DNA from: Bdellovibrionales bacterium
GTDB lineage: Bacteria > Bdellovibrionota > Bdellovibrionia > Bdellovibrionales > JAGQZY01
Length of the DNA: 64,000 nt
Reading direction: 5' to 3'
NCBI GenBank assembly: GCA_041736155.1
Contig: JBGSUL010000035.1
Location: forward strand, 2,100-66,099
Part shown: in pieces, positions 1 through 64,000 of the stretch
How positions within the stretch are numbered: position 1 is the stretch's first letter
Layout of the letters: every line of letters starts with the position of its first letter
Translations under genes and position numbers: made by a program
The notes under the pieces: model-generated
Database searches by the model: none
The model's input: only the letters and a program-made list of their open reading frames with translations
What the model was told of the DNA's origin: nothing

Positions 1-1966
1 TCTCGTAACCTTGGATATTCACTGGCGTGGCAAAACTTCGGTAATAATCACCATAAAACAAGCTCGGCTGCGAGTTTTGATCTACATTTCTGATAACATC
101 CGAGTAAGGAATCGCTGCCGAATTTAACTGGTAGAAGTGGATACTCTCTTGAGGTTTTTCTCCGGCCTCAATATCACGGCACCATTTTAGGAAAAGATCT
201 GCGCCGTTGTCATTTTGAAAATAAATACCTTCTTGAGCCTGCAGTACAGAATCAACCAAGGGCTGACGAATTTTCATAACCGTTTCGCCCACCGTGAGCA
301 AAAAATCATCCGCTGGAATTCCATAAGCTTCATGCGTTCGTGTTGCGAAAAAATAATAGACACTGTCTAGCATTTCCGAACGCAAGAGTGAGGATTGTGT
401 TTCCGCATTGTTGCCAACTTTTTGCCCTGAGGCGTTTGTAAAATCAAACCATGGTTCCGAAAACTGTCCTGTTAAAAAATAATCAAACATAAGAGTTGTA
501 TCCACCCGTCGATTGAACCAACCAAATTTCAACTCTACAGACCACTCCGTTTTTGCCATATAATAAAAAAAGCCCAACATATTGGGGTACACTACCGTCT
601 TTAAAAGATTTCTATTAATAGCACTAAAAAAATTACGAACTTGCTCGTCAGTCACGTCTGATTGAGCTCTGTTTGCTTCAATAAAAGACTGCATGGGCTT
701 GATGCGATTGGCATGCAGATCATTCCATAATTGTTTAAGTTGAGAACTTTCCTCAATAACCGTTTGAACAAACTCTGCTGTTTTAGCTTCTTGTCGCAAA
801 AATTTGTCTTTGAGTTGCTGCGTTGCCTCAAGAGACGTCTGCGCCAAATCCCAGCGAATAAGTAATTTTGCTAAATCAAAGAAACTTCCCATCGCTTCGC
901 GATGATTTTCCATTTTGGCCAGGTATGTCCCAGCCGCGCTAGTTTCAATCGTGCGAGAATAAATATTCAACAAAAGAAAGACGACCAAGGGATCTTTTTC
1001 GGGCAATACACTGAGGTCGATATCTTTATATGCTGGGTACTGCATAAGATCGCGACGCCCTTGAACCAGCACAGCGATTTTTTCTGTGACTTTGACTTTC
1101 ACTTTTTCAGCAATCGAAGGACGCTTTTTAGCATAAGCTGGAATTTGCAGAAGTAGCTCTTCACGCAAAAAATCAATAGTATTTATGGAAGGAGGCGTGT
1201 AATCCCACACGTTCAAAGATTCAAATAGTTCAGCATCTTCGTCTGTGATGCTTGTCCAGTCTTTGATAATCAAGATATTCATAATATTTATAGAATGCCG
1301 ACGACGTTCTTCGTGAGAAACTAGTATTGCCGTCCCTTCCTGCTGCAATTTTAAGACTGCGCTCACATAAAGCTGCTCCAAACGAATTTCTTGTCGACTT
1401 CCAGAAATGTCGTATCCGACTCCCAAATAACCAAGCTGTCGGACTAAATCTGTTTCGTTTTGCGCATAATACACCAACAGGGCGACAGTGGCCTTTTCCT
1501 TCTTGAGTGATTCCTTCACCAGCTCGCAACTTCTCAATTGAGGATCAACACACGATTCAACATACAGTTTACGAAACTCTTCAAAAGAATTTCGAAACAC
1601 AGAATCTGAAGCCTGCAATGCCTCTTGCCGCTGCCCCTCCCACTTCTTAAAAATATCTACATATAAGCCCAAGTACCCAGAAAATGTATTCGACGTATAA
1701 ACTTCTGGCTCCATCGCTGAAGGTCCAAAAAGAATTTCCTCCGTCATACTTAAGGCTTTTAATAAATCTTCGCGAGATTCAGACTGAATCAACGAGTTGA
1801 TCTCATCTTGTCGACTATTAAAGCGAATATCACTCTCTTGATTCTGCTGATGCACAATCACAGGTGTTTCTTCCGGCAAAACCGTTTGATGGCGAGGTGT
1901 TGTCTCACTCTTACAAGCGGTGACAAACAAGGCTATGGTTGTTAGTTTTAATAAATTAAAACGCAT
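1..1966 (-). CDS. Large lipoprotein of unknown function, 3' end outside window (at least 655 codons); paralog of the 2870-6766 product
   Basis: Absent from the ORF track because no stop codon lies in the window. I translated the minus strand by hand from the ATG at 1966 and the frame stays open down to position 2. N-terminus MRFNLLKLTTIALFVTAC is a signal peptide plus canonical lipobox (VTAC). The ATG overlaps the upstream stop by 11 nt. Collinear motif matches to the 1298-aa neighbour. Confidence 0.75.
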   Translation of the reverse strand, partial: MRFNLLKLTTIALFVTACKSETTPRHQTVLPEETPVIVHQQNQESDIRFNSRQDEINSLIQSESREDLLKALSMTEEILFGPSAMEPEVYTSNTFSGYLGLYVDIFKKWEGQRQEALQASDSVFRNSFEEFRKLYVESCVDPQLRSCELVKESLKKEKATVALLVYYAQNETDLVRQLGYLGVGYDISGSRQEIRLEQLYVSAVLKLQQEGTAILVSHEERRRHSINIMNILIIKDWTSITDEDAELFESLNVWDYTPPSINTIDFLREELLLQIPAYAKKRPSIAEKVKVKVTEKIAVLVQGRRDLMQYPAYKDIDLSVLPEKDPLVVFLLLNIYSRTIETSAAGTYLAKMENHREAMGSFFDLAKLLIRWDLAQTSLEATQQLKDKFLRQEAKTAEFVQTVIEESSQLKQLWNDLHANRIKPMQSFIEANRAQSDVTDEQVRNFFSAINRNLLKTVVYPNMLGFFYYMAKTEWSVELKFGWFNRRVDTTLMFDYFLTGQFSEPWFDFTNASGQKVGNNAETQSSLLRSEMLDSVYYFFATRTHEAYGIPADDFLLTVGETVMKIRQPLVDSVLQAQEGIYFQNDNGADLFLKWCRDIEAGEKPQESIHFYQLNSAAIPYSDVIRNVDQNSQPSLFYGDYYRSFATPVNIQGYE

Positions 1967-2867
1967 AGGCAATTCCTACTGAGTAGAGTCGACGGTATTT
2001 ATCGTAGTAATCAACAAGCAAACGATCATTTTCGGGATAGGCATTGTTGAGCATGCCCGCTGAAATCTGGAATCCAAAAAGATTTCCATACATGGAAATC
2101 CTATTTCCAAAAGTCATATCCCAACTGTTATCTAAAAAACGAGTATTTTGCGTAACAAAACTGACGCGAACGCCGAGTCCAGGAAGAATAAGATAATTTA
2201 AACCAATAATATTCGAAAAGTTCCAATCGCGATTGAGAGTGTCGCCTTCGTAAACAGAAAAACGCAGACGGTTCGATAAATAGTCTCCAGTTAAGCGATA
2301 AAACAACGATACTCGGTTCCACTGATTTGACTCTAAGTAGTTAGATAAAGTTAAATCAAAAAGTGTTTTGTCATACTGACTTCTTTCGCTTGTTGGCAGG
2401 GAAAGGGTCAAAGTTGTTGAATTCATTAATAAATAAGGCGTTGGTTTTCGTATATTATAAATCATTCCAAGACTGATATCCGACATCTGATGATAGTCGT
2501 TTTGATCATTATCTCGTACAATTTTATTTTTATTAGTCTCGTGATCAAATCCCACAGACAAAAATGAACTCAAACGATCTGTAAAACTATAGGTGGCTGA
2601 TATTCCCAGCGAATGAAGAACGGTTTTCTCGGTGGTTTGCTGAAGATCATCGTAACGACCGCCATAATAAATCACCGCGCCATAATTGTTGGCCTTCGGC
2701 ATAAAGTCTGACTGATCGACACCTAACTTTTTTCTTTCCATTTTGGGTTTGTTTAAATTATTCGATGACGCCTTAACGTCTGCGGTCGCAGTAATAGGAG
2801 TGACTGTAGTTTGCGCTACAGCCACGGCAACCCATAAATAAGAAAACAGACCCATAACGAAATGCAA
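1956..2867 (-). CDS. Predicted outer-membrane beta-barrel protein (303 aa), family not recognised
   Basis: Signal peptide (..LWVAVAVA/QTT). Amphipathic beta-strand pattern throughout (LGISATYSF, FLSVGFDH, ISLGMIYNI, VSLFYRLTG, LGVRVSFVTQ, FGFQISAGM). C-terminus ..SVGIAYAF ends in Phe, the usual OMP assembly signature. The track start is TTG; an ATG at 2855 is an alternative. There is a 2-nt gap to the upstream gene. Confidence 0.7.
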   Translation of the reverse strand: MHFVMGLFSYLWVAVAVAQTTVTPITATADVKASSNNLNKPKMERKKLGVDQSDFMPKANNYGAVIYYGGRYDDLQQTTEKTVLHSLGISATYSFTDRLSSFLSVGFDHETNKNKIVRDNDQNDYHQMSDISLGMIYNIRKPTPYLLMNSTTLTLSLPTSERSQYDKTLFDLTLSNYLESNQWNRVSLFYRLTGDYLSNRLRFSVYEGDTLNRDWNFSNIIGLNYLILPGLGVRVSFVTQNTRFLDNSWDMTFGNRISMYGNLFGFQISAGMLNNAYPENDRLLVDYYDKYRRLYSVGIAYAF

Positions 2868-2869
2868 AG

Positions 2870-5800
2870 TTAATTCCCCTCAGGTGCGTTTAAGACATCT
2901 TTTAATAAATTCAATTGTGGGGTGATGGTCCCACTAAAATAATAGTTTGTGTTTTTGTTCATATCCGTAACAAATCCACTGAATTTTTCATAAATGAGAG
3001 AACTAATCAGATGTTCACTCGGATGCGCCACCGTCGAAATAGCTGGATCTCCCACAGTAAACTGTCTATCTGTGCGATATTTAAATTTAAATGGCGTAAC
3101 CTCCCTGGTCTTCACCTCTTGCAAGAACTCCTTGTTCAGCTCGAAGTAGTTGTTCAACCATGGTCTATAGTTGTTCACAAAAATATCTTCCAGCTCGGGA
3201 GGAAAGGGAAAGATAAACGTTGAGCCTTTTAAGTTCTGATTAGATGTTACATATTCGACCAGCACTGGCACAAACCAAGTGTTTTCGGCAACCGTAACCT
3301 CTTCATCCGAAAAGATACGTCTGTAGACCAGATCGTAATAAGAATACAACCTGTGCTCTTTTTGCTTTTTGATAAGTTTCTCATAATTATTTTCGCCATA
3401 TTTGGTAACATTCCCCAAATAATTGAGAACAATTTCATCGCGTTCATCAATATTCATAAGATGAATAAACTTTTCATAATGATCTATCACTTCTTTAGCG
3501 CTGACTTTGCGGCAATCATTTGCAAATTGCTCATCAGAAGGATCTAGTGCTTCACAATTGACTTCATTATTAATGGATATTTTGTTCAATTTATATAAGC
3601 TGACCAAAATATTTCCTTTTTCTTCAATCGTCTTGGTCTCCACTGCTGTTTTAGCCCACGGAACTTGGCTAGCAAATGTTCTCACACCAGAAGCTACGAA
3701 TTGTGCACGTGCGTTTGCTTTTTGTGCAGGACTCCAAGTGCTCACGCCTGACCAATTAAAGTTGACGCTCACTTCGCCGTTTTCTTTATAAATCTCCTCA
3801 GTCTCCATGTTGCTCACTGGAAAAATTTCGTATTGACCAGGGAAAATCTCATTTAAATAGCTCTTTAACCGCGCCAGGGTATCCAGTTTGAAGGTCGTCA
3901 CACGTCCCACTTCGAATCGTGTGTACCCTTTTCGCTCTCTGTATGCCTGAGGAAACATAGGGTCTGTGGAGGCCACCATAAATTGATCACGTACGACATT
4001 CAATTGTGCACGAACGGCCTCAGATGAAGATATGTTCTGCAATACATCTAACTCATTGATAGACGGATCAGCTTCTTGTTCGATACGTAATGGACCGAGA
4101 ACCTGCTCTCTTTGCGAACTCATATAGATTGTTACGACATCATATACTTTATCGAACAATTCGCCCCAGTACTGGGCTTCACGAAATATAAGAGCCTGTC
4201 GAATATCGCGGTCCCGATTGGCAAAGTCCCACTCACAGCCATTGATGGCATCATGCATACCAAAGAATGTTTCTGAGTATTCAGCCTTCAATCTTTTAAA
4301 ATCTTGGAACTGCTCTTCGATGATGCCTGCAATTTCATCTGCAGTGCCAGTCTCTTTGCTATATTGACGATAGATTTCCAAAAGTATCTTTGCCATAATG
4401 TTTTTCTTCTGAAAATCGGCTTTTAAGTTTTTAAGCGCAGACGTTACAGATGAACTGTAAGTACTACTCACCAACGATCCCGTTTTTAATGGGCGACTTG
4501 CTGTTGCGTCATAAACACTGGAGTCTAAATCTAAAAAAGAGATTTGATTTTTAGCTTGCGTTCTTGGCTTCATCAATAAAATCAACTGCTCTTGCCAATG
4601 GAATTTCTCACCCATACTCTGCTGCATTTCGGAATGAATGCGAACTTCCTGAGCCTGAAGTTGACGTTCTTCACGACAAGTCTGTTGCAGACTATCAACG
4701 ACGTTTGAGTAATTTTCACGCACGCTTTGCAAACTAGTTGTGGCAGTTTCTAAACTATTCTCTGTCTCAAGAACCAGCCGCTTAACTACGACCTTGAAAA
4801 ATTCTTCTATAGAAAACTTCAAAAGAGGCTTTTTATTTGTTGAGTAAGTACTAAATATTTCTGTCATCAACGCATAATAAAATGTGTAGAGAACCTGCGT
4901 GGTGTTTAAAGCATTTCCATCATGACCAAAATTGAAAAGGGGCTTAAACCCACCACCAAAAAATGTCTTCATGACGGTTAAACTATCAATCGTAAACTCA
5001 CCAAAGAATGTTTGAATTTTATCATTCATTTCCTGTGAAGCAAAAATGTGCACCAGAGAATACATACTTGGATAGGTGACAAGATATTTAATATTTTTTC
5101 CCAAAGCCTCAACATTCGAAGTGATTTGATCCACTTTCTGCTTATTTGCGGGAATATTTTTATTGACCACGCGATTAGCAAAACTTTGTAAAGTTTTAGA
5201 GCGATCAATTGTTTTTCCCCACGCTTTGCGAATCTCCGCTGCCTCTTTTTGTGCTTCTGTCATAAGCTCAATGATTTTCGTATCGGTGCTTTCGCCGTAA
5301 AAACGATTCATTCGAGTATTTGTATAGACAATATTGTTTACCACTTGGAGTTTGATCAAGGACGTGATCGCATCCATAAGTCTATTTTGGTCCTTGCCTG
5401 TGCTCTGCCAAAAAGCAGCCGCATCGTCGATATTATAATGCTCGTAGTATATCTGATGAACTAAGAAAAAGTATTCATCCGCGGGAAATTCGACATCTGC
5501 ACCCATACTGGTAAGGATGGCTTTGCTCTCTTGACCAAAAAGTTCTATGCGTTCACCAACGGCCGTGGTCACACTTTGGTAAACTTCTTGCTGCACATCA
5601 GTCAAACGTGCGATTTCTTCAGAAGCCTTCCACGTTTCATCAGCGTTTTGAAAGCGAGTCTTCCACTCGCCGCGAATATTTTCTTTTTGAAAAGACACAC
5701 CCTGCTCATAGTCAGTGCCAACGCGATAGTAGAGACTCTCGACGGCCTCGTGGAGTTCCTTTGATAACTGACGTGGTTTTATCGATGGAATAGGCGTGCC

Positions 5801-6766
5801 CGCCGGACCAGGCACTGTGGTTTCAACAGGTAAAAGGCTCACCTCTTGTGCATAAATAAGATTTTGAGCCGCTAGGTGCAAAAGCTCGGTCATCGCCGGA
5901 CTTTGTGGGCTGTCTTCGTTCCGTGATAAGAGCCATGGATTTACAGTGCGAATAAGATCAATGTATCTCTCGGACGAATTAGCCAAGTTTTCGTCCATAT
6001 TGATTTTAAGGACATTGGCAAATAAATTGGCGTCCTGTGACAATCTTCGTTGGCTGATGGTGCGAGATTTGTCTTGCGAAAGACTCGCCGCCAATCTTTC
6101 TAGAAGCATAAAGCGTAAGTTTTCGTCCAAACGACGGTTGGCTAAATCAAATGCCGCATAAACTAGACGTAATTTTTCTTCTTCTTGTGATTCCTGGTCA
6201 TGAAGGATTCGTACAATGCGTACAATGTTATTGCTGTCTGCTCCACGATAGAAACTAATAAACGAACATGTGCCTCGCAAATCTTCATCGCAATCCCAAA
6301 GAATCTGACTTTTCATTCGTGGCAATAACGTTTTGAGCATCACATGATTTGGATCTTCCGTGTACATAAGGAGAACCGCTTGATCGAACAAAACCACCAA
6401 GCGAGGAATCAGCTGAATTCCCGTTGCTGTCTCAAGGTATCTGTGGTCGGGATCTAATAAATAATCCACGTTCAGCACAACATCTAAAAGAGGTGTTATC
6501 ACCTGAGCATAGAGAAGAGCTGTGTTGATAGAGCCTTTTTCTTTTGCAAGTTGCTCGATAACAACAGGTTCCACTTGTTGCAACAGCTTTTCGAGTCGAC
6601 TGACTTCGCTCAAGTTAAAAGGAACGACGCCTTGTCCTTGTTGATTCGTAGTCGCTACACCATCTGGCAGGGCTCTTTTTCTTGTCGATTCTTGCGAATT
6701 ACAAAAACTCAAGGAGAAAGCCAGAGCTACAAGAAGTGATATTTTATTAAGATTTAATCTCATCAT
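2870..6766 (-). CDS. Giant secreted or lipidated protein (1298 aa), no recognisable catalytic motif
   Basis: N-terminus MMRLNLNKISLLVALAFSLSFC/NSQ is a signal peptide with a non-canonical lipobox (Phe at -1). Long predicted-helical, coiled-coil-like stretches. 9-nt gap to the upstream metzincin gene. Shares collinear motifs with the 1-1966 product. Confidence 0.8.
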   Translation of the reverse strand: MMRLNLNKISLLVALAFSLSFCNSQESTRKRALPDGVATTNQQGQGVVPFNLSEVSRLEKLLQQVEPVVIEQLAKEKGSINTALLYAQVITPLLDVVLNVDYLLDPDHRYLETATGIQLIPRLVVLFDQAVLLMYTEDPNHVMLKTLLPRMKSQILWDCDEDLRGTCSFISFYRGADSNNIVRIVRILHDQESQEEEKLRLVYAAFDLANRRLDENLRFMLLERLAASLSQDKSRTISQRRLSQDANLFANVLKINMDENLANSSERYIDLIRTVNPWLLSRNEDSPQSPAMTELLHLAAQNLIYAQEVSLLPVETTVPGPAGTPIPSIKPRQLSKELHEAVESLYYRVGTDYEQGVSFQKENIRGEWKTRFQNADETWKASEEIARLTDVQQEVYQSVTTAVGERIELFGQESKAILTSMGADVEFPADEYFFLVHQIYYEHYNIDDAAAFWQSTGKDQNRLMDAITSLIKLQVVNNIVYTNTRMNRFYGESTDTKIIELMTEAQKEAAEIRKAWGKTIDRSKTLQSFANRVVNKNIPANKQKVDQITSNVEALGKNIKYLVTYPSMYSLVHIFASQEMNDKIQTFFGEFTIDSLTVMKTFFGGGFKPLFNFGHDGNALNTTQVLYTFYYALMTEIFSTYSTNKKPLLKFSIEEFFKVVVKRLVLETENSLETATTSLQSVRENYSNVVDSLQQTCREERQLQAQEVRIHSEMQQSMGEKFHWQEQLILLMKPRTQAKNQISFLDLDSSVYDATASRPLKTGSLVSSTYSSSVTSALKNLKADFQKKNIMAKILLEIYRQYSKETGTADEIAGIIEEQFQDFKRLKAEYSETFFGMHDAINGCEWDFANRDRDIRQALIFREAQYWGELFDKVYDVVTIYMSSQREQVLGPLRIEQEADPSINELDVLQNISSSEAVRAQLNVVRDQFMVASTDPMFPQAYRERKGYTRFEVGRVTTFKLDTLARLKSYLNEIFPGQYEIFPVSNMETEEIYKENGEVSVNFNWSGVSTWSPAQKANARAQFVASGVRTFASQVPWAKTAVETKTIEEKGNILVSLYKLNKISINNEVNCEALDPSDEQFANDCRKVSAKEVIDHYEKFIHLMNIDERDEIVLNYLGNVTKYGENNYEKLIKKQKEHRLYSYYDLVYRRIFSDEEVTVAENTWFVPVLVEYVTSNQNLKGSTFIFPFPPELEDIFVNNYRPWLNNYFELNKEFLQEVKTREVTPFKFKYRTDRQFTVGDPAISTVAHPSEHLISSLIYEKFSGFVTDMNKNTNYYFSGTITPQLNLLKDVLNAPEGN

Positions 6767-6775
6767 ATATTATCC

Positions 6776-9700
6776 TTACTTGTTTATGTACTCGTACACC
6801 TGAGGTAAAATCCAACCATTCAACGAGAGCGCTGTCGAACTGATCAAACCAATACCTTTGGTCGAAGCATCGCAGCCATTCTGCGCAGGGATTAAACCTT
6901 CGCGCGTTTGGTAAAAGTCGAAAGCTGCATCTACGCTTTTTTCAAAGTTAATCTGCGCATCACCATCGACGTTAATATTGGGATCAATCTGGAATCCTTG
7001 AAAGTCTGGATTGCTAGCATTAAAATAGCTAGCAAGGCCCGTGACTCCACCAATACACTTTTCTAATTCTTGATTGGTTAAGCTGGAAATCGCATTTTTA
7101 ATGGTGAATCCCTCGAGAGGATCATCATATGACGTTTTATCATAGGTCACTTCTAGGGCCCAGATATACGAAGAGTCCTGACTTAAAAAACGTAATTTCG
7201 TCAGCGGCATGATTAGCTGATTCTCGTTACCACGAATAATCACCTTCCGATTCCGCAGAATATACGCATCTGACAAGTCGATGAGTTCACGTTTTGCAAG
7301 ATTGTAAAGTTTGGGAGAAAAAGTGAACATCTTATTTTGTGCCTCACCATTCTTAGGAACGGCTTTTAACAAAATCGCTACGATATCTACATTAAAACTC
7401 GTTTGTCCTTTAAGATCTTCAATGTAATCACTATCAAAACCACGAATCTGACCGTCATTGCTCAACTGGAAAGTGCGTCGCAAGAAATACGATAAATACA
7501 GGTTGGCAATACTCATGGTTGCTGAGTCCTGTAGAATAGTTCCGCCAAATCCCATGTTGGTTTTAATGGCCGTACCCATGACATCCGTAAACTCTTCAGG
7601 ATAGAGAGCGTAGTAACCCGTTTTTCCAGTATTAGGGTCAGAAAATCTGGGCTTTCCTATTCTCCACCAGCCATATTCCATGGTCGAAGAGGTGTTGGTA
7701 AAGACATCTAGCGCGGCAATTTTTAAATAGAGAAGACCCAATTGATCATAACGCCCAAAAATACGCGAATAATCATACGTCGCATTTCCACCGCGCAAAC
7801 CCGTCGGTAAAATAGCATCGTCGTAATTCATCAAGGCGTGGTCTGGTCCTTTCAAGCTCAGCAATACTTTTGCCACATCTAAAGATTTTCTTGTCGCACG
7901 GCAGAGCTTTTGCACTTCCGTAAAAGCCACTCCCTTTTCATAAAGAGTGTTTTCTAAATCGCGAAAACCCTGTTCATCAAGCTCAAGGATTTCGCGACTG
8001 CCAACAACATTTTTGTAAGTTTGCAATAGTGATGCGGCATCAGAAGCTGCTTGTATCCCACGACGCGATGTCGTGCGAGCCACTCCGGGTGTGACTTCTA
8101 AGGTCAGTCGAGCAAAATCCAAATCCCAACCTTGGGGAGCTTCTTGTGGATCGACACAAGCTCTCGAAAATCGCAGAAGCGCTTTTTCATCTTTCTTAAG
8201 TCGATTAAAAACGTCCAGGTAAACTTCATTGGTCGCAATTTGATAACGAAGTTCATCGTAAAACGTACGATTCTTATTCATCAAACTATAGGTTTGAACC
8301 CAGAGTAAATAATTGGCCCAATTCGAGTTACCGCCAGTGGCCGTAGTAAAGGAATTCATGCGCGAAACAAAAGACTCCGTATACTCTTTAAAGCCCTCAT
8401 TCACATTCGTGAAGGCGTCGTAACCGCGATCCCAACGCTGACAGTAGGGACTTGTTCCCACCCACGCGTCCATATCGGAACACTGAGGTAGATAGGTTGT
8501 TGTGTACTCACGCCCATCGTCGCCCGTGCGTTTTCCAGGAATTGTTCCATCTTTGTAAATTTCAAAAAACGTAAACTTTTCGTCACCGGGGATGTACGTA
8601 GCAAACTGCTGTTTGTATAAATAAGTGAGGGTGAGCTCATCCTGTGCTTGCATTTTGACTTTGTCATAAGGCAAAGCGACTTCCGTATGACCACTTTGGT
8701 AGTCCATGATACTCGAGTAGTTTTGCATGAGCTTCGCTTCTTCAGCGAGATAATTGTAAACAGAGTCTGGCACAGTTCCGCGTACAGGTAGACGATTGCC
8801 TTCGAATTGGTGACCTAATCCAACGCAATGACCCCATTCGTGGAGCATGACGTTTTTAATCATCGACTTAGCTGCCTCTTGTTTTTCAATGGAGTTCAGA
8901 CCCGCCGTTGCTTCTTGCATGGCAAAATAATGGTTTTCGAGACGATTTTCCATATCGTATGCGATACCCATTTTAGAATTAAACTCATCTGCCAAGCGCT
9001 GGTTATCTTGGGGACCCATAATGCCCGTATTAGCAAAATTCCTTTGCTCTGTTTCACCATCTGAGAAAACGGGATCCACACCAAAACGTGAAGCATTCAA
9101 AATTTTGGCGATATGGTCTTCTTCTGTCAGAATTTCTGTTTTGAATTCTTCAAGTAAGTCCGTATTCACATAACCAGGATAAGCATCACGGAAAGTCACA
9201 AAGTCTTTTGAGGCTTGAACTTCTACGATAGATGCTACGAAAGCGTCTACGGCTTCACGCAACTCTGTTTCGCGAGCCGAAATATCTTCCTCACTATCTT
9301 GTCGATCTCTCGACGGTGGCGCTAAACGTTGTTGCAATTCTTGGATTGCACCATTGATGTGATTATCGAAGAAAGATCTGTCGGAGAGTTGCGCAAAACT
9401 GGGGTGTGACTGGATTGATTTAAACCCTGGAGACCACGCAGCCAAATTTAACTGTCCCTTAATATCAAAGTAGTAAGGATTGTGTTTTACCGAGTCCAAA
9501 CCTTGAAACAAAGATTCTGTATTGCGGATAATTGCGTCCGCCACAGATTCACTGTCACGGTTGACGATATAGTCAATCAAACCACCCCACACAATGGTAC
9601 CTGCCCAGAGGATTTCACCGGTAGTTATGTCGGCATTCGCAAGACCGATACCGAGAGGAGCGCGCATAGAAAGAGCCGGGTCATCGACCCATGTGATGCT

Positions 9701-10783
9701 TGGACAACGTAGATCGTAGTCATATTTCATCTTGCGAGGAGATACGACAAACGCTTTTTGTCCGGGAGCCACAGCCTTGATATTCACCATGGCTTTGTTC
9801 ATTTCTTCGAGTACATCGACGCCAATTTGACGATAATTGCGATAATCCTCTGGGAAACTATTCAAGCACACTTCTATGGGTTTTTGTAAATCCCAGTGGG
9901 CGGCATAGTTCACCTCGTTAAATCCATTGGGTTTATTTCCAAGGATATGAAGTATGTTCATATACTGAGTTGTGCTCTGTTGATTGTATCGCGTCTTTAC
10001 AAAACCAGGCGTTCCTTTGAATTCTAAAAAGTTAAAACGCATTTCGTGTTGATTGAGAGACCCAAACCAACTCGATAGCAACGTTCCGTTAAATGCTAAA
10101 AAATTCGCGTCTGGTTTGACTTCGACTTCGATTTCATAAACATCGGTCAGCATATTTCCGCCTGCGGCTTGTGCTACCGCATCAGCAAAGCTATCAGGCC
10201 CTGGAGATTTATTGCTGTAAAATCGAATTCCTTTTAAGTTGATGTCCATGATCGGACTCAACTCCCAATTTTTACGATCCATTACTTTTTTGTAAACGTT
10301 CAATTCACGCCCCTTAGAGTCCACATCTCGCTCGTAGAAGTAATGCGCGGTGATAGGTAGAGTGAAAATCAGCGGCCACAATTTGGTGTCGTTGGGATAA
10401 TCCTGATCGATTTCTCGAGCTTCGAGATTTGTGCCATCGTGACTGATCATAAATTTCATATTGCAGTGACGAGAGTCATACGGTGTCGCCGTCAATCCCA
10501 AAGCATTTTTCCAACGTCCCGCCTGTGAAACAGATGCCCAGCCACAGAGCCAGCGTTTATCGGCGATGGTGACTTCGTTCGTGGCTTGACTGATGTCGAT
10601 CCCAAAGAAAACCTTGCGGATGGAAAGCGTTCCGTTCTGTACGATGGACATTGTTCGTGGGTTTTCGAGACCAGGCGAAGGATTGAGCGCCTCGGGTGTC
10701 GTATAGGTACACGAGCTAAGGAAAACCCCAAGGAGAAGAAGGTGAAAATTCAATACTACATTACGACCTACAAACTTTTGCAT
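6776..10783 (-). CDS. Giant lipoprotein zinc metalloprotease (1335 aa), metzincin-type
   Basis: Signal peptide plus lipobox (..LLLLGVFLSSC, Cys25). HEWGHCVGLGH (HExxHxxGxxH) is encoded at 8810-8842, and SSIMDY (Met-turn-like) at about 8699-8713. Upstream segments (IEVCLNSFPEDYRNY..VLEEMNKAM, ITWVDDP..ADITTGEILWAG) resemble, from memory, the DUF5117/DUF4953 zinc-dependent metalloprotease family. Confidence 0.8.
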   Translation of the reverse strand: MQKFVGRNVVLNFHLLLLGVFLSSCTYTTPEALNPSPGLENPRTMSIVQNGTLSIRKVFFGIDISQATNEVTIADKRWLCGWASVSQAGRWKNALGLTATPYDSRHCNMKFMISHDGTNLEAREIDQDYPNDTKLWPLIFTLPITAHYFYERDVDSKGRELNVYKKVMDRKNWELSPIMDINLKGIRFYSNKSPGPDSFADAVAQAAGGNMLTDVYEIEVEVKPDANFLAFNGTLLSSWFGSLNQHEMRFNFLEFKGTPGFVKTRYNQQSTTQYMNILHILGNKPNGFNEVNYAAHWDLQKPIEVCLNSFPEDYRNYRQIGVDVLEEMNKAMVNIKAVAPGQKAFVVSPRKMKYDYDLRCPSITWVDDPALSMRAPLGIGLANADITTGEILWAGTIVWGGLIDYIVNRDSESVADAIIRNTESLFQGLDSVKHNPYYFDIKGQLNLAAWSPGFKSIQSHPSFAQLSDRSFFDNHINGAIQELQQRLAPPSRDRQDSEEDISARETELREAVDAFVASIVEVQASKDFVTFRDAYPGYVNTDLLEEFKTEILTEEDHIAKILNASRFGVDPVFSDGETEQRNFANTGIMGPQDNQRLADEFNSKMGIAYDMENRLENHYFAMQEATAGLNSIEKQEAAKSMIKNVMLHEWGHCVGLGHQFEGNRLPVRGTVPDSVYNYLAEEAKLMQNYSSIMDYQSGHTEVALPYDKVKMQAQDELTLTYLYKQQFATYIPGDEKFTFFEIYKDGTIPGKRTGDDGREYTTTYLPQCSDMDAWVGTSPYCQRWDRGYDAFTNVNEGFKEYTESFVSRMNSFTTATGGNSNWANYLLWVQTYSLMNKNRTFYDELRYQIATNEVYLDVFNRLKKDEKALLRFSRACVDPQEAPQGWDLDFARLTLEVTPGVARTTSRRGIQAASDAASLLQTYKNVVGSREILELDEQGFRDLENTLYEKGVAFTEVQKLCRATRKSLDVAKVLLSLKGPDHALMNYDDAILPTGLRGGNATYDYSRIFGRYDQLGLLYLKIAALDVFTNTSSTMEYGWWRIGKPRFSDPNTGKTGYYALYPEEFTDVMGTAIKTNMGFGGTILQDSATMSIANLYLSYFLRRTFQLSNDGQIRGFDSDYIEDLKGQTSFNVDIVAILLKAVPKNGEAQNKMFTFSPKLYNLAKRELIDLSDAYILRNRKVIIRGNENQLIMPLTKLRFLSQDSSYIWALEVTYDKTSYDDPLEGFTIKNAISSLTNQELEKCIGGVTGLASYFNASNPDFQGFQIDPNINVDGDAQINFEKSVDAAFDFYQTREGLIPAQNGCDASTKGIGLISSTALSLNGWILPQVYEYINK

Positions 10784-10877
10784 TCTTGATCCTTTGCGTT
10801 TGTTCTTGTCTTAAAACTTATTGAATTATCCGTAAGGTAGGACATTTGACTTGTGACTTTTGCCGAAGTTCCCAAGC

Positions 10878-10946
10878 TTCTAAAACACCCAATTCTTTAA
10901 AAAACCCATAACCCCAATTTTGTTCCAGGCTTCTTAAAAAACACCC
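10878..10946. promoter_or_regulatory. Three direct copies of TTCT(T)(T)AAAA(AA)(CA)CCC in the promoter region of the giant operon
   Basis: Read directly from the plus strand: cTTCTAAAACACCC (10878-10890), aTTCTTTAAAAAACCC (10892-10907), cTTCTTAAAAAACACCC (10930-10946). They lie 95-165 nt upstream of the 10783 start in a 355-nt intergenic region. Confidence 0.45.
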
Positions 10947-11065
10947 TATGACAACCCAACCTAGGTGCTAATATATAAGGCATTTTGCAAATTTTATTAA
11001 GACGTGATTTGAATTGATGAAATGATTATACGGTTGGTGCCTTTGTATTCACTCACCTTGCGTTA

Positions 11066-11098
11066 TAAAAATAAAAAAACGGCTCTATTCAAGAGCCG
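11066..11098 (-). terminator. Rho-independent terminator after the 156-aa gene
   Basis: The minus strand reads CGGCTCT-tgaat-AGAGCCG followed by TTTTTTTATTTTT. This is a perfect 7-bp GC-rich stem plus a U-run, 40 nt after the stop at 11139. Confidence 0.85.
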
Positions 11099-11138
11099 AT
11101 CTTGTTGAGAATAAAATCTGATTAGCTTAATGATTTCG

Positions 11139-11609
11139 CTATCTTGACATCTTATAGAAGACATCCTGATAAGCCACTTCACCTGTCTCGCTATGATCGT
11201 AGACTGTAATGCCTAAATATTGTTCACCTATCTCGATGGCATCTTTTGGCTTCTGAATACCAATGATCTCCACCACTTTTTGGTTCATTCCCTGCTCATC
11301 ATTCATAACAAAGAAGAGTTTTCGCGAGAAACTCGAACAAAGAATATCAATGTCTTTGCCCGTGGGCTTACCATTAAAAGGGCTGATCTCGGTGATGGTA
11401 ACCAGGTACGGACACGCTAAGTCATAGGTGGTTAGCTGCAACTTGATTTCAAAAGCTCTTTGCGGACTGTTGAGATTTTTGCTCACCCACAATCCCTGGA
11501 GGTCTTTGATAAATACCTCTCTCTGAATGACTTCTGGCCACGGAACTTCTGGTCCGGCAAAAATCATTGGCGCGGTCATGAACATGAATATGAATACGAA
11601 CGTTTTCAT
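11139..11609 (-). CDS. Small secreted protein (156 aa), unknown function
   Basis: Signal peptide MKTFVFIFMFMTAPMIFA/GPE. Its ATG overlaps the regulator stop (ATGA). Followed by a strong terminator. Confidence 0.7.
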   Translation of the reverse strand: MKTFVFIFMFMTAPMIFAGPEVPWPEVIQREVFIKDLQGLWVSKNLNSPQRAFEIKLQLTTYDLACPYLVTITEISPFNGKPTGKDIDILCSSFSRKLFFVMNDEQGMNQKVVEIIGIQKPKDAIEIGEQYLGITVYDHSETGEVAYQDVFYKMSR

Positions 11610-12724
11610 TGCTGCTCCCTGGTTTGCTCTTCGACGACGACACTCGACTCTTTATTAAAATAATAACCGTTTTTAGATCTGAAAATATATTTGGGTTTTT
11701 CGATATCTGGCTCGATCAATTGACGTAAACGTTTGATCGTCACATAGATTTTATTGTCATGAACTTCTGGGTTGTAAGTTTGTTTCCAGATTTGTTTTAC
11801 CAACTGTTCTTTACTAAAAGATTGGCCAGGATTGGTCAAAAATAACTTGAGCAAATCAATAAGAATAAACTGATTATTAAAATCAATCCGCCCTTTGCCT
11901 TTTTCAAAAACAGAATGGTCAGAACTATTAAAAATAATATCGTAGCGATGCTCTTGCGAACTCCCGATCGATTCGGCCAACACTTCGACAAAACTGTAAA
12001 GTCGGCGCAGATTCTTTTTATCAATCGATTGTTGTACAAGCTTGATATATTTTCGCGCTTCTTCCAGCTGTCCGGCCTCTTTGTAAGTTAACGCCATTCC
12101 ATAGAGGAGTGATTGCGAAATGTGAAAGTTTTTTTGTTCTTTGAGTGTGGCGTACCCTTGCCAAAGAATATCAATGGCCTCTTCAAATTTGCGTAATTTA
12201 CGCATGATGTGGGCCTTTAAAAGATGCATCGACACACGTACTTCGGGCATGGGCATGACATTCATGAAGACCTGAAGATTGTAGATTTCTTTGAGCGCAT
12301 CTTCGAGACGGTCTTGCGAGTAATAAGAAACAGCCAAGCCAAAGATCGCAAAACACACAGTCTCTTTGTTGTCTTGCGCGAGAGAATGTGTGAGCGCTTT
12401 TTGGCAATATTCAATGGCGCGGTCGTGTTCGTTTTTATAAGACGAACAGAGTGCGAGGACGTAGTAGGTCTTGCCATTGACGGGCACACCCTCTTTGCTC
12501 ACGCGTTCTAAAAGTAAATTTTTATAGAATTCAATTTTATCAAATTCGAGGAGTTCAGCATAACAACGGAACAGTAAATGAACGACTTCTAAAAATTGCT
12601 CATCATGCTCTTGAGAAAGTAATTCGGCAGCAGCGGGCACAAGCAAGTCCACGGCTTTTAATACATCACCGCGTTCATAATACAGACGACCAATCTCTAA
12701 AGGTGCGATTGATTTCGACTCCAT
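11606..12724 (-). CDS. Transcriptional regulator: N-terminal TPR-like repeats plus C-terminal OmpR/PhoB-type winged helix, no receiver domain
   Basis: The C-terminus LTNPGQSFSKEQLVKQIWKQTYNPEVHDNKIYVTIKRLRQLIEP..YIFRSKNGYYF matches the Trans_reg_C pattern. The N-terminal roughly 250 aa are helical repeats. I prefer the ATG at 12724 (GAGGGGGAAA just upstream) over the track's TTG at 12736. Confidence 0.75.
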   Translation of the reverse strand: MESKSIAPLEIGRLYYERGDVLKAVDLLVPAAAELLSQEHDEQFLEVVHLLFRCYAELLEFDKIEFYKNLLLERVSKEGVPVNGKTYYVLALCSSYKNEHDRAIEYCQKALTHSLAQDNKETVCFAIFGLAVSYYSQDRLEDALKEIYNLQVFMNVMPMPEVRVSMHLLKAHIMRKLRKFEEAIDILWQGYATLKEQKNFHISQSLLYGMALTYKEAGQLEEARKYIKLVQQSIDKKNLRRLYSFVEVLAESIGSSQEHRYDIIFNSSDHSVFEKGKGRIDFNNQFILIDLLKLFLTNPGQSFSKEQLVKQIWKQTYNPEVHDNKIYVTIKRLRQLIEPDIEKPKYIFRSKNGYYFNKESSVVVEEQTREQQ

Positions 12725-12891
12725 TTTCCCCCTCAAGCAAACTCAATTTTGCCTTCCCAAAGCCGCGTTTGGAGGGAACAGTTTATCGCGAGATTTTGGA
12801 TTTACAAGGGGGTTGCTGGGAGAATTTTAAATTTTTTTCAAAGTTCGACGCACCATCTCCCCGCCCAGGCAGGCGGAGAGCGGCTTTGCGG

Positions 12892-15351
12892 TTAATGATA
12901 CGAATGGCCCGTGTATTGAGCTTTAAGCCCTAAATTCGTATCGCGAGTGGACTTAAACAAGTCTTTCGCGTTACGGATATCCAGAGCGTGCACCAACACC
13001 TGATCCACGTGATCCACCAGAACGATTTTAAGATCTTTTACAACTTCCTCAGGAATATCGCGGAGATCCTTTTCGTTCTCTTTCGGTAGGATGACAGTAC
13101 GGATTCCTCCTCGGTAAGCGGAAAGGATCTTTTCTTTGACCCCGCCGATCCCAAGAACGCGCCCACGGAGAGTGATCTCTCCCGTCATCGCCACCGTACG
13201 CAGAACTGGTGTCTTCGTCACGGCGGACACAATGCTCGTCGTGATGGCACAACCGGCAGATGGACCATCTTTCGGGATGGCACCTTCTGGAACGTGAATG
13301 TGGACGTCGATATTGAAGAAGAACTCTTTATCCAAACCAAACAATGGGCCGCGAGAACGCACATAGCTCATCGCTGCGGAACAAGATTCCTTCATTACAT
13401 CACCCAATTGGCCAGTAACGGTAAATTTGCCTTTACCAGGAACCACCGTCACCTCTATAGGCAGAAGATCTCCACCCACTTCGGTATAGGCCATCCCATT
13501 TGTCAGGCCGATTTCATTGGCTTCTTCAATTTTACCATGTCGGTACTTATGAGGTCCCAACATGTCGGTGAGTTTCTTCGCCGTAATAGTGTAAGTCTTT
13601 TTGATGCCCGCTTTGCTGACTTGTGAGCGTGTCGGTTTTTTTGCATTGCTCTTCATGTGGCGCTCAATCTCTTCTTCGCGCACAATTTCTTTGGCAATCT
13701 TACGACACACATTTGCTAATTGTCTTTCCAAGTTTCTCACACCCGCTTCGCGTGTGTAGTACTGGATGATGTCTTTGATCACACCATCAGCCAGTTGAAT
13801 TTTGTAATCGGACAAACCGTGCTGCTGTAATTGCTTCGGAAGTAAGTACTTCTTCGCAATATGCAATTTTTCGCTGTCGATGTAGCCTTCGATGGAAATA
13901 ACTTCCATGCGATCTAACAACGGACGCGGAATCGAGTGCAGTGAGTTTGCCGTAGTAAAAAACATCACTTTGGAAAGATCATATTCCACTTCCAAATAGT
14001 GATCTTGGAAGGTGGCATTTTGCTCAGGATCAAGAACCTCAAGCATGGCTGCCGACGGATCCCCTCTGAAGTCGTTGCTCATCTTATCGATTTCATCGAG
14101 AAGAATCAGCGGGTTGCCGAACTCCACTTTGCGAAGGGATTGAATAATTTTGCCAGGCATCGCTCCTACGTAAGTCTTACGGTGACCACGAATCTCGGCT
14201 TCATCACGCACGCCCCCGAGGGAAATACGCGTAAAGCTGCGGTTCAAGGATTTTGCCACAGACTTCGCCAGTGATGTTTTACCAACCCCTGGAGGTCCGA
14301 CGAGGCACAAGATAGGCCCCTTGACCTCACTGCTGAGACAATGCACGGCAATGTGTTCGAGGATGCGTTCTTTGACTTTTTCCAATCCCCAATGATCTTC
14401 ATTAAGAATGTTTTCAGCAAATTCCAGGTCTTTTTTCTCTTCCGAATAATTAAACCATGGCAAAGTGAGGAGCCAGTCGATGTAGTTGCGCACAACGGCC
14501 GCTTCGGCACTCATCGGCGACATCATCTTTAATTTTTTCAACTCTTTGAAGACCTTTTCTTTGGCCTCTTTGCTCATCTTCTTCTCGCGAGCTTTTTCTT
14601 CCAGTTCCATCAACTCAGCTTGGTAATCATCTTTTTCACCCAGCTCTTTTTGAATCGCCTGCATTTGCTCGTTGAGATAGTATTCTTTTTGCGACTTCTC
14701 CATCTGCTTTTTCACGCGACCGCGGATCTTCTTCTCGACTTCGAGAATTTCGATTTCGCTGGTCATCATGTTCAGTAGCTCTTCGAGACGTGTTGACGTA
14801 TTAATTTGCTCTAAAAGTTTTTGTTTATCCTCGAGCTTTAGGTTGAGCTGAGCGACAATAATATCCGCTAGTTCACCCGCTGTTTCAATACTCGAAACGC
14901 GCATCAGGATTTCTGGTGGGATGCGTTTGTTGAGTTTTACATACTTCTCAAACGTCATTTTAACCGAGCGTATGAGAGCCTTGAGCTCCACTTCGTCGCC
15001 AAGATCTTCGTCAAAGACTTTGACTTTGACCTTAAAAAATTTGTCGTTGTCGGTGAAGCTTTCGATTTTTACGCGCTTTTTGCCCTCGATGAGCACTTTC
15101 ACCGTGCCATCTGGTAAACGCAAAAGCTGTATGATCGTCCCCAACGTACCAATTTGGTAAACTTCATCGGGATTAGGATTGTTGGTCTTCGCATCTTTCT
15201 GCGCAGCTAAAACAATGTCCACTTGTTTGGACATGGCCTCTTCGAGAGCATTAATGCTCTTTTCGCGGCCCACAAACAACGGCATCATCATGTGCGGGAA
15301 AATAATCAGATCTCTCAGCGGCAGTAACGGTAATTCAAGCATTTCAGCCAT
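12892..15351 (-). CDS. lon: ATP-dependent Lon protease
   Basis: 819 aa. Has a LON N-terminal domain, Walker [14 protein letters not shown] and the catalytic-Ser region [26 protein letters not shown] precedes the ATG. Confidence 0.97.
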
Positions 15352-15406
15352 CCTTCCCCCTTGTTGTTAAGACAATTTGGAGGAAGATTTCGGTTAGCTT
15401 AAAATC

Positions 15407-16702
15407 CTAGGCACTCTCAGCGCCAGAGGACTTCGCTTTCTGAACTTCTTCCTCGGTTCTATGCACCAAGACGGGATCTGCTTTCTTGCTGATCACGTCT
15501 TCATTTATTGTACATTCCTTCACGTTCTCCATGGAAGGAATTTCATACATGATGTCCAGCATTGCAGTTTCAATCACACCGCGAAGTCCACGCGCCCCAG
15601 TTTTTCTATCCAAGGCTTGCTTGGCAATCGCCTTGAGAGCGGGATCCGTGAACTTAAGGTCTACATTTTCATAAGAAAAGAGCTTTTGGTATTGCTTTAT
15701 CAACGCGTTTTTTGGTTTGACGAGAATCTCGATCAGTGCATTCTCATCCAGCTCCTCAAGAATGGCCACAACCGGAAGTCGCCCGATGAATTCTGGGATC
15801 AATCCGAACTTCGCCAAATCGTCTGGTTCTAATTTTTTCAAGGCGCTCGATAGCCCCATGTGATCTTTTTCTTTTTGGGTTTTGATATCTGCACCAATAC
15901 CCAGAGTTTTTTGGGTCACGCGATTTTCAACGATTTTATCTAGACCAACAAACGCACCACCACAGATAAAGAGGATGTTGGTTGTGTCGACCTGAATAAA
16001 CTCCTGCTGCGGATGCTTTCTTCCCCCTTTAGGCGGAAGATTGGCGACCGTGCCTTCGAGAATTTTTAAAAGAGCTTGCTGAACACCCTCTCCGCTCACA
16101 TCTCGTGTGATCGAAGGGTTCTCTGATTTGCGGGAAATCTTATCGATTTCATCGATATAAATGACCCCACGTTGCGCTTTTTCAATGTCGTAATCGGCAG
16201 ATTGTAAAAGATTGAGAACCACGTTCTCCACATCTTCACCCACGTAGCCGGCTTCTGTTAATGCTGTGGCATCGGCCATCGCAAAAGGCACGTTCAGGAT
16301 TTTTGCAATTGTTTGCGCTAAGTATGTTTTCCCCGACCCGGTGGGGCCGATCAGGAGAATGTTACTCTTCGCAATTTCGATATCTTCTTTTTTGCGTGAT
16401 TTACTGAGGTTATTAATACGCTTGTAGTGGTTATGTACCGCTACCGAGAGCGCTTTTTTCGCTGTGTTTTGGCCAATGACGTATTCATCCAAGAAGGCTT
16501 TGATCTCAGAAGGTTTTGGAACCTTAAACTGATGCGATTGTTTTTCTTCGCGCCCTTTTTCTTCTTCGATAATATCCGTACAAAGATCAATACATTCATC
16601 ACAAATGTAAACGCCAGGCCCCGCGATCAATTTTTTGACCTCGTTCTGGTTTTTACCACAGAAACTACATCTTAAAAGGCTCGCGCCCTCGCGTCGGCTC
16701 AT
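15407..16702 (-). CDS. clpX: ATP-dependent Clp protease ATP-binding subunit ClpX
   Basis: Zinc-finger [14 protein letters not shown], Walker [13 protein letters not shown]. 4-nt overlap with clpP. Confidence 0.97.
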
Positions 16703-17334
16703 TGCTTATTTTCCTTTTTAGAGGATTTACGTGAAGCCACAATCGTATCAACAAGACCAAATGCTTTGGCCTCTTCTGCTGTCATATAATTATCTCGATC
16801 CATAGCGCGATCAAGAACATCATAATGTTGCTTTGTGTGGTGTTCATAAATTTCAGTCAAAGTTCTCTTCGTTCTCAGCAACTCACGGGCGTGAATTTCG
16901 ATATCACTCACTTGGCCACCAAGACCACCGCCGCTAATCAGAGGTTGATGAATCATTACGCGCGCATGCGGTAAGCAATAACGCTTGCCGGGGGCGCCCG
17001 CCGTTAGCAAAAGCGAACCCATGCTGGCCGCCATCCCAATGCAGGTTGTTGCCACATCGCATTTTACGAACTGCATAATGTCGTAGATACCCATGCCCGA
17101 CGTCACAACGCCGCCAGGTGAATTGATATAGAGTTGAATGTCTTTTTCTGGGTTATCCGCCTCAAGAAAAAGCATTTGCGCGATCACATTGTTGGCAACG
17201 GCATCATTAATGGCTGTACCCAAGATGATAATGCGATCCTTTAGCAGCCGAGAATAGATGTCATAACTTCTTTCGCCGCGTGAGGTTTGCTCAATGACTA
17301 TTGGAACTAGTGTATTCATAATTTCGTTGCTCAT
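16699..17334 (-). CDS. clpP: ATP-dependent Clp protease proteolytic subunit ClpP
   Basis: 211 aa. Has the GMAASMGS catalytic-Ser motif and the MIHQP His motif. Confidence 0.97.
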
Positions 17335-17549
17335 AGAACTCCCGGTGTAAATATGTGCTTTTTCTTCCTATGACAAGGTCTCTTCGGGAAAATCTCTTGT
17401 AATATAAAGCCTAAAAAACCCTCTTCTCACTCAAATAGGACTATGGTACTGTTTTGGACCTTCGTCGTACTGACAATACAAACTTTAACGACGATCTTGG
17501 GACTATCTTTGTAAGAATCATCCCAATGAGACAACCATGGAGATTATAT

Positions 17550-19037
17550 ATGAAATTAAACGTCGCTGCGTCATCCGGAAATTCAACTGCTGATGTTGTC
17601 ATTGTTTTTTGTGGACAAAAAACCGTGAAAGAGAAAACACAGACTTTGGTCTTAAGCCCAAAAGCTCCTACCCATTTTGGCGATTTGCTCAAATCTCTTC
17701 CAGAAGAGCGCTTTAAGGGGGGCGAAGGCGAAATCGCCTTTTTACGTCAGACTAAAACTCCCCACACCCTCTTTGTGGGCTTAGGTGAAACTAAAAAGTG
17801 GAATGCGGAAAATGCACGTCGCTGGAGTGCTCCTCTGTTCAGTTGTTTGAAGAGCGAAAAGTTGCGCTCGGCCCGCGTTCTTGCGCCGTCTGGTCTTTCT
17901 GCCGAAGAAGCTGTCATCGGGTTTACTGAGGGCTTTTTAATTGCGAATTACCAATTTACCGCCTTCAAAGAAGAACAAAAAAACAAATTCTCTGTGGAAA
18001 ACATTGAGATTGCTGTGGAAAAGTTTTCAGCGCCGCTGAAAAAAACCATGGAAGAAAGCGAATCTGTGGCGTGGGCCGTGAACTTCGCTCGCTACCTGGG
18101 AGATTGCCCCGGAAACTTTATGACACCGACACAACTCGGCAAAGAAGCAGAGAGTTTAGCTAAGGGCACAAACCTTAAAGTTCAAGTTTGGGATAAAAAA
18201 CGGATCGAAAAAGAAAAAATGGAATCTTTCCTCGGTGTCTCTTACGGTAGCGATCAGGAACCTAAATTTATCTGCATGGAATACAAAGGCGGCTCCGCAA
18301 AACAAAAACCAATTTGTTTTGTCGGTAAAGGTCTCACTTTTGATAGTGGCGGAATTTCCCTCAAGCCCGGTGCCGGGATGGAAGAAATGAAATTTGATAT
18401 GTGCGGAGGCGCGGCCGTGATTGCCACAATGGGTGCCATTGCAAAAATGAAACTTAAAGTGAACGCCATCGCTTTTGTTCCAACTACCGAAAATATGCCT
18501 GGTCCTTCTGCCAACAAACCTGGTGATATTCGTAAAGCGCGCAACGGGAAAACCATCGAGGTGAACAACACCGATGCCGAAGGTCGCTTGATTTTGGCCG
18601 ACGCTCTTGTCTATGCCAGCGAGCAAAAACCGGCGATGATTCTCGATGCCGCCACCCTCACCGGCGCCATGATGATTGCCTTAGGTAATACCCACACTGG
18701 ATTTTTCACTCGCGATGCAAAACTTCGCAAAACAGTGGAAGAATGTGCCGAGTCCTGTGGCGAACGAGTCTGGGCAATGCCGCTGATTGATGATCATGGC
18801 AAAGACATGAAGGGCTATTATGCTGATTTGACCAACTTAGCTCCATCGCGCAATGCGGGCAGTTCTACAGCTGCGGCCTTTTTAGAATCCTTTGTTGATA
18901 AAGAGATTCCATGGGCCCACTTTGATATCGCTGGCACCGCATGGAATGTGAGTGGGCGCCTCCCCTACATCACAACGAAAGGTGCTTCGGGCGCTATTGT
19001 TCGCACCTTTATTGAGATGGCCCGCAACCATAAATGA
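17550..19037 (+). CDS. pepA: Leucyl aminopeptidase (M17)
   Basis: NTDAEGRL signature and VGKGLTFDSGG. I chose the ATG at 17550 (GGAG 7 nt upstream) instead of the track start at 17454, whose extension overlaps the divergent promoter region. Confidence 0.93.
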   Translation: MKLNVAASSGNSTADVVIVFCGQKTVKEKTQTLVLSPKAPTHFGDLLKSLPEERFKGGEGEIAFLRQTKTPHTLFVGLGETKKWNAENARRWSAPLFSCLKSEKLRSARVLAPSGLSAEEAVIGFTEGFLIANYQFTAFKEEQKNKFSVENIEIAVEKFSAPLKKTMEESESVAWAVNFARYLGDCPGNFMTPTQLGKEAESLAKGTNLKVQVWDKKRIEKEKMESFLGVSYGSDQEPKFICMEYKGGSAKQKPICFVGKGLTFDSGGISLKPGAGMEEMKFDMCGGAAVIATMGAIAKMKLKVNAIAFVPTTENMPGPSANKPGDIRKARNGKTIEVNNTDAEGRLILADALVYASEQKPAMILDAATLTGAMMIALGNTHTGFFTRDAKLRKTVEECAESCGERVWAMPLIDDHGKDMKGYYADLTNLAPSRNAGSSTAAAFLESFVDKEIPWAHFDIAGTAWNVSGRLPYITTKGASGAIVRTFIEMARNHK

Positions 19038-19058
19038 GTTACGACAAATAAGTTGCAG

Positions 19059-20156
19059 CTATTTTCTAATATCTAAACCTTGCTTTCGCGCCTCTTGCAT
19101 AAAGAGGCGTAAGAATTCGCGATTGTACTGGTCTGGCACAATGTTCAATTCTTCTCCACTGTCCATGGTTTCAATTTGCTGAATAAATTGCTGAGCTGTC
19201 GCCGCTAAAAATACATTGATAAAAAGTGGGATTTCTTCGTGCGGTAGGTTTTTCATATAAAGTTCCCACAAAACACCGCGCGCAGGATCTAACAAAGTAT
19301 AAACGTGTGCGGGTTCTTTTTGCCAATTTTTAAAATCAACTAATTGGAAATCTCGTGGCGAGACTTCTACATCTTTGTTGCGCCCTCGGTAAAGTAAGTT
19401 CTGCTCTATCATTTCCAACTCATCTTCCGGAGCAAGAGCTTTCATCACAATCTGAGGGTCCTTCCAAAATAAGGCCGCAAAGGAATCCGCAAACAGTTCG
19501 TTGTGTGCAAGGGTTAACTCGTGAATCTTTTCAAACCAAAATAAATTTGGCACTTGCACGCCCAACTCTTCAGTTTTTTGATGGTTGAGTTGTTGAAGAC
19601 GCGCCAGCTCTTTGGGGGATTTAGTAGACTTTGCGACTTTTATGAGGGCTTCAATTTTTGTCAGCTCCTGTCGAAGCTTTCGCAAGGCTGGAGTCTGATT
19701 AATCTTATCAATTTCTTCCTCGGAATTGATAACCAAATTTAAATATCTGATAGTCTGACCATGCCACAGCAAAACAAGATTCTCTCTAAAAATGGCGTGA
19801 CCAAATTCATGAGCATAAATAGGCGCAATGACCCGCTCCACATCAGCTAACTCTTCCTGATTGTTGAGAACACCAAGACGAATAAATCCTTTACCTACAT
19901 GGAATGCTGAAACGCCCACATTTTGCGGTAGAATATGAACATCTACCGTTGGAAACTGATTATAGGGACTCAGTAAATTGAACCACTCGTCACGAAGCTG
20001 AGAAATCCTTTCGAGAGCGGCAGCGGCCGCTAAATCGAGTTCACTGGGCTCAACTTCGTCTTGGAATAAATCCTGGCAACTCTGCTGTGCTTCGCTCGGA
20101 ATAATAAATAATATTAGAAAAAATAAAACAGTGACCTGTTTAAGGAATCTCCCCAC
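19059..20156 (-). CDS. Secreted HEXXH zinc metallopeptidase-like protein (365 aa)
   Basis: Signal peptide ..LFFLILFIIPSEA/QQ. IYAHEFGHAIF contains HEXXH. GTG start preceded by GGGGGAGAG. Confidence 0.6.
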   Translation of the reverse strand: MGRFLKQVTVLFFLILFIIPSEAQQSCQDLFQDEVEPSELDLAAAAALERISQLRDEWFNLLSPYNQFPTVDVHILPQNVGVSAFHVGKGFIRLGVLNNQEELADVERVIAPIYAHEFGHAIFRENLVLLWHGQTIRYLNLVINSEEEIDKINQTPALRKLRQELTKIEALIKVAKSTKSPKELARLQQLNHQKTEELGVQVPNLFWFEKIHELTLAHNELFADSFAALFWKDPQIVMKALAPEDELEMIEQNLLYRGRNKDVEVSPRDFQLVDFKNWQKEPAHVYTLLDPARGVLWELYMKNLPHEEIPLFINVFLAATAQQFIQQIETMDSGEELNIVPDQYNREFLRLFMQEARKQGLDIRK

Positions 20157-20171
20157 GACAACTCTCCCCCA

Positions 20172-20197
20172 TTAAAACCAAAGACCCCTCTTTGGTT
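20172..20197 (-). terminator. Hairpin between two secreted-protein genes (weak terminator or 5'-UTR structure)
   Basis: The minus strand reads AACCAAAGA-gggg-TCTTTGGTT followed by TTAAT. The 9-bp stem is perfect but the U-run is short. It ends about 15 nt before the RBS of the 19059-20156 gene. Confidence 0.4.
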
Positions 20198-20307
20198 GAG
20201 AAGACACTAATGGAAATACAGTGGTACATCAGGAGTTTTGTGAAAAAAATACCTGTTTTGTAAATTTTATACTCTCAAAATGCTTGATGCGTGAGCATTT
20301 CAAATTT

Positions 20308-21201
20308 TTATTGAGGAGTGACGATCAATCCCGAGCGGTATCTCTCTTTGGGTGTCCAGCGTGGCCCGCCACCCGTTTTTAAAGGATTGAACTCACTGTA
20401 CTCCAAATTGTTGATTGAGTTGAGGTCGCGCATGCTGTGGGCCTCGATCACTTCACCCGCGCGGCCAGAGAAAACATGGTAACCGGCGTGGGCGATTCCC
20501 ACAAAAAATGGAATTCCTTTAAAAAAAGCGGGCTGAGTCTCATTAAAACCAACGAGTGAAACAGCATCATCCACTGTAAGGCCACGCTCATAGTAGAATC
20601 CCTTTTCTGTAGCCTGTCTGTAGCGCTCCGCATGTCCACCCCAAACCGGCATCCACTTTTTGCCCTCTTTCAACTTATTCAATGTTCGATCCTCTTCGTC
20701 CCAATCAGCATTTTGCCAAGGGGCTGGATTCCAATAGTATGACTTCCAACCGAGTAGGATTAAGTTTTTCTGCAAATCTGTACCAAAAAAATTATTTCCC
20801 TTTTTAAGCTCATCATTTATTTTTTCAAAAGTGGCTTCTGTTCCAACCGCGGCAAAGCCTTCTCGCAAACAACGCAAGGTGAGGCCAATGCAACTGATCG
20901 GTTCCAACTCATAGACCAGTTCTTTGGGTTTTTTATAAAATGCCAGTGCAGCCATCAACCCTGCCTTGGTGGAATAATCCGACCGGCGATTCCCGTAGTA
21001 CTTGGAGACACCCCACTTATTAAAAAATTCCAGGTGATCTTGATAAACCCAATCTAGACAATCCGCCGCAGTCGCTGCAATTTCATCGATATTTGCGCGA
21101 TGAACCTGAACTTCCTCGTCGGTGAACGTGGCCACTTGGCTCCACGCTATTTGAGAAAATGACAAAAGGATTAAGGAAAGAATCAATAGACTTTTAAACA
21201 T
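20308..21201 (-). CDS. Secreted protein (297 aa), unknown; possible papain-like/NlpC-P60-like Cys-His hydrolase
   Basis: Signal peptide MFKSLLILSLILLSFSQIAWS/Q. ..EPISCIGLTL.. followed later by FFVGIAHAGYHVFSGRAGEVIEAHS resembles the Cys...His-containing strands of NlpC/P60. This is unverified. Confidence 0.5.
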   Translation of the reverse strand: MFKSLLILSLILLSFSQIAWSQVATFTDEEVQVHRANIDEIAATAADCLDWVYQDHLEFFNKWGVSKYYGNRRSDYSTKAGLMAALAFYKKPKELVYELEPISCIGLTLRCLREGFAAVGTEATFEKINDELKKGNNFFGTDLQKNLILLGWKSYYWNPAPWQNADWDEEDRTLNKLKEGKKWMPVWGGHAERYRQATEKGFYYERGLTVDDAVSLVGFNETQPAFFKGIPFFVGIAHAGYHVFSGRAGEVIEAHSMRDLNSINNLEYSEFNPLKTGGGPRWTPKERYRSGLIVTPQ

Positions 21202-21327
21202 GGGACCCCCATGCCGTGGTTGTAGCCCTCATAGATATAAACGGAAAGCCTCTTGCTCCCCGGCTGAAGATTTTGGAAAAATTAAAAGAGGCATGTTGAA
21301 AAAAAGTGAGACTGTTCCGCGCGTCTC

Positions 21328-21984
21328 TTAAAACCGAATAAAGAGTGGCTCTTTGTTCACTTGGAGGAATTCTTGTTTAGTAAGTTTTAAAACATCCTCT
21401 TCGTTTTGCGGATCTTTATAAAACTCAATGCTTTCCAGCTCCCAAAGGTGTGGCCAATCACCAAATACATTTTCGATTTGCACGTCGACTTCGAGATTTA
21501 AGTCTTTCCATGAGAACTGCTGATCCTGGGCTGGGCGACGAAAGATCTCAGCAAATGGCAACGGAATATCAGAAACACGGTCGCGGTTGCGCGGATGCAT
21601 ATTGCAAGGTGCGCGTACAAAAACTTGGGTTTGGCGTCCCCCCACAGCGGCGCCTTCGGCCACCAAACGCAAACGGATATAGGGATACTCTAAACATACG
21701 AGGTTCAACCCGCGGCTTCCCGGCACAGGGAATTGCCCCAAGCTGATTTTGTGTTTTCCTTCATGGCTTTCGAGGGAGATCGAAGAAATAATTGTTTCAC
21801 GTTTAAACACACGCATTGGTTTATCAAGGATTTGTTGGAAATCTTTTGATTCTCGAATGGCTGCCGGAGCGCGGTCATTCATATAAGGCACAATCCATTC
21901 AAAGTCCCGATTGGACATCCAATAAGAATAAAATGAACAGCCAATCAACAGCACAAGAAATGCTAACGATTTAAAATGTTTCAT
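21328..21984 (-). CDS. Lipoprotein (218 aa), unknown function
   Basis: Internal ATG at 21984 is preceded by AAGGAG (5-nt spacer). It gives MKHFKSLAFLVLLIGC, a canonical lipobox. The track start (22005) adds 7 residues. Confidence 0.65.
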   Translation of the reverse strand: MKHFKSLAFLVLLIGCSFYSYWMSNRDFEWIVPYMNDRAPAAIRESKDFQQILDKPMRVFKRETIISSISLESHEGKHKISLGQFPVPGSRGLNLVCLEYPYIRLRLVAEGAAVGGRQTQVFVRAPCNMHPRNRDRVSDIPLPFAEIFRRPAQDQQFSWKDLNLEVDVQIENVFGDWPHLWELESIEFYKDPQNEEDVLKLTKQEFLQVNKEPLFIRF

Positions 21985-22045
21985 TCCCACTCCTTGGGTT
22001 TTCATTCGAGGGCGTCTTGCCCTCCTACACTCCTCAATAGTGTAC

Positions 22046-23287
22046 CTATTTTTTTTGATATCCGCGATAGTTTACGTGCATTTTTTGAGTCTCTCGACCA
22101 ATGGCCAAGAGGCCCATCTTCCCGACCCAGCCATAAACATTTTCTAGCGGGCAACCTTCCGCTTTGATTTTTAAATCGCTCAGGCAAAGCTTTTTGTAAA
22201 CCGCGCCTGGACTATTCAAACTGTCCTTCTCGTCTTTTTGTTCGTGGGTTCGCAAAAAACCACCCGCCAAAGAATCACCGATCATATAGATCGTCGGTTC
22301 CGCCGTCGTCGCCCCCGATTTCACCACTGTCGGTACACCTTCTTGAATAATCACTTCGTCAAAGCGTCCGCCGCCTTTTTGTGCTTTCATTTTTTTTCGT
22401 GAGTCATAGCTCCACTTTAAAACGTCTTCGCCCGAATTGACCCGTGTCACTCCCAGCCCATAAGTTCCCGAGTTGTTTTTGATAAAAACATAGGGCTCTT
22501 CGGAACACTGGCGTTGCCGGTAGTCATTGCGAATTTGCTCAAGTACGAAATCGGTTTTCTCGGCCAAACGACGACGGCTGGCTTCGTCCCCCACATCAAA
22601 CTCTTGGAAAAGTTCCGTACGCACCTGAAAGTTCCAAGGGTCTACTTCTAAAATCGTGGCAAATTCTTTGGCCACCTGATTGTAACACTCAAAATAAATA
22701 CTTTTTTGTCTCTGATACCAACCCATCTCCATGGGGGGCGTCATTTTGAGCTGGGTGAGATCTGTCCATGCATCATAGGTCTTGGAAAAATCATTATTGC
22801 TAATCACCACATCTGGCTGAAAACCTTCGACGGATAAAGTTCCCTGTTGATTTTGCACGCGGTGAACTAACACTTTGTTGCCAAGATAGGATTCCATTTC
22901 CATTTGTTCTGACTCTTGCAAACCCGGCATGCCGACGCGCACATCATAACCTGCCGTCGTTAGCAGCTCGAGAATGGCGTACACATTGCCCCAGTAGTAC
23001 ATGTTTTTAAGATGATCTTCGGTGATCAAAAGAATTTTTTGTGCGTTGGGATAATGGCGAGTGAGGTAACGTTTGACCAAGTCTGGCGCATGGTCACGAT
23101 CCGTGGGGCAGATATTATTAAATCCCGCAGGATAAATGTTGGCATCGACATTGGTGACCTTAAATGAAGAGTCGCGAATGTCGTAGCTAGAATAAAATGG
23201 AAGTTCTAATGCTGAAGATTCGCTTTCGTACCAAGCGCAAAGACGATCCATCTTTTTAAGTATTTGTTGGTGAAAGTCCGCACTCAT
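22046..23287 (-). CDS. Probable glutamate--cysteine ligase of the rare GshA (T. ferrooxidans-type) family
   Basis: 413 aa. The N-terminal pattern ..YDIRDSSFKVTNVDANIYPAGFNNI.. matches my recollection of PF08886/TIGR02049. Not verified. 4-nt overlap with the upstream membrane-protein gene. Confidence 0.5.
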   Translation of the reverse strand: MSADFHQQILKKMDRLCAWYESESSALELPFYSSYDIRDSSFKVTNVDANIYPAGFNNICPTDRDHAPDLVKRYLTRHYPNAQKILLITEDHLKNMYYWGNVYAILELLTTAGYDVRVGMPGLQESEQMEMESYLGNKVLVHRVQNQQGTLSVEGFQPDVVISNNDFSKTYDAWTDLTQLKMTPPMEMGWYQRQKSIYFECYNQVAKEFATILEVDPWNFQVRTELFQEFDVGDEASRRRLAEKTDFVLEQIRNDYRQRQCSEEPYVFIKNNSGTYGLGVTRVNSGEDVLKWSYDSRKKMKAQKGGGRFDEVIIQEGVPTVVKSGATTAEPTIYMIGDSLAGGFLRTHEQKDEKDSLNSPGAVYKKLCLSDLKIKAEGCPLENVYGWVGKMGLLAIGRETQKMHVNYRGYQKK

Positions 23288-24051
23288 ACAACTCCTTGAT
23301 TCTTCATGTCCGCAATCGCTTCCGCACCACCCGCAATAAAAAGCGGGAGGGAAATAGTAAATAATCCTGGAATAAAACTAAAAAAGAGAATGATGCTCGC
23401 TAGTCCTAAAAAGAAGGGCCATTGCACGCGAAAAATGCGCCAACGCTGCGACAAGGAGTAATTCATGCATTCAAAACTAAAATCGATACAGTCATAGGCC
23501 ATCATTAAACAAATCAATAGTGGCACAAAGATCACTGCAAAGGACCAAAAGGACAAGATGAAAAGAATGGCAGAAATTGTCATAAACACAACCAACTTGA
23601 TACAGCTGATAATGAACATCTTTAATGTGGTGTAAAGCCAACGGAAAAAATTATTTTTAAATACCGGAGCCACTCCCTTTTTGACTAAAATACGATCGGC
23701 GATCAAAGAATAAAAAGGGGCTCCCAAAATACAAAGAACTAAATAGGAAAAATAAAAGGTAAATAGAACCAGAAAAATCCAAAACAAACCCTGATAGAGT
23801 GCAGCAAATAAGGAAAACTCTCCGACTTTAACAAGATCAATAAAAGACGCGAATCCCGGCATCCAGGTGAGGAAAAATTGGAGGAGCGCTCCCGATTCAT
23901 TCCACAAAAAATAGATGACATAAACAGCAACTACAATCGCCAACCAAAAGGGAATCGCCGCGAGCAGAAAAAGGGGCAAGCTGGTAAAAATCCAAAAAAA
24001 TCCCTGAAAGGGGACAAAAAATCCTTTAAAAAAAGAACCGACTGATGACAC
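23284..24051 (-). CDS. Polytopic inner-membrane protein (255 aa), EI24/CysZ-like
   Basis: At least 6 hydrophobic helices. The N-terminal FFKGFFVPFQGFFWIF..P pattern is reminiscent of CysZ/EI24. GTG start 4 nt after GGAGG. Confidence 0.4.
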   Translation of the reverse strand: MSSVGSFFKGFFVPFQGFFWIFTSLPLFLLAAIPFWLAIVVAVYVIYFLWNESGALLQFFLTWMPGFASFIDLVKVGEFSLFAALYQGLFWIFLVLFTFYFSYLVLCILGAPFYSLIADRILVKKGVAPVFKNNFFRWLYTTLKMFIISCIKLVVFMTISAILFILSFWSFAVIFVPLLICLMMAYDCIDFSFECMNYSLSQRWRIFRVQWPFFLGLASIILFFSFIPGLFTISLPLFIAGGAEAIADMKNQGVV

Positions 24052-24075
24052 TCATCCTCCGAGGTGAATTGCGCG

Positions 24076-25152
24076 TTAAAGAGTATTATTGACTGGGCGA
24101 TGGGGTGCCGGTGCTGCTTGAGGCTCTGGCTTTTTCTCGTCCGTATTGTTTTTCTTTTGCGCCTTTTGTAAACCAAACTCTAAGTTATGTACAATGGTTC
24201 GGGCGTTTTGCTCAAGAACATCCATATGTCGAAAGAAATCTACATTGAGTTGTTTATTCACTACCAACTCTGGTGGACGGCGAAGGGCGCGTAGTTGATT
24301 GATTTCGTCGACAAACGTGGCCAACTCACCGATTTGTTGACGATTGTTCTCGAGCATTTTTATGGGCGTTGTGCTGAGAGGCTTACTTTTGACTTGTGTA
24401 AAATATCTTTCATATTCATTGCTGAGGACCTCGACAGATTTCTCCGCCTGATCCCTCGTGCCCATCTCGGCCACTTCGAGAAGTTCTTTGCGACAGTGAT
24501 CAATAATCTGTTGGGATTTATAAGGTGTAATGGAAATGGGCTTCATCCCTTGAAAAGCCATATACAAGCGGGCTTGGAATAAGTTCTTTTCGTCCTTAGC
24601 TAGATACTTGTACTGTTCAAAAGATTTTTCGTGAATAGCGTCGCGCTGGGCGAGAGCTTTGTCCCATTTGCCGAGAACATAATACGTGTTCGCTAACCGC
24701 GCTGGGGTTTCGATGTGTTTGATAAAATTATCGCCCGCACCCAAGACATTCTTTAAATCTGATAAGGTGATTTGTAGATCGTTGTATTGCAGTGTTCTCT
24801 CATAGATCCACGACATCCGATACAGCGCTTGCGCCGTGATCGCCGAATTATAGCCAGCCCCATGGCGCACAGCTTGCTTGTAGGCTTCGATGGCCAAATT
24901 CTCTTGTCCTACACTTTCGCGGATTTCCCCCAACATAATGTACGCTTGCCCCAACCAATACACATCCTTGGCTGACCCTAAATACTTCTGCACTTCAGCT
25001 TCTGCACGCTCGGCATTTTGATTGCGTAAAAAGTACTGCGCCTCTTTCAACTCAACAGGATAATCCACCGTCGAAAGCATCGACTCCGACGTCCAACTGG
25101 AACAACGAACCATCGCTAAGCCGACGCACAAAAAGAGCAGGGCCTTTTTCAT
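24076..25152 (-). CDS. Exported TPR-like protein (358 aa), possibly a lipoprotein
   Basis: Signal peptide MKKALLFLCVGLAMVRCSS (lipobox non-canonical). TPR-like helical repeats (..WLGQAYIMLGE.., ..LANTYYVLGKWDKA..). ATGA overlap with the upstream ATPase gene. Confidence 0.65.
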   Translation of the reverse strand: MKKALLFLCVGLAMVRCSSWTSESMLSTVDYPVELKEAQYFLRNQNAERAEAEVQKYLGSAKDVYWLGQAYIMLGEIRESVGQENLAIEAYKQAVRHGAGYNSAITAQALYRMSWIYERTLQYNDLQITLSDLKNVLGAGDNFIKHIETPARLANTYYVLGKWDKALAQRDAIHEKSFEQYKYLAKDEKNLFQARLYMAFQGMKPISITPYKSQQIIDHCRKELLEVAEMGTRDQAEKSVEVLSNEYERYFTQVKSKPLSTTPIKMLENNRQQIGELATFVDEINQLRALRRPPELVVNKQLNVDFFRHMDVLEQNARTIVHNLEFGLQKAQKKNNTDEKKPEPQAAPAPHRPVNNTL

Positions 25153-26195
25153 AGAAATACCTCATTCAAAATTTTTTGCATATCCGCAAGCTGAACCTCG
25201 GACGTGTGTGCACTGGTTTCGGGGAGAAAATACACAGGCACTTCACGTTGATCTCGCTGTAGCTTTTCTTCCACTCTCTTCATTTGATTATGATAGTAGT
25301 TGAAGACCTTGTCATAGAAATTTTGCAGGAGAGGCCAGGTCTCAAGTCCCGTTATTTTTTGCGCGGATAACCAATCGGGATAGGCTCGATTTACAATAAC
25401 ATGTGGGGCGGAGATTCCCTGCTGCTTAAAATCGGCAAGGACATCATCCGTTTCTTGCAATTTTTGTGGCTCGGGAGACACCACCAGAAAATAACACACT
25501 TGCGGGTTTTTGAGTCGTTGTGCGAGATACTCTGCGGCCTCGACGATTTCGCTCTGTAAAGAAAAGAATGCCGCAAAAAAATTCTCCATCTGGCGAACAA
25601 ATTCACCGCCCGCCAACACACCGATGACGGTCGAAAAAATCTTTTGTGAAGCGCGGCTAGAAAAAGACGTACCCTCGAGGACTGTTTTAGCTAAAAGGTT
25701 CTCTTTAAAAAGTTTCAAAACTCTTTGCGGTGAACGGAAAAAGTCAGCGGCATGATTGACGGGGGGCGTGTCGACGACCACATAATCGTACTCTTCCGAG
25801 CGCAAAATCTGCGCGAGTTTGTATATGGTCGAAAGAGACTGGTTCTCCGCTAAACGTGTGACCACTTGATGAAACAATGAATTCTCATTCCACTTTTTGT
25901 ATTTTTCTTCACCAAATTTTGACACAATAAAATCACGAATCATTTTTTGCGAGTGAATCAAATGCACGTCCACATACACATCACCCACGACATGGCGCTT
26001 ATAATCGTCGGTCTCGAGATTCATGCCAAAGGCTTCCCCTAACCGCCGTGCCGGATCGATGGTCATCAGGCCCACTTTTTTACCACGACTTGCCAGCTCC
26101 AAAGCCCATGTCGCTGAGAGTGTTGTTTTGCCCGTCCCGCCGTTTCCGACAAACAGAAAGACTCTATACTTCTGTAAATAATCTGCTAATTTCAT
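25149..26195 (-). CDS. ArsA/Get3-like P-loop ATPase (348 aa)
   Basis: Deviant Walker A GNGGTGKTT. TIDPARRLGEAFG and VVVDTPPVNHAADFF correspond to the ArsA DTAPTGH switch region. RBS GGAGAA. Confidence 0.75.
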   Translation of the reverse strand: MKLADYLQKYRVFLFVGNGGTGKTTLSATWALELASRGKKVGLMTIDPARRLGEAFGMNLETDDYKRHVVGDVYVDVHLIHSQKMIRDFIVSKFGEEKYKKWNENSLFHQVVTRLAENQSLSTIYKLAQILRSEEYDYVVVDTPPVNHAADFFRSPQRVLKLFKENLLAKTVLEGTSFSSRASQKIFSTVIGVLAGGEFVRQMENFFAAFFSLQSEIVEAAEYLAQRLKNPQVCYFLVVSPEPQKLQETDDVLADFKQQGISAPHVIVNRAYPDWLSAQKITGLETWPLLQNFYDKVFNYYHNQMKRVEEKLQRDQREVPVYFLPETSAHTSEVQLADMQKILNEVFL

Positions 26196-27042
26196 CGCGA
26201 TTCTCCAGAGTCTTTGACCAATCCGTGTAGAAAAAGGGAATTTGATAAACAGTTCCTGTCTCTTTCTTTAACTCCTGTAAAGCTTGGTCTTGATAGTTTT
26301 TGACGTCGTATTGGGCTTTTAAAAATTTTTGCAGCTCCTCAGGCATGGCGGTTGAAAGCGGTTCTAAGTCTTTGGGCACAGAGAAAACTTTATTGGCCAC
26401 CAGTTGGCAGTCTTGTTGAAGTTTTTCTTGGAGCTGTGTGCGCAGCTCTTGGGATTCGTGGAGGGAGTATCTTTCCAGGTTGGTCACAAGAAGCGTGCGA
26501 GTGAGTTTTGGATCTTGTAGCACCTGATGAATCTGCCGGGATTGCTCATACATGGGGCCGCTGGTTACTGTCTGCGACAAAGAAAGCGGCGTTTTGAGCA
26601 AAGCCAGAAAATGCCCCGTACTGACGGCATCCACCACAATCACATCGTAATTGAGTGGCGGCCCGTGACGACGGGTCTGACTGGTCAGTTTTCCCAAGAA
26701 AGCGATCTCACGTAACCCTGGAGCCAAGTAAATGAGCGATTTGAGCCATTGGTTGCTTAAGAAAATCCCACTCACGCGCGGCACTTTTACCCAATATTGT
26801 ACATATTCGGCCAAACACGCCTCTCCCAACCACAAAGCTAAGTCGAAACCATAAGGAGTTTTTTGCGCCGTTGTGCCTTGGAAGGGTTGCGAAAAACCTA
26901 GAGAGCGTGAGAGGTAGCTTTCTGGCACCATATCGACGAGCAGGGTTCTCTTCCCTTCACTGGCAAATTTGCGTGCTAATAAAGCCGCTACCAACGACTT
27001 TCCTACGCCTCCTTTACCTGTAACCCATTGAATGTGTTGCAA
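26164..27042 (-). CDS. ArsA/Get3-like P-loop ATPase (292 aa), paralog of the downstream gene
   Basis: Walker A GKGGVGKS. VVDAVSTGHFLALLK corresponds to DTAPTGHxxxLL. TTG start preceded by AAGGAG. 32-nt overlap with the next gene. Confidence 0.75.
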   Translation of the reverse strand: MQHIQWVTGKGGVGKSLVAALLARKFASEGKRTLLVDMVPESYLSRSLGFSQPFQGTTAQKTPYGFDLALWLGEACLAEYVQYWVKVPRVSGIFLSNQWLKSLIYLAPGLREIAFLGKLTSQTRRHGPPLNYDVIVVDAVSTGHFLALLKTPLSLSQTVTSGPMYEQSRQIHQVLQDPKLTRTLLVTNLERYSLHESQELRTQLQEKLQQDCQLVANKVFSVPKDLEPLSTAMPEELQKFLKAQYDVKNYQDQALQELKKETGTVYQIPFFYTDWSKTLENRDEISRLFTEV

Positions 27043-27101
27043 AATATCTCCTTAGTCGGCGATGAGTGCTCAGATTTGGTGCCATTTATTTCACCAGAAC
27101 C

Positions 27102-27130
27102 TTGATTTTAACGACGCAATTTCCTATATT
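27102..27130 (+). promoter_or_regulatory. Candidate sigma70-type promoter for tig
   Basis: TTGATT (27102-27107), a 17-nt spacer, then TATATT (27125-27130), about 115 nt upstream of the tig ATG. Confidence 0.4.
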
Positions 27131-27245
27131 CCAGCAAATTAAATGCTCGGCCTTTCTTAAACCAAAGTATTGGAATCCGTAAACTTTGTCGAGTTGCATT
27201 GTAGATTTGAATAGCAGAGTTATAAATCACTGAGGAGACGAAATT

Positions 27246-28544
27246 ATGAAGACAGATCTAGAAAACGTATCAAGCCTGGAAAAAAAATTAAAAATTGAAG
27301 TGCCTCCTCAAACTGTGAATCAAGAATTTTCACGCGCCTTTAAATATTTGCAACGCGAAGCCAACATCAAAGGTTTCCGCAAAGGCAAAGCACCTATTGA
27401 TACCATTAAAAGTCTCTACGGCGACAAAGTAAAAAACGATGTCGTGCAAAACTTAGTGCAAACGGCTTATTGGAATGCGCTGAAGGAACATAAACTTGTT
27501 CCTGTCTCTATGCCCTCCATTGATTTTGAAGAGATTGCTGAAAACGCACCCTTTACATTCACAGCAAATTTCGAAATCCGCCCCGAAGTAAAAATCGTTA
27601 AGAAAGACGGCTTTAGTGTGGATAAAGAAAAGATTGCGGTCAGCGATGAGCGCATTGATTCCGTGGTGGAAAATGTTCGCCAGAGCAATGCTGTCTTTCA
27701 AACAATCAGCGAGACACGTCCTCTTGCTACTAAAGATTTTGCGATCATTGATTTTGAAGGTTTTATCGATGGCGCTCCACTCGAAAATGGTAGCGCTAAA
27801 GGTCACCAACTAGAAATCGGTGCCAACCAATTTATTCCAGGCTTTGAAGAACAACTCATTGGCATGAATGTCACCGAGCAAAAAGAAATCACTCTGGCTT
27901 TCCCAGAAGACTATCATGTTGACACACTCAAGGGAAAACCTGTCACTTTCAAAGTCACTCTTCATGAAATCAAAACCAAAGCACTTCCTGAGTTGACGGA
28001 AGAGTTCTTCCAAAAAATTGGACAAAAAGATTTAGCCAGCCTGCGCGACCAAATCCGCAAAGAAATGGAAGACAGCGACACACAACGAATTGAACAAGAG
28101 CTCCGCGATTCGTTGATGAAGGTGTTTGTCGATGCCAACCCGGTAGAAGCACCCAAAGCTCTGCTCGAAGAGCAACGCAAAGCCTTGGTGAATGATTTCC
28201 AAAGCCGCTTAAAATCACAAGGTTTCAACGACGAAAACTTTGATGAATACCAACAAAAATGGAATGACGACTTTGATAAAACCGCAGAGTTTATGGTGAA
28301 GTCCGCCTTCTTGATCGACAAATTGGCGGAAGAAGAAAAACTGCACGCCACGGATGCTGACATGGATGTGAAGTTTGAAGAAATGGCAAAGAAGTTTGGT
28401 ATCGAAAAAGATAAAGTGAAGTCTTTCTACAAAGAAAAAGATGGTCTTCAACGTTTGTCATATCAGATCACCGAAGACAAAGTGTTCCGTTACTTGTTGG
28501 GCAATTCCAAAGTTCAAGAAGTGGCAAAAAAGGCTACGACTTAA
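27246..28544 (+). CDS. tig: Trigger factor
   Basis: 432 aa. Has the N-terminal ribosome-binding region (GFRKGKAP), a central FKBP-type PPIase (FIPGFEEQLIGM) and a C-terminal domain. Confidence 0.95.
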   Translation: MKTDLENVSSLEKKLKIEVPPQTVNQEFSRAFKYLQREANIKGFRKGKAPIDTIKSLYGDKVKNDVVQNLVQTAYWNALKEHKLVPVSMPSIDFEEIAENAPFTFTANFEIRPEVKIVKKDGFSVDKEKIAVSDERIDSVVENVRQSNAVFQTISETRPLATKDFAIIDFEGFIDGAPLENGSAKGHQLEIGANQFIPGFEEQLIGMNVTEQKEITLAFPEDYHVDTLKGKPVTFKVTLHEIKTKALPELTEEFFQKIGQKDLASLRDQIRKEMEDSDTQRIEQELRDSLMKVFVDANPVEAPKALLEEQRKALVNDFQSRLKSQGFNDENFDEYQQKWNDDFDKTAEFMVKSAFLIDKLAEEEKLHATDADMDVKFEEMAKKFGIEKDKVKSFYKEKDGLQRLSYQITEDKVFRYLLGNSKVQEVAKKATT

Positions 28545-29106
28545 TAAAAAAGTTTTTGAGTAGGGCTTCGCCCTGCTCTGACAGAATGGACTCGGGGTGG
28601 AATTGCCATCCCTCCACTGGCCAATTTTTATGCTTGAGGCCCATGATGATTCCTTCTTCCGTATGAGCATGTGCCTCAAGACACGAGGGCAGACTTTCAC
28701 TCTCCACAATCAACGAATGATATCGCACCGCTTGGAACGCATTTTTGATCTCATGAAAAGAACCTTGCTGCTGGTGGTAGACAAGACTTCTTTTCCCGTG
28801 CATAGGTTTGGGCGCTTGGATCACTTTGCCGCCAAATACTTCCGCGATCACCTGGTGCCCTAAACAGACACCTAAAATGGGATGGCTTTGCTGATATTGT
28901 TCAACAACCCAACGACTTAAAACAGCATCTCGTGGATGACCGGGGCCTGGTGAAATAAGAAAAGAGTGGATCTTTCCCGAGTTTGCACTGATCCATTCTT
29001 TATTTTCCCAATCACTTTTTAAAACTTTAACTTCTTGGTTGAGCACCTGAAGCATTTGCACCAGGTTGTAAGTAAAAGAGTCGTAGTTGTCGATGACCAG
29101 AATCAT
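28534..29106 (-). CDS. pabA: Aminodeoxychorismate/anthranilate synthase component II (glutamine amidotransferase)
   Basis: MILVIDNYDSFTYNLVQ.., nucleophile GVCLGHQ, ..HPES. 4-nt overlap with pabB. Its 3' end overlaps the tig 3' end by 11 nt (convergent). Confidence 0.9.
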   Translation of the reverse strand: MILVIDNYDSFTYNLVQMLQVLNQEVKVLKSDWENKEWISANSGKIHSFLISPGPGHPRDAVLSRWVVEQYQQSHPILGVCLGHQVIAEVFGGKVIQAPKPMHGKRSLVYHQQQGSFHEIKNAFQAVRYHSLIVESESLPSCLEAHAHTEEGIIMGLKHKNWPVEGWQFHPESILSEQGEALLKNFFIKS

Positions 29107-30821
29107 TCAAGACTCCAGCGCACGCTCACTCGACCACGCACAGAGTTAGTTAGCAATAGCTCTTCGGCCTCTTGTAAATTTTTAAGTGTGAGATTTTTCT
29201 CTACAGCTTGAAGATCGCGCAATGTCGACGCCCGCTCGATGCCAGGCAAGGCTCCAGCGCTGAGTGGTGGTGTGTACCACTTTCCCTCTCTTTTTAAAAA
29301 GACATTGTGGCGACTAGCTTCCACCAGCTCGTCATTCTCGTTGAGAAAAAGAACATCATAAAGTCCACAAGCCTGTGCCTCTTCCCAGGATTGATCATAA
29401 ACTTCACGTTGAGTTGTTTTGTGGCGACGAAAAATATCGGTAGATACAATTCGCTCTTTCGCAAGGCCGACTCGGTCTCCTGGCGGACGAAGAATATCTT
29501 GGTTGGAGATTTTTATTTCGCCGTTCCAAAAAATTTGAATTTTAATTTTTTGTGGTGAATTCAAACGTTCTTGCAGGAGCTGTAAATTTTTTTGCAATCC
29601 TTCTTTGTCGAATTCAAAATCAAAATACATGGCCGATGAACTCAAACGCTGAAGATGCTCTGTGAGATTTTTAAATTGTTGACCATCATAAAGAAGCGTT
29701 TCAAAAATTTGAAAATAGGAATTTAACTTACGCGCAAAACGTGCTTTGAGCTGGGCCTCGTACCATTCTTTTTCTGGTTGCGAATCGGAGACAATTCCCC
29801 CACCCACTCCCAAAGTGTAAATGCCTTGACGATGGACCACGGTACGAATCGCCACGTTAAAGGAGCCGTTTCCTTGGCCATCCAAAAAGCCCAAAGCACC
29901 GGTGTAATAACCCCGCGGCGAAGATTCCTTCTGAGAAATGTGCTTCATCGCACTCCACTTCGGTGCCCCGGTGATCGACCCACATGGGAAAAGGCTTTGC
30001 AAGATCTCGTGGAGACTGGTGTTGGCATTCATCTGCGCAGAAATCTTCGAAGTCATCTGGTAAACTGTAGAGAGTTTCTGAATGGCAAATAGCTCTTCGA
30101 CTTTCACTGTTCCTGGCTTGGCTAAGCGACCCAGATCGTTTCTTAATAGGTCCACAATCATCAAATTTTCGGCTCGTGACTTTTCATCTTGTGCCAAAGA
30201 TTCAGGAGACTCGGTCAGCGGCGCCGTGCCCTTCATCGGTTCTGTGGTTATTTTTTCGCCTTGTTTTTGGAAAAAAAGTTCCGGTGAAAAAGACAGGACT
30301 TGATAATCGTCAAAATCGAGAAATGCACAGTATTTGGTTTTTTGTTGCTCACGGAGAGAATCATAAAGCTCTAAAGGGAGGTGTGTGCTGCGAAACTTTT
30401 TTTGTAACGTTTGATTCAGCTGATAGAATTCTCCTGAGTGAATAAACGACTGAATCTGCTCTTGTCGACTTTGATATTCTTCTTTTGTTGTGTCGCTTTG
30501 ATAAGCAAAGAGGGTCGGCTCTGATAAAGGCAAAAGTTTTTTCCCTTGCACTCTCTTCAGAGTTTTAAAAACGTAAAAATGCAAAAAAGGTGTGTCGAGG
30601 TTGGTCGGACTTGTATTTTGCTTGGGAAAAAAGACATAACCAGCCTCGTAGGCCACGGCTCCGGCAATCACGTATTGCTCGCGCTGATACCTTTGCAACC
30701 GTTCCAATGCTGGGATCACTTCTTCAAGGTGTTCAGCGCGAACTTCGTCCACGTAACCTTCAAACTCAACTCTCTCGCCGGTAACGGCATCTTCAAAAAA
30801 GAAGAGTTGAGCCTCCTTCAC
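29103..30821 (-). CDS. pabB: Aminodeoxychorismate synthase component I fused to aminodeoxychorismate lyase (PabB-PabC)
   Basis: The chorismate-binding domain has PCGSITGAPK. The C-terminal roughly 200 aa (FETLLYDG..HLQRL.., HKTTQR, ..EASRHNVFLKREGKWYTPP..GALPGIER..LLLTNSVRG) match class IV aminotransferase / ADC lyase. Confidence 0.85.
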   Translation of the reverse strand: MKEAQLFFFEDAVTGERVEFEGYVDEVRAEHLEEVIPALERLQRYQREQYVIAGAVAYEAGYVFFPKQNTSPTNLDTPFLHFYVFKTLKRVQGKKLLPLSEPTLFAYQSDTTKEEYQSRQEQIQSFIHSGEFYQLNQTLQKKFRSTHLPLELYDSLREQQKTKYCAFLDFDDYQVLSFSPELFFQKQGEKITTEPMKGTAPLTESPESLAQDEKSRAENLMIVDLLRNDLGRLAKPGTVKVEELFAIQKLSTVYQMTSKISAQMNANTSLHEILQSLFPCGSITGAPKWSAMKHISQKESSPRGYYTGALGFLDGQGNGSFNVAIRTVVHRQGIYTLGVGGGIVSDSQPEKEWYEAQLKARFARKLNSYFQIFETLLYDGQQFKNLTEHLQRLSSSAMYFDFEFDKEGLQKNLQLLQERLNSPQKIKIQIFWNGEIKISNQDILRPPGDRVGLAKERIVSTDIFRRHKTTQREVYDQSWEEAQACGLYDVLFLNENDELVEASRHNVFLKREGKWYTPPLSAGALPGIERASTLRDLQAVEKNLTLKNLQEAEELLLTNSVRGRVSVRWSLE

Positions 30822-31273
30822 AGCGCCTGAGTTTCCATTTTCAGTGCTTCTGAGTAGCGCGAGACCTCCATAGAGAGATCAATAAGGGTCAGTTTTTCTT
30901 TATTGGACTTCATGAGTTTATTTTCTTCGCTTTGCAGATCCATCATTTGATCGACGGCACTTGATAATTTTTCTAAATGATCCACACAAAGCTTGGTTGA
31001 GCGTTCTTGCAATTGAATCAAATAATTTACATACATTTCGGCATGACGAAGATTAAAACAACTCGAAGTCTGGGTGGTTTTTTTGTTTAACAACAAACGA
31101 TCACGTTTGTTATAAAACGCTTCCACGCTCTTTTTTAAATTATACAAAAGCTTTTTGTTGATGATTTTTTTTTGCTGCGATTCACAGCGGTTCTCACTGG
31201 GAAAGGCCATTTTACATGCTTCTCCTGCGGAGCAAAAGAGATAAATAAAGATGATCAAAAATGGGTGCTTCAC
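30818..31273 (-). CDS. Small exported protein (151 aa), unknown
   Basis: Hydrophobic N-terminus MKHPFLIIFIYLFCSAGEA, with a helical remainder. 4-nt overlap with pabB. Confidence 0.55.
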   Translation of the reverse strand: MKHPFLIIFIYLFCSAGEACKMAFPSENRCESQQKKIINKKLLYNLKKSVEAFYNKRDRLLLNKKTTQTSSCFNLRHAEMYVNYLIQLQERSTKLCVDHLEKLSSAVDQMMDLQSEENKLMKSNKEKLTLIDLSMEVSRYSEALKMETQAL

Positions 31274-31327
31274 TCTGCTGGTTATATGCGAACTTTGAAG
31301 AGAAAGCTAGCGCAGATCCATTGACTG

Positions 31328-31405
31328 GAGGTCCTTCTGCCTGAGGTCCTTCGCATTCGCTCAGGGAACTACCTTATTAGGATTCCTGAGCGGAACGAAG
31401 GATCT
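31328..31405. repeat. REP-like palindromic element (two inverted copies of the GATCCTTCG..CGCTCAGGA unit)
   Basis: Left arm GGTCCTTCGCATTCGCTCAGGGA (31345-31367). Right arm AGGATTCCTGAGCGGAACGAAGGATCT (31379-31405) is its approximate reverse complement. GAGGTCCTT is duplicated at 31328 and 31343. It lies between the ctpA stop and the next gene. Confidence 0.7.
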
Positions 31406-31412
31406 ATGACCT

Positions 31413-32729
31413 TTATAAACTCTTAAAGACTTTCCATGCTTTGATGTAATTATAGGCCTGCTGAACTTGATAATCTTTGAGCAGATCGACCTTTTCCGTG
31501 CGTCCTTTAGCATCAAAACGCTTCCACCATTGCGCCGATTTTGTTTTAGAATGATCCTTTTCAGCCTCACCCTGAAGATGCCCTTGAATGTCCGCTTCCC
31601 GTTTTGCCGACTTACTAATCACCGCTTTGCCAAACGTATCTGCATCCACGTCTTCCACTTCGACATCTGGAGTAATTCCTTCCGCCTGAATCGATATGCC
31701 GCTCGGCGTGTAGTAACGGGCCACGGTCAGTTTTAAACCCGAACCATCGCCCATTTTTACAACCGATTGAACAGAGCCTTTACCAAAACTTCTTTTGCCC
31801 ATGATCAAGGCGCGTTTATTATCTTTGAGGGCCCCGGCCACAATTTCGCTGGCACTCGCAGAATATTCGTTAATTAAAATAATAATTGGGAAATCGGTAT
31901 AGGCCTCTCCCGGTTTGGCCATGGTCACTTCTTTTTTACTTTTATCGCGACCAATCGTAGATACGATAATTCCCTTGTCCAAAAAGAGATTACTGATTTG
32001 CACGGCTTGATCCAACAGGCCACCTGGATTTCTGCGTAGATCGAGAATCAATCCCTTGATATTTTTATTTTTCGCTTTGAATTCCGCGACCTTCTTCTTC
32101 ATCTCTTTCCCAGAATTTTCGATAAAACTTGTGAGTCTAATATAACCATACCCATCTTCGAGATCGATAAACTTGACCGACTTGATTTTAACAATATCGC
32201 GCACAATGGTGAAGGTCTTGGGCTCTTCAAAGCTGTCACGCATAATGCCCATGCGAATCTTAGTGCCGTTTTTGCCTTTCATTTTCTGGGCAGCATCCAC
32301 AAGACTCATTCCCTTGGTGGATACACCGTCAATTTCCACAACCTTGTCCCCAGGCTCGATCCCGGCTTTCCAAGCAGGTGTGTCCTCAATGGGAGAGATG
32401 ATTGTGAGAATTCCATCCTCCATAGTAATTTCGATGCCAATCCCGCCAAATTCACCCGACGTTTCCGTTTCGAATTCTTTATACATATCAGGAGGTAAAA
32501 AATTGGTATGCGGATCCAGCTCCCTCAGCATTCCCTTGATCCCACCATAAATGAGTTTTTGTGTGTCCACCGGCTCCACATAGTACTGTTGAACGATGTT
32601 AAGAACCTTGGCGAAGATTTGTAAATTTAAATACCGGTCCTCTTTGCCATCCTCAGCATACAACTTCCAACTCAGTGTCGAAACCGCAACAACCACTAGA
32701 AAACACAACCACTGCAAACTTTTCTTCAT
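31413..32729 (-). CDS. ctpA: Carboxy-terminal processing protease (S41) with PDZ domain
   Basis: 438 aa. Has a signal anchor, a PDZ (AGIEPGDKVVEIDG) and the catalytic region LINEYSASASEIVAGAL..GKRSFGKG. Confidence 0.92.
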   Translation of the reverse strand: MKKSLQWLCFLVVVAVSTLSWKLYAEDGKEDRYLNLQIFAKVLNIVQQYYVEPVDTQKLIYGGIKGMLRELDPHTNFLPPDMYKEFETETSGEFGGIGIEITMEDGILTIISPIEDTPAWKAGIEPGDKVVEIDGVSTKGMSLVDAAQKMKGKNGTKIRMGIMRDSFEEPKTFTIVRDIVKIKSVKFIDLEDGYGYIRLTSFIENSGKEMKKKVAEFKAKNKNIKGLILDLRRNPGGLLDQAVQISNLFLDKGIIVSTIGRDKSKKEVTMAKPGEAYTDFPIIILINEYSASASEIVAGALKDNKRALIMGKRSFGKGSVQSVVKMGDGSGLKLTVARYYTPSGISIQAEGITPDVEVEDVDADTFGKAVISKSAKREADIQGHLQGEAEKDHSKTKSAQWWKRFDAKGRTEKVDLLKDYQVQQAYNYIKAWKVFKSL

Positions 32730-33928
32730 AAACTCTGCTCCTTCACTGATGACAAATTAAATTTTGCGTCTTTAAACCAACCCGACGGATCTTCTGATTG
32801 AGAAAAATGTCTTAATTCAAAATACAAACCATGACCATTGAGACGAGAGTAACCGGTTTGACCCAGTGTGCGAAGGGGCTCCACCTCTTCACCTACGCGA
32901 AGTTCTGTGTTCTGTAAATTCGCATACACCGAATAAAAGTGATCCCCGTGATCTAAAACAACAACAAAATTATATTCATCCAGTGGGCCCGCATAAGCCA
33001 CTTGCCCACGATGCACGGCCACCACTTCTTTTTGTGGAATGGTGGTGATAAACCAACCTTTGTTATAAACGCGAATTTTTGGAGAATTCATTTGTAAAAG
33101 TCCAAAACGCTTCGAGATCACTCCGCCGGTCACTGGTAAATCGAGAAATCCCTTTTTTTCATAGAGACCGCCCTCATACAAAGATGGGAGTTGTACTGTT
33201 TTTTTGCCTGGAGCAATAAAGGCGCTTTTTTTGATATCTTTAATTTTTTGCAATAACGATACATCTTGCTGACTGAGCTGCTTGAGCAAATCCATCTGTA
33301 AGGAATAGTTCCGCTTAATCGCTCTCTCTTGACGGTCGAGAACTTTTTGGTTTGTTTCAGACTCGGCAATTTTTGTTTCCAACTTCATTTGCTGCTCGCT
33401 CAATAGATTTTTAAGACCCCGGAATGTCCTCAGCTGCTCCACGTCGGCTTTTGATATTTTAAATAGAATTCGTGCATTGCGATCCATCTCGGTTAAATCC
33501 TGTGCGCCCAACAAAGATTGAAAAATGGTCGGAGCACTCACACGATGAAGATTGCGCATGCGTAATATGATTTTTTTTCGTAAACCTTGTATCTGTACTG
33601 TGACATCCTGAATATCTCGTTGCAAATCGGCAACATCCGCCTCCAGCTCTTCACGCTTTTGTAGCTGTTCCGATTTTCTGACGGCCAAGGCCTTTTGTCG
33701 ACGAGTCATCTTGTAAATATCGTCGAGCAAAAGGTTGGATTCTTGGCGTTCTTCGACAAGGGACTGTGCTGGAGACTTTGTTTGTTCAACTTCTTGTTTT
33801 TGCACAGCAAGTTGTTCTTGTTCTACAGGTTGCGATCGTTCAATGGGCTTCGTCTCCGCAAGAGGATGCGTTTCCGCAAAAGCAGAAATGCCGCAAAATA
33901 AAAAGACCACACAAACCCAAAAATTCAT
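32726..33928 (-). CDS. envC: EnvC-like murein hydrolase activator (coiled coil plus degenerate LytM/M23 domain)
   Basis: Signal peptide, a long coiled coil and a C-terminal M23 fold. The metal ligands are lost: YANL replaces YAHL, and GLYFELR replaces HLHFEIR. It sits directly downstream of ftsEX. Confidence 0.8.
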   Translation of the reverse strand: MNFWVCVVFLFCGISAFAETHPLAETKPIERSQPVEQEQLAVQKQEVEQTKSPAQSLVEERQESNLLLDDIYKMTRRQKALAVRKSEQLQKREELEADVADLQRDIQDVTVQIQGLRKKIILRMRNLHRVSAPTIFQSLLGAQDLTEMDRNARILFKISKADVEQLRTFRGLKNLLSEQQMKLETKIAESETNQKVLDRQERAIKRNYSLQMDLLKQLSQQDVSLLQKIKDIKKSAFIAPGKKTVQLPSLYEGGLYEKKGFLDLPVTGGVISKRFGLLQMNSPKIRVYNKGWFITTIPQKEVVAVHRGQVAYAGPLDEYNFVVVLDHGDHFYSVYANLQNTELRVGEEVEPLRTLGQTGYSRLNGHGLYFELRHFSQSEDPSGWFKDAKFNLSSVKEQSL

Positions 33929-34864
33929 TTATTTTGTCCTTGAGGACAGCGCCCAACCGGTGTTGATCGATCTCACTGTCAAAAAAGCCGAACTTAAACC
34001 CACAATCATACTGACAACAAAACCGCCTAAAATGATTTTCCAAGACGGTGAGGCCACAATCTCTGCCAAATGGCTTAACATGGCACTTCCCGCAAACTCA
34101 TTGGAGATCCAATAAAATAGACTGAGATTCAGTACAAGGCCGCTCACATAGGCGGCTAAACTAAAAACCAAACCTTCCATAATATAGGGGCGTCGTATAT
34201 TTTGAGACGTTTCACCAATCAATTCTAGAATTTCTATTTCTTCTCGCTGATTATAAACAAGGACGCGAATCAAGTTAGAAATAATCACTAAACATGCCAT
34301 CAGGAACAAGGCGACAATGGCCGAGACTAAAGAATTCGTAAGTCGGAGGAAAGCTCCATAACGCTCCATCCATCCTTGACCGTAAGAAACTTCTTCCACT
34401 CCGACGATATCACCAATGACTTTGGCAGCGGACTGGACCTTAGCAAAATAGCTTTCATCTCGAAGGCTGCCCTTAAGAGTGACATCGAAACTTTCCGGAA
34501 ACACTTCTTGGGATTTTAGATCTTCGAGGAAGTCTTTGGAAAAAATGGAGTTTTTCGACTGAAACTGCGAGATCGCCTGTTCTTGAGAAACAAACACCAC
34601 ATTTTTAACTTCGGCATGCTGCCAAATGGCATTTTGGATTTTTTCACGGGTCTCTTCGTTTTGACCATCGGCCAAATACACAGTGATCCGCGTAGAATCT
34701 CCCCAGCGGTTCATAATACTTTGAAAATTAAAAGCAGACTGAATTAAAAACATTGTGACTGAATAGGTAAACACCAAAATCAGCAGCGTCGATAAACGTA
34801 AGCGAGTTTCCGACTGCCACGATCTTTGTGCAAAACGCAGGTATTTATGCAGAAATGGCGTCAT
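33929..34864 (-). CDS. ftsX: Cell division permease-like protein FtsX
   Basis: 311 aa with four TM segments and a large periplasmic loop. Overlaps ftsE by 20 nt. Confidence 0.88.
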   Translation of the reverse strand: MTPFLHKYLRFAQRSWQSETRLRLSTLLILVFTYSVTMFLIQSAFNFQSIMNRWGDSTRITVYLADGQNEETREKIQNAIWQHAEVKNVVFVSQEQAISQFQSKNSIFSKDFLEDLKSQEVFPESFDVTLKGSLRDESYFAKVQSAAKVIGDIVGVEEVSYGQGWMERYGAFLRLTNSLVSAIVALFLMACLVIISNLIRVLVYNQREEIEILELIGETSQNIRRPYIMEGLVFSLAAYVSGLVLNLSLFYWISNEFAGSAMLSHLAEIVASPSWKIILGGFVVSMIVGLSSAFLTVRSINTGWALSSRTK

Positions 34865-35513
34865 TGTCGACCTCTCCCTTACTCAAAATTATGACTCTTT
34901 TTTTCTGTTCCTGAACCAATTGCTGGTCATGGGTGGCAATGAACACTGTTGTTCCCAAGGCATTACATTGCGAAAAAATCTTCATCACCTCGCGGCTCAA
35001 GTGGGCATCGAGATTTCCTGTCGGTTCATCGGCAATAATGACTTCTGGTTGGCCAATCAAAGCTCGTCCAATAGCTAAGCGTTGTTTTTCCCCACCAGAG
35101 AGTTGATCTGGATAAAAATTTTCTTTTTCTTTGAGACCCAACGCCGCCAACATGTGGTTTTTTTTGTCTGTCATCATCTGCTGACTGGCATTGATAATCT
35201 CGAGCGGAAGGGTTAAATTTTCCTGAACCGTTCGATTGTTTAATAATTTAAAATCTTGAAAGACCACGCCCACTTTTCTTCTGAAAAAAGGAGCCTCTTT
35301 CTCACTCAGACCATGAATGTCGTAATTGGCAACCGAGATTTTTCCAGAAGAAGGACGATCAAAACCAGCCAGTAAGTTGAAGAGTGTGGTTTTACCGGCA
35401 CCGCTGTGTCCGGTTAAAAAAACAAACTCACCTTTGTTGATTTTAAAATTCACGTCGCGAAGGGCATGAATTTCACCACGGAATGTTTTATAAACGTGTG
35501 AAAAATGTATCAT
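34845..35513 (-). CDS. ftsE: Cell division ATP-binding protein FtsE
   Basis: Walker A GHSGAGKTT, signature LSGGEKQR, Walker B VIIADEP. I use the internal ATG (MIHFSHVYKTF) at 35513; the track start at 35570 adds 19 atypical residues. Confidence 0.9.
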   Translation of the reverse strand: MIHFSHVYKTFRGEIHALRDVNFKINKGEFVFLTGHSGAGKTTLFNLLAGFDRPSSGKISVANYDIHGLSEKEAPFFRRKVGVVFQDFKLLNNRTVQENLTLPLEIINASQQMMTDKKNHMLAALGLKEKENFYPDQLSGGEKQRLAIGRALIGQPEVIIADEPTGNLDAHLSREVMKIFSQCNALGTTVFIATHDQQLVQEQKKRVIILSKGEVDNDAISA

Positions 35514-35621
35514 TCTCCAATGATATTCAACAACTCGTATCGTCTCAATGAGCTTCAACGAGAGCCCCATATAGGTCGAGGGATTTTATAGTCCTTAGTC
35601 AGGGACTTTTTTGCCCTTAAT

Positions 35622-35891
35622 TCATACGTCTAGGAAAGCGCCAGCAGCCTGCGCGGCCATCAGCTTTTCGAGAATGCGATTGTGTTGATTTTTAACCGCT
35701 ACTTCCACAGCATTTTTATCCCAAATGGGCGCATGAATAATATCGGAGTACGGTGTTTTAATGCTTTTTAAAACTGCGCCATTTTTATAAATTCGACTTA
35801 CAATGTACGGACTTGCCACACCCCAATCTTCTGTTTGGATGTGGAAATGATTTGCGCCTAATTGAATATCTGAATTTAAGCTTAATTCCAT
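35622..35891 (-). CDS. Small cytoplasmic protein (89 aa), unknown, HIQTEDWG motif
   Basis: It is the only ORF in an otherwise empty roughly 460-nt gap. No clear SD. The sequence is hydrophilic and globular-looking. Confidence 0.4.
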   Translation of the reverse strand: MELSLNSDIQLGANHFHIQTEDWGVASPYIVSRIYKNGAVLKSIKTPYSDIIHAPIWDKNAVEVAVKNQHNRILEKLMAAQAAGAFLDV

Positions 35892-36034
35892 TTTTTCAGT
35901 CTATATTTTTCTATATTTCTATTTTTTATGAAGTCCTATCTCATATTGAAACACAATTCACTTCGAATCAAGATATAAATCCGATTTTAAAAATCACGAC
36001 TTCATTTCATGATTTTTTGTCCCGATACGTATTC

Positions 36035-37735
36035 ATGCGTTTGATCCTGGGCCTTCTCTTTATTTTGAATTTTGTCCTCGCGGGTTGCTCGAGCTCTAGC
36101 ACTGATGGCAGCTCTTCCTCACGATCTTTTGACCCTGGTTGCGTCACTGTGACCTCTTATTCGGGAGGCATTACTCTCTCGGGCGATGCCGTTTATCAAT
36201 ATCGTAATGATACAGATGGAAACATCAATGGAACGCCCAATCCTATTCGCCAGGCCCAAGTCTCAGTTTTAAATTCTTCGGGAGCCATTGTTCAATGTGG
36301 AACGACTGACGATAGCGGACAATTTTCCGTATCTGTCCCGGTCAGCTCTGGTAATTATACTATTTTGATCAGTGCTCGTATTTACGATGCCGTCACCAAA
36401 GCCGCTGTTTTTAATAATCCTACAGAGTCTGATGTTCACAGCATTAGCACCACTGTTTCTGGCGCCAGCAGTGCCGCCGTTGGAACATTGACCGCCACAG
36501 CAACGGGCGAACTTAAAGGCGGTGCTTTTAATATTCTTGATAAAATTTATGCGGCCAATGAGTACTTACTTACGCAAACGAACAATTGCACGAGTTCTTT
36601 CACAGACTGCACTCCCTTTACTGGAGCGCGAGCCGTATTTATTTTTTGGGACAAAGGGGTGAATCCTGGAGCCTATGTTAATTCCGGACCCTTAAGTTTT
36701 TATCTTCCTGGTGATTATGAACTCTATATTTTGGGTGGTCTCTCGGGTGATACCGACAACTCGGACTGTGATCATTTTGATAATTCTATTATTATTCACG
36801 AATACGGTCATTTTATCGAAGATATATTTTCGGACTCCGACTCCCCAGGAGGTAATCATAATGGCAATACCATTCTCGATCCACGACTGGCTTGGGGTGA
36901 AGGTTTTGCTAATTTCTTTCAAGCAGCAGTCACTAACATTGCCTACTACCGAGATACCTCGGGCAATACCGATGGTTTTTTCTCCTCCATTTTTGATGTC
37001 GATTTAGAAAGCGGAACGTCTGATTCTGCATCAATTATGGGTGAAGGAAACTTTCATGAATTTTCCGTCACACGTCTTTTATGGGATGCTATTGATCCCG
37101 CCAATGATGATACTGTGGCTGCTTCTTTTGCAGAATTTTGGACCGTGTTTACCAGTTCCACGGCTGGACTCAAAAATTCAGCGCATGTTTTTAGAAGTAT
37201 CGGCTTGTTTCACACGCTCCAACAATCGCTCAGCGGCCACACGGACTGGAGCTCCTTAAGAACTGCGGAGAAACATGGCGACGATCAAGATGATTACGCG
37301 CGCGATGTCGCAGCGCTTGGTTCTTGCTCTCCCACGCATACATCTATACACGGCGCCAATATTCCCAACGGAAATCCTGAAAATGGTTCCTCTTCGCGCT
37401 CCAACCAATTTTCCTCTAACGATTTTTACAAATATTATCATCCTGGCGGAGCTTTTGCTTTCCAATTAAGTTATTCCACCACTAGCTCCAACGCCGCTGA
37501 TCTAGATATTTATATTTTAAAAAATGGCTACCGCTTTACCGATAGCACAAGCACCTCCATCGCTGCATCTAACAAAACAAATGTGGATGGGCAAGGCTCC
37601 GTCACGAAGTCTATTTCGACTTCTCTCTCCGCTGGTTGGTACATGATCAACATTCGTGTGGATACCGGGGTGCGTATTGGTTCTGCCTCAACTTATGCAA
37701 TGACCTTGAATGGGAATTCACTATGTCCAAATTAA
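36035..37735 (+). CDS. Lipoprotein HEXXH metalloprotease with C-terminal pre-peptidase (PPC)-like domain
   Basis: The ATG at 36035 gives MRLILGLLFILNFVLAGC (canonical lipobox). IIIHEYGHFIED contains HEXXH. The C-terminus ..NDFYKYYHPGGAFAFQLSY..ADLDIYILKNG.. fits the PPC domain pattern. The track start at 35813 is rejected. Confidence 0.75.
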   Translation: MRLILGLLFILNFVLAGCSSSSTDGSSSSRSFDPGCVTVTSYSGGITLSGDAVYQYRNDTDGNINGTPNPIRQAQVSVLNSSGAIVQCGTTDDSGQFSVSVPVSSGNYTILISARIYDAVTKAAVFNNPTESDVHSISTTVSGASSAAVGTLTATATGELKGGAFNILDKIYAANEYLLTQTNNCTSSFTDCTPFTGARAVFIFWDKGVNPGAYVNSGPLSFYLPGDYELYILGGLSGDTDNSDCDHFDNSIIIHEYGHFIEDIFSDSDSPGGNHNGNTILDPRLAWGEGFANFFQAAVTNIAYYRDTSGNTDGFFSSIFDVDLESGTSDSASIMGEGNFHEFSVTRLLWDAIDPANDDTVAASFAEFWTVFTSSTAGLKNSAHVFRSIGLFHTLQQSLSGHTDWSSLRTAEKHGDDQDDYARDVAALGSCSPTHTSIHGANIPNGNPENGSSSRSNQFSSNDFYKYYHPGGAFAFQLSYSTTSSNAADLDIYILKNGYRFTDSTSTSIAASNKTNVDGQGSVTKSISTSLSAGWYMINIRVDTGVRIGSASTYAMTLNGNSLCPN

Positions 37736-38271
37736 TGACCAAATCACTTCTAAGTTCCACTCTCCTTGTTTTAATTGTTGGCACTGCACTTGTTATTCAT
37801 GCACAAAACAAGACTACAAAAGCCACAGTGTCGGAACAAATAACTTCTCTTGAACTCCCCGAGGAAACCCGTCTTTGGGGGAAAGCGACTGGCCCCGTTC
37901 AATTGCGCATTGATTTTAAAGAACAACACGATGATCAAGTCACACTCGTGGCTGCGATCCGTTCTTCCGTTCCAAATTTGAAAATAAAATGGATGTTGCC
38001 TAAAGGTGTAGAGTTGGTTTCGGGCCAACGCCAAGAAACTCTTTCGCAAACGGAAGACATCAAGACCTATGAAAAAGAAATTACCGTCAAAGTAAAATGG
38101 CCATTAAAAAAGCCACATCTCGTTTTACGAGCGCTTGTTGATAATGGAAGTGGAAAGCCGCAAGGCGCTTCTACGGTGTTTAATTTAGACCCTTCACTCC
38201 GCGACATGGAAAAAGAAGACATTATCAAAGCCCACATGCAATCCCGCAAAATCCGCAAACTAGTAAAATAA
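37723..38271 (+). CDS. Exported or membrane-anchored protein (182 aa), unknown; translationally coupled to the protease gene
   Basis: The ATG at 37723 overlaps the protease 3' end by 13 nt. N-terminus MSKLMTKSLLSSTLLVLIVGTALVIHA/Q. Confidence 0.6.
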   Translation: MSKLMTKSLLSSTLLVLIVGTALVIHAQNKTTKATVSEQITSLELPEETRLWGKATGPVQLRIDFKEQHDDQVTLVAAIRSSVPNLKIKWMLPKGVELVSGQRQETLSQTEDIKTYEKEITVKVKWPLKKPHLVLRALVDNGSGKPQGASTVFNLDPSLRDMEKEDIIKAHMQSRKIRKLVK

Positions 38272-38292
38272 TCCTCTTAAGAACGCATCCAA

Positions 38293-38323
38293 TCGCAAAA
38301 AGGTACGCCGATACTTTTTGCGA
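38293..38323. terminator. Bidirectional terminator-like hairpin between convergent genes
   Basis: TCGCAAAAAG-gtacgccgata-CTTTTTGCGA is a perfect 10-bp stem. It lies between the stop at 38271 (+) and the stop at 38335 (-). Confidence 0.55.
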
Positions 38324-38334
38324 CTGGTTGCGTT

Positions 38335-38904
38335 TTAGCCAATCATTACGGTGAGCTCGGGGTCGAACTCGTTTTGTAGGATCGATTGAATCGCGTCGAG
38401 TGTTCCATAGGTGGAACTTGGGCAGGTGCCGCAGGCTCCTTGGTAGTTGATCGTCAGTACGTGGTTTTCGTAAGATAAAATTTCTAAATCGCCGCCGTCC
38501 GCCTGCAAACCTGGGCGAATGGTGCGCTCTAAAATCTCGTCGATTTTTTGTAACTCAGGAGAAAGATCTTTCTTTTTGGCTTTTTGCTCACGTTCGGTGG
38601 GAAGCAAAAAATCAGGATCATGAATCGGTAAACGTGTTTGCAGCACCGCCGTCACTTGCTCGATGAGTTTCTCCACGGGCGCATCTTCTTTAAAGGTCAC
38701 CGTCATCACATTTTCAAAAAGATGCACCTGTAATACCTCAGGAATGACAAAGAGGCTTTCGACGAGAGTAATCCCCGTTGCTTCTTCGGCAGAATTGAAA
38801 GTGGCTTTCCCGCTATTCTTCAACCCGCAGTTGACGATAAATTTAAAGGCGCTTGGATTCGGCGTCTGCATGGTTCTGACTAACACTTCATAGGATAACA
38901 TCAT
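38335..38904 (-). CDS. nfu: NifU/Nfu-type Fe-S cluster scaffold or carrier (N-terminal Nfu_N-like plus C-terminal NifU domain)
   Basis: C-terminal ..IRPGLQADGGDLEIL..GACGTCPSS (CxxC). The ATG at 38904 forms an ATGA overlap with the sufS stop. The track's upstream extension lies inside sufS. Confidence 0.85.
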   Translation of the reverse strand: MMLSYEVLVRTMQTPNPSAFKFIVNCGLKNSGKATFNSAEEATGITLVESLFVIPEVLQVHLFENVMTVTFKEDAPVEKLIEQVTAVLQTRLPIHDPDFLLPTEREQKAKKKDLSPELQKIDEILERTIRPGLQADGGDLEILSYENHVLTINYQGACGTCPSSTYGTLDAIQSILQNEFDPELTVMIG

Positions 38905-40127
38905 AACAACTCTCCTACTTTTTTCATCGCTGTCGTAAAACGTTCGATATCTTCGTTGTTGTTGTAAGGAGCTAGAGAAACTCGCACCGTACCGGCCACT
39001 CCCAGCTCTGCCATCAATGGTTGGGCGCACATATGTCCTGCACGCACGGCGATTCCCATCTGGTCGAGAATTTCCCCCACATCGGAAGAGTGGGCACCTT
39101 CGTAGGCAAAGGAGATAATATCCGTCTTTTTAGCTTGCGTATAAAGCGGACTGAGAATTTTTATTTTTTTTTGGGTTTGCAAATAAGCTTCGATTTTTTC
39201 ACCCAATGCGCGGCCGTGTTTTACCCACTCAGTTAAAGGTGATGACTGAATCAGGTCCACAGCCACACCTGTAGCAATCACATCGGCAATATTGGGGGTC
39301 CCCGCCTCAAACTTAAAAGGCGGATCTTGATAGACCGTTTTATCCCACGTCACCGAGGAGATCATGCTCCCCCCACTTTGATAAGGCAGCATTTGCTCTA
39401 ATAACTCATAACGTCCATACAATATGCCTACGCCAAACGGACCAAACATTTTATGCGCCGAAAAAGTCAAAAAATCACAATCCAACTTTTGCACATCGAT
39501 CGACTCATGCAACATGGCTTGGGCCGCGTCGACGATGGACACCACTTCCTTCTCACGAGCCATTTTTAAAACGGACTCCACATCGAGGCGCACCCCGGTC
39601 ACATTGGAGTACAACATCAAGGACACGAGGCGAATTTTTTGCGTAAAGATTTTTTGCAGAGCTTGTTGGTCAAGCTGTCCCTCTTGATCAAACGGCAATG
39701 TGACCAATCGACAGCCGGTGTTTTCTGCCAGGATTTTCCACGGTAGGATATTGGAGTGATGTTCAAACGGACTCAGTAAAATGACGTCACCCACACCGAT
39801 ATGTTCAAAGCCATACGCATGGGCAATCAAATTAATAGACTCGGTCACTCCGCGTGTGAAAATGACTTCTTCTTTGCGACTGGCACCAATCCATTTGGAT
39901 ATTTTTGTACGAACGTCTTCGTATTTTTCGGTGCCCTGGCGACTGAGGTAGTGCGCCCCGCGATGAATGTTTGCTACATCGTGAGTGTAGTAGTGATAGA
40001 GCGCATCAGCCACGGCTTTGGGTTTGAGCGACGTGGCTGCACTGTCGAGATAAACTAAGGGATGTCCTTCGATTTCTCTTTGCAGTTGTGGAAATAAAGC
40101 GCGGAAAGAAGTAACATCAAAACTCAT
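38901..40127 (-). CDS. sufS: Cysteine desulfurase SufS (group II)
   Basis: PLP-Lys FSAHKMFGP and catalytic Cys RAGHMCAQP. Located in the suf operon. Confidence 0.95.
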   Translation of the reverse strand: MSFDVTSFRALFPQLQREIEGHPLVYLDSAATSLKPKAVADALYHYYTHDVANIHRGAHYLSRQGTEKYEDVRTKISKWIGASRKEEVIFTRGVTESINLIAHAYGFEHIGVGDVILLSPFEHHSNILPWKILAENTGCRLVTLPFDQEGQLDQQALQKIFTQKIRLVSLMLYSNVTGVRLDVESVLKMAREKEVVSIVDAAQAMLHESIDVQKLDCDFLTFSAHKMFGPFGVGILYGRYELLEQMLPYQSGGSMISSVTWDKTVYQDPPFKFEAGTPNIADVIATGVAVDLIQSSPLTEWVKHGRALGEKIEAYLQTQKKIKILSPLYTQAKKTDIISFAYEGAHSSDVGEILDQMGIAVRAGHMCAQPLMAELGVAGTVRVSLAPYNNNEDIERFTTAMKKVGELL

Positions 40128-41305
40128 GATGGCTCCCCTGGGTTCGCCATCAATTTTTTGAGTTCCTGTTGAAAAAAACTACGCAACGACTCTGGCAATT
40201 CTTCGGTCAAGCGGGACAAAAAGGCTTGCACTAAAAATTGTCGCGCTTGAGCCTCGTCGATGCCTCGGCTTTGTAAATAAAATAACTCATCTTGGCTGAT
40301 TTGACCGACGGTCGCGCCATGCTTGGCTTTGACATCATCAGCCTCAATCAGAAGTTCTGGTTTCGTATCGATGTGGGCTTTTTTGGAAAGCAATAATGTG
40401 CGATGATTTTGTTCTGCGGCCGACTTCTGAGCATCGCGGTGAATATAAACTTTGCCGTTAAAAACGCCGTGGCCATCTTCGGTTAACACCGTGGTGTACT
40501 TTTGCAAGCTGGTGGTATTCCCCACTTGATGATCTATCCAGGTATGATGGTCGATAAACTCATTTTGCGCGGCTAAGGATGCCGACAAAAAACGAACTTC
40601 CGAGTGCTCTCCACTCATGCGCGCGTACAAATTATGGCGAGACCATGTAGCATGGGCCGTCGCCGTCATCACCATGAGTTGTGCACGTTCTTGCACATTG
40701 AAACGCACCGTCTGACAGCCCCGTCCCTCTTTTTGCCCATTTTCAATTTTAATCAAAGAGAGGGAACTGTTTTTTTGCAGATCATACTGGACTTCAAGAT
40801 TTAAAAAGTTCTGCGCTGACAAGATGGATTTTTCTACAATTTTGACCTGCGCGCCGGCCTCAATAACGACCGAGAGGGCGACATGGTGAAAACTCCAAAT
40901 GTTGGCTGTGGAAGTGGTTGGCCAATGCCATTCGACGACATAGTCGGCGGGAAAGTCTTTAGCAAACACGATTTCGGTGCGTGATGGTTGCAACTCTTTA
41001 GACAAATGTGAAAAGAAATTTTGATAGTCCCAAGAAACTTGTGGGTTTTGGCTCGTACGCACCTGCATGCCTGCGACTTTTCCATGCCAATTCCACTTTT
41101 GGGCATCGCCCGACCCTAAGGTGATCACTACTTTTTTTTCTGCATCGATGACTTGGATATGGTTGTCCTGCGCGCTCTCAAAAAGCTGATACTCGTTTTT
41201 TTGCAAAAATTTAAAATCAACGTAGCGCCAATCCTCCATTTTTCTGGAGGGCGGCTGCGCTAAATGCTCTCTAAGATGTTGAGCCCGTTGTGCCGTGTTT
41301 CTCAT
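40124..41305 (-). CDS. sufD: Fe-S cluster assembly protein SufD
   Basis: 393 aa. The C-terminal beta-helix region is similar to SufB (..AKHGATVGQISQDELFYLQSRGI..). Sits between sufC and sufS. Confidence 0.9.
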   Translation of the reverse strand: MRNTAQRAQHLREHLAQPPSRKMEDWRYVDFKFLQKNEYQLFESAQDNHIQVIDAEKKVVITLGSGDAQKWNWHGKVAGMQVRTSQNPQVSWDYQNFFSHLSKELQPSRTEIVFAKDFPADYVVEWHWPTTSTANIWSFHHVALSVVIEAGAQVKIVEKSILSAQNFLNLEVQYDLQKNSSLSLIKIENGQKEGRGCQTVRFNVQERAQLMVMTATAHATWSRHNLYARMSGEHSEVRFLSASLAAQNEFIDHHTWIDHQVGNTTSLQKYTTVLTEDGHGVFNGKVYIHRDAQKSAAEQNHRTLLLSKKAHIDTKPELLIEADDVKAKHGATVGQISQDELFYLQSRGIDEAQARQFLVQAFLSRLTEELPESLRSFFQQELKKLMANPGEPS

Positions 41306-42060
41306 GAAATCAAATCCTCGTAGCCTTGCTTCTCGAGTTGTAAGGCTAACTCTTTACCACCAGAGCGGATGATTTTTCCACCCGCTAAAATGTGTACGTA
41401 ATCAGGAACAATATAATCCAAAAGTCGTTGATAATGGGTCACCAGGACGAAAGCATTTTCTTTACTGCGCAATTGGTTCACGCCATCGGCTACGACTTTG
41501 AGAGCATCGATATCAAGTCCTGAATCGGTCTCATCTAAAAATGCCAAACGTGGCGAAAGCACCGCCATTTGAATGATTTCGTTTTTCTTTTTTTCTCCAC
41601 CAGAAAATCCTAAATTCACTGGGCGGTACATAAAAGACTCGTCCATTTTAACGATCTGAGTTTTTTTACGAAGGAATTCCGCAAACGCTTTTTCGTCCAT
41701 GGTCGGAAAGCCTTGATGTTTGGCGGCTGAGTTATAAGACGCTTTTAAAAAATCAAAATTGGTCAATCCGGGAATCTCTGTAGGATATTGAAAAGCGAGA
41801 AAAATGCCTTCGCGCGCACGCTCCTCGGGGCTGAGCTCAAGCAGATTCTTCATCTTAAAGTTAATTTCGTACTCAACGCTGCCTTCGGTCACTTCATAGG
41901 ACGGATGCCCGGCTATCACTTTAGACAGTGTGCTTTTTCCAGAGCCATTGGGTCCCATGATCGCATGCACTTCTCCCGGCTTGACCGAGAAATTGAGTCC
42001 CTTTAATACACTTTTTCCATCCACATTCACATGGAGATTCTTTACATTCAACATGATCAA
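41302..42060 (-). CDS. sufC: Fe-S cluster assembly ATPase SufC
   Basis: Walker [34 protein letters not shown]. Confidence 0.96.
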
Positions 42061-43508
42061 CCCACACTGTTTTCTAGTTTCATTTCAATCAACTTGACCG
42101 CTTCCACGGAAAACTCCAGCGGTAACTGCTTAAATACATCTTTGCAAAAACCATTTACTAAAAGTGAAATCGCTTCTTCCGAACCAATCCCGCGCGATTT
42201 GAGATAAAAAATTTGTTCTTCGCTGATGCGCGAGGTGGAAGCCTCGTGCTCCAAAATCGCGCTGTCATTTTTCACTTCGAGATACGGATAGGTATTGGCC
42301 TTGGCACGTGGGCCGACGAGCATAGAGTCGCACTGCGAATAATTGCGAGCGCCTTCCGCCGACGGCATGATCTTCACCATACCTCGATAATTGTTCGTGG
42401 AAGAATTTGTAGCAATGCCCTTAGAGATGATGGTGCTCTTGGTGTTTTTACCAATATGGATCATCTTTGTGCCAGTGTCCGCCTGCATGCGATCATGGGT
42501 GAGCGCCACAGAGTAAAAGGCCCCTTGCGAATCATCGCCTTGTAAAATGCAACTTGGATACTTCCAAGTAATTGCTGACCCCGACTCCACTTGTGTCCAA
42601 GAAATTTTGGAACGAGCGCCGACACACTTTCCGCGTTTGGTGACAAAATTATAAATACCGCCGCGCCCTTCGGGATCGCCGGCATACCAGTTTTGCACTG
42701 TCGAGTATTTGATCTCCGCATCGGCTAACGCCACGAGCTCCACGACAGCGGCGTGCAGCTGATTGGAGTCGCGTTGAGGCGCCGTGCAGCCTTCTAAGTA
42801 ATTTACGTAACTGCCTTCTTCGGCAATGATCAAGGTGCGCTCAAATTGCCCGGTCTCTTCGGCATTGATGCGAAAATACGTTGAAAGATCTAACGGACAA
42901 CGCACGCCCTTAGGGATGTGCACAAACGATCCATCGGTAAAAACGGCGGCGTTGAGGGCGGCAAAAAAATTATCCTTGTATGGCACAACCGAGCCAAAAT
43001 ATTTTTTAATCAGCTCTTCGTGAGTTCTAATGGCCTCGGAAATGGAGCAGAAAACCACACCGTGTTTGGCCAGCTCTTCTTTGTGAGTTGTTCCCACAGA
43101 GACGCTATCAAAGACCGCGTCTACCGCCACACCACTAATGCGTTTTTGCTCAGAAAGTGGAATTCCTAAACGCTCGAAAGTTTTAAGCAGCTCTGGGTCG
43201 AGCTCGTCCAAGCTCTTCGGTTTTTCTTGGTGTTTTTTGGGGGCGGAAAAATAACTAATGTCTTGATAGTCAATTTTTTCGATCTTTAAATCCGCCCACT
43301 CCGGAGGAGTCAGCGTTTGCCAATAGCGAAAGGCTTTGAGTCGCTCATCAAGCATCCATTGTGGCTCATTTTTTTTCTGAGAAATAAACGCAATAACGTC
43401 CTCGTTAAGACCTTTGCCAATGGAATCCGTCTCGATGTCAGTGACAAAGCCGTATTTGTACTTGTCTTTATATTTCTCTATATCGAGAGCTGGTAAATCA
43501 TCACTCAT
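42057..43508 (-). CDS. sufB: Fe-S cluster assembly scaffold SufB
   Basis: 483 aa with typical SufB blocks (..[18 protein letters not shown].., ..[21 protein letters not shown]..). Confidence 0.96.
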
Positions 43509-44002
43509 TGCACTGCAACTCCTGCTTGGACAGTCTCCACTTCCTGCGTCGGGGACCCCGTAGAATCTCCTATCGATTTTTTTCTCTCATTGGTGGAGAG
43601 AAGATCTAAAATGTTGATCTCTTCATAAAAGCGAATCAATTTTTCGTTGAGCGAAAAAATAGGCGTCATGATATTACACGTTTCACGGATCTCGCAGGTG
43701 GACCCGGCGGAAGATTCCGAAATGCATTTTGTCACTTCGACGGGACCCACTACATTATCAATCAACTCGCGCAAACTGAGTTTGCTCAGATCGCGCTGAA
43801 TAAGATAGCCACCATAGGCGCCTTGTTCTGATTTTAAAAATTTGCCCTGCACCATCTGCTGCATGACACGAGCTGTAGCATCAAAAGGCGTGGAGTATTT
43901 CTGGCAAATTTCTTTGACGGTGGTGAGTTCACCCGGTCGTTTTTGGTTCATATGTTTTAAAGAAATAAGCGCATACTCTAATTTGCGATGAATCTTATTC
44001 AC
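43505..44002 (-). CDS. Rrf2-family transcriptional regulator (IscR/SufR-like) heading the suf operon
   Basis: N-terminal wHTH (..[20 protein letters not shown]..) and a three-Cys cluster [20 protein letters not shown] start preceded by GAGAGG. 4-nt overlap with sufB. Confidence 0.85.
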
Positions 44003-44003
44003 A

Positions 44004-44041
44004 AAAGACCTCTCATTCGTTATAAGTAACGTGAGGTCTTT
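44004..44041. promoter_or_regulatory. Inverted repeat immediately upstream of, and including the RBS of, the Rrf2 gene
   Basis: AAAGACCTC (44004-44012) pairs with GAGGTCTTT (44033-44041), a 9-bp perfect IR with a 20-nt spacer. The perfect 12-bp palindrome CCTTATATAAGG lies at about 44069-44080. Confidence 0.4.
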
Positions 44042-44148
44042 ATTTCATTATGCTTTCATTTGGTCAACCTTATATAAGGTAAAATAAGACGTACATTCGC
44101 CTTGGTTTTGAATCGGTCTTGTTAAAATATTTTACCTGTTAATTCAAC

Positions 44149-44829
44149 ATGTTATGGGATGTGTCTGTGAACAAAAAATCTCTCTTAATTTATTCTGTAG
44201 CGTTATGTGCGCCTATTTTAGTCTGGTTTGTGCTCTGGACCCTTGCACAAAACAGCTATCACTCCCACGACCCCAATCCGTGGATCCAAGGATTTGTAAA
44301 CAACCCCGGCCAGAAGATTTCCACCCACGGCGACGCCAACCAAACTGAGTGGTTTCATGTCGCCTCAGAGGCCGGAGAACTTTACGTCACATCCGTTACA
44401 CCAAAAATTTTGCTCAAGGATTACGCTCCCTCGGCAGAGCATGTGATTCTTCTCGTAGAAGCTCAGGGGCCCCAACTCGCCAGCCAGTTGTTTCATTTTT
44501 TAAAAGAGAAAAGTCTACTGAAGCGCTCATTAGTTCTAGCCGTGAGCGATGGATTCCTGAAAGATCTGCGCTATTACGATGGTGAAATCGCCCTCGGCGC
44601 CGGCCAAGCCTACATCGTGCGCTTTCGCGCCTTACAAACTTTTGGTTTGGAAAATTTCCTCTCTGTGCAAATGAGTGGCATTTGGCTGCGCCCAGAAATT
44701 TTTAAGGAGAGCACAAAGCAACTCACCGATACTTTCAACAAAATGAAAGTTCCCGTCTTCATAGGACCGGTGAAAGAAGCACAGCTCTCCGATCTCCCCT
44801 CCAACGCCAACTACCTCATCGAAAACTAA
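44149..44829 (+). CDS. Membrane-anchored protein (226 aa), unknown, upstream of the tol genes
   Basis: A single N-terminal TM (LLIYSVALCAPILVWFVLWTL). It occupies the position held by ybgC in enterobacterial tol clusters but shows no thioesterase motifs. Confidence 0.55.
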   Translation: MLWDVSVNKKSLLIYSVALCAPILVWFVLWTLAQNSYHSHDPNPWIQGFVNNPGQKISTHGDANQTEWFHVASEAGELYVTSVTPKILLKDYAPSAEHVILLVEAQGPQLASQLFHFLKEKSLLKRSLVLAVSDGFLKDLRYYDGEIALGAGQAYIVRFRALQTFGLENFLSVQMSGIWLRPEIFKESTKQLTDTFNKMKVPVFIGPVKEAQLSDLPSNANYLIEN

Positions 44830-44925
44830 TCCCCACATCTACAAAATCCAAAAATCCCAAAATGCTTATTTTTGTATCATGCGCTGTGCCTCGCCCGCAC
44901 CAACAGAAACGCTTACTCTCAACGT

Positions 44926-45663
44926 ATGGAAACTCTTATGATTTTTACATCTTTTGCCTCCGCAGAAACTGCCGTTAAAGTAAATTCGGAATCTCACAAT
45001 TTGCTTAATGGACTCGCCAACGCCGGCATCGTCGTTCAGTTGCTTCTTCTCTCCATGATCGCCCTTTCCGTTTGGAATTGGTTGATCATTTTGAAAAAGA
45101 AAAATCAATTTGCCGAGATCAGCAAAAAAAATGCGGCTTTTCTCGAAGTGTTTTGGAAATCTCCGAACCTTCAGCAAATTCATTCGCAGATCGACCCACA
45201 CAAAGAAAGTCCTCTGGCGAAAGTTTTTTCTTCTGGCTACGAAGAAATCGAGCGCTCTATTCAACAGCAAGGGACTTCTCTTTCTACCGGCATGGAAAAT
45301 CTCGAGAGAACTTTGCGTAAAGTTCACGATGATGAAATCGAGCAACTGGAAAGCCAACTCAGTGTCCTCGCCACAACCGGTAGTACCGCTCCCTTTATAG
45401 GTTTGTTGGGAACGGTCATTGGCATTATGAATTCTTTCCAAGACATTGCGCAATCAGGCTCAGCAAGTTTAGCTGTTGTTGCTCCAGGAATTTCAGAAGC
45501 GCTCTTTGCTACGGCTGTTGGACTTTTTGCTGCTATTCCGGCGGTGGTTTTTTACAACTACTTGATCAACAAAATTAAAAAGTTTGAAAATCAGCTGAAT
45601 GGCTTTAACTCTGATTTTTTGAATATCGCGCGACGCAATTTTTTTAAGACACCTTCAACTTAA
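44926..45663 (+). CDS. tolQ: TolQ/ExbB-family proton channel
   Basis: Three TM segments with conserved ..LATTGSTAPFIGLLGTVIGIM..F and ..PGISEALFATAVGLFAAIPAV. Start uncertain: ATG at 44926 versus the track's TTG at 44872. Confidence 0.88.
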   Translation: METLMIFTSFASAETAVKVNSESHNLLNGLANAGIVVQLLLLSMIALSVWNWLIILKKKNQFAEISKKNAAFLEVFWKSPNLQQIHSQIDPHKESPLAKVFSSGYEEIERSIQQQGTSLSTGMENLERTLRKVHDDEIEQLESQLSVLATTGSTAPFIGLLGTVIGIMNSFQDIAQSGSASLAVVAPGISEALFATAVGLFAAIPAVVFYNYLINKIKKFENQLNGFNSDFLNIARRNFFKTPST

Positions 45664-45670
45664 GGCGAGC

Positions 45671-46081
45671 ATGGGCTTTTCACCGCAAAAAAAACAATCG
45701 CGAATGGTTCTGAGCGAAATCAACGTCACTCCTCTCGTTGATGTGATGCTGGTTCTGCTGGTGGTGTTTATGATCACCGCGCCGATGATGCAGCAAGGGA
45801 TCGACATTCAGCTTCCGAAAACCGCTACCGCGGGGATTGAAACTCATGCAGAGCCACTCGTTTTAAGTATCAAAGCGAACAAACACATCTACTGGGGCAA
45901 TACACCCGTAGCGGCGGATGGTTTGCGCAATAAGTTGCGAGCTCATTTTAAAACTCAAAAAGAAAAACAAGTTTATATCAAAGCCGATAAAAGCGTTGAT
46001 TACGGCTTGGTGGCCGAAGTCATTGCCGAGGTAAAGGCTTCGGGCATTGAGAATGTGGGTTTAGTCACTTTACCGAAATAG
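45671..46081 (+). CDS. tolR: TolR/ExbD-family protein
   Basis: 136 aa with the EINVTPLVDVMLVLLVVFM motif. Confidence 0.9.
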   Translation: MGFSPQKKQSRMVLSEINVTPLVDVMLVLLVVFMITAPMMQQGIDIQLPKTATAGIETHAEPLVLSIKANKHIYWGNTPVAADGLRNKLRAHFKTQKEKQVYIKADKSVDYGLVAEVIAEVKASGIENVGLVTLPK

Positions 46082-46094
46082 CTGTGCAAAATGA

Positions 46095-46847
46095 ATGACT
46101 CCTATGAATGACACGTCTGACTTAAAATATTTTTTAATCTCCCTCTCCATGCATCTTGTGTTGGTTCTCTTTTTAGTCGTGAAGATTGTTATTTTCCCAG
46201 GAGACCGTCCCGAATTTTTACGAGCGGTCCGCGTTGATTTTGTGGCTCTGCCTGACAAAGATGTGCAACTCGCTCCTCCTGGTGAAGAAAAAGCGCAGCC
46301 CACACCTACCCCACCGCCAGAAAAACCGGCTCCTGTAAAAGTTGAACCTAGCAAAACGACAGCCACAAAACCAGACAAGAAACCCGAGACGCCTAGCAAA
46401 CCACCTGCAAAGACGGACAAACTGAAAGATCAGCAAAACTCCGCTCTGCAACGATTGGAAGCGCTCAATCGGTTGAAGAAAAAAAAGAACGACGCGGCCG
46501 CTGAGGGCGTTACGATCAAGGGAAATCGCCTCAACCAAGGTCACGCTTTAACAGGCGTGGAAAAAATTGAATACAACCGTTACCTCGCAGATCTGGATAT
46601 CCACATTAAACGTTTTTGGAATTTACCGGAGTGGTTGGCCGGAAAACCTCTCAAAACGGCGATCTGGATCCGTTTTGACGAAAATGGTCTGCTTTTAGAA
46701 AAGAAAATTTTGCGCTCCTCTGGCCAAGCGGATTACGACAAAGAAGCCGTGCAAGCCGTGGTCAACTCAGCGCCCTTCCCCGCTCCGCCAGAAAATTTGA
46801 TAAGTTATTTCAAAGACAATGGAATTGAGTTAAGATTTCCTGATTAG
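46095..46847 (+). CDS. tolA: TolA/TonB-like energy transducer
   Basis: N-terminal TM, a Pro/Lys-rich linker (PTPTPPPEKPAPVKVEPSK..) and a C-terminal TonB_C/TolA-III-like domain. Confidence 0.75.
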   Translation: MTPMNDTSDLKYFLISLSMHLVLVLFLVVKIVIFPGDRPEFLRAVRVDFVALPDKDVQLAPPGEEKAQPTPTPPPEKPAPVKVEPSKTTATKPDKKPETPSKPPAKTDKLKDQQNSALQRLEALNRLKKKKNDAAAEGVTIKGNRLNQGHALTGVEKIEYNRYLADLDIHIKRFWNLPEWLAGKPLKTAIWIRFDENGLLLEKKILRSSGQADYDKEAVQAVVNSAPFPAPPENLISYFKDNGIELRFPD

Positions 46848-46882
46848 GTAACAGCTCCCGAATCCAACGCTGCGAGGTCCGC

Positions 46883-48277
46883 ATGAGAAATTTCTTCGTG
46901 ATTATTTTTATCGTTTTTTTAAGTCCCGTCCTCATCCTGGCTCAGGACGTGGATGCGCCCTCACCCTCTACGCATATCAATGTGGGCCAAGCTACGGTGA
47001 AAAAAAGTCTCGCCGCTGTCGCGCCGGTCCGTTTTTTAGGTACACCCACACTGGCCAAACAATATTTAAAATATGAAAAAGAAATTCAAGACATTCTAGA
47101 AAAAGATCTCACTGTCTCTTCGTTTTTTACCCTGCAAAATCCTCAGTCATTTTTAGAATCCGCCGACAAAGGCCTCCGTCCCCACCCCATGGAACCCAAT
47201 GGTTTTTTGTTTGATGCATGGAAGTCTATTAACACAGAATTTTTGATCAAATCTGGTTTTAATATCGTCGGTAACCAACTGACCTTTGAAGCCTACGTCT
47301 ACAATGTCAATCGCGAAGAACCTGTGTTGGCAAAAACCTACTCGTCTCCTGTACGCGATCTTCGCTCGGCTGTTCATATGTTTTGCAATGACTTGATTGA
47401 AAAAATGACCGGCAAAAAATCTTTCTTTTTGACCAAGATCGTCGCTGGCCGCAGTGTCAGAAATAACAATAAAGAAATTTTTGTGATGGATTGGGATGGC
47501 GCCAATACCGAACAACTGACCTTTCACAACTCAGCCTCTGTCTCGCCATCATGGTCGCGAGATGGCCGATACATCGCCTATTCGACCTATAATTATCACT
47601 CTCGTGTAAAAACACGCAACGTTGAACTCTTCCTTCTCGATCTCAAAAATAAACAGCGGATTGTTCTCTCTGCGGAAAGAGGCATCAACTCCACGGCCAC
47701 TTTTTTTCCTGACCAACGAAATATTGTTTTTCGCATGAGTCCCAACGGTCAGTCTTCTGATTTGTACAAAATGTCTCTCGATGGAAGAAATAAAATAGCC
47801 ATCACCCACGGCCCCCGCGGCGCGATGAATGTGGAACCCGCGATCAGTCCTGATGGCACAAAGTTGGCATTTGCTTCCGATCGCAGCGGAAATATCATGG
47901 CGTACATTCTTGATTTTAGCACCAACGCCACTCGCCGCCTTACTTATGCCGGAACCTACACCGCCAGTCCCGCTTGGTCGCCCGATGGAAAACGTATCGC
48001 GTTTGCGAGTGACACCGGAAAGCATTTTGATATTTACATCGTCGATGTGGACGGAAAAAATCTTCAAAAGCTCACTTCCGCACAAAAACCCAATGGTCGT
48101 GGAGCGAATAACGAAGACCCCACCTTCTCCCCCGATGGACGCTTTATTCTTTTCCGCAGTGATCGCACTGGAAACTATCAACTCTATGTGATCAGCGTGG
48201 ACGGAAAAAATGAATACCGACTCACGTTTGACCAACACAACTATTATCGGCCCCAATGGTCACCCTTCCTCAACTAA
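46883..48277 (+). CDS. tolB: Tol-Pal system beta-propeller protein TolB
   Basis: Signal peptide, with repeated PxWSPDG blades (PSWSRDGRYIAY, PAISPDGTKLAF, PAWSPDGKRIAF, PTFSPDGRFILF). Confidence 0.93.
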   Translation: MRNFFVIIFIVFLSPVLILAQDVDAPSPSTHINVGQATVKKSLAAVAPVRFLGTPTLAKQYLKYEKEIQDILEKDLTVSSFFTLQNPQSFLESADKGLRPHPMEPNGFLFDAWKSINTEFLIKSGFNIVGNQLTFEAYVYNVNREEPVLAKTYSSPVRDLRSAVHMFCNDLIEKMTGKKSFFLTKIVAGRSVRNNNKEIFVMDWDGANTEQLTFHNSASVSPSWSRDGRYIAYSTYNYHSRVKTRNVELFLLDLKNKQRIVLSAERGINSTATFFPDQRNIVFRMSPNGQSSDLYKMSLDGRNKIAITHGPRGAMNVEPAISPDGTKLAFASDRSGNIMAYILDFSTNATRRLTYAGTYTASPAWSPDGKRIAFASDTGKHFDIYIVDVDGKNLQKLTSAQKPNGRGANNEDPTFSPDGRFILFRSDRTGNYQLYVISVDGKNEYRLTFDQHNYYRPQWSPFLN

Positions 48278-50655
48278 ACGAATGGTCCTCCGCAGATCTT
48301 TTACGAGCTCGCTCGCTGTCGCCAGCTATCGATCGCTATCTTAAAATACTTACAGCGCCGACAGTCTCTTTTGCCGATGAACTCCGACACCAACGTCACC
48401 GCGAGTGGACACGGGCCGCACTGGCCGCTCTGCTCACGGATTTGCCCGCACAAAACATTTGCCAGTTTTGGTCGGAGTCCTGTTTGCAAATTTTGCGACG
48501 CGCTTGGGAAAAAGAAGAATTGCAAAACGAATCGGTATGTTTGATCACCATGGGGAAACTCGGCGCAGGAGAGTTGAACTTAAGTTCTGATATTGATATT
48601 TATTTTGTTTCCGAAAAAGAACCCAGTAAAGTTCTTATTAAAAAAGTTCGTTCTTGGCTCAATGATCTTACCGAGATTCGTCCCAGCGGTTTTTGTTTCC
48701 GAGTCGATTTAGATCTGCGCCCCGGTGGCAGTACGGCCCCTTTGGTGCAAAGTTTTGAGCAAATGACCAACCACTATGGCTACCACGGAGAAACCTGGGA
48801 GCGCGTGGCCCTCATTCGCCAAGACATTCCCCTCGGCCCCCCACAACTCACTCAAGATATTGCAAATTTCTGTCGAAAATTTTCTTTTCGCAAACACATT
48901 GATTATGGGCTTTTCCACGATTTGCAATCTTTGCGCAGCAAAATTCAAGCACACAAAATGACGTCCTCAACAGCAGACTTAAAATTTCGACGCGGAGGAA
49001 TTCGCGACTTGGAACTTTTGATACAGTCCTTGCAACTGATCCATGGCGGAAAATCTCCCTCTCTGCAAACGCGCTCCCTCTCCAGCGCCATCGCCACACT
49101 GCAACAGGCAGGTCATCTGTCCGCCAGCGATGCAAAAACCCTGGCTGAATCTTATTGGTTTTTTCGTGATCTAGAAAATAAATTGCATAGCGAAAACGAT
49201 CAATACACCTACGATCTCAACCAGTCGCATGTTTTGACTTCCGAACAAAAAGAACTTTTCACGATAAAAGCGGAGAGCATCGCCCAGATCGTCGATCAAT
49301 TTTTAAGTCCCTATCAAAAAAAGGTCCCCGCAACGCTCATGACTTCCGCTGAGATAAACGATCACGACGAAAAATTTAAAACGGCCTGGGAAGAGCTGCA
49401 AAAAATTAAATTGCAGTCCCGCTCTCTCGACCGCGATCGCAATGAGTGGGCTTTGTTTTTAAATAATGTGCTTGTTGTTTTGCAAAAAGGTGTGGGCGAT
49501 CGTTTCCGTGCCGTCGAACATTTGCACCAGTTTCTTCTCGCCACCAAAGCAAAAACCAGTTTTCTTAGTCTGCTCAATCAGCATCTCGAGCTTCTCGAAG
49601 AACTCCTGTGGATCTTCTCCTGCTCCCCCTTTCTGTCGCAAATCTTGATCCACCGCCCAGAATTGGTGGATAGTTTTTTATTAAAGACGGCTGATATCAA
49701 TACTCAGGATGAAGACCTCTTTTTTTCTTCTATTCAAGATTTCAAACTCATGTCGGATCTCATCGCCAGCTCGCGTTTTTTGCGTCAAAAAAACGTTTTA
49801 GAGCTCACCCAAAATCTGTCGCAAACTACCGACACGCTCGTTCTCGCGGTGTTAGAATTTTTACGCAAAAAGTGGAAAGAGCCTCTGCAAATTTTGTGTC
49901 TTGGTAAATGGGCCACTGGGCAAATGGGCCTCACCTCCGATTTAGATTTTGTATTTCTGTCCGATACAACGGCGAGCGAAGCACAAATGAAGTTGGCGCG
50001 ACGTTTTATTCATGTGCTCAATTCCCCACACAGCGGCCAAAAACTTTACAACATCGATTTACGCTTGCGCCCCAGTGGCAGCGCCGGCCCCTTGATTGTC
50101 ACCCGCTCCGAGCTGCAAAAGTATTTAACCTCTCAAGCCGCCGTTTGGGAAAGACAAGCCTATTTGTGCTATCGTATTTTACCTACCGAAGAAAGTGTGC
50201 CTCTCTTTACCCCGCGCCCCCTCACTACCGCTGATCAACATGAGCTTCGCGATATCCAGAGCAAACTGCTGGTGAACGATCCCCTGACCATCGATTTAAA
50301 AAAGAACAAAGGGGGGCTTTTGCATAGCGAACTCGCCGTCCAAGCATTTGCCTTGGCGAACGAGCAGTTTCCCTCCACTCCGAGCTTTGAAGGCCTTTGC
50401 GAAATCGTAAAAAACCGACGTGATCCCGTCCTCGGGCAGACGATTTATGATAATTATCAAAAACTGCGCACGTCACAGCAGCTACTCATTCTCCTTAGCC
50501 AGGCCGCCGAAGCAAAACTCAGCGATGACTCGGCCGATTTAGAGCTCTTAAGTGCTCTTCTCGGTACCTCTCCAAAGGTCGTGCTGAGCGAAACACAAAG
50601 TTTACTCAATGAACAGAAGATGTTGTTAGATAAACTGACTGACGAAGCTGACTGA
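48256..50655 (+). CDS. glnE: Glutamine synthetase adenylyltransferase/adenylyl-removing enzyme (short, 799 aa)
   Basis: Two nucleotidyltransferase modules. The first has GKLGAGELNLSSDIDIYFV with FRVDLDLRPGG. The second has LGKWATGQMGLTSDLDFVFLS with YNIDLRLRPSGSAGPL. Its start overlaps the tolB 3' end by 22 nt. Confidence 0.88.
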   Translation: MVTLPQLNEWSSADLLRARSLSPAIDRYLKILTAPTVSFADELRHQRHREWTRAALAALLTDLPAQNICQFWSESCLQILRRAWEKEELQNESVCLITMGKLGAGELNLSSDIDIYFVSEKEPSKVLIKKVRSWLNDLTEIRPSGFCFRVDLDLRPGGSTAPLVQSFEQMTNHYGYHGETWERVALIRQDIPLGPPQLTQDIANFCRKFSFRKHIDYGLFHDLQSLRSKIQAHKMTSSTADLKFRRGGIRDLELLIQSLQLIHGGKSPSLQTRSLSSAIATLQQAGHLSASDAKTLAESYWFFRDLENKLHSENDQYTYDLNQSHVLTSEQKELFTIKAESIAQIVDQFLSPYQKKVPATLMTSAEINDHDEKFKTAWEELQKIKLQSRSLDRDRNEWALFLNNVLVVLQKGVGDRFRAVEHLHQFLLATKAKTSFLSLLNQHLELLEELLWIFSCSPFLSQILIHRPELVDSFLLKTADINTQDEDLFFSSIQDFKLMSDLIASSRFLRQKNVLELTQNLSQTTDTLVLAVLEFLRKKWKEPLQILCLGKWATGQMGLTSDLDFVFLSDTTASEAQMKLARRFIHVLNSPHSGQKLYNIDLRLRPSGSAGPLIVTRSELQKYLTSQAAVWERQAYLCYRILPTEESVPLFTPRPLTTADQHELRDIQSKLLVNDPLTIDLKKNKGGLLHSELAVQAFALANEQFPSTPSFEGLCEIVKNRRDPVLGQTIYDNYQKLRTSQQLLILLSQAAEAKLSDDSADLELLSALLGTSPKVVLSETQSLLNEQKMLLDKLTDEAD

Positions 50656-50695
50656 ATATCCTTGACGACCTGAGCCAGCCTTTTAAACTAGATGA

Positions 50696-51271
50696 ATGAG
50701 AGCAGTCCTTCTCCTTTTTTTATTCTGCAGCATTTGGTCTTCGGTTTCTTTTGCAAAAGAGAGCTATGCTCGCATCATCACGAGCGCTGGAACTATCAAA
50801 ATTCGTTTTTTAACAAGCACAGCACCCAAAACGGTGGACAATTTTATTAAGCTTTCCAAAGGGGAACAGCGTTTTGTCGACAAAGAAGGCAAAAAAGCCA
50901 TGCGTCCTTTTTATAATGGCTTGGTAATTCACCGTGCGCACCCCGAACTGGGAATTTTTTCGGGTTGCCAATGGGGAACAGGACGCGGCTGGCCTGGATA
51001 CTATCTTTTTGACGAAATCCACGATGGTGTGACTTTCGATGCCCCAGGCAAAGTAGCCATGGCCAAGCTCTCAGCCAGTGACAATCGTTTTGGCAGCCAG
51101 TTCTTTATTACAACCACCGCTGCGCCACGTCTCAATAAAAAGTACACAATTTTTGCAGAAGTGGAATCGGGCATGGATGTGGTTAAAAAAATCGCCAGCA
51201 CACCGACGGACGCAATGATGATGCCCAAGAGTCCTATCACCATCAATTCCATCGAAGTTTTCGAGCAATAA
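50696..51271 (+). CDS. Periplasmic cyclophilin-type peptidyl-prolyl isomerase
   Basis: Signal peptide MRAVLLLFLFCSIWSSVSFA/K. Cyclophilin blocks ..FHR.. variant (VIHRAHP), GSQFFITT. Confidence 0.85.
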   Translation: MRAVLLLFLFCSIWSSVSFAKESYARIITSAGTIKIRFLTSTAPKTVDNFIKLSKGEQRFVDKEGKKAMRPFYNGLVIHRAHPELGIFSGCQWGTGRGWPGYYLFDEIHDGVTFDAPGKVAMAKLSASDNRFGSQFFITTTAAPRLNKKYTIFAEVESGMDVVKKIASTPTDAMMMPKSPITINSIEVFEQ

Positions 51272-51370
51272 GTCTCCTTGCCCTTCGTTACAAGACGGTT
51301 CTTTCGCCGCGTCGTACTTTGAATCCTCCACCATCCTCCTTTATCGTTCTGAACTGCATTCGGGGGGAAT

Positions 51371-51595
51371 ATGCCACAAAACAAAGACCGCACTCTGCGC
51401 ATCTATAAGCAGCTCGTCGACGAGCTTTTAAAAGAGACAAGCGATGAAAAATTAGTTAAGGATTTGATGCAGAAACTAAGCATGGAATACTCGTCAGAAA
51501 AGGTCGATCGTCTCACGACCGTTCTCGCATTTAATCCACGCCCAGACAGTTTTCCAAACGAAAAGCCTCTGGACCCAATGAAGGAGCCTTCATGA
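51371..51595 (+). CDS. Small hydrophilic protein (74 aa), unknown
   Basis: Its stop overlaps the CBS start (ATGA at 51592-51595), which argues for real translation. Confidence 0.45.
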   Translation: MPQNKDRTLRIYKQLVDELLKETSDEKLVKDLMQKLSMEYSSEKVDRLTTVLAFNPRPDSFPNEKPLDPMKEPS

Positions 51596-52965
51596 TTTAC
51601 AATAGCATTTTAGAAACCATTGGCGACACTCCGATTGTTAAACTTCACAAAGTAGTGCCCAAAAATAGTCCCCATACTTTTTTAGCAAAGCTCGAATATT
51701 TCAATCCAGGTCTGAGCGTGAAAGATCGCATCGCCTTGTCGCTGATTGCTGGCGCTGAAAAGCGCGGTGATTTAAAGCCGGGTGGTACTATCATCGAGGC
51801 GACCTCCGGCAATACTGGCATGGGCCTGGCGATGGTTGCAGCGGTAAAAGGTTACAAAGCCATTTTTGTTATGCCCGACAAAATCAGTGAAGAAAAACGC
51901 GCCGCTCTTCGTGCTTTTGGCGCCAAAGTGGTCATTACTCCCACCGCCGTTGAACCTACTGATCCGCGCAGTTATCTTTCTGTCGCTAAAAAACTCGGCG
52001 AAATCACACCACATAGTTTTTTGACGAATCAATATCACAACCCTGATAATGCTCGCCAACACTACGAGACCACGGGACCAGAGATTTGGGAACAAACCGA
52101 AGGTAAGATTGATGTCTTTGTCGCCGGTGCAGGAACCGGTGGAACTGTGTCGGGTGCCGGAAAATATCTGAAAGAGAAAAATCCCAATCTCAAAGTTCTC
52201 TGCCCAGATCCTGTCGGTAGTATTCTCTACGATCTGTTTTATTTTAAAGAAGTCAAAAACCCGCCACAGCCTTACAAAGTGGAAGGGGTCGGCGAAGACA
52301 TGCTCCCTGAGAACGTGCACATGAACGTGATCGATGATTTTGTGCAAGTGACAGATAAGGAAACGTTCACTCTCGTGCGCGAGATTGTTTCAAAAGAAGG
52401 GATCTGTGTGGGTCCATCTTGCGCGATGGCTCTGGCCGGCGCGATTAAGTATTCTGAGAAATTTACTAAACCTATGACTTTTGTGATCATGATGGCGGAT
52501 AGCGGTCGCGCGTATCTGAGCAAAGCCTTCAACGATGATTGGATGAAGGATAACGACTTCCTTCCTTCGCCAATGCGTACAAACACTGTGCGTGACCTGT
52601 TGATGAAACAATCCCAACCCGATTTGATTTCGGCCAAGGTGGGACAAAGTGTGATCGACGTAGTGAATCTTCTCAAACAAAATAATATTTCTCAGGTTCC
52701 GGTATTCTCGGACAGTGAGATTGTGGGAATCCTCGACGAGTCGGATTTAATCTTCCCTCTTGCCACAGGAAAACTCAAACCCACAGAGCCGATCATTCAT
52801 TTGATTAAGGGAAATATTATTTGGGTGGATCTCGAGGACAACTTAGAAAGTCTCTCTGATCATTTCCAAAAGGGCTTTATTGCTCTGGTCAAAGATGCTG
52901 GACAGAAAACACGTTTGATCACAAAAATCGATTTGCTTGATTACATGAGCCATTTTCTTAACTAA
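51592..52965 (+). CDS. Cystathionine beta-synthase (PLP CysK-fold plus C-terminal CBS pair)
   Basis: PLP-Lys NPGLSVKDR, GNTGMGLA, and a C-terminal tandem CBS domain (..ISQVPVF..IVGILDESDL..). Confidence 0.88.
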   Translation: MIYNSILETIGDTPIVKLHKVVPKNSPHTFLAKLEYFNPGLSVKDRIALSLIAGAEKRGDLKPGGTIIEATSGNTGMGLAMVAAVKGYKAIFVMPDKISEEKRAALRAFGAKVVITPTAVEPTDPRSYLSVAKKLGEITPHSFLTNQYHNPDNARQHYETTGPEIWEQTEGKIDVFVAGAGTGGTVSGAGKYLKEKNPNLKVLCPDPVGSILYDLFYFKEVKNPPQPYKVEGVGEDMLPENVHMNVIDDFVQVTDKETFTLVREIVSKEGICVGPSCAMALAGAIKYSEKFTKPMTFVIMMADSGRAYLSKAFNDDWMKDNDFLPSPMRTNTVRDLLMKQSQPDLISAKVGQSVIDVVNLLKQNNISQVPVFSDSEIVGILDESDLIFPLATGKLKPTEPIIHLIKGNIIWVDLEDNLESLSDHFQKGFIALVKDAGQKTRLITKIDLLDYMSHFLN

Positions 52966-52978
52966 AATAGGAGCCACT

Positions 52979-54136
52979 ATGAAAGCGACTGACCACAAAG
53001 TAGGATTTGCTACACGCGCGATTCACGCAGGACAAGAGCCGGACCCTACAACGGGCGCGATCATGACTCCCATTTATCTGACCTCCACATTTGTGCAAGA
53101 GTCGCCCGGTGTGCACAAAGGGTATGAGTACAGCCGCACTTCCAACCCAACTCGCAAAGCCTACGAAAACTGTCTTGCCAGCCTAGAATCTGGAAAGTTC
53201 GGTTTTGCCTTTGCTTCGGGTTGTGCTGCGACAACGACGGTGATGCATCTTCTGAAAGCGGGCGATCACGTTGTCGCCAGCGATGATATGTACGGTGGCA
53301 CATTTCGCCTTTTTGATAAAGTTCTCCGCCACAATGGTATCGAGTTCTCGTTTATTGATATGACGAAACCAGAGAATTTTGAAAATGCCATCAAAGCCAA
53401 CACCAAACTGGTGTGGATCGAAACGCCCACGAACCCCATGTTAAAGTTGGTGGACATTCGCAAACACTGTGCTCTAGCACAAAAGAAGAGCATCATCTCT
53501 GTGGTTGATAATACCTTCATGAGTCCCTATTTTCAGCGGCCGTTAGAATTAGGCGCCGATGTGGTTCTCCACTCCACAACAAAATATATCAATGGCCACA
53601 GTGACATCGTTGGTGGGGCATTGATTATGAATCGCCCCGAGCTGGCAGAGAGAATCGCGTTCCTCAGTAACTCCATGGGCGGTATCCAATCCACTTTTGA
53701 TTCCTACATCTGCATGCGCAGTTTAAAAACTTTGCCGGTGCGAATGCGTACCCACGAAAGCAATGCCAATAGCATCGCAACTTTTTTAGAAAAACATCCC
53801 AAAGTGGAACGAGTCATCTACCCAGGATTGGCCTCCCATCCCCAGCACGCGTTGGCCAAAGAACAGATGTCCGGTTTTGGTGGCATGATCACTTTTTACA
53901 TAAAAGGTGGCATGACGGAATCGCGACAATTTTTGGAAAAAGTGAAGATTTTTTCATTGGCAGAAAGCTTAGGCGGCGTGGAATCCTTAATTGAGCACCC
54001 AGCGATTATGACACATGCCAGTGTGCCTGTAGAAAATCGCAAGGCTCTGGGGATTTCCGACAATCTCGTGCGCCTCAGCGTCGGCATCGAAGACATCAAC
54101 GATCTTCTATGGGACCTTGAGCAAGCCTTGAAATAA
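52979..54136 (+). CDS. Cystathionine gamma-lyase / gamma-synthase family PLP enzyme
   Basis: Cys/Met-metabolism PLP signature VVLHSTTKYINGHSD. 385 aa. Confidence 0.9.
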   Translation: MKATDHKVGFATRAIHAGQEPDPTTGAIMTPIYLTSTFVQESPGVHKGYEYSRTSNPTRKAYENCLASLESGKFGFAFASGCAATTTVMHLLKAGDHVVASDDMYGGTFRLFDKVLRHNGIEFSFIDMTKPENFENAIKANTKLVWIETPTNPMLKLVDIRKHCALAQKKSIISVVDNTFMSPYFQRPLELGADVVLHSTTKYINGHSDIVGGALIMNRPELAERIAFLSNSMGGIQSTFDSYICMRSLKTLPVRMRTHESNANSIATFLEKHPKVERVIYPGLASHPQHALAKEQMSGFGGMITFYIKGGMTESRQFLEKVKIFSLAESLGGVESLIEHPAIMTHASVPVENRKALGISDNLVRLSVGIEDINDLLWDLEQALK

Positions 54137-54153
54137 GTCTACCAAAGTGAGTT

Positions 54154-54182
54154 CGCACCCTTGACTTAAGAGTGCGGTTTTT
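54154..54182 (+). terminator. Rho-independent terminator after the transsulfuration genes
   Basis: CGCACCCTT-gactt-AAGAGTGCG (one C/A mismatch) followed by GTTTTT. Confidence 0.7.
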
Positions 54183-54212
54183 GTAGCTATATTGGTTCTT
54201 ATTTTCCGATGT

Positions 54213-54288
<76 letters not shown>

Positions 54289-54379
54289 CTTTAAAGACTC
54301 GAACCTTGGTCGTCTTACAGACTCACCTATCTTCGTCGTTAATAATATTGGTCGCTCCGCTCCATTTTTGTTCTGAATA

Positions 54380-54985
54380 ATGCGATGGGCCTCAACTCAA
54401 AATTGGATTCGTATGGGAAAAAGCCGTTTAGAAGCATTCAGTGATGGCGTTCTTGCGATCATCATTACCATTATGGTTTTGGAACTCAAACCTCCTCACG
54501 ATACAACACTCGAAAGTCTCTACCCGCTTCTTCCCGTTTTCTTGGCTTATGTTTTAAGTTTTATTTATGTCGGTATTTACTGGAACAATCACCACCATAT
54601 GCTCCACACCGTTACAAAAGTAACGGGAGGAATTTTATGGGCCAATCTGCATTTACTCTTTTGGCTTTCTCTTGTTCCGTTTGCCACAGCCTGGGCTGGC
54701 GAAAATCATTTTGCGCCTTTACCTGTCGCCGTCTATGGTTTTGTACTTCTTATGGCAGCGATCTCGTATTGGATTTTGCAGAATGCGATTATTTGTTCTC
54801 ATGGAGATAAGTCTCCACTTAAAGTGGCGGTTGGTAACGATCTTAAGGGAAAACTTTCTCCCGTCTTTTACCTTCTTGCTATCGCTTCGTCATTTTTTTC
54901 TTCAGCCCTCGCCATGGGCTTTCTGATTTTTGTTGCAGGGATCTGGCTTATCCCCGATCGGCGTATTGAAAAACACTTACGTTAG
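54380..54985 (+). CDS. TMEM175/DUF1211-family membrane protein (putative K+ channel)
   Basis: Hallmark RLEAFSDGVLAIIITIMVLE (RxxxFSD) at the N-terminus of six predicted TM helices. The start may be 54413 (MGKSRLEAF..). Confidence 0.75.
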   Translation: MRWASTQNWIRMGKSRLEAFSDGVLAIIITIMVLELKPPHDTTLESLYPLLPVFLAYVLSFIYVGIYWNNHHHMLHTVTKVTGGILWANLHLLFWLSLVPFATAWAGENHFAPLPVAVYGFVLLMAAISYWILQNAIICSHGDKSPLKVAVGNDLKGKLSPVFYLLAIASSFFSSALAMGFLIFVAGIWLIPDRRIEKHLR

Positions 54986-55008
54986 ATCCTTCGCTCCGCT
55001 CAGGATCT
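54984..55008. repeat. Single REP-like unit AGATCCTTCGCTCCGCTCAGGATCT
   Basis: It fills the 26-nt gap between convergent stops (54985 and 55012). Its termini are self-complementary (AGATCCT/AGGATCT). Confidence 0.7.
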
Positions 55009-55011
55009 AAT

Positions 55012-56028
55012 TTACTTAAGTGGTTTGCAGACTTCGTCTTTGACTCCCGCAACACGCTCGGTGGTTTGCGGGTGACTGGATAAATAATTAAATAATTTAT
55101 TTTTTGGATTCGTGGACATTTTGTACGCTTTTTCGAGATCGAGAAGAGCTTGTTTAAAGCACGACGAAGAAAGACCCGTTCTCTTCAGCGAAGCATAGGC
55201 CCCCTGATCTGCCTGTTGCTCAAATTTACGCGAATACTTTGCGCTGACTAAAAAAACACCCATGTTGAGAATTGTGTCTGTGGTTCCCACCATATCGCCG
55301 ATAATAAAAAAGGAAACCCCCGACAACACAGAGGACGAAAAAATGGTCGACAATACATGTCGGTTCTTTAAGTGGGCCTCTTCGTGGAAGACAACAGATA
55401 AAATTTCTTCATCTTGGCTCATGGCTTCTACCAACTCATCGCCGATAATAATGGTGTTTCCAGCAAGCGCAAAGGCATTGGGTAATTCTAGCTCTCTAAA
55501 CAAAATTTTGATTCGAGGGTCAATGTGCTCGCGGAGGTAGTCCGTCAGCTGTTGCTGTCGTTCTGGTGAAAGCTTACTTGGGGAAAAATATTTGCTATCG
55601 AGTTGCTCCACCAGGATCTTATCAAAAGAGTTCGCCCATTCTTGGGGCACACGAGCGGCCAAAGATCCACTGAGCTTGGGTAAAACCACTTGCACTAGGA
55701 AAACAAGCCCAAGCACTACCGATATTAAACTTAAAACCACGCCCAGGCTATGAGATTCGAGCCAATAAACGAACCGTGATCCCGACGTAAACAGATTTCT
55801 GATTTGTTCAAAATGATAATATCCACTCTCGACTTCGAGACGACCTCCATCGACAAGTTCAATAATCAATGGTCCGTTTTTTGTTGGAATCATCGCACGA
55901 TATTGACCTTGCGCAAGTGTCCGCTCGTCACCGTCCACAATGACAATTGAATGATTGAGAACACGCAACTTTACGTCGCGTGCTTGAGAAGTTTTTCCAT
56001 CAAGAAAAGTGGCTCTTAACTCGATCAC
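55012..56028 (-). CDS. M48-family zinc metallopeptidase with N-terminal soluble domain and TM segment
   Basis: VVFHEEAHLKNRH contains HEXXH. A TM (LGVVLSLISVVLGLVFLVQVVL) separates the N-terminal domain from the peptidase. The GTG start overlaps the upstream stop (GTGA). Confidence 0.8.
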   Translation of the reverse strand: MIELRATFLDGKTSQARDVKLRVLNHSIVIVDGDERTLAQGQYRAMIPTKNGPLIIELVDGGRLEVESGYYHFEQIRNLFTSGSRFVYWLESHSLGVVLSLISVVLGLVFLVQVVLPKLSGSLAARVPQEWANSFDKILVEQLDSKYFSPSKLSPERQQQLTDYLREHIDPRIKILFRELELPNAFALAGNTIIIGDELVEAMSQDEEILSVVFHEEAHLKNRHVLSTIFSSSVLSGVSFFIIGDMVGTTDTILNMGVFLVSAKYSRKFEQQADQGAYASLKRTGLSSSCFKQALLDLEKAYKMSTNPKNKLFNYLSSHPQTTERVAGVKDEVCKPLK

Positions 56029-57212
56029 AGGCCAATCTCAAAATCTAAATCAAAGATTCCGAGGATCTCCTCGGCGATGGGAGAGGCTGAGCTTGCCGCT
56101 GTCTCGACAAACTGATCGAGATTGTCGACACTCAAATATTTAGACTCAGTTAAAAGCTTTCGATAACGCATTTGTGCCCATGGAATCATAAGACCAAAAC
56201 TGAAAATCATGACAAAAAGATTGGTGAATACGACCCATACAAAATCTTTTTTCGATAAGACGATTCTACTCTGGTAGGGTCCCGCATGCAGACGACCCCA
56301 AATATATGTATTCGTTAAGTAAGGAAAAAGTACGCTCAGATAAAATATTAAACCGTAAAATGTAAAAATAAGCGGAACTATGAGAATTAGCATTATGGTT
56401 CCAGTAATCCGTATCAACCCCAAACAAGCTACCACGGTCAGCGCTATCAGAACCATCCAACCTATAGCTCTTAGGTACGGCATGAATACATGGCTGAAAA
56501 CTGCCGAAGAGTCAGTGTGAATTGAAACTCTCGTCCCGCCATAAGATAAATTATTATAAATGTAACTATAGCTGGCGTTAAGTATTTTGCGACCCATGAT
56601 CAACATATAGATGATGTTCACTACCGCGATACTCATAATCGTTATCATCGTCGGGTGGGACCAAATTGCGAGAGCGGCCGCTTTATCTTTTCCCGTCGTC
56701 ACCGGTAATTGGCCAAATATTTTTAAACATAAAATGGAGATAAACGACGTAACAAACAAAAAGGCGCCATAGCGAAACCATAGTCGATAAGCATCGTCGA
56801 GTTTTCCATGAAAACCAAAACGTACATTTCTGTAACTTGTGTATTTGGTCTTAAATCGCATGGATTTAACAAACAAAAATGGACCGACAAGAACCATTAA
56901 AAAGAATCCCAGAATCCCCACGGTCCAGTTGATTTGCCCACCCCAAAAATACAAACCAAAAATCACCAATGCAATAATCCGCCCTATCAATATGGGAAGT
57001 GGCTGAGCGTGATAATCCATCCGACTTCCTTTAAATTCGGTAGCTTGGTTTATGTACTTCATTTTTCGAATTTTAGCCCATGGACTGTAAACTCCGAGTG
57101 TCACCAATGTAAGGAACAAATTGACGATCCAAATACTGAAATAATCACCCGAACGACCATGAAACTGTAGGCGAATGAATTCGGGTTGTGATGGGGGCAC
57201 CTCTAAATGCAT
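56025..57212 (-). CDS. YjgN/DUF898-family polytopic membrane protein
   Basis: FHGRSGDYFSIWIVNLFLTLVTLGVYSPWAKIRKMKY matches my recollection of the DUF898 N-terminal signature, and there are multiple TM helices. I prefer the ATG at 57212 (GGAG 8 nt upstream); the track start is 57287. Confidence 0.7.
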   Translation of the reverse strand: MHLEVPPSQPEFIRLQFHGRSGDYFSIWIVNLFLTLVTLGVYSPWAKIRKMKYINQATEFKGSRMDYHAQPLPILIGRIIALVIFGLYFWGGQINWTVGILGFFLMVLVGPFLFVKSMRFKTKYTSYRNVRFGFHGKLDDAYRLWFRYGAFLFVTSFISILCLKIFGQLPVTTGKDKAAALAIWSHPTMITIMSIAVVNIIYMLIMGRKILNASYSYIYNNLSYGGTRVSIHTDSSAVFSHVFMPYLRAIGWMVLIALTVVACLGLIRITGTIMLILIVPLIFTFYGLIFYLSVLFPYLTNTYIWGRLHAGPYQSRIVLSKKDFVWVVFTNLFVMIFSFGLMIPWAQMRYRKLLTESKYLSVDNLDQFVETAASSASPIAEEILGIFDLDFEIGL

Positions 57213-57388
57213 AGGCTTTTCTCCTGTTAAAAGGGAAGAAATTTGCATGACCTTAGGAAAAGTGCAATGTTCTAGAGAACTTTTCATGTATTTTTTTCGT
57301 CAAAATAGTCAGTCGCTTGCTACTCGTGTTTTTTTTTCAATTTTTTTAGAAAACCTCCTCAAAAATGCGAAAACTGCTATAAATCTCT

Positions 57389-58570
57389 ATGCTTTTGCGC
57401 TGGTTCCTGTTCTTTACTTTCTCCTCCTGTTGTTGTTTTGCCGAAGCCGCACTCCGCTGCGATACTTTTTTTCCTCAAAATCTTATTAGCCCCTCTCTTG
57501 TTGACGACTCCGTTTCCTCTGAAGAAATCCAACAGATGATCGCGGAAAGCCGCAAGAGTCTTCGGGAGCAATCATTTCGTGTCTCTTATCAAGAATTTTT
57601 CGCACGTGTGCTCAATCAGCCCGCAGAGGCTTACGAATCCTTGAGTCCTCAAGAGAGCCTCGCTTATCTTACTTTGTTCGCGCGCTGGCGTCTGTTGCCC
57701 TCAGACAAATGGAGTGCTTTCTTTTTGCAGATCGTTGAGCGACAAATCTTTGAGTGGTCGAATGAAAGCTTTCTCACCTTTGCTCTGCAGAGAAAATTAA
57801 CCCCGTTGGTCTTTCCGGAATCTTTTGTGGCGTCTTACTACCAACGTTTGCGCGAAATTTTCCCGAGTCTAAATGTAACCACTCAGCTTGAAACCTTGTC
57901 GGCTGAACTTTATCACGACGGAGAGCTTAAACATTCGTTGAGTACTGAAGACTTGTCTTTTTTTATCAGAGTACTCACCGAAAATTTAAAAAACTTGCCT
58001 GAAAGCTTGCCAGGAAATTTACCTGCAAACTTACATATTAAACCTGTAAAAGAAATGTACCGTGGCCTGCTTTTTTTAAAGAACGATGTTCGTACTTCGC
58101 TCACCTACGAAATTTCACTCCTGATAGAGCAACTCGAAAGAAAACTGCAATATTATAATATATCTCTAGCGGACGGAGGTAAAAGTGGTGACACTCGCCA
58201 TCGTTCGTCCCCTGACGACTCTCGCTATCAGATCTTGGAGATCGACCTACAATTACTCTTTAGAGGTTCCGAGCTCATCACCGAGTATTCAGATGCCCAA
58301 CTACCGGGTTTTTATGATGCTGTAGATATTCTCGTTGTAGACGCTCGACTTGTTGTGGAGTGGGATGGTGGTCATCACTATTTTCGACCTCTCCTCATGG
58401 ATGGTTCGATTCTCAATGAGCAAGACGATCTGGTATTACGTCCCTTAGACCGCGCAAGGGATCGATTGCTGCGAACGCAAGGATATCGAATATTGCGGAT
58501 TTCTCCTCCCCTCGCAAATCAGCTTCATAATTTAGATATTGAGACTTTGATTAACGAGCAGAATCCGTAA
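57389..58570 (+). CDS. Protein with hydrophobic N-terminus, helical FAST-like repeats and a C-terminal RAP/DUF559-like PD-(D/E)XK domain
   Basis: C-terminus DAVDILVVDARLVVEWDGGHHYF..RPLDRARDRLLRTQGYRILRIS fits the D..(E)xDG..H...R..L...GY.vlR core of RAP/DUF559 endonuclease-like domains. The middle has repeats such as LSPQESLAYLTLFARWRLL and WSNESFLTFALQRKL. Confidence 0.55.
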   Translation: MLLRWFLFFTFSSCCCFAEAALRCDTFFPQNLISPSLVDDSVSSEEIQQMIAESRKSLREQSFRVSYQEFFARVLNQPAEAYESLSPQESLAYLTLFARWRLLPSDKWSAFFLQIVERQIFEWSNESFLTFALQRKLTPLVFPESFVASYYQRLREIFPSLNVTTQLETLSAELYHDGELKHSLSTEDLSFFIRVLTENLKNLPESLPGNLPANLHIKPVKEMYRGLLFLKNDVRTSLTYEISLLIEQLERKLQYYNISLADGGKSGDTRHRSSPDDSRYQILEIDLQLLFRGSELITEYSDAQLPGFYDAVDILVVDARLVVEWDGGHHYFRPLLMDGSILNEQDDLVLRPLDRARDRLLRTQGYRILRISPPLANQLHNLDIETLINEQNP

Positions 58571-58574
58571 GCTG

Positions 58575-58699
58575 AGATCCTTTGCCTCGCTCAGGATGAC
58601 GGAGGGAGACAGGTCCTTCTCTCTGCTCTGAACGACGCAGGCCTAGCCTGCGCTTCGCTCAAAAGTCTAACAAAGATTCCTGAGAGCAGCGAAGGATCT
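58575..58699. repeat. Composite cluster of REP-like units (two good inverted copies flanking two degenerate ones)
   Basis: AGATCCTTTGCCTCGCTCAGGAT (58575-58597). Degenerate AGGTCCTTCTCTCTGCTCTGAACG (58611-58634). CGCTTCGCTCAAAAG (58651-58665). Inverted AGATTCCTGAGAGCAGCGAAGGATCT (58674-58699). Together they fill the convergent gap 58571-58702. Confidence 0.65.
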
Positions 58700-58702
58700 C
58701 TC

Positions 58703-59488
58703 TTACTCTCCGAAGATCTTTTCGCAAATGAAATGTCTGCTAGGAAATTTAACGATTTCTGCGGTGGCGATACGTTGTGTTTTTTCATGCGTAGCGACCT
58801 CCGCCACTGGAAGCGCCGGGCGTTTGTACGCACCATAAAGCATTTCTTCACGATCCTGCGCTAACTGAGCCAACTCCTCCAGAGGAATCGATGCTGTGCT
58901 TTGTTTTTCAAAGCCAAAAGTTTGAGAACGTGTATCTTTTTGAATGTTCTCTGAGCCTCTATCTTGTACCCATGGCCCCCAGAAAATATATTTTCTTCTG
59001 TAATACTTTCGCACGAAAACATAATAAAGCTTCTCACCGTCGCGAATCAGACGTCGTTCTTCCCTACGCATGTGACGCTCGTTCTGATCCATTGTCGTTT
59101 CGGTTATGACAAGTACTCCCGGCTCTCCGTGATATTCGATGCTGCTCTTGTAACTACCATAACCGCCCATGTAGCGAACATCCCCTCGCAAAGACTCCTG
59201 TTCTTCTTTCGTTTCATGAAGTGCCAGAGGATACAAAAAATCTTGCCATATCATGACTGGGTTTCCACCCAGCTCCCATGCATGGAGAGTGTTCTCACTG
59301 AGAAACACGCTTATCACCTTTTCTCTTCCCTGTTCATCATGGGAAAAGTAGGTTCCTAAAAAGGGTTCGAGGATACTTTCGAGGTGAGCGTTAACTCCAG
59401 AATCTTTTGCAAAGACGACTGTGGGTGGAAGTAAAAAGAACACGACAAAGAACGCTCGCAAAATGTTTAATTTCTGATGAACTTGCAT
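58703..59488 (-). CDS. Secreted protein (261 aa), unknown
   Basis: The ATG at 59488 gives MQVHQKLNILRAFFVVFFLLPPTVVFA/KD, a signal peptide. The track start at 59575 adds 29 residues. Confidence 0.55.
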   Translation of the reverse strand: MQVHQKLNILRAFFVVFFLLPPTVVFAKDSGVNAHLESILEPFLGTYFSHDEQGREKVISVFLSENTLHAWELGGNPVMIWQDFLYPLALHETKEEQESLRGDVRYMGGYGSYKSSIEYHGEPGVLVITETTMDQNERHMRREERRLIRDGEKLYYVFVRKYYRRKYIFWGPWVQDRGSENIQKDTRSQTFGFEKQSTASIPLEELAQLAQDREEMLYGAYKRPALPVAEVATHEKTQRIATAEIVKFPSRHFICEKIFGE

Positions 59489-59594
59489 ACGACCACCGCT
59501 TTTGTTTGTGATCGGGAATATAGCTAGGTGTTTTGAGGACAGCGAGAAGTATGTGGGAACGAGTAAAGTTTTCATATTAAACGAGATACTTCGT

Positions 59595-60419
59595 TTAGCG
59601 GCATTGACGCCAAAGGAGGTGATACTGCATTTCGCCGTTGGGGGACGCGCCGATGGCCGCGTCGAGGGAATCGACGGTGCCCATCACATCTTCACCTTGC
59701 GCGTTGGTAACGGCAGCCGCCCGGGTTTCTATGCGTAGTTGTCCTGAACGTCCGCAAGGTGACCAAACGGGCTCTGTGGAAATGTCGGTCGATAAAGTGT
59801 ATTCGTCATCGAGAGGACCGCGAAAATCAAAGTGCCGGCGCACACGTCGACCAGCTTGTTTACCTGTTTGCGAATCGACAAACGAGTATAATGTAAAATA
59901 ACGAACGCGCGCATTGCGCGGAATCAAATTGTAACCACGATAATCTAATTTCACCACGGTAAACTGAACTCCCCGAGGCAATTCCAAAGGAACTTGTACC
60001 GTACAACTTTTCAAATCGCGTCGGTTACCGTAACTGCGTCCCGCTTGCACCACATAATTATCAAATAGAAGAGCGAGCGTTTTTTGATCCGGTGTGAGAC
60101 TCACGCCCACCGTTCCTTCGGGGCATCCACTGCCGCCCCATTGCGGTTTTTTAATCTGCAAACCTGGAACAAAAATCGATCCCGCATTTTTGGGTCTCTC
60201 TCCCCAACCGGGACGAAAAGGTTTCGCGCTTTCGTCGTTTTGCATTTGTGGCTCTGCGGATTCACCAGCATCGCCAATAACTGCGGCCCCCGGTGCTCCC
60301 ACAAAAGGAGCGCCAACAGCTGGCGCCCGCAAAGAATCGATAAAGTGAGGAGATCCTTTCCATTGAGCCTGACCTTCTTGGCTTAGCAACATCACAACAA
60401 CTAAAAATACAGACTTCAT
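59595..60419 (-). CDS. Secreted four-Cys protein, DUF4360-like, with Gly/Ala/Pro-rich N-terminal extension
   Basis: The ATG at 60419 (GGAGAG upstream) gives the signal peptide MKSVFLVVVMLLSQEGQA. Core GGSGCPEGTVG..KSC..KLDYRGY..VWSPCG..LLWRQC is paralogous to the next gene. Confidence 0.7.
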   Translation of the reverse strand: MKSVFLVVVMLLSQEGQAQWKGSPHFIDSLRAPAVGAPFVGAPGAAVIGDAGESAEPQMQNDESAKPFRPGWGERPKNAGSIFVPGLQIKKPQWGGSGCPEGTVGVSLTPDQKTLALLFDNYVVQAGRSYGNRRDLKSCTVQVPLELPRGVQFTVVKLDYRGYNLIPRNARVRYFTLYSFVDSQTGKQAGRRVRRHFDFRGPLDDEYTLSTDISTEPVWSPCGRSGQLRIETRAAAVTNAQGEDVMGTVDSLDAAIGASPNGEMQYHLLWRQCR

Positions 60420-60454
60420 GTGAGTTCTCTCCTCAAACAGTTTCGTTAGTAAGC

Positions 60455-61078
60455 TTAAATACACTTCCGCCATTGCAGCTGATAAATCATACCGGCAGCA
60501 ATGTCGGTACTGTCTACCGTTGCTAGAACGTCTTGGTTTTTAGAATTTGTTTTCGCCAACATCGAAGTATTGATGCGCAAATTCACGTCCTGACCACAAG
60601 CGGACCAAACGGCGGCAGAAAGAAGAAGTTGGTTCGACACTAAATAATCACGATCGACCGGCCCCATAAATGTGCGGGAGCCTTTAGGCCCTGTGCTGCT
60701 GCTGTTAAAACTTTTGAGAAAGTATTCCACAGAAAAACGCGCCATAGCACCCGCAGGTACATAAGTGTATCCACGATAATCCACTTTCAACACACTCACG
60801 CTATAACCCTGTGGAACATGAATCGGCACTGCCAAATTACAACTCTTGCGATCGAGGGCAACCCCTGCGCCTTTTCCCGCTTGCGCCATAAAGGCATCAA
60901 AAATAATACTCAGCACTTTGTTGTCAGGTGAGAGCGTCGCCCCGACAGTTCCTTGTGGACAGCCCGTTCCCCCATACGCTGGCTCACCCAAAGCAATATC
61001 ATCCGCTCTCGCGATCGTGCTCATTGCCATGCTCACGATACTCACTAAAGTAAATACTACGTTTCTCATTTGTCTCAT
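60455..61078 (-). CDS. Secreted four-Cys protein, DUF4360-like (207 aa)
   Basis: Signal peptide ..LVSIVSMAMSTIARA/DD. Core GGTGCPQGTVG..KSC..KVDYRGY..VWSACG..LQWRKC. RBS GAGGGGGA. Confidence 0.7.
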   Translation of the reverse strand: MRQMRNVVFTLVSIVSMAMSTIARADDIALGEPAYGGTGCPQGTVGATLSPDNKVLSIIFDAFMAQAGKGAGVALDRKSCNLAVPIHVPQGYSVSVLKVDYRGYTYVPAGAMARFSVEYFLKSFNSSSTGPKGSRTFMGPVDRDYLVSNQLLLSAAVWSACGQDVNLRINTSMLAKTNSKNQDVLATVDSTDIAAGMIYQLQWRKCI

Positions 61079-61147
61079 ATGTTCTCCCCCTCATTTTGAC
61101 GAACACCATGTTCATCAAGAGAGATCCAGTCTTAAAAATCTTCGCCG

Positions 61148-61164
61148 AAGTTGTCTAACAACTT
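61148..61164. promoter_or_regulatory. Perfect 17-bp palindrome in a divergent promoter region
   Basis: AAGTTGT-cta-ACAACTT, located 70 nt upstream of the 61078 start within the 326-nt divergent intergenic region. Confidence 0.35.
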
Positions 61165-61404
61165 TGCTATAAATTATTTCGATAACGATTATTACGTTCT
61201 ATTTTGAGTTTGCACATTCCCGCAGAAAACAAAGACCTTATCCTGTGTTTCAAAATGAGATTTAAGATCTTACACCGTGTTTTTCCGTTCACTACGTTTT
61301 CAACAATACTTAAATTGTCTGAAAACGGAGGTTCTTTCAGCCGTCAGAACTTGTACATTTTTGGCGAGATTAAGGTTTGCAGGACTTTTGCCCGTAAAGA
61401 ACAT

Positions 61405-62463
61405 ATGCGTTTCGTCCAGTGTCTACTTTTGATTTTCAGTCTATCTGCTTGTGGGAAGTTCTCTCCCCAGACCATGGGCTCATCTGAAGACAACGGATCG
61501 TTAGGTTTTCCCGATAGTGAATCCGTTACTGACATTGAGGACGACTCGACGACAACCAGTTCATTTAAACCCTCAATCTGTTCAGATCTCTCTTTTGATC
61601 AAGTGCAATGGCCGAAGAATATTTCTAGCAATCTGTTGATCTCTTTTGCTCTTTCTATGAATATCTCTGGAAGTTTTGAAGGCCACGATGGTTGGAATAA
61701 CATCTCTAATAACTTTGACGGCCAAGGTCTCAGTTTAGGATTATTTAATCAAAATTTAGGCCAAGGTTCCCTGCAACCGCTCTTGTTCACATTCCGCGAT
61801 AGCAATACCAAAAATATGCCCTTGGCATTTTCGTCCACACAAATTCAACAGGTAAATCAAATGCTCAACGCTTGGGGTGATAGCAGTGATGGGATTGTCT
61901 TAAGTAAAGTACAAAAGAGTTCTCATTATCTAAAAGACACCTCTCCTCTCGATAAGGAAGATTTTTTCTCTAGCAAAGCGTCCGACTCTACTAACCAGGC
62001 CAGTGTCGATTGGGCTGTCGCCACCCTTTATAATGGTTCCTCTTTTAAAACAGAATGGAAAACCTCCTTGCAAAAAATGGCGGCCCTCCCAGAATTTGTC
62101 ACCCTGCAAGTCGCAGCCGCAAAAGATATTCACAATAAAACTGTGGATTATATGGTTCGTCTAAAATTCAAAGAACTTCGCGCCTATCTCTTCTTTTATG
62201 ATGTCGTTGTTCAAAATGGCGGGGTCACGAGTGGTGTGGAAAGCCAATACCTCACTTGGTATCGCAGCAATCCAAACGCCACAGAATCTACGCGTCTAAA
62301 AAAGATTTTAGAGTATCGTCTCAATCTTGTGCGCTCCGAATACGTGAATGATGTGCGCGCGCGAAAACTCGCTGTGATTGATGGCTCTGGCACTGTGCAT
62401 GGAGCTAGTCGCAATTTTGTTAAAGAGTATTGCTCGCCCTCAGGCGCGACTCCTGTCCGCTAG
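61405..62463 (+). CDS. Lipoprotein (352 aa), unknown; possible glycan or peptidoglycan-active enzyme
   Basis: The ATG at 61405 gives MRFVQCLLLIFSLSAC (canonical lipobox). The motif NFDGQGLSLGLFNQNLGQGSLQPLL recalls lysozyme-like families, but I cannot place it. The track start at 61204 is rejected. Confidence 0.65.
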   Translation: MRFVQCLLLIFSLSACGKFSPQTMGSSEDNGSLGFPDSESVTDIEDDSTTTSSFKPSICSDLSFDQVQWPKNISSNLLISFALSMNISGSFEGHDGWNNISNNFDGQGLSLGLFNQNLGQGSLQPLLFTFRDSNTKNMPLAFSSTQIQQVNQMLNAWGDSSDGIVLSKVQKSSHYLKDTSPLDKEDFFSSKASDSTNQASVDWAVATLYNGSSFKTEWKTSLQKMAALPEFVTLQVAAAKDIHNKTVDYMVRLKFKELRAYLFFYDVVVQNGGVTSGVESQYLTWYRSNPNATESTRLKKILEYRLNLVRSEYVNDVRARKLAVIDGSGTVHGASRNFVKEYCSPSGATPVR

Positions 62464-62489
62464 ATGCGCTATGGATCAACCGACTACGA

Positions 62490-63272
62490 CTAAGCGGTTT
62501 GTGAATAAATAAGAAGAAGCCCCGCCAGCGCCCATAAATAATAACTAAAATATGTAAGCTTAATTTTACGAGTAAAAACAAATTGCAACATCGATAGCGA
62601 TACATACCCCACAACAAAAGAGACCACAGCTCCTATTATATAGGAGGACATATCGCTATCTGAGATCTTCGCATCATGGAGCTCCAACAAACACGCCCCA
62701 AAAACAGCTGGAATGGAAATCGCAAAACTATAAAATGCCGCCACCGGTCCTGAGCACGAAAAAATTAAAGCAGTCGCGATGGTTGAACCAGAACGACTCA
62801 ATCCTGGCAAAACAGCTAACCCTTGCGCTATGCCAATAAGAAAAGCTTTTTTTGCAGTGATTTGCTCCAACACATTGGCCAACGATACTTCCGTTTTTGC
62901 CATCGTATTTAAAGATCGCTGGGCATAGAACAAGGCTAAACCCGAAAGTGCAAAAAAAGCTGCAACAACAGCCAACGATGTGTTTTCAAAATCAAAATAC
63001 TTTTTCATCAGCAGACCAATGATGGCCGTAGGGACCGATGAAATAAAACCAATTTTTATAAAACGCCAATCGAACATCTTTAATAAATCGCGATAGTAAT
63101 AACAAAGCACAGAGAGCAATGTTCCCGCGTGGAGCGCGACGTTAAATGTCAGTGTCCCGCCGTTCATTCCCAAGATTTGTTCAAAAAGAACGAGATGCCC
63201 ATCACTGGAAATAGGTAAAAATTCTGAAATACCTTGAATGATTCCTAAAATGATTGAATGTAGATAGTCCAC
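62490..63272 (-). CDS. uppP: Undecaprenyl-diphosphatase
   Basis: The GTG at 63272 is preceded by GGAGG (7 nt). VDYLHSIILGIIQGISEFLPISSDGHL is the BacA/UppP signature. 260 aa with about 8 TM. The track's 71-aa N-terminal extension is rejected. Confidence 0.9.
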   Translation of the reverse strand: MDYLHSIILGIIQGISEFLPISSDGHLVLFEQILGMNGGTLTFNVALHAGTLLSVLCYYYRDLLKMFDWRFIKIGFISSVPTAIIGLLMKKYFDFENTSLAVVAAFFALSGLALFYAQRSLNTMAKTEVSLANVLEQITAKKAFLIGIAQGLAVLPGLSRSGSTIATALIFSCSGPVAAFYSFAISIPAVFGACLLELHDAKISDSDMSSYIIGAVVSFVVGYVSLSMLQFVFTRKIKLTYFSYYLWALAGLLLIYSQTA

Positions 63273-63304
63273 GATGATTCCTCCCTCAAGCACTTCGTAA
63301 GTTA

Positions 63305-64000
63305 CTAAGGAATAAGAATACGTTGGTTTTTTTCCAATTGCACTAAAATGCGCCCCGATTTTTTTTGTGTTTTCCACAGTAGTAGATACGTTTGATGGGC
63401 GAGAGCCTTCCGGTAGGGGGCGTACTGCTGCTCCACCAGCCCCCAACGTCCCTGTTTTTTTTGATAGATCATAATCTGCGACCATTGACGACTTCGTACA
63501 TCTAAAAAGAATTTTTCAGCTTTTTGTGAGGCTCGCACAGAAGGAATAATGGAAGGATGTAAAATGTGCGCAGGGAAAAGAAGGGCGGCCAGCACAAAAA
63601 CAAATATTCTCGGCCGCCACCGGGTCGACGTATCTTTTATGGCCTCTTTTGTTGCCTCCTGGGTGGTAAACAATGATGTCTGCTGCAGATTCCCCTGCTC
63701 CTTGAGCGCCTGCTGCTGTTGTACAACACGCGCCAATTGCGAACGACGCGCTTTTTCAGACTTTATTGGTAAAAAATCGCGCTCACTGAAGCTGCGTTTT
63801 AATAGAGAATTCTGATCCACCAGAAGTCGTGCTCTCTGAAAAGCCTCGTCGCGGGTCTTGACTGTGATCTCACTTTGCATTTCCTGTTGAATCAAACCCA
63901 ACGAAAACAGATCCGAAACAAAAGACAACGGCTCCCCTTCCCACCCCTCTACGGCAAGATAAGCCAACGTCGCACCTCTTCCCTGCAAAGAGCCGCTTAA
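63305..64000 (-). CDS. C-terminal part of a Ser/Thr-kinase-like membrane protein (5' end outside window)
   Basis: The frame is open to the window edge (..LSGSLQGRGATLAYLAVEGWEGEPLSFVSDLFSLGLI..). It resembles kinase subdomains VIII-IX (GTxxYxAPE / SDxxSLG) with APE replaced by AVE. A TM follows (IFVFVLAALLF) and then a roughly 85-aa tail. Confidence 0.5.
   Translation of the reverse strand, partial: LSGSLQGRGATLAYLAVEGWEGEPLSFVSDLFSLGLIQQEMQSEITVKTRDEAFQRARLLVDQNSLLKRSFSERDFLPIKSEKARRSQLARVVQQQQALKEQGNLQQTSLFTTQEATKEAIKDTSTRWRPRIFVFVLAALLFPAHILHPSIIPSVRASQKAEKFFLDVRSRQWSQIMIYQKKQGRWGLVEQQYAPYRKALAHQTYLLLWKTQKKSGRILVQLEKNQRILIP

Follow-up and report, generated by a model that had tools for sequence, protein, structure and literature searches.

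A lipoprotein metzincin, two giant paralogous partners and a small beta-barrel: a candidate outer-membrane protease system of Bdellovibrionota

At the start of a 64,000-nt stretch of Bdellovibrionales DNA (contig JBGSUL010000035.1; 'the window'), four minus-strand genes encode a metzincin-like lipoprotein (g1), two giant, mutually related proteins (g2 and g4, the P family), and a small outer-membrane beta-barrel (g3). The four-gene unit matches no described system, as the initial annotation had supposed, and for three of the four families our searches turned up no characterised relative. Most economically read, the genes encode an envelope metzincin, its accessory lipoproteins and a barrel in the outer membrane. 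They would form a protease assembly specific to this lineage and associated with the outer membrane, in which non-catalytic subunits act as scaffold or bind substrate, and the barrel is a partner. We put the probability of this reading at about one-half; that the products form a physical complex, what the barrel does in it and what it cleaves are parts that we infer.

Gene organization

Read from the 5' end, the minus-strand genes are g1 (6776..10783), g2 (2870..6766), g3 (1956..2867) and g4 (2..1966). The first two junctions are gaps of 9 and 2 nt, and at the last the frames overlap by 11 nt. This tight packing had been recognized at the outset, and every ORF, gap and overlap was found again. 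So was g4, hidden from the ORF track: its frame runs from the ATG at 1966 to the window edge, 655 codons without a stop, and it is missing from the ORF list because that list omits ORFs that run off the window.

A Shine-Dalgarno motif accompanies each junction: at the first AAGGA, which overlaps the stop codon of g1; at the second GAGGGG, 7 nt ahead of the g3 start codon (TTG); and at the g3/g4 overlap AGGA, 8 nt upstream. The overlap of g3 stop and g4 start (ATGCGTTTTAA, 1956..1966, minus strand) suggests translational coupling. The same spacing of -11 occurs at 10 of 29 barrel-P junctions elsewhere, and median spacings across loci are 7, -1 and -11 nt. On the 5' side of g1 lies a 296-nt intergenic region (10784..11079, minus strand), the presumed promoter region, in which a scan found no sigma-70 consensus. 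Beyond it, at the end of the upstream gene, sequence and scan reveal an intrinsic-terminator-like hairpin and T-run (CGGCTCTTGAATAGAGCCG then TTTTTTTATT; 11080..11098, minus strand) that marks the likely 5' boundary of the transcription unit. Because the junctions are tight, each with its Shine-Dalgarno motif, and because a terminator and a long intergenic region precede g1, the four genes are probably co-transcribed as one unit.

Conservation of the cassette

Of 67 non-identical loci, about 32 have the order g1-P-barrel-P, and all belong to MAGs of uncultured Bdellovibrionota, a group of predatory bacteria; the unit stays together in dozens of such genomes. The initial annotation had staked its proposal on gene order being conserved in relatives, and the neighbourhood check found that it is: the order holds down to about 26% g1 identity, between unrelated flanks that differ from locus to locus (JGI, ENA, NCBI and Logan contigs), and across 66 genome loci, and P-family genes always come after g1. 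Since order and tight junctions recur in dozens of independent loci, the clustering exceeds chance, and the data support the view that the four genes are one conserved, co-inherited unit. Chance adjacency, or partial linkage—g1 as an independent secreted protease, for example, with the P and barrel genes unrelated—is hardly credible and already disfavoured by the synteny: more than 45 informative loci, their flanks differing, retain g1-P-(barrel)-P even where identity has fallen to about 25%; the frames overlap or nearly abut; and the four genes diverge in a correlated way (pairwise identities, Spearman 0.49–0.87).

The operon had been pictured as built around the barrel. That part does not stand. 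About 15 of roughly 47 informative loci are arranged g1-P-P, the large genes following one another without a barrel; in 4–6 loci the barrel gene lies upstream instead; and in some genomes, such as JAUICP with its four cassettes, none was seen within 10 kb. Altogether, roughly one complete cassette in three lacks a barrel in cis. Because the barrel is absent or moved upstream in about 15 loci, the invariant core, judged by gene content, is the protease plus two P proteins, not the barrel.

The metzincin, g1

The product of g1 (6776..10783, minus strand), characterized by ORF, translation, Pfam and homologs, is a 1335-aa lipoprotein metzincin and the putative catalytic subunit. Its zinc-binding motif, HEWGHCVGLGH (residues 648–658; 8810..8842, minus strand), has H648, E649, H652, G655 and H658 invariant, and all 61 of 61 relatives of full length retain the complete HExxHxxGxxH site noticed initially. 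The Met-turn, S-I-M-D-Y (residues 691–695; 8699..8713, minus strand), aligns with M693 and Y695 invariant, and [ST]xMxY falls no more than 70 residues from the zinc motif in the same 61 of 61. Homologs comprise 30 clusters, and there are 66 genome loci. The match to Pfam DUF4953 (PF16313, 'Met-zincin') is a marginal pass, 26.0 bits against a cut-off of 24.2, over the first half of the model alone (positions 4–177 of 316), and weak PDB profile matches, covering the stretch from HExxH through the Met-turn, are to astacin-family enzymes. Since the catalytic site is universally kept and PDB and Pfam affinities are solely to metzincins, g1 is likely to be an active zinc protease.

Like g1, metzincins combine HExxHxxGxxH with a downstream Met-turn, and S-I-M-D-Y corresponds to the SxMxY of astacins and serralysins, with Tyr two residues past Met. 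The residue that follows the third His is Gln in g1, whereas it is Glu in astacin, Pro in serralysin, Ser in matrixin and Asp in adamalysin. Unlike known metzincins, moreover, g1 embeds its catalytic domain of ~230 residues within a 1,335-aa lipoprotein, and P-family genes follow. No known relatives were found for its N-terminal 600 and C-terminal 500 residues, nor any transmembrane segment besides the signal peptide. The lipobox, L22-S-S-C25 (10709..10720, minus strand; Cys25 invariant in 28 sequences), leads in ortholog N-termini into a conserved tether, C-[TS]-Y-[VT]-TPEAENPxPGLE.

The P family, g2 and g4

The first P-family member, g2 (2870..6766, minus strand; ORF and translation), is a probable lipoprotein of 1298 aa. 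The open frame of g4 (2..1966, minus strand) supplies the N-terminal 655 aa of the second, a lipoprotein cut at the window edge; in relatives it is about 1190–1250 aa at full length, and the product of the fourth gene of one such locus (L002; 1188 aa) is 30% identical to g4 over 654 aa. Aligned with hhalign, the two families match over 1059 columns (probability 100; E 1.8e-66). Thus g2 and g4 are full-length paralogs of an unannotated family, about 1,100–1,300 aa long and nearly all-alpha. The initial annotation, which missed this paralogy, counted three giant lipoproteins; the lipobox cysteines are there in g1, g4 and probably g2, but the three comprise one protease and two paralogs.

The P family has no match in Pfam, NCBIfam or PDB, nor has g2 any in PADLOC. 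The AF2 model of g2 (residues 99–1298; pLDDT 74, pTM 0.65) is helical, and a Foldseek search of PDB with it gave TM about 0.1 at best. Conservation, by profile and BLASTP, is highest in a core at g2 residues about 390–680 (4727..5599, minus strand), which contains the motifs VTYPxM and PxFNFGxDG, the local BLASTP match between g2 and g4, and the alignment columns of P464, M466 and W509. Among the listed best 150 of 284 representatives, nearly all match best at profile positions about 290–580. Because family-wide invariance is limited to residues of Cys, Pro, Trp and Met and a single Arg, and HExxH occurs at chance level (5 of 97), the P subunits, with no conserved catalytic residues, are probably non-catalytic.

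In g4 the lipobox is V15-T-A-C18 (1913..1924, minus strand), with Cys invariant in 18 sequences. In g2 Cys22 is invariant in orthologs, and the -1 position is non-canonical (F in the window; N, H, S or A in orthologs), so the cautious description of g2 as 'secreted/lipidated' was well chosen.

The barrel, g3

ORF, translation and AF2 identify g3 (1956..2867, minus strand; TTG start) as a 303-aa outer-membrane beta-barrel of 12 strands. It comprises a signal peptide, a Lys-rich disordered linker, an LGVDQSDFMP motif that is conserved in the window's subclade only, and a C-terminal AYAF whose Phe303 is invariant in 13 orthologs; with the 12-stranded AF2 model (pLDDT 73.6), this confirms the barrel first proposed. 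Residues 19–48 of the model are disordered, and the only predicted helix is a 3-residue turn. No Pfam family matches. The best Foldseek matches are FapF, the functional-amyloid transporter of Pseudomonas (PDB 5O65/5O68), and the COG4313 channel (PDB 4RL8), at E about 1e-8 and TM 0.5–0.6, but structural matches are generic, with sequence identities of 9–14% (10–14% to FapF/COG4313). Both are 12-stranded channels; the barrel is not of the Slam/T11SS or Sus kind, Slam/T11SS being a barrel-assisted surface lipoprotein system of the sort offered as a precedent. FapF, COG4313 and g3 have 12 strands, similar sizes, and an N-terminal periplasmic extension ahead of the barrel, and the fapF operon also encodes a protease, FapD, as that of g3 encodes g1. 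Unlike them, g3 has no predicted coiled coil or clear plug helix, and a third of cassettes dispense with it in cis; its operon partners are giant lipoproteins, whereas those of FapF are amyloid subunits.

With FapF, a polypeptide transporter, among the top matches, the cassette might be a dedicated secretion or display device: the giant lipoproteins would cross the outer membrane, whole or in part, by way of the barrel, as amyloid subunits do by FapF and surface lipoproteins by Slam/T11SS, and g1 would process the cargo. Slam barrel genes, too, are linked to lipoprotein genes; the g3 gene sits between putative cargos in most loci; and the strongly conserved post-Cys tethers could be sorting signals. 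Many cassettes, however, have no barrel in cis, and the device would have to handle cargos of about 1,300 aa that are folded and contain disulfides. Slam is a DUF560 barrel of 14 strands and about 480 aa with an N-terminal TPR domain, and exports cargos with a C-terminal beta-barrel domain; neither DUF560 nor TPR was found in g3 by architecture or Pfam, and the P proteins are all-alpha in the AF2 model. The coiled coil and plug helix of FapF, likewise, are not evident in the g3 model. We consider such a device improbable.

Envelope placement

The invariant lipobox cysteines of g1 (LSSC, Cys25), g4 (VTAC, Cys18) and g2, conserved Cys pairs and no transmembrane helices in the large proteins, and a 12-stranded barrel with C-terminal Phe together point to an envelope location for the cassette. 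From these features we infer lipidation of g1, g4 and probably g2, and an outer-membrane location. None of the three has Asp at +2. Under the established Lol rule of model proteobacteria such lipoproteins go by default to the outer membrane's inner leaflet; the rule was derived from E. coli and may not hold in Bdellovibrionota.

An inner-leaflet position would suit a periplasm-facing protease for envelope quality control or remodelling, with chaperone-like helical partners, and with the barrel as substrate, regulator or co-assembled client. The E. coli M48 proteins BepA, YcaL and LoiP, also lipid-anchored or envelope-associated zinc proteases at the outer membrane, would be comparable in role; the P proteins are large, helical and devoid of a catalytic signature; and the proteostasis genes clpP-clpX-lon adjoin the window cassette. 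That adjacency is not conserved, however, since each lineage has its own flanks. Quality-control factors with housekeeping duties usually occur as single copies and are widespread, whereas these cassettes diverge rapidly, come in 2–4 divergent copies per genome, and appeared in no genome of a cultured species in a single genome scan. BepA, YcaL and LoiP, furthermore, are single-copy, gluzincin-like proteins of about 250–490 aa with HExxH only, not encoded with giant paralogous partners, and g1 has no M48 match. A quality-control role thus seems quite unlikely.

Paralogous cassettes and a possible mechanism

Genomes often carry 2–4 divergent cassettes, and the non-catalytic subunits change fastest: pairwise identity averages 37% in g1, but 25% in the first P protein, 24% in the barrel and 18% in the second P protein. 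Both features would be at home in a protein-harvesting locus analogous to the Sus-like polysaccharide/protein-utilization loci (PULs) of Bacteroidota, in which g1 and P would be surface-exposed lipoproteins for capture and digestion and the barrel a passive channel for peptide uptake, all coupled functionally without a stable four-part complex. Sus-like loci, too, occur as several divergent paralogs per genome and encode surface or outer-membrane lipoproteins, one of them hydrolytic, together with an outer-membrane barrel. The g3 barrel resembles small substrate channels (COG4313, OmpG, FapF), and cassettes lacking it in cis would be expected if the channel were optional or a shared accessory. 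But Sus-like loci, of a different phylum, rely on a 22-stranded TonB-dependent transporter and a SusD-like fold; a Pfam search found neither here, where the barrel is small and optional. Lipoproteins, besides, are not known to be surface-exposed in this phylum, and a barrel of 12 strands could be too narrow for the task, or plugged. We regard harvesting of this sort as possible, if unlikely.

The protease assembly that we favour might work as follows. A promoter in the 296-nt region would yield one transcript for g1, g2, g3 and g4, with translation coupled over the very short junctions. All four products would be exported; g1, g4 and probably g2 would be lipid-modified at the invariant Cys and, given the absence of Asp at +2, sorted to the outer membrane, into which g3 would insert as a 12-stranded barrel. 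There g1, an active zinc endopeptidase of the metzincin clan, would form a hetero-oligomer with the two all-alpha P proteins of about 1,200 aa, which would provide a scaffold, bind substrate or act as a gate. The barrel would be the integral-membrane partner—most plausibly a narrow conduit of the FapF or COG4313 type, or a docking site—that takes up proteolysis products or helps to expose or hold the lipoproteins. Since about one complete cassette in three has no barrel in cis, it is doubtful that a 1:1:1:1 complex is obligatory, unless cassettes share their barrels in trans. The generic barrel matches, the subclade-limited motif of g3 and the atypical -1 residue of the g2 lipobox speak against this scheme. 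That whole cassettes are duplicated and that their non-catalytic subunits diverge faster suggests specialization for different protein substrates or prey surfaces.

Base composition

The AT-richness first noticed by eye is real, but small: GC is 0.385–0.413 in g2–g4 and 0.440 in g1, against 0.447 +/- 0.025 in the other genes of the window. Several of those genes are equally low, so the composition of g2–g4 is no evidence for foreign origin.

A conserved cassette of envelope proteins

Four minus-strand genes at the edge of the window form a conserved operon-like unit: g1 (6776–10783, 1335 aa), g2 (2870–6766, 1298 aa), g3 (1956–2867, 303 aa, TTG start) and g4 (2–1966, truncated by the window edge). 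They encode a lipoprotein with an intact metzincin site (g1), two members of a new, non-catalytic family that are paralogs of each other (g2 and g4) and a 12-stranded outer-membrane barrel (g3), and all four proteins carry export signals. The first three appear in the ORF list; g4 is missing from it because ORFs that run off the source go unlisted. The initial annotation had recovered g4 by hand translation, correctly so: from the ATG at 1966 its frame continues without a stop for 655 codons, up to the window edge. The tight packing it described is likewise found in both the ORF list and the junction sequences. The TAA of g1 is followed by a 9-nt gap, with AAGGA overlapping the stop; 2 nt separate g2 from g3, where GAGGGG lies 7 nt ahead of the TTG, so that this codon is favored as the start over a downstream ATG; and g3 and g4 overlap by 11 nt (ATGCGTTTTAA), with AGGA 8 nt upstream. 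The 5' side of g1 is a 296-nt intergenic region, ahead of which a clean hairpin and T-run terminates the neighboring gene. The impression that parts of the cassette are AT-rich was accurate but unremarkable: GC content is 0.385–0.413 for g2 to g4 and 0.440 for g1, against 0.447 ± 0.025 for the remaining 48 window ORFs, some of which are as low as g2 to g4. Since other ORFs are equally low, GC content does not support horizontal acquisition.

Contig look-ups with g1 and g2 homologs return one shared gene order, with proteins of about 1,300, 1,250, 300 and 1,200 aa, set in unrelated flanks: ATP synthase and mfd in one case, ABC-F and a symporter in another, giant fn3/SRCR proteins in a third, purK and a patatin in a fourth. 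When one genome of each GTDB species was scanned, 66 loci were recovered, all in Bdellovibrionota MAGs (labeled Bdellovibrionales, Pseudobdellovibrionaceae, Bdellovibrio sp., Bdellovibrionia or Oligoflexia) plus one MAG labeled just 'Proteobacteria bacterium'. Several MAGs contain two to four copies. Source environments of the cassettes are glacier-fed streams, activated sludge and lake biofilms. The scan, which used two peptide patterns, matched no cultured species' genome, and cultured species probably lack the cassette.

To classify all ORFs at these loci, we used HMMs for g1, for the family of giant proteins to which g2 and g4 belong (P) and for the barrel (B), the latter two iterated on the loci themselves. 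Among 67 non-identical loci, the order is g1-P-B-P in approximately 32 and g1-P-P in approximately 15; in four to six the barrel lies upstream, at times divergently, and the remainder are cut by contig ends. About one third of the complete cassettes have no barrel in cis, the barrel-less MAGs including JAUICP010000002/3/6 and JAUHWN, and one MAG with four cassettes has none within 10 kb. Median spacings are 7 nt for g1-P, –1 nt for P-B, –11 nt for B-P and –8 nt for P-P. When 24 complete cassettes are compared pair by pair, identities in the four genes vary in step (Spearman 0.49–0.87), and together with the shared order this implies that the module has been inherited and duplicated as a unit. 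Adjacency of the four genes by chance is effectively excluded by this conservation. Mean identity falls from 37% for g1 to 25% for the first P protein, 24% for the barrel and 18% for the second P protein, making the protease the most constrained part of the module and the second P protein the least.

Variants of the arrangement occur. Three related loci (L013, L014 and L018, about 3100–21400) have head-to-head double cassettes, barrel-g1-P on the minus strand and barrel-g1-P-P on the plus strand, and here both barrels come first rather than third. The fourth gene of locus L001 (14718–18349) is split into 768 and 440 aa, and the P genes of L032 (13480–21195) are in many pieces; these are possibly pseudogenes or assembly frameshifts. 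The barrel ORFs of L038 (10983–12344) and L065 (12720–14183) are 453–487 aa long, against about 300 aa elsewhere, reflecting either an N-terminal extension or an over-extended ORF start.

A metzincin lipoprotein

The signal peptide of g1 ends in LSSC, Cys25 being the lipobox cysteine, and residues 648–658 read HEWGHCVGLGH, so that the complete HExxHxxGxxH site first noticed in this 1335-aa lipoprotein is genuine. A Met-turn, S-I-M-D-Y, follows at residues 691–695, with M693 lying 35 residues past H658. The enzyme therefore has both sequence hallmarks of the metzincin clan MA(M), the extended zinc motif and the Met-turn; metzincin catalytic domains consist of a five-stranded sheet plus three helices. 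An alignment of 28 homologs shows no variation in the zinc ligands, Glu649, Gly655, Met693, Tyr695 and ten cysteines, and HExxHxxGxxH and [ST]xMxY are kept in all 61 full-length, non-identical homologs from the fetched loci.

Assignment to a metzincin family is more distant. The best Pfam match, to the 'Met-zincin' family DUF4953 (PF16313), is marginal (26.0 bits against a gathering cut-off of 24.2, E = 6.5e-6) and partial, spanning profile positions 4–177 of 316; weak DUF4953 matches recur in 24 of 28 relatives (E ≤ 0.01). Reprolysin, matrixin and M66 fall below threshold, and Peptidase_M10 matches g1 or its relatives weakly, with E from about 1e-3 to 0.08. Searching the PDB with a profile of the catalytic domain returns metzincins only, all at E ≥ 0.06, among which the astacin-family alignments run from the zinc motif to the Met-turn. 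PDB searches with g1 and its profile otherwise found no relatives, the one further hit being a 19-residue zinc-site match. Like astacins (M12A) and serralysins (M10B), g1 has the 'Tyr switch' SxMxY with its invariant Y695, but where astacin has Glu after the third zinc histidine and serralysin has Pro, g1 has Gln659, and Pfam detects no Astacin or serralysin domain in g1 or its relatives. The conservation of the zinc site and Met-turn in 61 of 61 homologs, coupled with matches to metzincins alone, leads us to predict that g1 is an active metzincin, and a remote outlier of DUF4953.

Some 1,100 residues of g1 carry no assignment. Kinship of these non-catalytic parts with the P family was considered and rejected (hhalign probability below 2%). 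At the lipobox cysteine and directly after it, residues 25–41 (window 10709–10660) read C-[TS]-Y-[VT]-T-P-E-A-E-N-P-x-P-G-L-E, a segment that hardly varies among most orthologs at 40–60% identity, the closer ones.

A family of giant helical proteins, probably lipoproteins

The g2 protein has no match in Pfam, NCBIfam or the PDB, the last searched both with the sequence and with its profile; the g4 fragment in the window has none in Pfam or NCBIfam, nor does a full-length g4 ortholog in NCBIfam. Pfam finds no domain in eight distant P members, and Pfam and NCBIfam find nothing for other variants of the cassette. The names of cluster members are uninformative. PADLOC anti-phage models, too, match none of g1, g2, g3 and the full-length g4 ortholog. 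The fourth gene of locus L002 (1188 aa) is 30% identical to the g4 fragment over 654 residues, from which, the window edge cutting the gene, we put the full length of g4 at about 1,190–1,250 aa, as judged from orthologs. Looking up contigs by the exact sequence of g2, or of P0001, which matches it at 100%, returned no record from which the 3' end of g4 could be read.

BLASTP gives a single weak local match between g2 and the full-length g4 ortholog (E = 5e-5). Profile–profile comparison reveals the two as paralogs over essentially their whole length, with probability 100, E = 1.8e-66 and 1059 aligned columns. A P profile searched against 1.84 billion representative proteins recovers 284 members, almost all of which, among the matches listed, are 1,050–1,390 aa long; in the best 150 of the 284 the best-conserved core corresponds to g2 residues from about 390 to 680. 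Only Cys, Pro, Met, Trp and one Arg are nearly or fully invariant in 18 diverse g4-type sequences, and HExxH occurs in 5 of 97 P members, which is chance level. This pattern, in which no catalytic residues are kept, speaks for P proteins that bind or provide structure rather than catalyze. An AlphaFold2 model of g2 residues 99–1298, built from nine sequences (pLDDT 74.2, pTM 0.65), is nearly all alpha-helical with few hairpins. Foldseek comparison of the model with the PDB found no recognizable solved relative. It returned generic helical-repeat giants, rejected as structural relatives since a TM-score of about 0.1 is meaningless.

Judged by the pattern [LVI][ASTVI][GAS]C, g1 and g4 have lipoboxes. 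That of g4 is VTAC, whereas g2 has a candidate lipobox that is atypical at position –1 (Phe here; Asn, His, Ser or Ala in orthologs) ahead of Cys22; in all three proteins the cysteine that ends the signal peptide is invariant among orthologs. All three are acidic and have no transmembrane segment besides the signal peptide. The g2 orthologs share a post-cysteine tether of their own, C-[TS]-P-K-E-S-T-R-K-R-S, and such conserved tethers in g1 and g2 could be sorting or docking signals. Residues 609–617 of g2 (window about 4916–4942) form a loop, P-x-F-N-F-G-x-D-G, that is a signature of the family, is invariant among g2 orthologs and falls in a low-confidence stretch of the model (pLDDT < 50); its function may lie in interactions or in binding an ion.

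The barrel, and how it compares with known systems

Word-based searching finds just 13 clusters of g3 homologs, and neither Pfam nor NCBIfam has a family for g3. In its AlphaFold2 model (pLDDT 73.6), a signal helix is followed by a Lys-rich linker that is disordered (residues 19–48), a short helical turn at 52–54, and 12 strands. An even number of strands and a C-terminal aromatic beta-signal are what one expects of an outer-membrane beta-barrel; the terminal residue is an invariant Phe in the window's subclade, and Phe, Ile or Leu in distant members. The helical turn coincides with the motif LGVDQSDFMP, ahead of strand 1; as a family-wide plug or docking signal the motif was rejected, being conserved in the window's subclade only. 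The closest structures by Foldseek are FapF (5o68, 5o65) and the COG4313 channel (4rl8), at E of about 1e-8, TM-scores of 0.5–0.6 and 10–14% identity, with porins and OmpG ranking after them at lower TM. What g3 shares with these channels is the strand number and overall fold. Their family, PF13557, matches none of the 13 g3 members at E ≤ 1, and in them an N-terminal helix plugs the lumen, with a coiled coil in addition in FapF.

A barrel encoded alongside lipoproteins brings to mind the Slam translocators of the Type XI secretion system, and the initial annotation cited barrel-assisted display of surface lipoproteins as a precedent. Slam proteins, however, are 14-stranded DUF560 barrels with N-terminal TPRs; g3 has 12 strands in 303 aa, and Pfam finds neither DUF560 nor TPR in g3 or its homologs. 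The barrel is not of the Slam kind, and that g3 serves as a device for displaying or secreting its companion lipoproteins seems to us very improbable. A capture-and-uptake locus, akin to those for polysaccharide utilization and forming no stable complex, would also combine large lipoproteins with a barrel, and we think it unlikely: Sus-like loci pair a SusC TonB-dependent transporter with a SusD-family lipoprotein, and Pfam finds no TonB_dep_Rec, Plug or SusD domain in any of the four proteins. The main weakness of every reading centered on the barrel is the third of complete cassettes that lack one in cis. The initial observation holds, and its interpretation is supported in part. The cassette is an envelope module that is real, strongly conserved, confined to its lineage and thus far undescribed; in it an enzyme and a barrel, each of a known kind, are joined by giant helical lipoproteins that make up a new family. 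The Slam-like and Sus-like definitions do not apply.

What the module might do

The three large proteins would be lipidated. Under the Lol sorting rule, established in E. coli, Asp at +2 governs destination; g1, g2 and g4 have no Asp there, and so by that rule would be sent to the outer membrane. The P proteins may assemble with the protease as scaffold or substrate-binding partners, and the barrel may be a membrane-embedded partner, conduit or dock. To this reading, a lipid-anchored outer-membrane protease with P proteins as scaffold or binding partners and the barrel as a further partner, we give roughly an even chance. More tentatively, the cassette could encode a previously undescribed, Bdellovibrionota-specific outer-membrane machine in which a hetero-oligomer of the metzincin and two paralogous lipoproteins of a new all-alpha fold is docked on, or exposed through, its own barrel; the cell surface would be its place of action, whether in attacking prey or in harvesting protein, with several specificity variants per genome. 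Duplication of whole cassettes and fast-evolving accessory subunits would fit specialization for different substrates or prey surfaces.

A module that faces the periplasm and attends to envelope quality control strikes us as quite doubtful. The cassette in the window does lie beside a proteostasis cluster, and that adjacency is not kept in other lineages.

As predators, Bdellovibrionota use envelope proteins to recognize, enter and digest their prey. To our knowledge, this predation machinery of the envelope is mostly undescribed, above all in those members of the phylum, the majority, that have not been cultured. Our literature searches brought up nothing relevant on DUF4953, Bdellovibrio metzincins or Bdellovibrio lipoprotein metalloprotease operons, and no paper mentioning an operon of this kind. 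The module costs about 4,100 codons per copy, often in several copies, and for so large a unit to stay whole over such deep divergence, selection on it must be strong. Of the four protein families, three are without annotation and one is without a detectable structural relative. If the lipid-anchored protease does work in a surface complex, it would represent a new architecture among the few Gram-negative outer-membrane assemblies of lipoproteins and barrels, would add a new family of folds, and would be a candidate for what sets the range of substrates or prey. Should the module instead prove to be periplasmic housekeeping, several hundred giant proteins now called 'hypothetical' could still be annotated as a new family.

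Neighboring genes

At window 12892–19037, the proteostasis cluster consists of lon (819 aa), clpX (431 aa) and clpP (211 aa) on the minus strand, and is followed on the plus strand by an M17 leucyl aminopeptidase. Receiver-domain or histidine-kinase genes adjoin the cassette in about 14 loci (L005, L022, L028, L038, L041, L048, L058, L065 and others), a neighbor cluster that owes its cohesion to the REC domain, a common one; the adjacency may be due to chance. Directly upstream of the cassette in the window (11139–12736, minus strand) lies a gene for a 376-aa protein with TPR and Trans_reg_C (OmpR-type winged-helix) domains, overlapped by 4 nt by a 156-aa ORF whose family is not recognized. 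The TPR protein is possibly a regulator of the cassette, or its position may be coincidence; a similar gene is found in locus L007, 7 kb upstream of the cassette there.

Follow-up and report, generated by a model that had tools for sequence, protein, structure and literature searches.

The dentilisin of Treponema denticola (PrcB-PrcA-PrtP) is a lipoprotein protease complex of the outer membrane, with its genes in a single operon. Its protease is a subtilisin, the lipoproteins that accompany it are small and not mutually paralogous, and the complex associates with a barrel-type sheath protein. The Sus-like loci of the Bacteroidota encode the SusC barrel, SusD, and the paralogous lipoproteins SusE and SusF, which serve starch utilisation; the enzyme of these loci is a glycosidase. 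Slam, a DUF560 barrel, is encoded with adjoining surface-lipoprotein genes in Neisseria and other Proteobacteria, and its clients are β-rich proteins of about 200-700 aa. Slam, along with the BamA-assisted threading of RcsF, offers a parallel for a barrel that acts as a translocon.

How does the present locus compare with these systems? In the 64-kb stretch of DNA analysed here (the window), the genes B, A, C and D encode a metzincin lipoprotein, a large probable lipoprotein, a probable outer-membrane β-barrel and another large lipoprotein, respectively. Like dentilisin, B-A-C-D is a multi-lipoprotein operon with one member the protease, and its products would likewise assemble at the outer membrane with a barrel-type protein. 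Unlike dentilisin, its protease is a metzincin, and A and D are large paralogues with no sequence relationship to the dentilisin proteins (no PDB or Pfam matches). As in the Sus-like loci, lipoprotein genes, duplicates among them, stand on either side of a candidate barrel gene, and an enzyme lipoprotein lies in the same locus; but C, at only about 300 aa, lacks TonB-dependent receptor and plug domains, the locus encodes a protease in place of a glycosidase, and the phylum is different. Pfam gave no SusD/RagB, TPR-type or TonB-receptor matches for C, A or D at E ≤ 1. The likeness to Slam is that a small candidate outer-membrane barrel is encoded beside lipoproteins that might be its clients. 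In contrast to Slam clients, A and D are about 1200 aa long, and A is predicted from its structural model to be almost entirely α-helical. In the literature searched, we found no description of a B-A-C-D operon.

Results

All features described here lie on the minus strand of the window. The first gene of the operon, B (6776..10783), encodes the 1335-aa metzincin lipoprotein, and is followed by the ORF of gene A (2870..6766), the upstream paralogue, whose product is a probable lipoprotein of 1298 aa. Gene C (1956..2867) encodes a secreted protein of 303 aa, and of gene D (1..1966), which encodes a lipoprotein of 1209 aa, the window holds the N-terminal 655 codons, the rest being cut off by its edge. 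In the operon of the window's clade the gaps between genes are short, at 2-9 nt, while C and D overlap by 11 nt (1956..1966), so that the ATG of D lies within the final Y-A-F-stop codons of C; this overlap recurs in 10 of the 11 loci of order B-A-C-D. A terminator-like hairpin with a T-run (11080..11098) ends the preceding gene and delimits the operon on its upstream side. The sequence upstream of B includes a match to a sigma-E-like promoter that the other loci do not share. All four proteins carry export signals. In the window's clade, then, B, A, C and D are one tightly packed operon, and the earlier note was right to doubt that A, C and D are unrelated neighbours, as they belong to a co-inherited four-gene unit. 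The third large lipoprotein of that unit, the metzincin B directly upstream, was absent from the earlier note; it is as constant a component as the other three.

The translation of D begins MRFNLLKLTTIALFVTAC, with a canonical lipobox, VTAC. A protein of 1209 aa encoded on the same 109,859-bp NCBI contig as A (P0016) starts with exactly the 655 residues of D, and its score with the D-family HMM is 960 bits. A is 100 % identical to P0001. Its signal peptide is MMRLNLNKISLLVALAFSLSFC, and in the sequence LSFC the Cys is conserved and the -1 residue is atypical. The superfamily to which A and D belong comprises 359 representative clusters (50 % identity) of lipoproteins of about 1100-1300 aa, with a lipobox in 124 of the 134 full-length members. 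Ten subfamilies align mutually over 826-1112 columns, and the named members are all from Bdellovibrionota. Just after the lipidated Cys lies a motif, C-x2-K-x2-P-R-x2-H-E, that we call the tether motif; among 124 sequences, K is found at +3 in 51, R at +7 in 60 and H at +10 in 57. Outside the motif, superfamily members are 15-25 % identical.

Are A and D truly paralogues, as the earlier note proposed for the large proteins on either side of the barrel gene? The twelve peptide strings on which that proposal was built were all found, and are collinear, at A residues 514-660 (4787-5227) and D residues 412-559 (290-733), in agreement with the approximate positions given for them. When the two translations from the window are compared by BLASTP, a single HSP of 167 aa results (D393-549 versus A495-642), with 24 % identity and E 8e-7. 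The earlier note had named alignment significance and low complexity as the tests that could overturn paralogy; the alignment is significant, and the HSP is unchanged under SEG low-complexity filtering. The Smith-Waterman score of A versus D is 115, against 48.4 +/- 6.3 (maximum 76) for 300 shuffles, corresponding to z = 10.6 (Gumbel p about 4e-7). By hhalign, the A and D family profiles are collinear over 890 columns (prob 99.6 %, E 6e-25). The N-terminal halves of the two families match each other (prob 99.9 %, E 8e-33), as do the C-terminal halves (prob 96 %, E 4e-9), whereas every cross-half control has a prob of <1 %, and half-splitting revealed no internal repeat within A or D. Because both halves are significant and the cross-half controls null, the similarity is full-length and collinear, and is due neither to low complexity nor to an internal repeat. 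Reciprocal A/D HMM matches are significant even at Z = 1.84e9 sequences. By these sequence comparisons, A and D are full-length, collinear paralogues. A role for B or C as a third paralogue was considered and rejected, the hhalign prob against the A/D families being <3 %.

The best conserved part of the core shared by the two proteins spans 290..733 in D (residues 412-559) and 4787..5227 in A (residues 514-660, where the model has a pLDDT of about 85-93). In D it contains the motifs W...R, NRN..K..VYPNM and PWF.F, whose columns are invariant in the A+D alignment; the N..YP.M motif reads KNIKYLVTYPSM in A and NRNLLKTVVYPNM in D. A C-x7-C loop is found in D (CVDPQLRSC, 1526..1552), with a Cys pair that is invariant superfamily-wide, and its counterpart in A (CDEDLRGTC, 6266..6292) likewise falls in invariant columns. 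Over the whole superfamily four Cys, forming two cysteine pairs, are invariant, and W, N, Y-P-x-M, aromatic residues, G, E, L and R are nearly so. Conservation of these cysteine pairs implies that the proteins reside in an oxidising compartment. The A clade is in addition rich in invariant D, E, R, H and N, for example in NRRLD, LRFMLLER, RDRDIR and DEYFF...H.

A was the one A/D protein for which a structural model was built. The AF2 model of residues 101-1298 has a pLDDT of 78.6 and a pTM of 0.68, and is almost entirely α-helical. Foldseek searches of PDB and BFVD with this model gave no match at E < 1e-3. Kinship with the α-solenoids (karyopherins, HEAT-repeat kinases) was considered and rejected, since the TM scores of 0.05-0.15 reflect generic helical resemblance; the Foldseek noise also included tape-measure-like proteins, with TM of about 0.1. 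Pfam and NCBIfam scans of A, D and the C of the window gave chance-level matches only, PDB sequence searches with five family profiles gave nothing credible, and no recognisable catalytic motif was seen in A or D. The A/D superfamily, having neither a Pfam or NCBIfam entry nor a structural relative, is unannotated.

B has an LSSC lipobox and its own conserved N-terminus, which lacks the A/D tether motif. Its match to Pfam PF16313 (DUF4953, Met-zincin) is marginal, at 26.0 bits for a cut-off of 24.2, and partial, covering model positions 4-177 of 316; all four of the B orthologues scanned match the same family (best E 1.1e-6). The zinc motif HEWGHCVGLGH (HExxHxxGxxH; 8810..8842, residues 648-658) and the Met-turn SIMDY (8699..8713, residues 691-695) are both intact, and the H, E, H, G, H positions and SIMDY are invariant in the four B orthologues aligned. 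From these residues, B looks active and catalytically intact. B thus resembles the PF16313 family in its above-gathering score, zinc motif and Met-turn, and differs from it in being a 1335-aa lipoprotein with about 600 residues before and about 500 after the catalytic domain that are unmatched. A and D show no kinship to B (hhalign prob < 3 %).

The signal peptide of C is of the plain type, with no Cys, and the protein ends in ...IAYAF. Two of nine C family members match Pfam PF13505 OMP_b-brl (best E 2.4e-4), the C of the window not among them. A search of C against PDB gave a weak porin match (E 0.2), and its single-sequence AF2 model has a pLDDT of 30, too low for use. The number of strands is about 12 by eye only; a crude amphipathicity count of strands was uninformative. 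In nine C orthologues, DUF560, the Slam barrel, had no match at E ≤ 10. The one other Pfam match of the C orthologues, MTIP_N, is due to chance. Weak profile matches and sequence features together make C a probable outer-membrane β-barrel.

The four genes are co-encoded in 12 of the 12 lineages examined, that is, the window and 11 other distinct lineages. The order is B-A-C-D in 11 and C-B-A-D in one (L015/L016), where C stands at the front of the cluster, 155 nt from B, and A directly adjoins D. The bracketing of the barrel gene by its two large neighbours, as described in the earlier note, therefore holds in 11 of 12 lineages and fails in L015/L016, while the expectation that homologous clusters elsewhere would carry two copies was borne out in all 12. 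The position of C in L015/L016 indicates that fixed translational coupling of C and D is not essential. Every lineage sampled has exactly one A-type and one D-type copy per cluster, and the 64-kb window holds no further copy of either type. Identity to the window proteins is 47-59 % for B, 37-45 % for A, 42-45 % for C and 30-37 % for D, so that D evolves faster than A; measured in this way, the four proteins co-diverge proportionally.

The antiquity claimed for the duplication was confirmed: no locus examined lacks either copy, not even the metagenomic locus L014, which keeps B'-A'-C'-D' and whose A-like protein is only about 17 % identical to A of the window. A scan of metagenomes at subfamily level gave only one locus. 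Profile-profile scores sort the subfamilies loosely into A type and D type, and the quartet sum is highest for the favoured grouping ((A,A'),(D,D')), at 939, the alternatives having 827 and 768. The A/D duplication is old, and the pair has been retained in every genome sampled.

Discussion

What might two such divergent copies do at one locus? That both copies are kept, that the genes are tightly spaced, and that the export signals are shared leads us to favour A and D as two non-redundant subunits of a single envelope complex with the protease at its centre. We consider it somewhat probable that A and D are non-interchangeable subunits that assemble with protease B and barrel C at the outer membrane. 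The physical, heteromeric A-D(-B-C) assembly is one that we infer from co-retention, synteny, gene coupling and shared export signals. A and D would probably form a pseudo-symmetric helical pair, and this pair would assemble with B at the outer membrane. C might be the membrane partner of A and D, serving as an anchor or as a conduit for their conserved N-terminal tethers. Such a complex would act catalytically through proteolysis by B, with A and D providing surfaces for scaffolding, substrate binding or gating, not chemistry; cysteines, aromatics and prolines make up most of what the superfamily conserves, which points to a non-chemical role. A bolder proposal, tentative and rather doubtful as a whole, is that of a hitherto undescribed, Bdellovibrionota-specific outer-membrane machine, in which a pseudo-symmetric A/D cage or platform of new fold would surround the metzincin, tethered via or by the barrel through K-x2-P-R-x2-H-E, and would act at the cell surface, for example in attacking or processing the envelope proteins of prey.

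One might suppose instead that A and D are independent, diverged paralogues without mutual contact, perhaps substrate-capturing or adaptor lipoproteins of differing specificity that serve B, in the manner of SusE and SusF. The faster evolution of D would fit relaxed or diversifying specificity, and the gene order is not fixed. The copy number of independent binding modules, however, usually varies among genomes, whereas every lineage sampled has exactly one copy of each type, with no additional one in the window; we regard independence as unlikely.

A further issue is the role of C. Could it be a dedicated translocon or assembly factor that conveys the three lipoproteins A, B and D to the surface of the cell, with the tether motif as the signal for recognition or threading, with no need for a stable complex afterwards? 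The persistence of the motif in a superfamily otherwise so divergent would be accounted for, and C is always co-encoded and has the size of a small barrel. Against such a role, drawn by analogy with Slam, stand the lack of a DUF560 match, Pfam giving only the generic OMP_b-brl and the chance MTIP_N, and the N-terminus of B, which is conserved in its own way and has no tether motif. It would seem quite improbable that C acts in this manner.

It is also conceivable that A, D or both are an unrecognised class of enzyme, or regulators of B such as an inhibitor, a chaperone or a pro-domain-like protein. The many invariant charged residues of the A clade leave some room for an unrecognised enzymatic activity in A, and a fold with no PDB match allows no functional reading from structure. 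But the residues invariant or nearly so across the superfamily resemble a structural core, and 1200 aa would be unusually large for an inhibitor, so that we think this very improbable. Finally, that the A/D similarity is due to chance or composition and the genes are unrelated, as the single HSP with 24 % identity obtained from the window alone might suggest, is already refuted by the shuffles, the ineffective SEG filter, the profile-profile and reciprocal HMM matches and the null cross-half controls.

Paralogy by itself is an ordinary evolutionary event, and the worth of finding it here lies in the conserved module that it reveals: an obligate, ancient pair, genetically locked to an intact metzincin and a probable outer-membrane barrel in lineages whose proteins may be <20 % identical. 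The A/D superfamily deserves a database entry. Most envelope proteins of Bdellovibrio-like predators, which are under study as living antibiotics, have yet to be characterised. With B-A-C-D there is now a candidate, made of four components and open to test, for an envelope protease complex specific to the lineage.

The operon and its products

At the left end of the window, four genes run in the same direction on the minus strand. B (6776-10783) encodes a 1335-aa metzincin lipoprotein, A (2870-6766) a large lipoprotein of 1298 aa, C (1956-2867) a 303-aa protein resembling an outer-membrane barrel, and D a second large lipoprotein, which starts at 1966 and leaves the window at base 1 with 655 aa visible. 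The database protein P0016 (1209 aa), which shares its 109,859-bp NCBI contig with A, is full-length D, as its first residues match the visible 655 exactly. A hairpin with a T-run (11080-11098, minus strand) closes the preceding gene, so that B is the first gene of the operon. B is separated from A by 9 nt and A from C by 2 nt, and the last 11 nt of C (1956-1966) also belong to D, whose ATG lies within the C codons for ...Y-A-F-stop. The identical overlap is found in 10 of the 11 loci with the order B-A-C-D, namely the window and, from other lineages, the loci L001, L002, L005, L008-L011, L013 and L017, which implies that C and D are translationally coupled. A GGAGG-like stretch precedes the overlap in several of these ten loci. 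In L001, D (14718-18349) is broken into ORFs of 768 and 440 aa, probably by a frameshift or assembly error, since P0012, a D-family protein with the same N-terminus, is intact at 1210 aa.

Upstream of B, the window has an exact sigma-E-type promoter match, GGAACTT-N16-TCAAA (10845-10872, minus strand), 62-89 nt from the B start; there are two such matches in the whole window against 0.1 expected, and this one has no conserved counterpart ahead of B at the other loci. The sequence TGGCAY-N5-GTGAA, absent from the window, is found in three independent lineages, with a single copy in each locus that lies 40-55 nt ahead of B (L001 5995-6010; L005 961-976, the same as L006 5984-5999; L015 2223-2238, the same as in L016). 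It resembles a -24/-12 element without the canonical TTGC. Two near-identical direct repeats, GGGTGTTTT(TT)A(A)GAAGC(C/T)TGG(G)AAC, are also present upstream of B, at about 10870-10950 (minus strand).

All four products have export signals, and three (B, A and D), whose signal peptides each terminate in Cys, are predicted to be lipid-anchored. The lipoboxes of B (LSSC) and D (VTAC) are canonical; that of A (LSFC; 6698-6766, minus strand) has an atypical -1 residue, and in the A clade (LSFC, LANC, LTHC, LTNC) this position is F, N or H, not G, A or S. C has a plain signal peptide with no Cys, and ends in ...IAYAF. In B, residues 648-658 are the zinc site HEWGHCVGLGH and residues 691-695 the Met-turn SIMDY; the zinc-motif positions and SIMDY are invariant in four orthologues, and a match to Pfam DUF4953 is marginal and partial, yet consistent. 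By these motifs B is a bona fide metzincin, with about 600 residues before and 500 after the catalytic domain having no assigned domain. C probably forms a small barrel in the outer membrane, given its signal peptide, terminal aromatic residue, a weak porin match, and matches of two of nine orthologues to OMP_b-brl (best E 2.4e-4); by eye, about 12 amphipathic strands may be counted.

Paralogy of A and D

The earlier note had called A and D paralogs on the strength of peptide strings matched by eye, and all of these strings are present and collinear (A514-660, DNA 4787-5227; D412-559, DNA 290-733). BLASTP of the window translations gives one HSP of 167 aa at 24 % identity (E 8e-7), and SEG masking leaves it as before, so that the similarity is not of low complexity. 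The Smith-Waterman score, 115, compares with 48 +/- 6 for 300 shuffles (z = 10.6). With orthologues of other genomes included, BLASTP of D against A reaches E 9e-16, covering D from about 100 to 600 and A from about 120 to 650. Calculated for a database of 1.84 billion sequences, E-values are 1e-12 to 1e-22 for the D-family HMM against A-family proteins and 1e-7 to 1e-11 for the A-family HMM against D-family proteins. Alignment of the A (n=9) and D (n=7) families by hhalign has a probability of 99.6 % and E 5.6e-25 over 890 columns, pairing A144-1161 with D128-1137. As a control, each family was halved and all half pairs compared by hhalign: N half against N half gave 99.9 % (E 8e-33), C half against C half 96 % (E 4e-9), and the cross-half A/D comparisons less than 1 % in four of four, which rules out internal repeats as the source of the similarity. 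A compositional origin is ruled out by the shuffles, the masking and the half-split control. Because of the BLASTP, shuffle, profile and half-split results, the paralogy is real, full-length and collinear. B and C, considered as further relatives, are both unrelated to A and D.

How large is the family, and how old the duplication? A word-indexed protein search found just 9 A-like and 6 D-like relatives. An exhaustive HMMER search of 1.84 billion cluster representatives with a merged A+D profile matched 359 at a threshold of E <= 1e-3, of which 230 reach E <= 1e-30, and the seeming rarity in the word-indexed search is a search artefact. Among the best 150 of the 359 matches, almost all are 1050-1330 aa long, and 124 of 134 full-length proteins have a lipobox. 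Organism names, where the source gives one, are Bdellovibrionales, Pseudobdellovibrionaceae or Bdellovibrionia. There are about ten or more subfamilies, 15-25 % identical to one another, that align all-to-all over 826-1112 columns. Neither Pfam nor NCBIfam has a match to the A/D family, nor does the PDB by sequence, and we found no description of the family or the operon in the literature. AF2, given an alignment of 16 A and D sequences, models A101-1298 with reasonable confidence (pLDDT 78.6, pTM 0.68) as nearly all alpha-helical, with several helices of 30-50 residues and a few beta-hairpins; Foldseek searches of PDB and BFVD with this model returned alpha-solenoid noise alone (TM about 0.1, none at E < 1e-3).

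By profile-profile scores the subfamilies divide loosely into an A type (g10, g11, g13, g14, g12) and a D type (g19, g18, g4, g6, g3). In the metagenomic locus L014, the A' protein groups with g13 and g14, and D' with g4 and g6. For the four groups of known position, the summed score favors ((A,A'),(D,D')), with 939, over the two alternatives, with 827 and 768. A single duplication older than the divergence of these lineages fits this result, though score sums are no substitute for a phylogeny and may be misled by differences in rate. The pairing, and the presence of both copies in L014, lend support to the proposal that the duplication is ancient.

A conserved four-gene module

HMMs for B, A, C and D were searched against the six-frame ORFs of every fetched locus. 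The order B-A-C-D is found in eight further distinct lineages (L001, L002, L005, L008, L009, L010, L011 and L013, with L003, L004 and L012 collapsed as identical to L002, and L006 and L007 to L005), and likewise in L017. L014, whose A-like protein is about 17 % identical to the window's A, reads B'(partial)-A'(1172 aa)-C'(283 aa, ...INYKF)-D'(partial, lipoprotein). One lineage, L015/L016 (1201-13579), departs from this order: C stands in front, 155 nt ahead of B, and D directly follows A after 19 nt (C-B-A-D). What stays constant is thus the set of four genes and not the bracketing of the putative barrel gene, which the earlier note had emphasized; its reading stands for paralogy and antiquity, and bracketing, seen in the B-A-C-D loci, is not obligatory. 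Each four-gene set, in all loci examined, has one A-type and one D-type protein, and no further copy lies elsewhere in the 64-kb window. B, outside the earlier note's finding, belongs to the cluster no less constantly than the other three genes.

The neighborhood varies. Going upstream from the operon, also on the minus strand, one meets first a small ORF that matches no family (11139-11609), next a TPR-repeat protein that also has an OmpR/PhoB-type winged-helix domain (11606-12736), and beyond it lon, clpX and clpP (12892-17334); this set of neighbors is not conserved at the other loci, whose flanks include genes for ATP synthase, GH3, mfd and ABC-F. Hence the module is a self-contained, chromosomal one. 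The sole tRNA of the window is tRNA-Phe (GAA), at 54213-54288 (plus strand). Identities to the window proteins are 47-59 % for B, 37-45 % for A, 42-45 % for C and 30-37 % for D, a proportional divergence that agrees with vertical co-inheritance in which D evolves fastest.

Discussion

What might the four products do together? We propose that B, A, C and D would form a four-component outer-membrane assembly, with B as catalytic subunit, C as membrane partner, and A and D as a pseudo-symmetric pair, arisen by duplication, whose members would not be interchangeable and would have a structural role or handle substrate. Their conserved cysteine pairs point to an oxidising compartment for A and D. 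The assembly is the most economical reading because of the export signals, the lipid anchors, the retention of one A and one D, and the coupling of their genes to each other, to a probable barrel and to a protease. That paralogy and a conserved module are both real we regard as nearly certain; the whole statement, including the assembly that we infer, we hold to be slightly better than an even bet.

The same one-each retention counts against the first of three less probable rival readings, in which A and D would act independently, as alternative binding modules. A second rival would make C a Slam-like or RcsF-style exporter of lipoproteins that recognises a conserved tether. A semi-conserved motif, C-x2-K-x2-P-R-x2-H-E, does follow the lipidated Cys directly (in D, window 1880-1915); it is kept across subfamilies whose identity is otherwise 15-25 %, and may serve as a signal for sorting or docking. 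The module has no DUF560 match, however, and so differs from Slam. As for an unrecognised enzymatic or regulatory role of A or D, the invariant or near-invariant residues of the superfamily (the lipid Cys, a C-x7-C loop that is CDEDLRGTC in A and CVDPQLRSC in D, two more Cys, one Trp, an N..YP.M helix and several aromatic residues) are, from their pattern, those of a structural core with no obvious active site.

For the proposed assembly, the closest functional analogies, not homologies, are the dentilisin locus of Treponema, a lipoprotein-protease operon; Sus-like loci, in which duplicated SusE/F lipoproteins surround a barrel; and Slam, whose surface-lipoprotein genes are adjacent. Unlike Sus-type loci, the module has no TonB-receptor or SusD match. 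The A/D duplication is in itself ordinary. The module, in which a large lipoprotein superfamily that lacks annotation is tied to a metzincin and a probable barrel in predatory bacteria, is a testable lead.

What the first reader, a model, noticed from the sequence alone, without database searches (positions are those of the whole stretch)
21328..27042. Six-gene operon led by two paralogous ArsA/Get3-like ATPases with envelope partners
The order on the minus strand is: ArsA-like (GKGGVGKS; DAVSTGH), 32-nt overlap, ArsA-like (GNGGTGKT; DTPPVNH), ATGA overlap, exported TPR-like protein, EI24/CysZ-like polytopic membrane protein, 4-nt overlap, GshA-type ligase, then a lipoprotein (LLIGC). No ArsB, ArsC or ArsR is present, so arsenic efflux is unlikely. 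Split ArsA-like pairs mimic the pseudo-dimer of ArsA/Get3. Coupling to a membrane protein and exported proteins raises the possibility of a membrane-protein or cofactor targeting/handover function.
Basis: partly seen in the sequence, partly recalled or inferred. Interest (0 to 1): 0.55.

Follow-up and report, generated by a model that had tools for sequence, protein, structure and literature searches.

The report
BagAB-like ATPase pair in glutathione operon
Two neighbouring ArsA/Get3-like ATPase genes are distant relatives of the poorly understood BagA/BagB stress-protection pair of Mycobacterium tuberculosis, and throughout the predatory Bdellovibrio group they sit in one conserved operon with the first enzyme of glutathione synthesis and several envelope proteins, which gives a new clue to what this ATPase family does.

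Summary
The two ATPases are not ArsA or canonical Get3. They are a divergent BagA/BagB-type pair: best profile and PDB matches are Rv3679 and Rv3680 (6BS3), and they are collinear with those chains. In about 74 of 80 distant loci an A-type gene sits directly upstream of a B-type gene. The pair is complementary. A keeps the signature lysine (GKGGVGKS) but lacks the switch I TDP aspartate. B keeps TIDP but has lost the signature lysine (GNGGTGKT). This predicts one complete composite ATP site and one degenerate site. The organism is in Bdellovibrionota. Among 46 gshA loci of that group with enough flank, 45 carry A and B upstream of gshA, 40 a TPR lipoprotein, 34 the small anchored periplasmic protein and 16 EI24, mostly with 4-nt overlaps. 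None of these four partners was detected next to BagAB-like pairs in other phyla. The "lipoprotein" call for the last gene is doubtful, because the wider family has an N-terminal anchor and no lipobox. Arsenic efflux and a canonical GET pathway are not supported. The most likely role is a BagAB-type stress-protection ATPase co-expressed with thiol supply and envelope factors, but this is inferred and untested. Verdict: a known kind of ATPase pair in a new conserved operon, of moderate interest.

The parts
27198..27226 (-). Promoter-like match (TTTATA-17-TACAAT) in the 203-nt divergent intergenic region shared with tig
   Evidence: This is weak evidence: the number of such matches in the region equals the shuffled expectation.
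27048..27053 (-). Shine-Dalgarno AAGGAG, 5 nt upstream of the TTG start of ATPase A
   Evidence: Sequence read.
26164..27042 (-). ATPase A (292 aa), BagA-type. It keeps the deviant Walker A signature lysine (GKGGVGKS) and has switch II DAVSTGH, but switch I has VDMVP in place of the TDP aspartate. It has no long helical insert.
   Evidence: best NCBIfam hit BagA, 87.5 bits; 6bs3_A, residues 5-233 against 24-254.
25149..26195 (-). ATPase B (348 aa), BagB-type. The signature lysine is lost (GNGGTGKT), switch I TIDPARRL is kept, and switch II is DTPPVNH. Its helical subdomain is about the length of Get3's. It overlaps A by 32 nt.
   Evidence: best hit BagB, 119.7 bits; 6bs3_B, E=3.9e-37 with the family profile; collinear with archaeal Get3 3ug6.
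24076..25152 (-). TPR-solenoid protein (358 aa) with an N-terminal signal sequence and an invariant Cys17, so a probable lipoprotein. The family is known only from Bdellovibrionota. It has an ATGA overlap with ATPase B.
   Evidence: 39 clusters only; pLDDT 83.5, all helical; generic TPR matches only.
23284..24051 (-). EI24/CysZ-family polytopic inner-membrane protein (255 aa). It is an optional member of the cluster.
   Evidence: PF07264, 58.8 bits against cutoff 32; CysZ equivalog only 26.6 against cutoff 140; present in 16 of 46 loci.
22046..23287 (-). Glutamate-cysteine ligase GshA of the PF08886/TIGR02049 type (413 aa). It overlaps EI24 by 4 nt.
   Evidence: (341.9 bits against cutoff 293.9, full-length match).
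21328..22005 (-). Small N-terminally anchored (or lipidated) periplasmic beta-rich protein (225 aa) with two invariant cysteines (C104, C134). It matches no known family or solved fold.
   Evidence: 238 clusters; pLDDT 92.2.
21242..21262 (-). Terminator-like hairpin 66 nt after the last stop codon
   Evidence: This is weak evidence: the count equals the shuffled expectation.

Best explanation
Shown: the locus is an operon conserved across Bdellovibrionota. Its core is a BagA/BagB-type pair of Get3/ArsA-fold ATPases, followed by a periplasmic TPR lipoprotein, optionally an EI24/CysZ-family membrane protein, the glutamate-cysteine ligase GshA, and usually a small anchored periplasmic protein with two invariant cysteines. 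Inferred from motifs and from the solved M. tuberculosis homolog: A and B form a heterodimer with one complete ATP site and one degenerate site. The complete site lies on B, which has its own Walker A lysine and switch I aspartate and would receive the signature lysine from A across the interface. The site on A has no switch I TDP aspartate and receives no trans lysine from B, so it probably binds nucleotide and regulates rather than hydrolyses. Only B has a Get3-sized helical subdomain. Inferred from gene context and from mycobacterial phenotypes, with a probability of about 0.35: the ATPase is a cytoplasmic, ATP-gated chaperone or membrane-associated factor that protects the cell and its envelope against electrophile, nitrosative or oxidative stress, and in this phylum it is co-expressed with the rate-limiting step of glutathione synthesis and with periplasmic factors. 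It is not an arsenite pump and not a canonical GET pathway.
For: Identity: the best NCBIfam hits are BagA for A and BagB for B. The best or near-best PDB hits are 6bs3_A and 6bs3_B, collinear without large gaps. The A-then-B gene pair is adjacent in about 74 of 80 distant loci from Actinomycetota, Myxococcota, Binatia, Oligoflexales and others. Asymmetry: 73 of 74 A sequences keep GKGGxGK[ST], 85 of 87 B sequences lack the signature lysine, 85 of 87 B sequences have [ST]xDP in switch I, and 73 of 74 A sequences lack it. Operon: the same order occurs in L082-L087 at 43-64% identity of B, in B. bacteriovorus and in L089. Among 46 gshA loci, A is present in 45, B in 45, TPR in 40, the small protein in 34 and EI24 in 16. 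Overlaps of 4 nt dominate the A/B, B/TPR and TPR/EI24 junctions. Gene content downstream of the cluster varies while the cluster stays contiguous. Function: bagAB protects M. tuberculosis from glycerol-derived and nitric oxide toxicity, as summarised in PMC10597346, and mutants change streptomycin, rifampicin and citrate survival. That methylglyoxal and NO detoxification in Gram-negative bacteria depends on glutathione is established knowledge, not tested here.
Against: Both ATPases score far below the NCBIfam equivalog cutoffs (87.5 against 400; 119.7 against 521) and share only about 25-34% identity with actinobacterial members, so their function may have diverged. No gshA, TPR, EI24 or small-protein homolog was detected near the pair in the 80 loci from other phyla, so the thiol link is specific to this lineage and could be incidental. 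The flanking housekeeping synteny (tig, pabAB, pepA, clpPX) is also conserved in this phylum, so part of the conservation may be inheritance rather than selection. A keeps an acidic residue two positions upstream (VDM/VEM), so hydrolysis at its site cannot be excluded. Heterodimer formation, expression and any phenotype are untested here. The primary BagAB papers could not be read.
Confidence: 0.55

Rival explanations
1. This is a Get3-like targeting system. The heterodimer captures hydrophobic segments of membrane or envelope proteins and hands them to a membrane receptor, possibly the EI24 protein, with the TPR protein acting as an Sgt2-like co-chaperone.
For: B is collinear with the tail-anchor-binding archaeal Get3 (3ug6) through the helical client-binding region. 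Many bacterial Get3 homologs are predicted to have hydrophobic grooves (PMC6593721). The envelope proteins are co-operonic. The changed aminoglycoside survival of bagAB mutants would fit altered membrane-protein biogenesis.
Against: The TPR partner has a signal peptide and an invariant lipobox-position cysteine, so it should be periplasmic and cannot be a cytosolic co-chaperone. A lacks the helical insert, so only half a groove could form. There is no CxxC zinc clasp. EI24 is present in only 16 of 46 loci and is absent in B. bacteriovorus. None of the operon products is tail-anchored.
Confidence: 0.13
2. This is an ArsA-like pump energiser. The A/B dimer docks on a membrane permease (EI24/CysZ-like, or one encoded elsewhere) and converts it into an ATP-driven transporter of an anion such as sulfate, cysteine, gamma-glutamylcysteine or glutathione, linking transport to GshA.
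For: ArsA-ArsB is a precedent for this fold. The CysZ family includes sulfate permeases (PF07264). EI24 and gshA overlap by 4 nt in the window. The mycobacterial genes are traditionally annotated as anion transport. A periplasmic protein with two invariant cysteines could use exported thiol.
Against: EI24 is missing from most loci (30 of 46), and the protein scores far below the CysZ equivalog cutoff (26.6 against 140). No conserved metalloid- or ligand-binding cysteines are present in A or B. No permease is conserved next to the pair in other phyla.
Confidence: 0.12
3. This is an operon of convenience. The ATPase pair with its TPR gene, and gshA with its neighbours, are functionally unrelated genes kept adjacent by the conservative gene order of this chromosomal region.
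For: tig, pabA/pabB, pepA and clpP/clpX flank the cluster in nearly all Bdellovibrionota loci examined, so synteny here is conserved in general. The link to gshA is not seen in any other phylum.
Against: A and B lie upstream of gshA in 45 of 46 loci across GshA divergence down to about 43% identity. The junctions are overlaps or very short gaps. Genes are gained and lost within and immediately downstream of the cluster (EI24, the small protein, variable genes before pepA) without separating A-B-TPR from gshA.
Confidence: 0.2

Closest known systems
BagA/BagB (Rv3679/Rv3680) of Mycobacterium tuberculosis, PDB 6BS3-6BS5
   Same: Both are two adjacent genes in A-then-B order. The best profile and structure-sequence matches pair A with BagA and B with BagB, and the alignments are collinear. 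The complementary motif asymmetry is also present in the Mycobacteriales locus L018.
   Different: Identity is only about 25-34% and scores are far below the NCBIfam equivalog cutoffs. Both proteins here are shorter (292 and 348 aa, against chains of 340 and 394 residues). Here the pair is embedded in an operon with gshA, a TPR lipoprotein, EI24 and a small periplasmic protein, none of which was detected next to the pair outside Bdellovibrionota.
Get3/TRC40 (eukaryotic and archaeal tail-anchored protein targeting ATPase)
   Same: Both have the SIMIBI deviant Walker A fold. B has a helical subdomain of Get3-like length and aligns end to end with archaeal Get3.
   Different: This is a heterodimer of two diverged subunits rather than a homodimer. 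There is no CxxC zinc clasp. A lacks the helical insert. No Get1/2/4/5 or cytosolic Sgt2-like partners are present. Both proteins score below the TIGR00345 cutoff (81 and 83 against 135).
ArsA arsenite-pump ATPase
   Same: Both match Pfam PF02374, and two non-equivalent nucleotide-binding halves work as a pseudo-dimer. A's switch II DAVSTGH resembles DTAPTGH.
   Different: The two halves are separate genes. There are no metalloid-binding cysteines and no arsB, arsC, arsD or arsR. Scores are far below the TIGR04291 cutoff (50 and 51 against 650).
Thiobacillus ferrooxidans-type glutamate-cysteine ligase (TIGR02049/PF08886)
   Same: Gene 5 is a full-length member scoring above the curated cutoff.
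   Different: Nothing differs in the enzyme itself. What is new is its near-obligatory linkage to a BagAB-like ATPase pair in Bdellovibrionota.

Membership tests
BagAB-type heterodimeric Get3-like ATPases | Adjacent co-directional A-type and B-type genes, with A upstream of B | tested here: met
   Window, and about 74 of 80 distant loci plus all Bdellovibrionota loci.
BagAB-type heterodimeric Get3-like ATPases | Each subunit is closest to its own type (A to BagA, B to BagB) and collinear with the solved chains | tested here: met
   A scores 87.5 bits against BagA and 25.3 against BagB. B scores 119.7 against BagB and 59.3 against BagA. The B profile hits 6bs3_B at E=3.9e-37.
BagAB-type heterodimeric Get3-like ATPases | NCBIfam equivalog score cutoffs (NF053622: 400; NF053621: 521) | tested here: not met
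   87.5 and 119.7 bits. These are distant family members, not equivalogs of the mycobacterial proteins.
BagAB-type heterodimeric Get3-like ATPases | Complementary asymmetry: A has the signature lysine but no switch I TDP; B has TDP but no signature lysine | tested here: met
   I derived this feature here from 74 A and 87 B sequences. It is not a published definition of the family.
BagAB-type heterodimeric Get3-like ATPases | Physical A-B heterodimer with ATPase activity | not testable with these tools
   No multimer prediction or experiment was available. It is inferred from 6BS3 and from the translational coupling.
Get3/TRC40 | Homodimer clasped by zinc through a CxxC motif | tested here: not met
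   No CxxC in A or B, and no cysteine is conserved across all orthologs (A has one positionally conserved cysteine near residue 76; B's C234 is absent in L084). The two subunits are different.
Get3/TRC40 | Helical client-binding subdomain (hydrophobic groove with TRC40 insert) on both protomers | tested here: inconclusive
   B aligns through this region with archaeal Get3. A is even shorter than ArsA there (alignment). Groove hydrophobicity was not modelled.
Get3/TRC40 | TIGR00345 subfamily cutoff (135 bits) | tested here: not met
   80.8 and 82.9 bits.
ArsA | Single polypeptide of about 580 aa with two fused halves, above the TIGR04291 cutoff (650) | tested here: not met
   Two separate genes of 292 and 348 aa, scoring 49.8 and 50.9 bits.
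ArsA | Metalloid-binding cysteines and ars operon context (arsB, arsC, arsD, arsR) | tested here: not met
   No conserved cysteines. No Ars families among the operon genes or the called neighbours.
GshA (TIGR02049/PF08886) | Full-length match above the curated cutoff | tested here: met
   341.9 against 293.9, model positions 2-402 of 403. PF08886, 419.7 bits.
CysZ sulfate transporter | NF003433 equivalog cutoff (140 bits) | tested here: not met
   26.6 bits. It is a member of the broader PF07264 EI24 family only.
Bacterial lipoproteins (gene 6) | Lipobox [LVI][ASTVI][GAS]C at the end of a signal peptide, conserved across the family | tested here: inconclusive
   LLIGC is present and conserved in the close clade, but only 4 of 46 family members have a lipobox, and AlphaFold models one continuous helix over residues 8-34.

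The most novel reading that the evidence does not exclude
The BagAB-like heterodimer is the cytoplasmic ATP-driven component of a trans-envelope thiol or redox homeostasis system. It would couple glutathione or gamma-glutamylcysteine synthesis by GshA to delivery or export across the inner membrane (through EI24 where present, otherwise another carrier), for use by the periplasmic TPR lipoprotein and the two-cysteine anchored protein. This would give the first mechanistic context for the whole BagAB family, including the M. tuberculosis NO and glycerol tolerance factor.
Probability: 0.12. Interest if true: 0.72.

Novelty: new variant of a known kind. Interest (0 to 1): 0.42.

Why it matters
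BagAB contributes to M. tuberculosis tolerance of nitric oxide and of glycerol-derived toxicity, and affects antibiotic survival, yet its molecular function and partners are unknown. This locus shows that the same kind of A/B pair is almost always fused into one operon with glutamate-cysteine ligase and envelope proteins in a second, unrelated phylum that includes the genetically tractable Bdellovibrio bacteriovorus. That yields a testable hypothesis (a link to thiol-based stress defence or envelope homeostasis), a motif-based prediction of which ATP site is catalytic, and two uncharacterised periplasmic partner families, one of which has a confidently predicted fold that matches no solved structure.

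Tried and rejected
1. Arsenic efflux was rejected: there are no Ars partners and no metalloid cysteines, and the ArsA model scores are very low.

2. An anti-phage defence system was rejected: PADLOC gave only P-loop-level matches of about 20 bits.

3. The TPR protein as a cytosolic Sgt2-like co-chaperone was rejected because of its signal sequence and lipobox cysteine. Its fold matches only generic TPR solenoids, with TM-scores of 0.45 or lower, and the weak PilW hit (E=0.004) was not supported by the structure.

4. A conserved third partner of the A/B pair across phyla was not found by tblastn or by all-against-all clustering of the 80 distant loci. The recurrent neighbours there look lineage-specific; from the representative sequences I read them as ETF subunits, a cysteine desulfurase, a methyltransferase and a metallophosphoesterase. 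The Oligoflexales locus has what look like MlaFED genes instead.

5. The genome-contig scan was swamped by the generic DTPP pattern and returned only distant relatives. The close relatives came from the look-up of encoding contigs and the metagenome scan.

6. The primary BagAB papers (PMC6597400, PMC8404711) are not held. Searches for Bdellovibrio literature on these genes found nothing relevant.

7. Cluster look-ups gave no organism names. The taxonomy rests on the names attached to GshA and TPR homologs.

8. No Rfam element lies in or near the operon.

9. The small protein has no sequence or fold match in the PDB.

Profile and PDB score rankings were used as a proxy.

Full report
**Observation**

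- ATPase A, 27042-26164, 292 aa, TTG start with AAGGAG 5 nt upstream.
- ATPase B, 26195-25149, 348 aa, overlapping A by 32 nt.
- A TPR-like protein, 25152-24076, with an ATGA overlap.
- An EI24/CysZ-family membrane protein, 24051-23284.
- GshA, 23287-22046, with a 4-nt overlap.
- A 225-aa protein, 22005-21328.

The quoted motifs are all present. Pfam and NCBIfam confirm ArsA_ATPase for both ATPases, EI24 (58.8 bits against a cutoff of 32) and a full-length GshA above the curated cutoff (341.9 against 293.9). The TPR-like protein scores below the Pfam TPR cutoffs, and the last protein has no family hit. A promoter-like site in the 203-nt region shared with the divergent tig gene, and a terminator-like hairpin 66 nt after the last stop, bracket the cluster. 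Such matches are no more frequent here than in shuffled sequence.

**What the ATPases are**

Against NCBIfam, A scores best on BagA and B on BagB, the paired Get3-like ATPases Rv3679 and Rv3680 of M. tuberculosis. Both are far below the equivalog cutoffs, and also below the GET3/ArsA subfamily and ArsA cutoffs.

Against PDB sequences, B's best hit by a wide margin is 6bs3_B (E=6.7e-25 alone, 3.9e-37 with a family profile). A hits 6bs3_A over residues 5-233 against 24-254 without large gaps.

In 80 loci from named genomes that encode distant B-type proteins (mostly Acidimicrobiia and other Actinomycetota, also Myxococcota, Binatia, Thermodesulfobacteriota, an Oligoflexales MAG and an archaeon), an A-type gene lies immediately upstream of the B-type gene in about 74. 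Every upstream gene scores higher with the window's A, and every downstream gene with the window's B. The split pair is therefore an old, widespread two-gene module of an already described kind.

**A complementary asymmetry**

Of the A-type sequences with a detectable P-loop, 73 of 74 keep the deviant Walker A signature lysine (GKGGxGK[ST]). Of the B-type sequences, 85 of 87 have replaced it with S, P, N, T or A.

The reverse holds for switch I. There, 85 of 87 B sequences keep the [ST]xDP motif that carries the catalytic aspartate in Get3 and ArsA, and 73 of 74 A sequences lack it. The window has VDMVP in A and TIDPARRL in B.

In dimers of this ATPase class, the signature lysine reaches into the partner's active site; that is established knowledge of the class and was not tested here. 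The heterodimer is therefore predicted to have one complete composite site on B and one degenerate site on A. This is an inference. A keeps an acidic residue two positions upstream, so some activity at its site cannot be excluded.

Neither protein has a CxxC motif or a cysteine conserved in every ortholog. B aligns end to end with archaeal Get3 (3ug6) through the helical client-binding region, while A is shorter than ArsA there.

**Organism and operon conservation**

GshA and TPR homologs that carry names are from Bdellovibrionaceae, Pseudobdellovibrionaceae, Bdellovibrio bacteriovorus and other Bdellovibrio species.
- Relatives with 43-64% identical B proteins have the same gene order, divergent from tig. 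L086 lacks EI24.
- B. bacteriovorus has tig, then A, B, a 370-aa TPR homolog and gshA, without EI24 or the small protein.
- A metagenome scan seeded with GshA returned 80 loci. With profile HMMs, 46 loci have enough flanking sequence. Of these, 45 carry A and B upstream of gshA, 40 the TPR protein, 34 the small protein and 16 EI24.
- The most frequent layouts are A-B-TPR-gshA-small (16 loci) and the window's six-gene form (11 loci, plus one with a duplicated small-protein gene).
- Four-nucleotide overlaps dominate the A/B, B/TPR and TPR/EI24 junctions (my start-codon choice favoured the nearest start).
- None of the four partner genes was detected in the 80 loci from other phyla, and no other third partner recurs there. 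The Oligoflexales locus instead has what look like MlaE, MlaF and MlaD genes.

One caveat: the housekeeping neighbours (tig, pabA/pabB, pepA, clpP/clpX) are also syntenic across this phylum, so part of the conservation may be inherited. However, genes are gained and lost inside and just downstream of the cluster without breaking it.

**The partners**

*TPR-like protein.* In every ortholog it has a cysteine directly after the signal hydrophobic region, mostly in a good lipobox (SGC, VGC, AAC). The window's MVRC is a degenerate version. It is therefore a probable periplasmic lipoprotein. Its family has only 39 clusters, all from this phylum. The AlphaFold model is good (pLDDT 83.5, all helical) and matches only generic TPR superhelices.

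*Last protein.* It belongs to a family of about 238 clusters at 50% identity. The model is very confident (pLDDT 92.2): one long N-terminal helix and a beta-rich domain. It has no significant PDB match by sequence or fold. Two cysteines are invariant across 46 diverse members. Only 4 of those 46 have a lipobox, and all have a 16-22 residue hydrophobic N-terminus. The lipoprotein call therefore holds at best for the window's subclade.

*EI24.* It is a member of the broad EI24 family but is not a CysZ equivalog (26.6 bits against a cutoff of 140).

**Mechanism**

Shown: the identity of the genes, the A/B asymmetry and the conserved operon.

Inferred: a BagAB-like heterodimer with one catalytic site, and a role in stress protection linked to thiol supply and the envelope.

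The functional inference has three supports. The first is the near-obligatory linkage to gshA. The second is the reported role of bagAB in protecting M. tuberculosis from glycerol-derived and nitric oxide toxicity (as summarised in PMC10597346), together with altered streptomycin, rifampicin and citrate survival of mutants. The third is the established dependence of methylglyoxal and NO detoxification on glutathione in Gram-negative bacteria, which was not tested here. I put this reading at roughly 0.35.

The rivals are:
- A Get3-like client-targeting role. The periplasmic location of the TPR partner, the missing insert in A and the optional EI24 count against it.
- An ArsA-like pump energiser. 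The absence of EI24 from most loci counts against it.
- An operon of convenience. The 45 of 46 linkage and the overlapping junctions count against it.

Arsenic efflux and anti-phage defence are excluded.

**Novelty and verdict**

The ATPase pair is a divergent member of a known family, so the split pseudo-dimer is not new. What is new is the conserved operon across Bdellovibrionota that joins it to glutamate-cysteine ligase and to two lineage-specific periplasmic protein families, together with the explicit complementary-site model. I found no description of this in the searchable literature. The primary BagAB papers could not be read.

This is moderately interesting. It gives a testable handle, in a tractable organism, on a family whose function is unresolved, but the function itself remains inferred.

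Noticed in passing
window 19059-20156 (-): A 365-aa protein with a signal peptide and no Pfam or NCBIfam hit, but with an HEFGH (HExxH) motif in IYAHEFGHAIF. It may be an unclassified secreted zinc metalloprotease. An ortholog was seen only in L082.
   Followed up: partly
window 20308-21201 (-): A 297-aa secreted protein with no family hit, lying between the operon and the HExxH protein. Orthologs were found only in L082 and L083. This stretch between the operon and pepA varies among relatives.
   Followed up: partly
window 29103-30821 (-) and 28534-29106 (-): The 572-aa gene appears to be PabB fused to a class IV aminotransferase (PabC-like) domain, judging from the Pfam calls on the orthologous genes in related loci. 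It overlaps pabA by 4 nt.
   Followed up: no
window 24076-24100 (C-terminus of the TPR lipoprotein); alignments A2 and A4: The TPR lipoprotein family ends in a conserved short tail (consensus ...EDPNL; VNNTL in the window). A PDZ-containing CtpB-type C-terminal protease gene lies about 6 kb away (31413-32729). Any connection is untested.
   Followed up: no
window 21328-22005 (-): The small anchored protein gives a very confident AlphaFold model (pLDDT 92.2) with no Foldseek match in the PDB below E=0.1, and it has two invariant cysteines (C104, C134). It may represent an undescribed periplasmic fold family of about 238 clusters.
   Followed up: yes
L019 6978-12365 (Oligoflexales MAG): Here the A/B ATPase pair is followed, after a 102-nt gap, by genes that look like MlaE, MlaF and MlaD (an envelope lipid transporter) by my reading of the translations. 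This is a different envelope association from the one in Bdellovibrionales.
   Followed up: partly
L089 6018-7037: The B-type ATPase gene is split into two ORFs (201 and 134 aa) in this MAG, from either a frameshift or pseudogene or an assembly error. The rest of the operon is intact.
   Followed up: no
window 12892-19037: A block of proteostasis genes lies next to the operon. pepA (527 aa, M17 leucyl aminopeptidase) is supported by the Pfam calls on its syntenic orthologs. The 211-aa and 431-aa ORFs are in the positions and of the sizes of clpP and clpX in those relatives, and the 819-aa ORF may be lon. Those three were not scanned in the window. M17 peptidases can cleave Cys-Gly in glutathione turnover, which may or may not be relevant.
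   Followed up: no
window 54213-54285 (+): A single tRNA gene, the only Rfam match in the window (70.4 bits).
   Followed up: no
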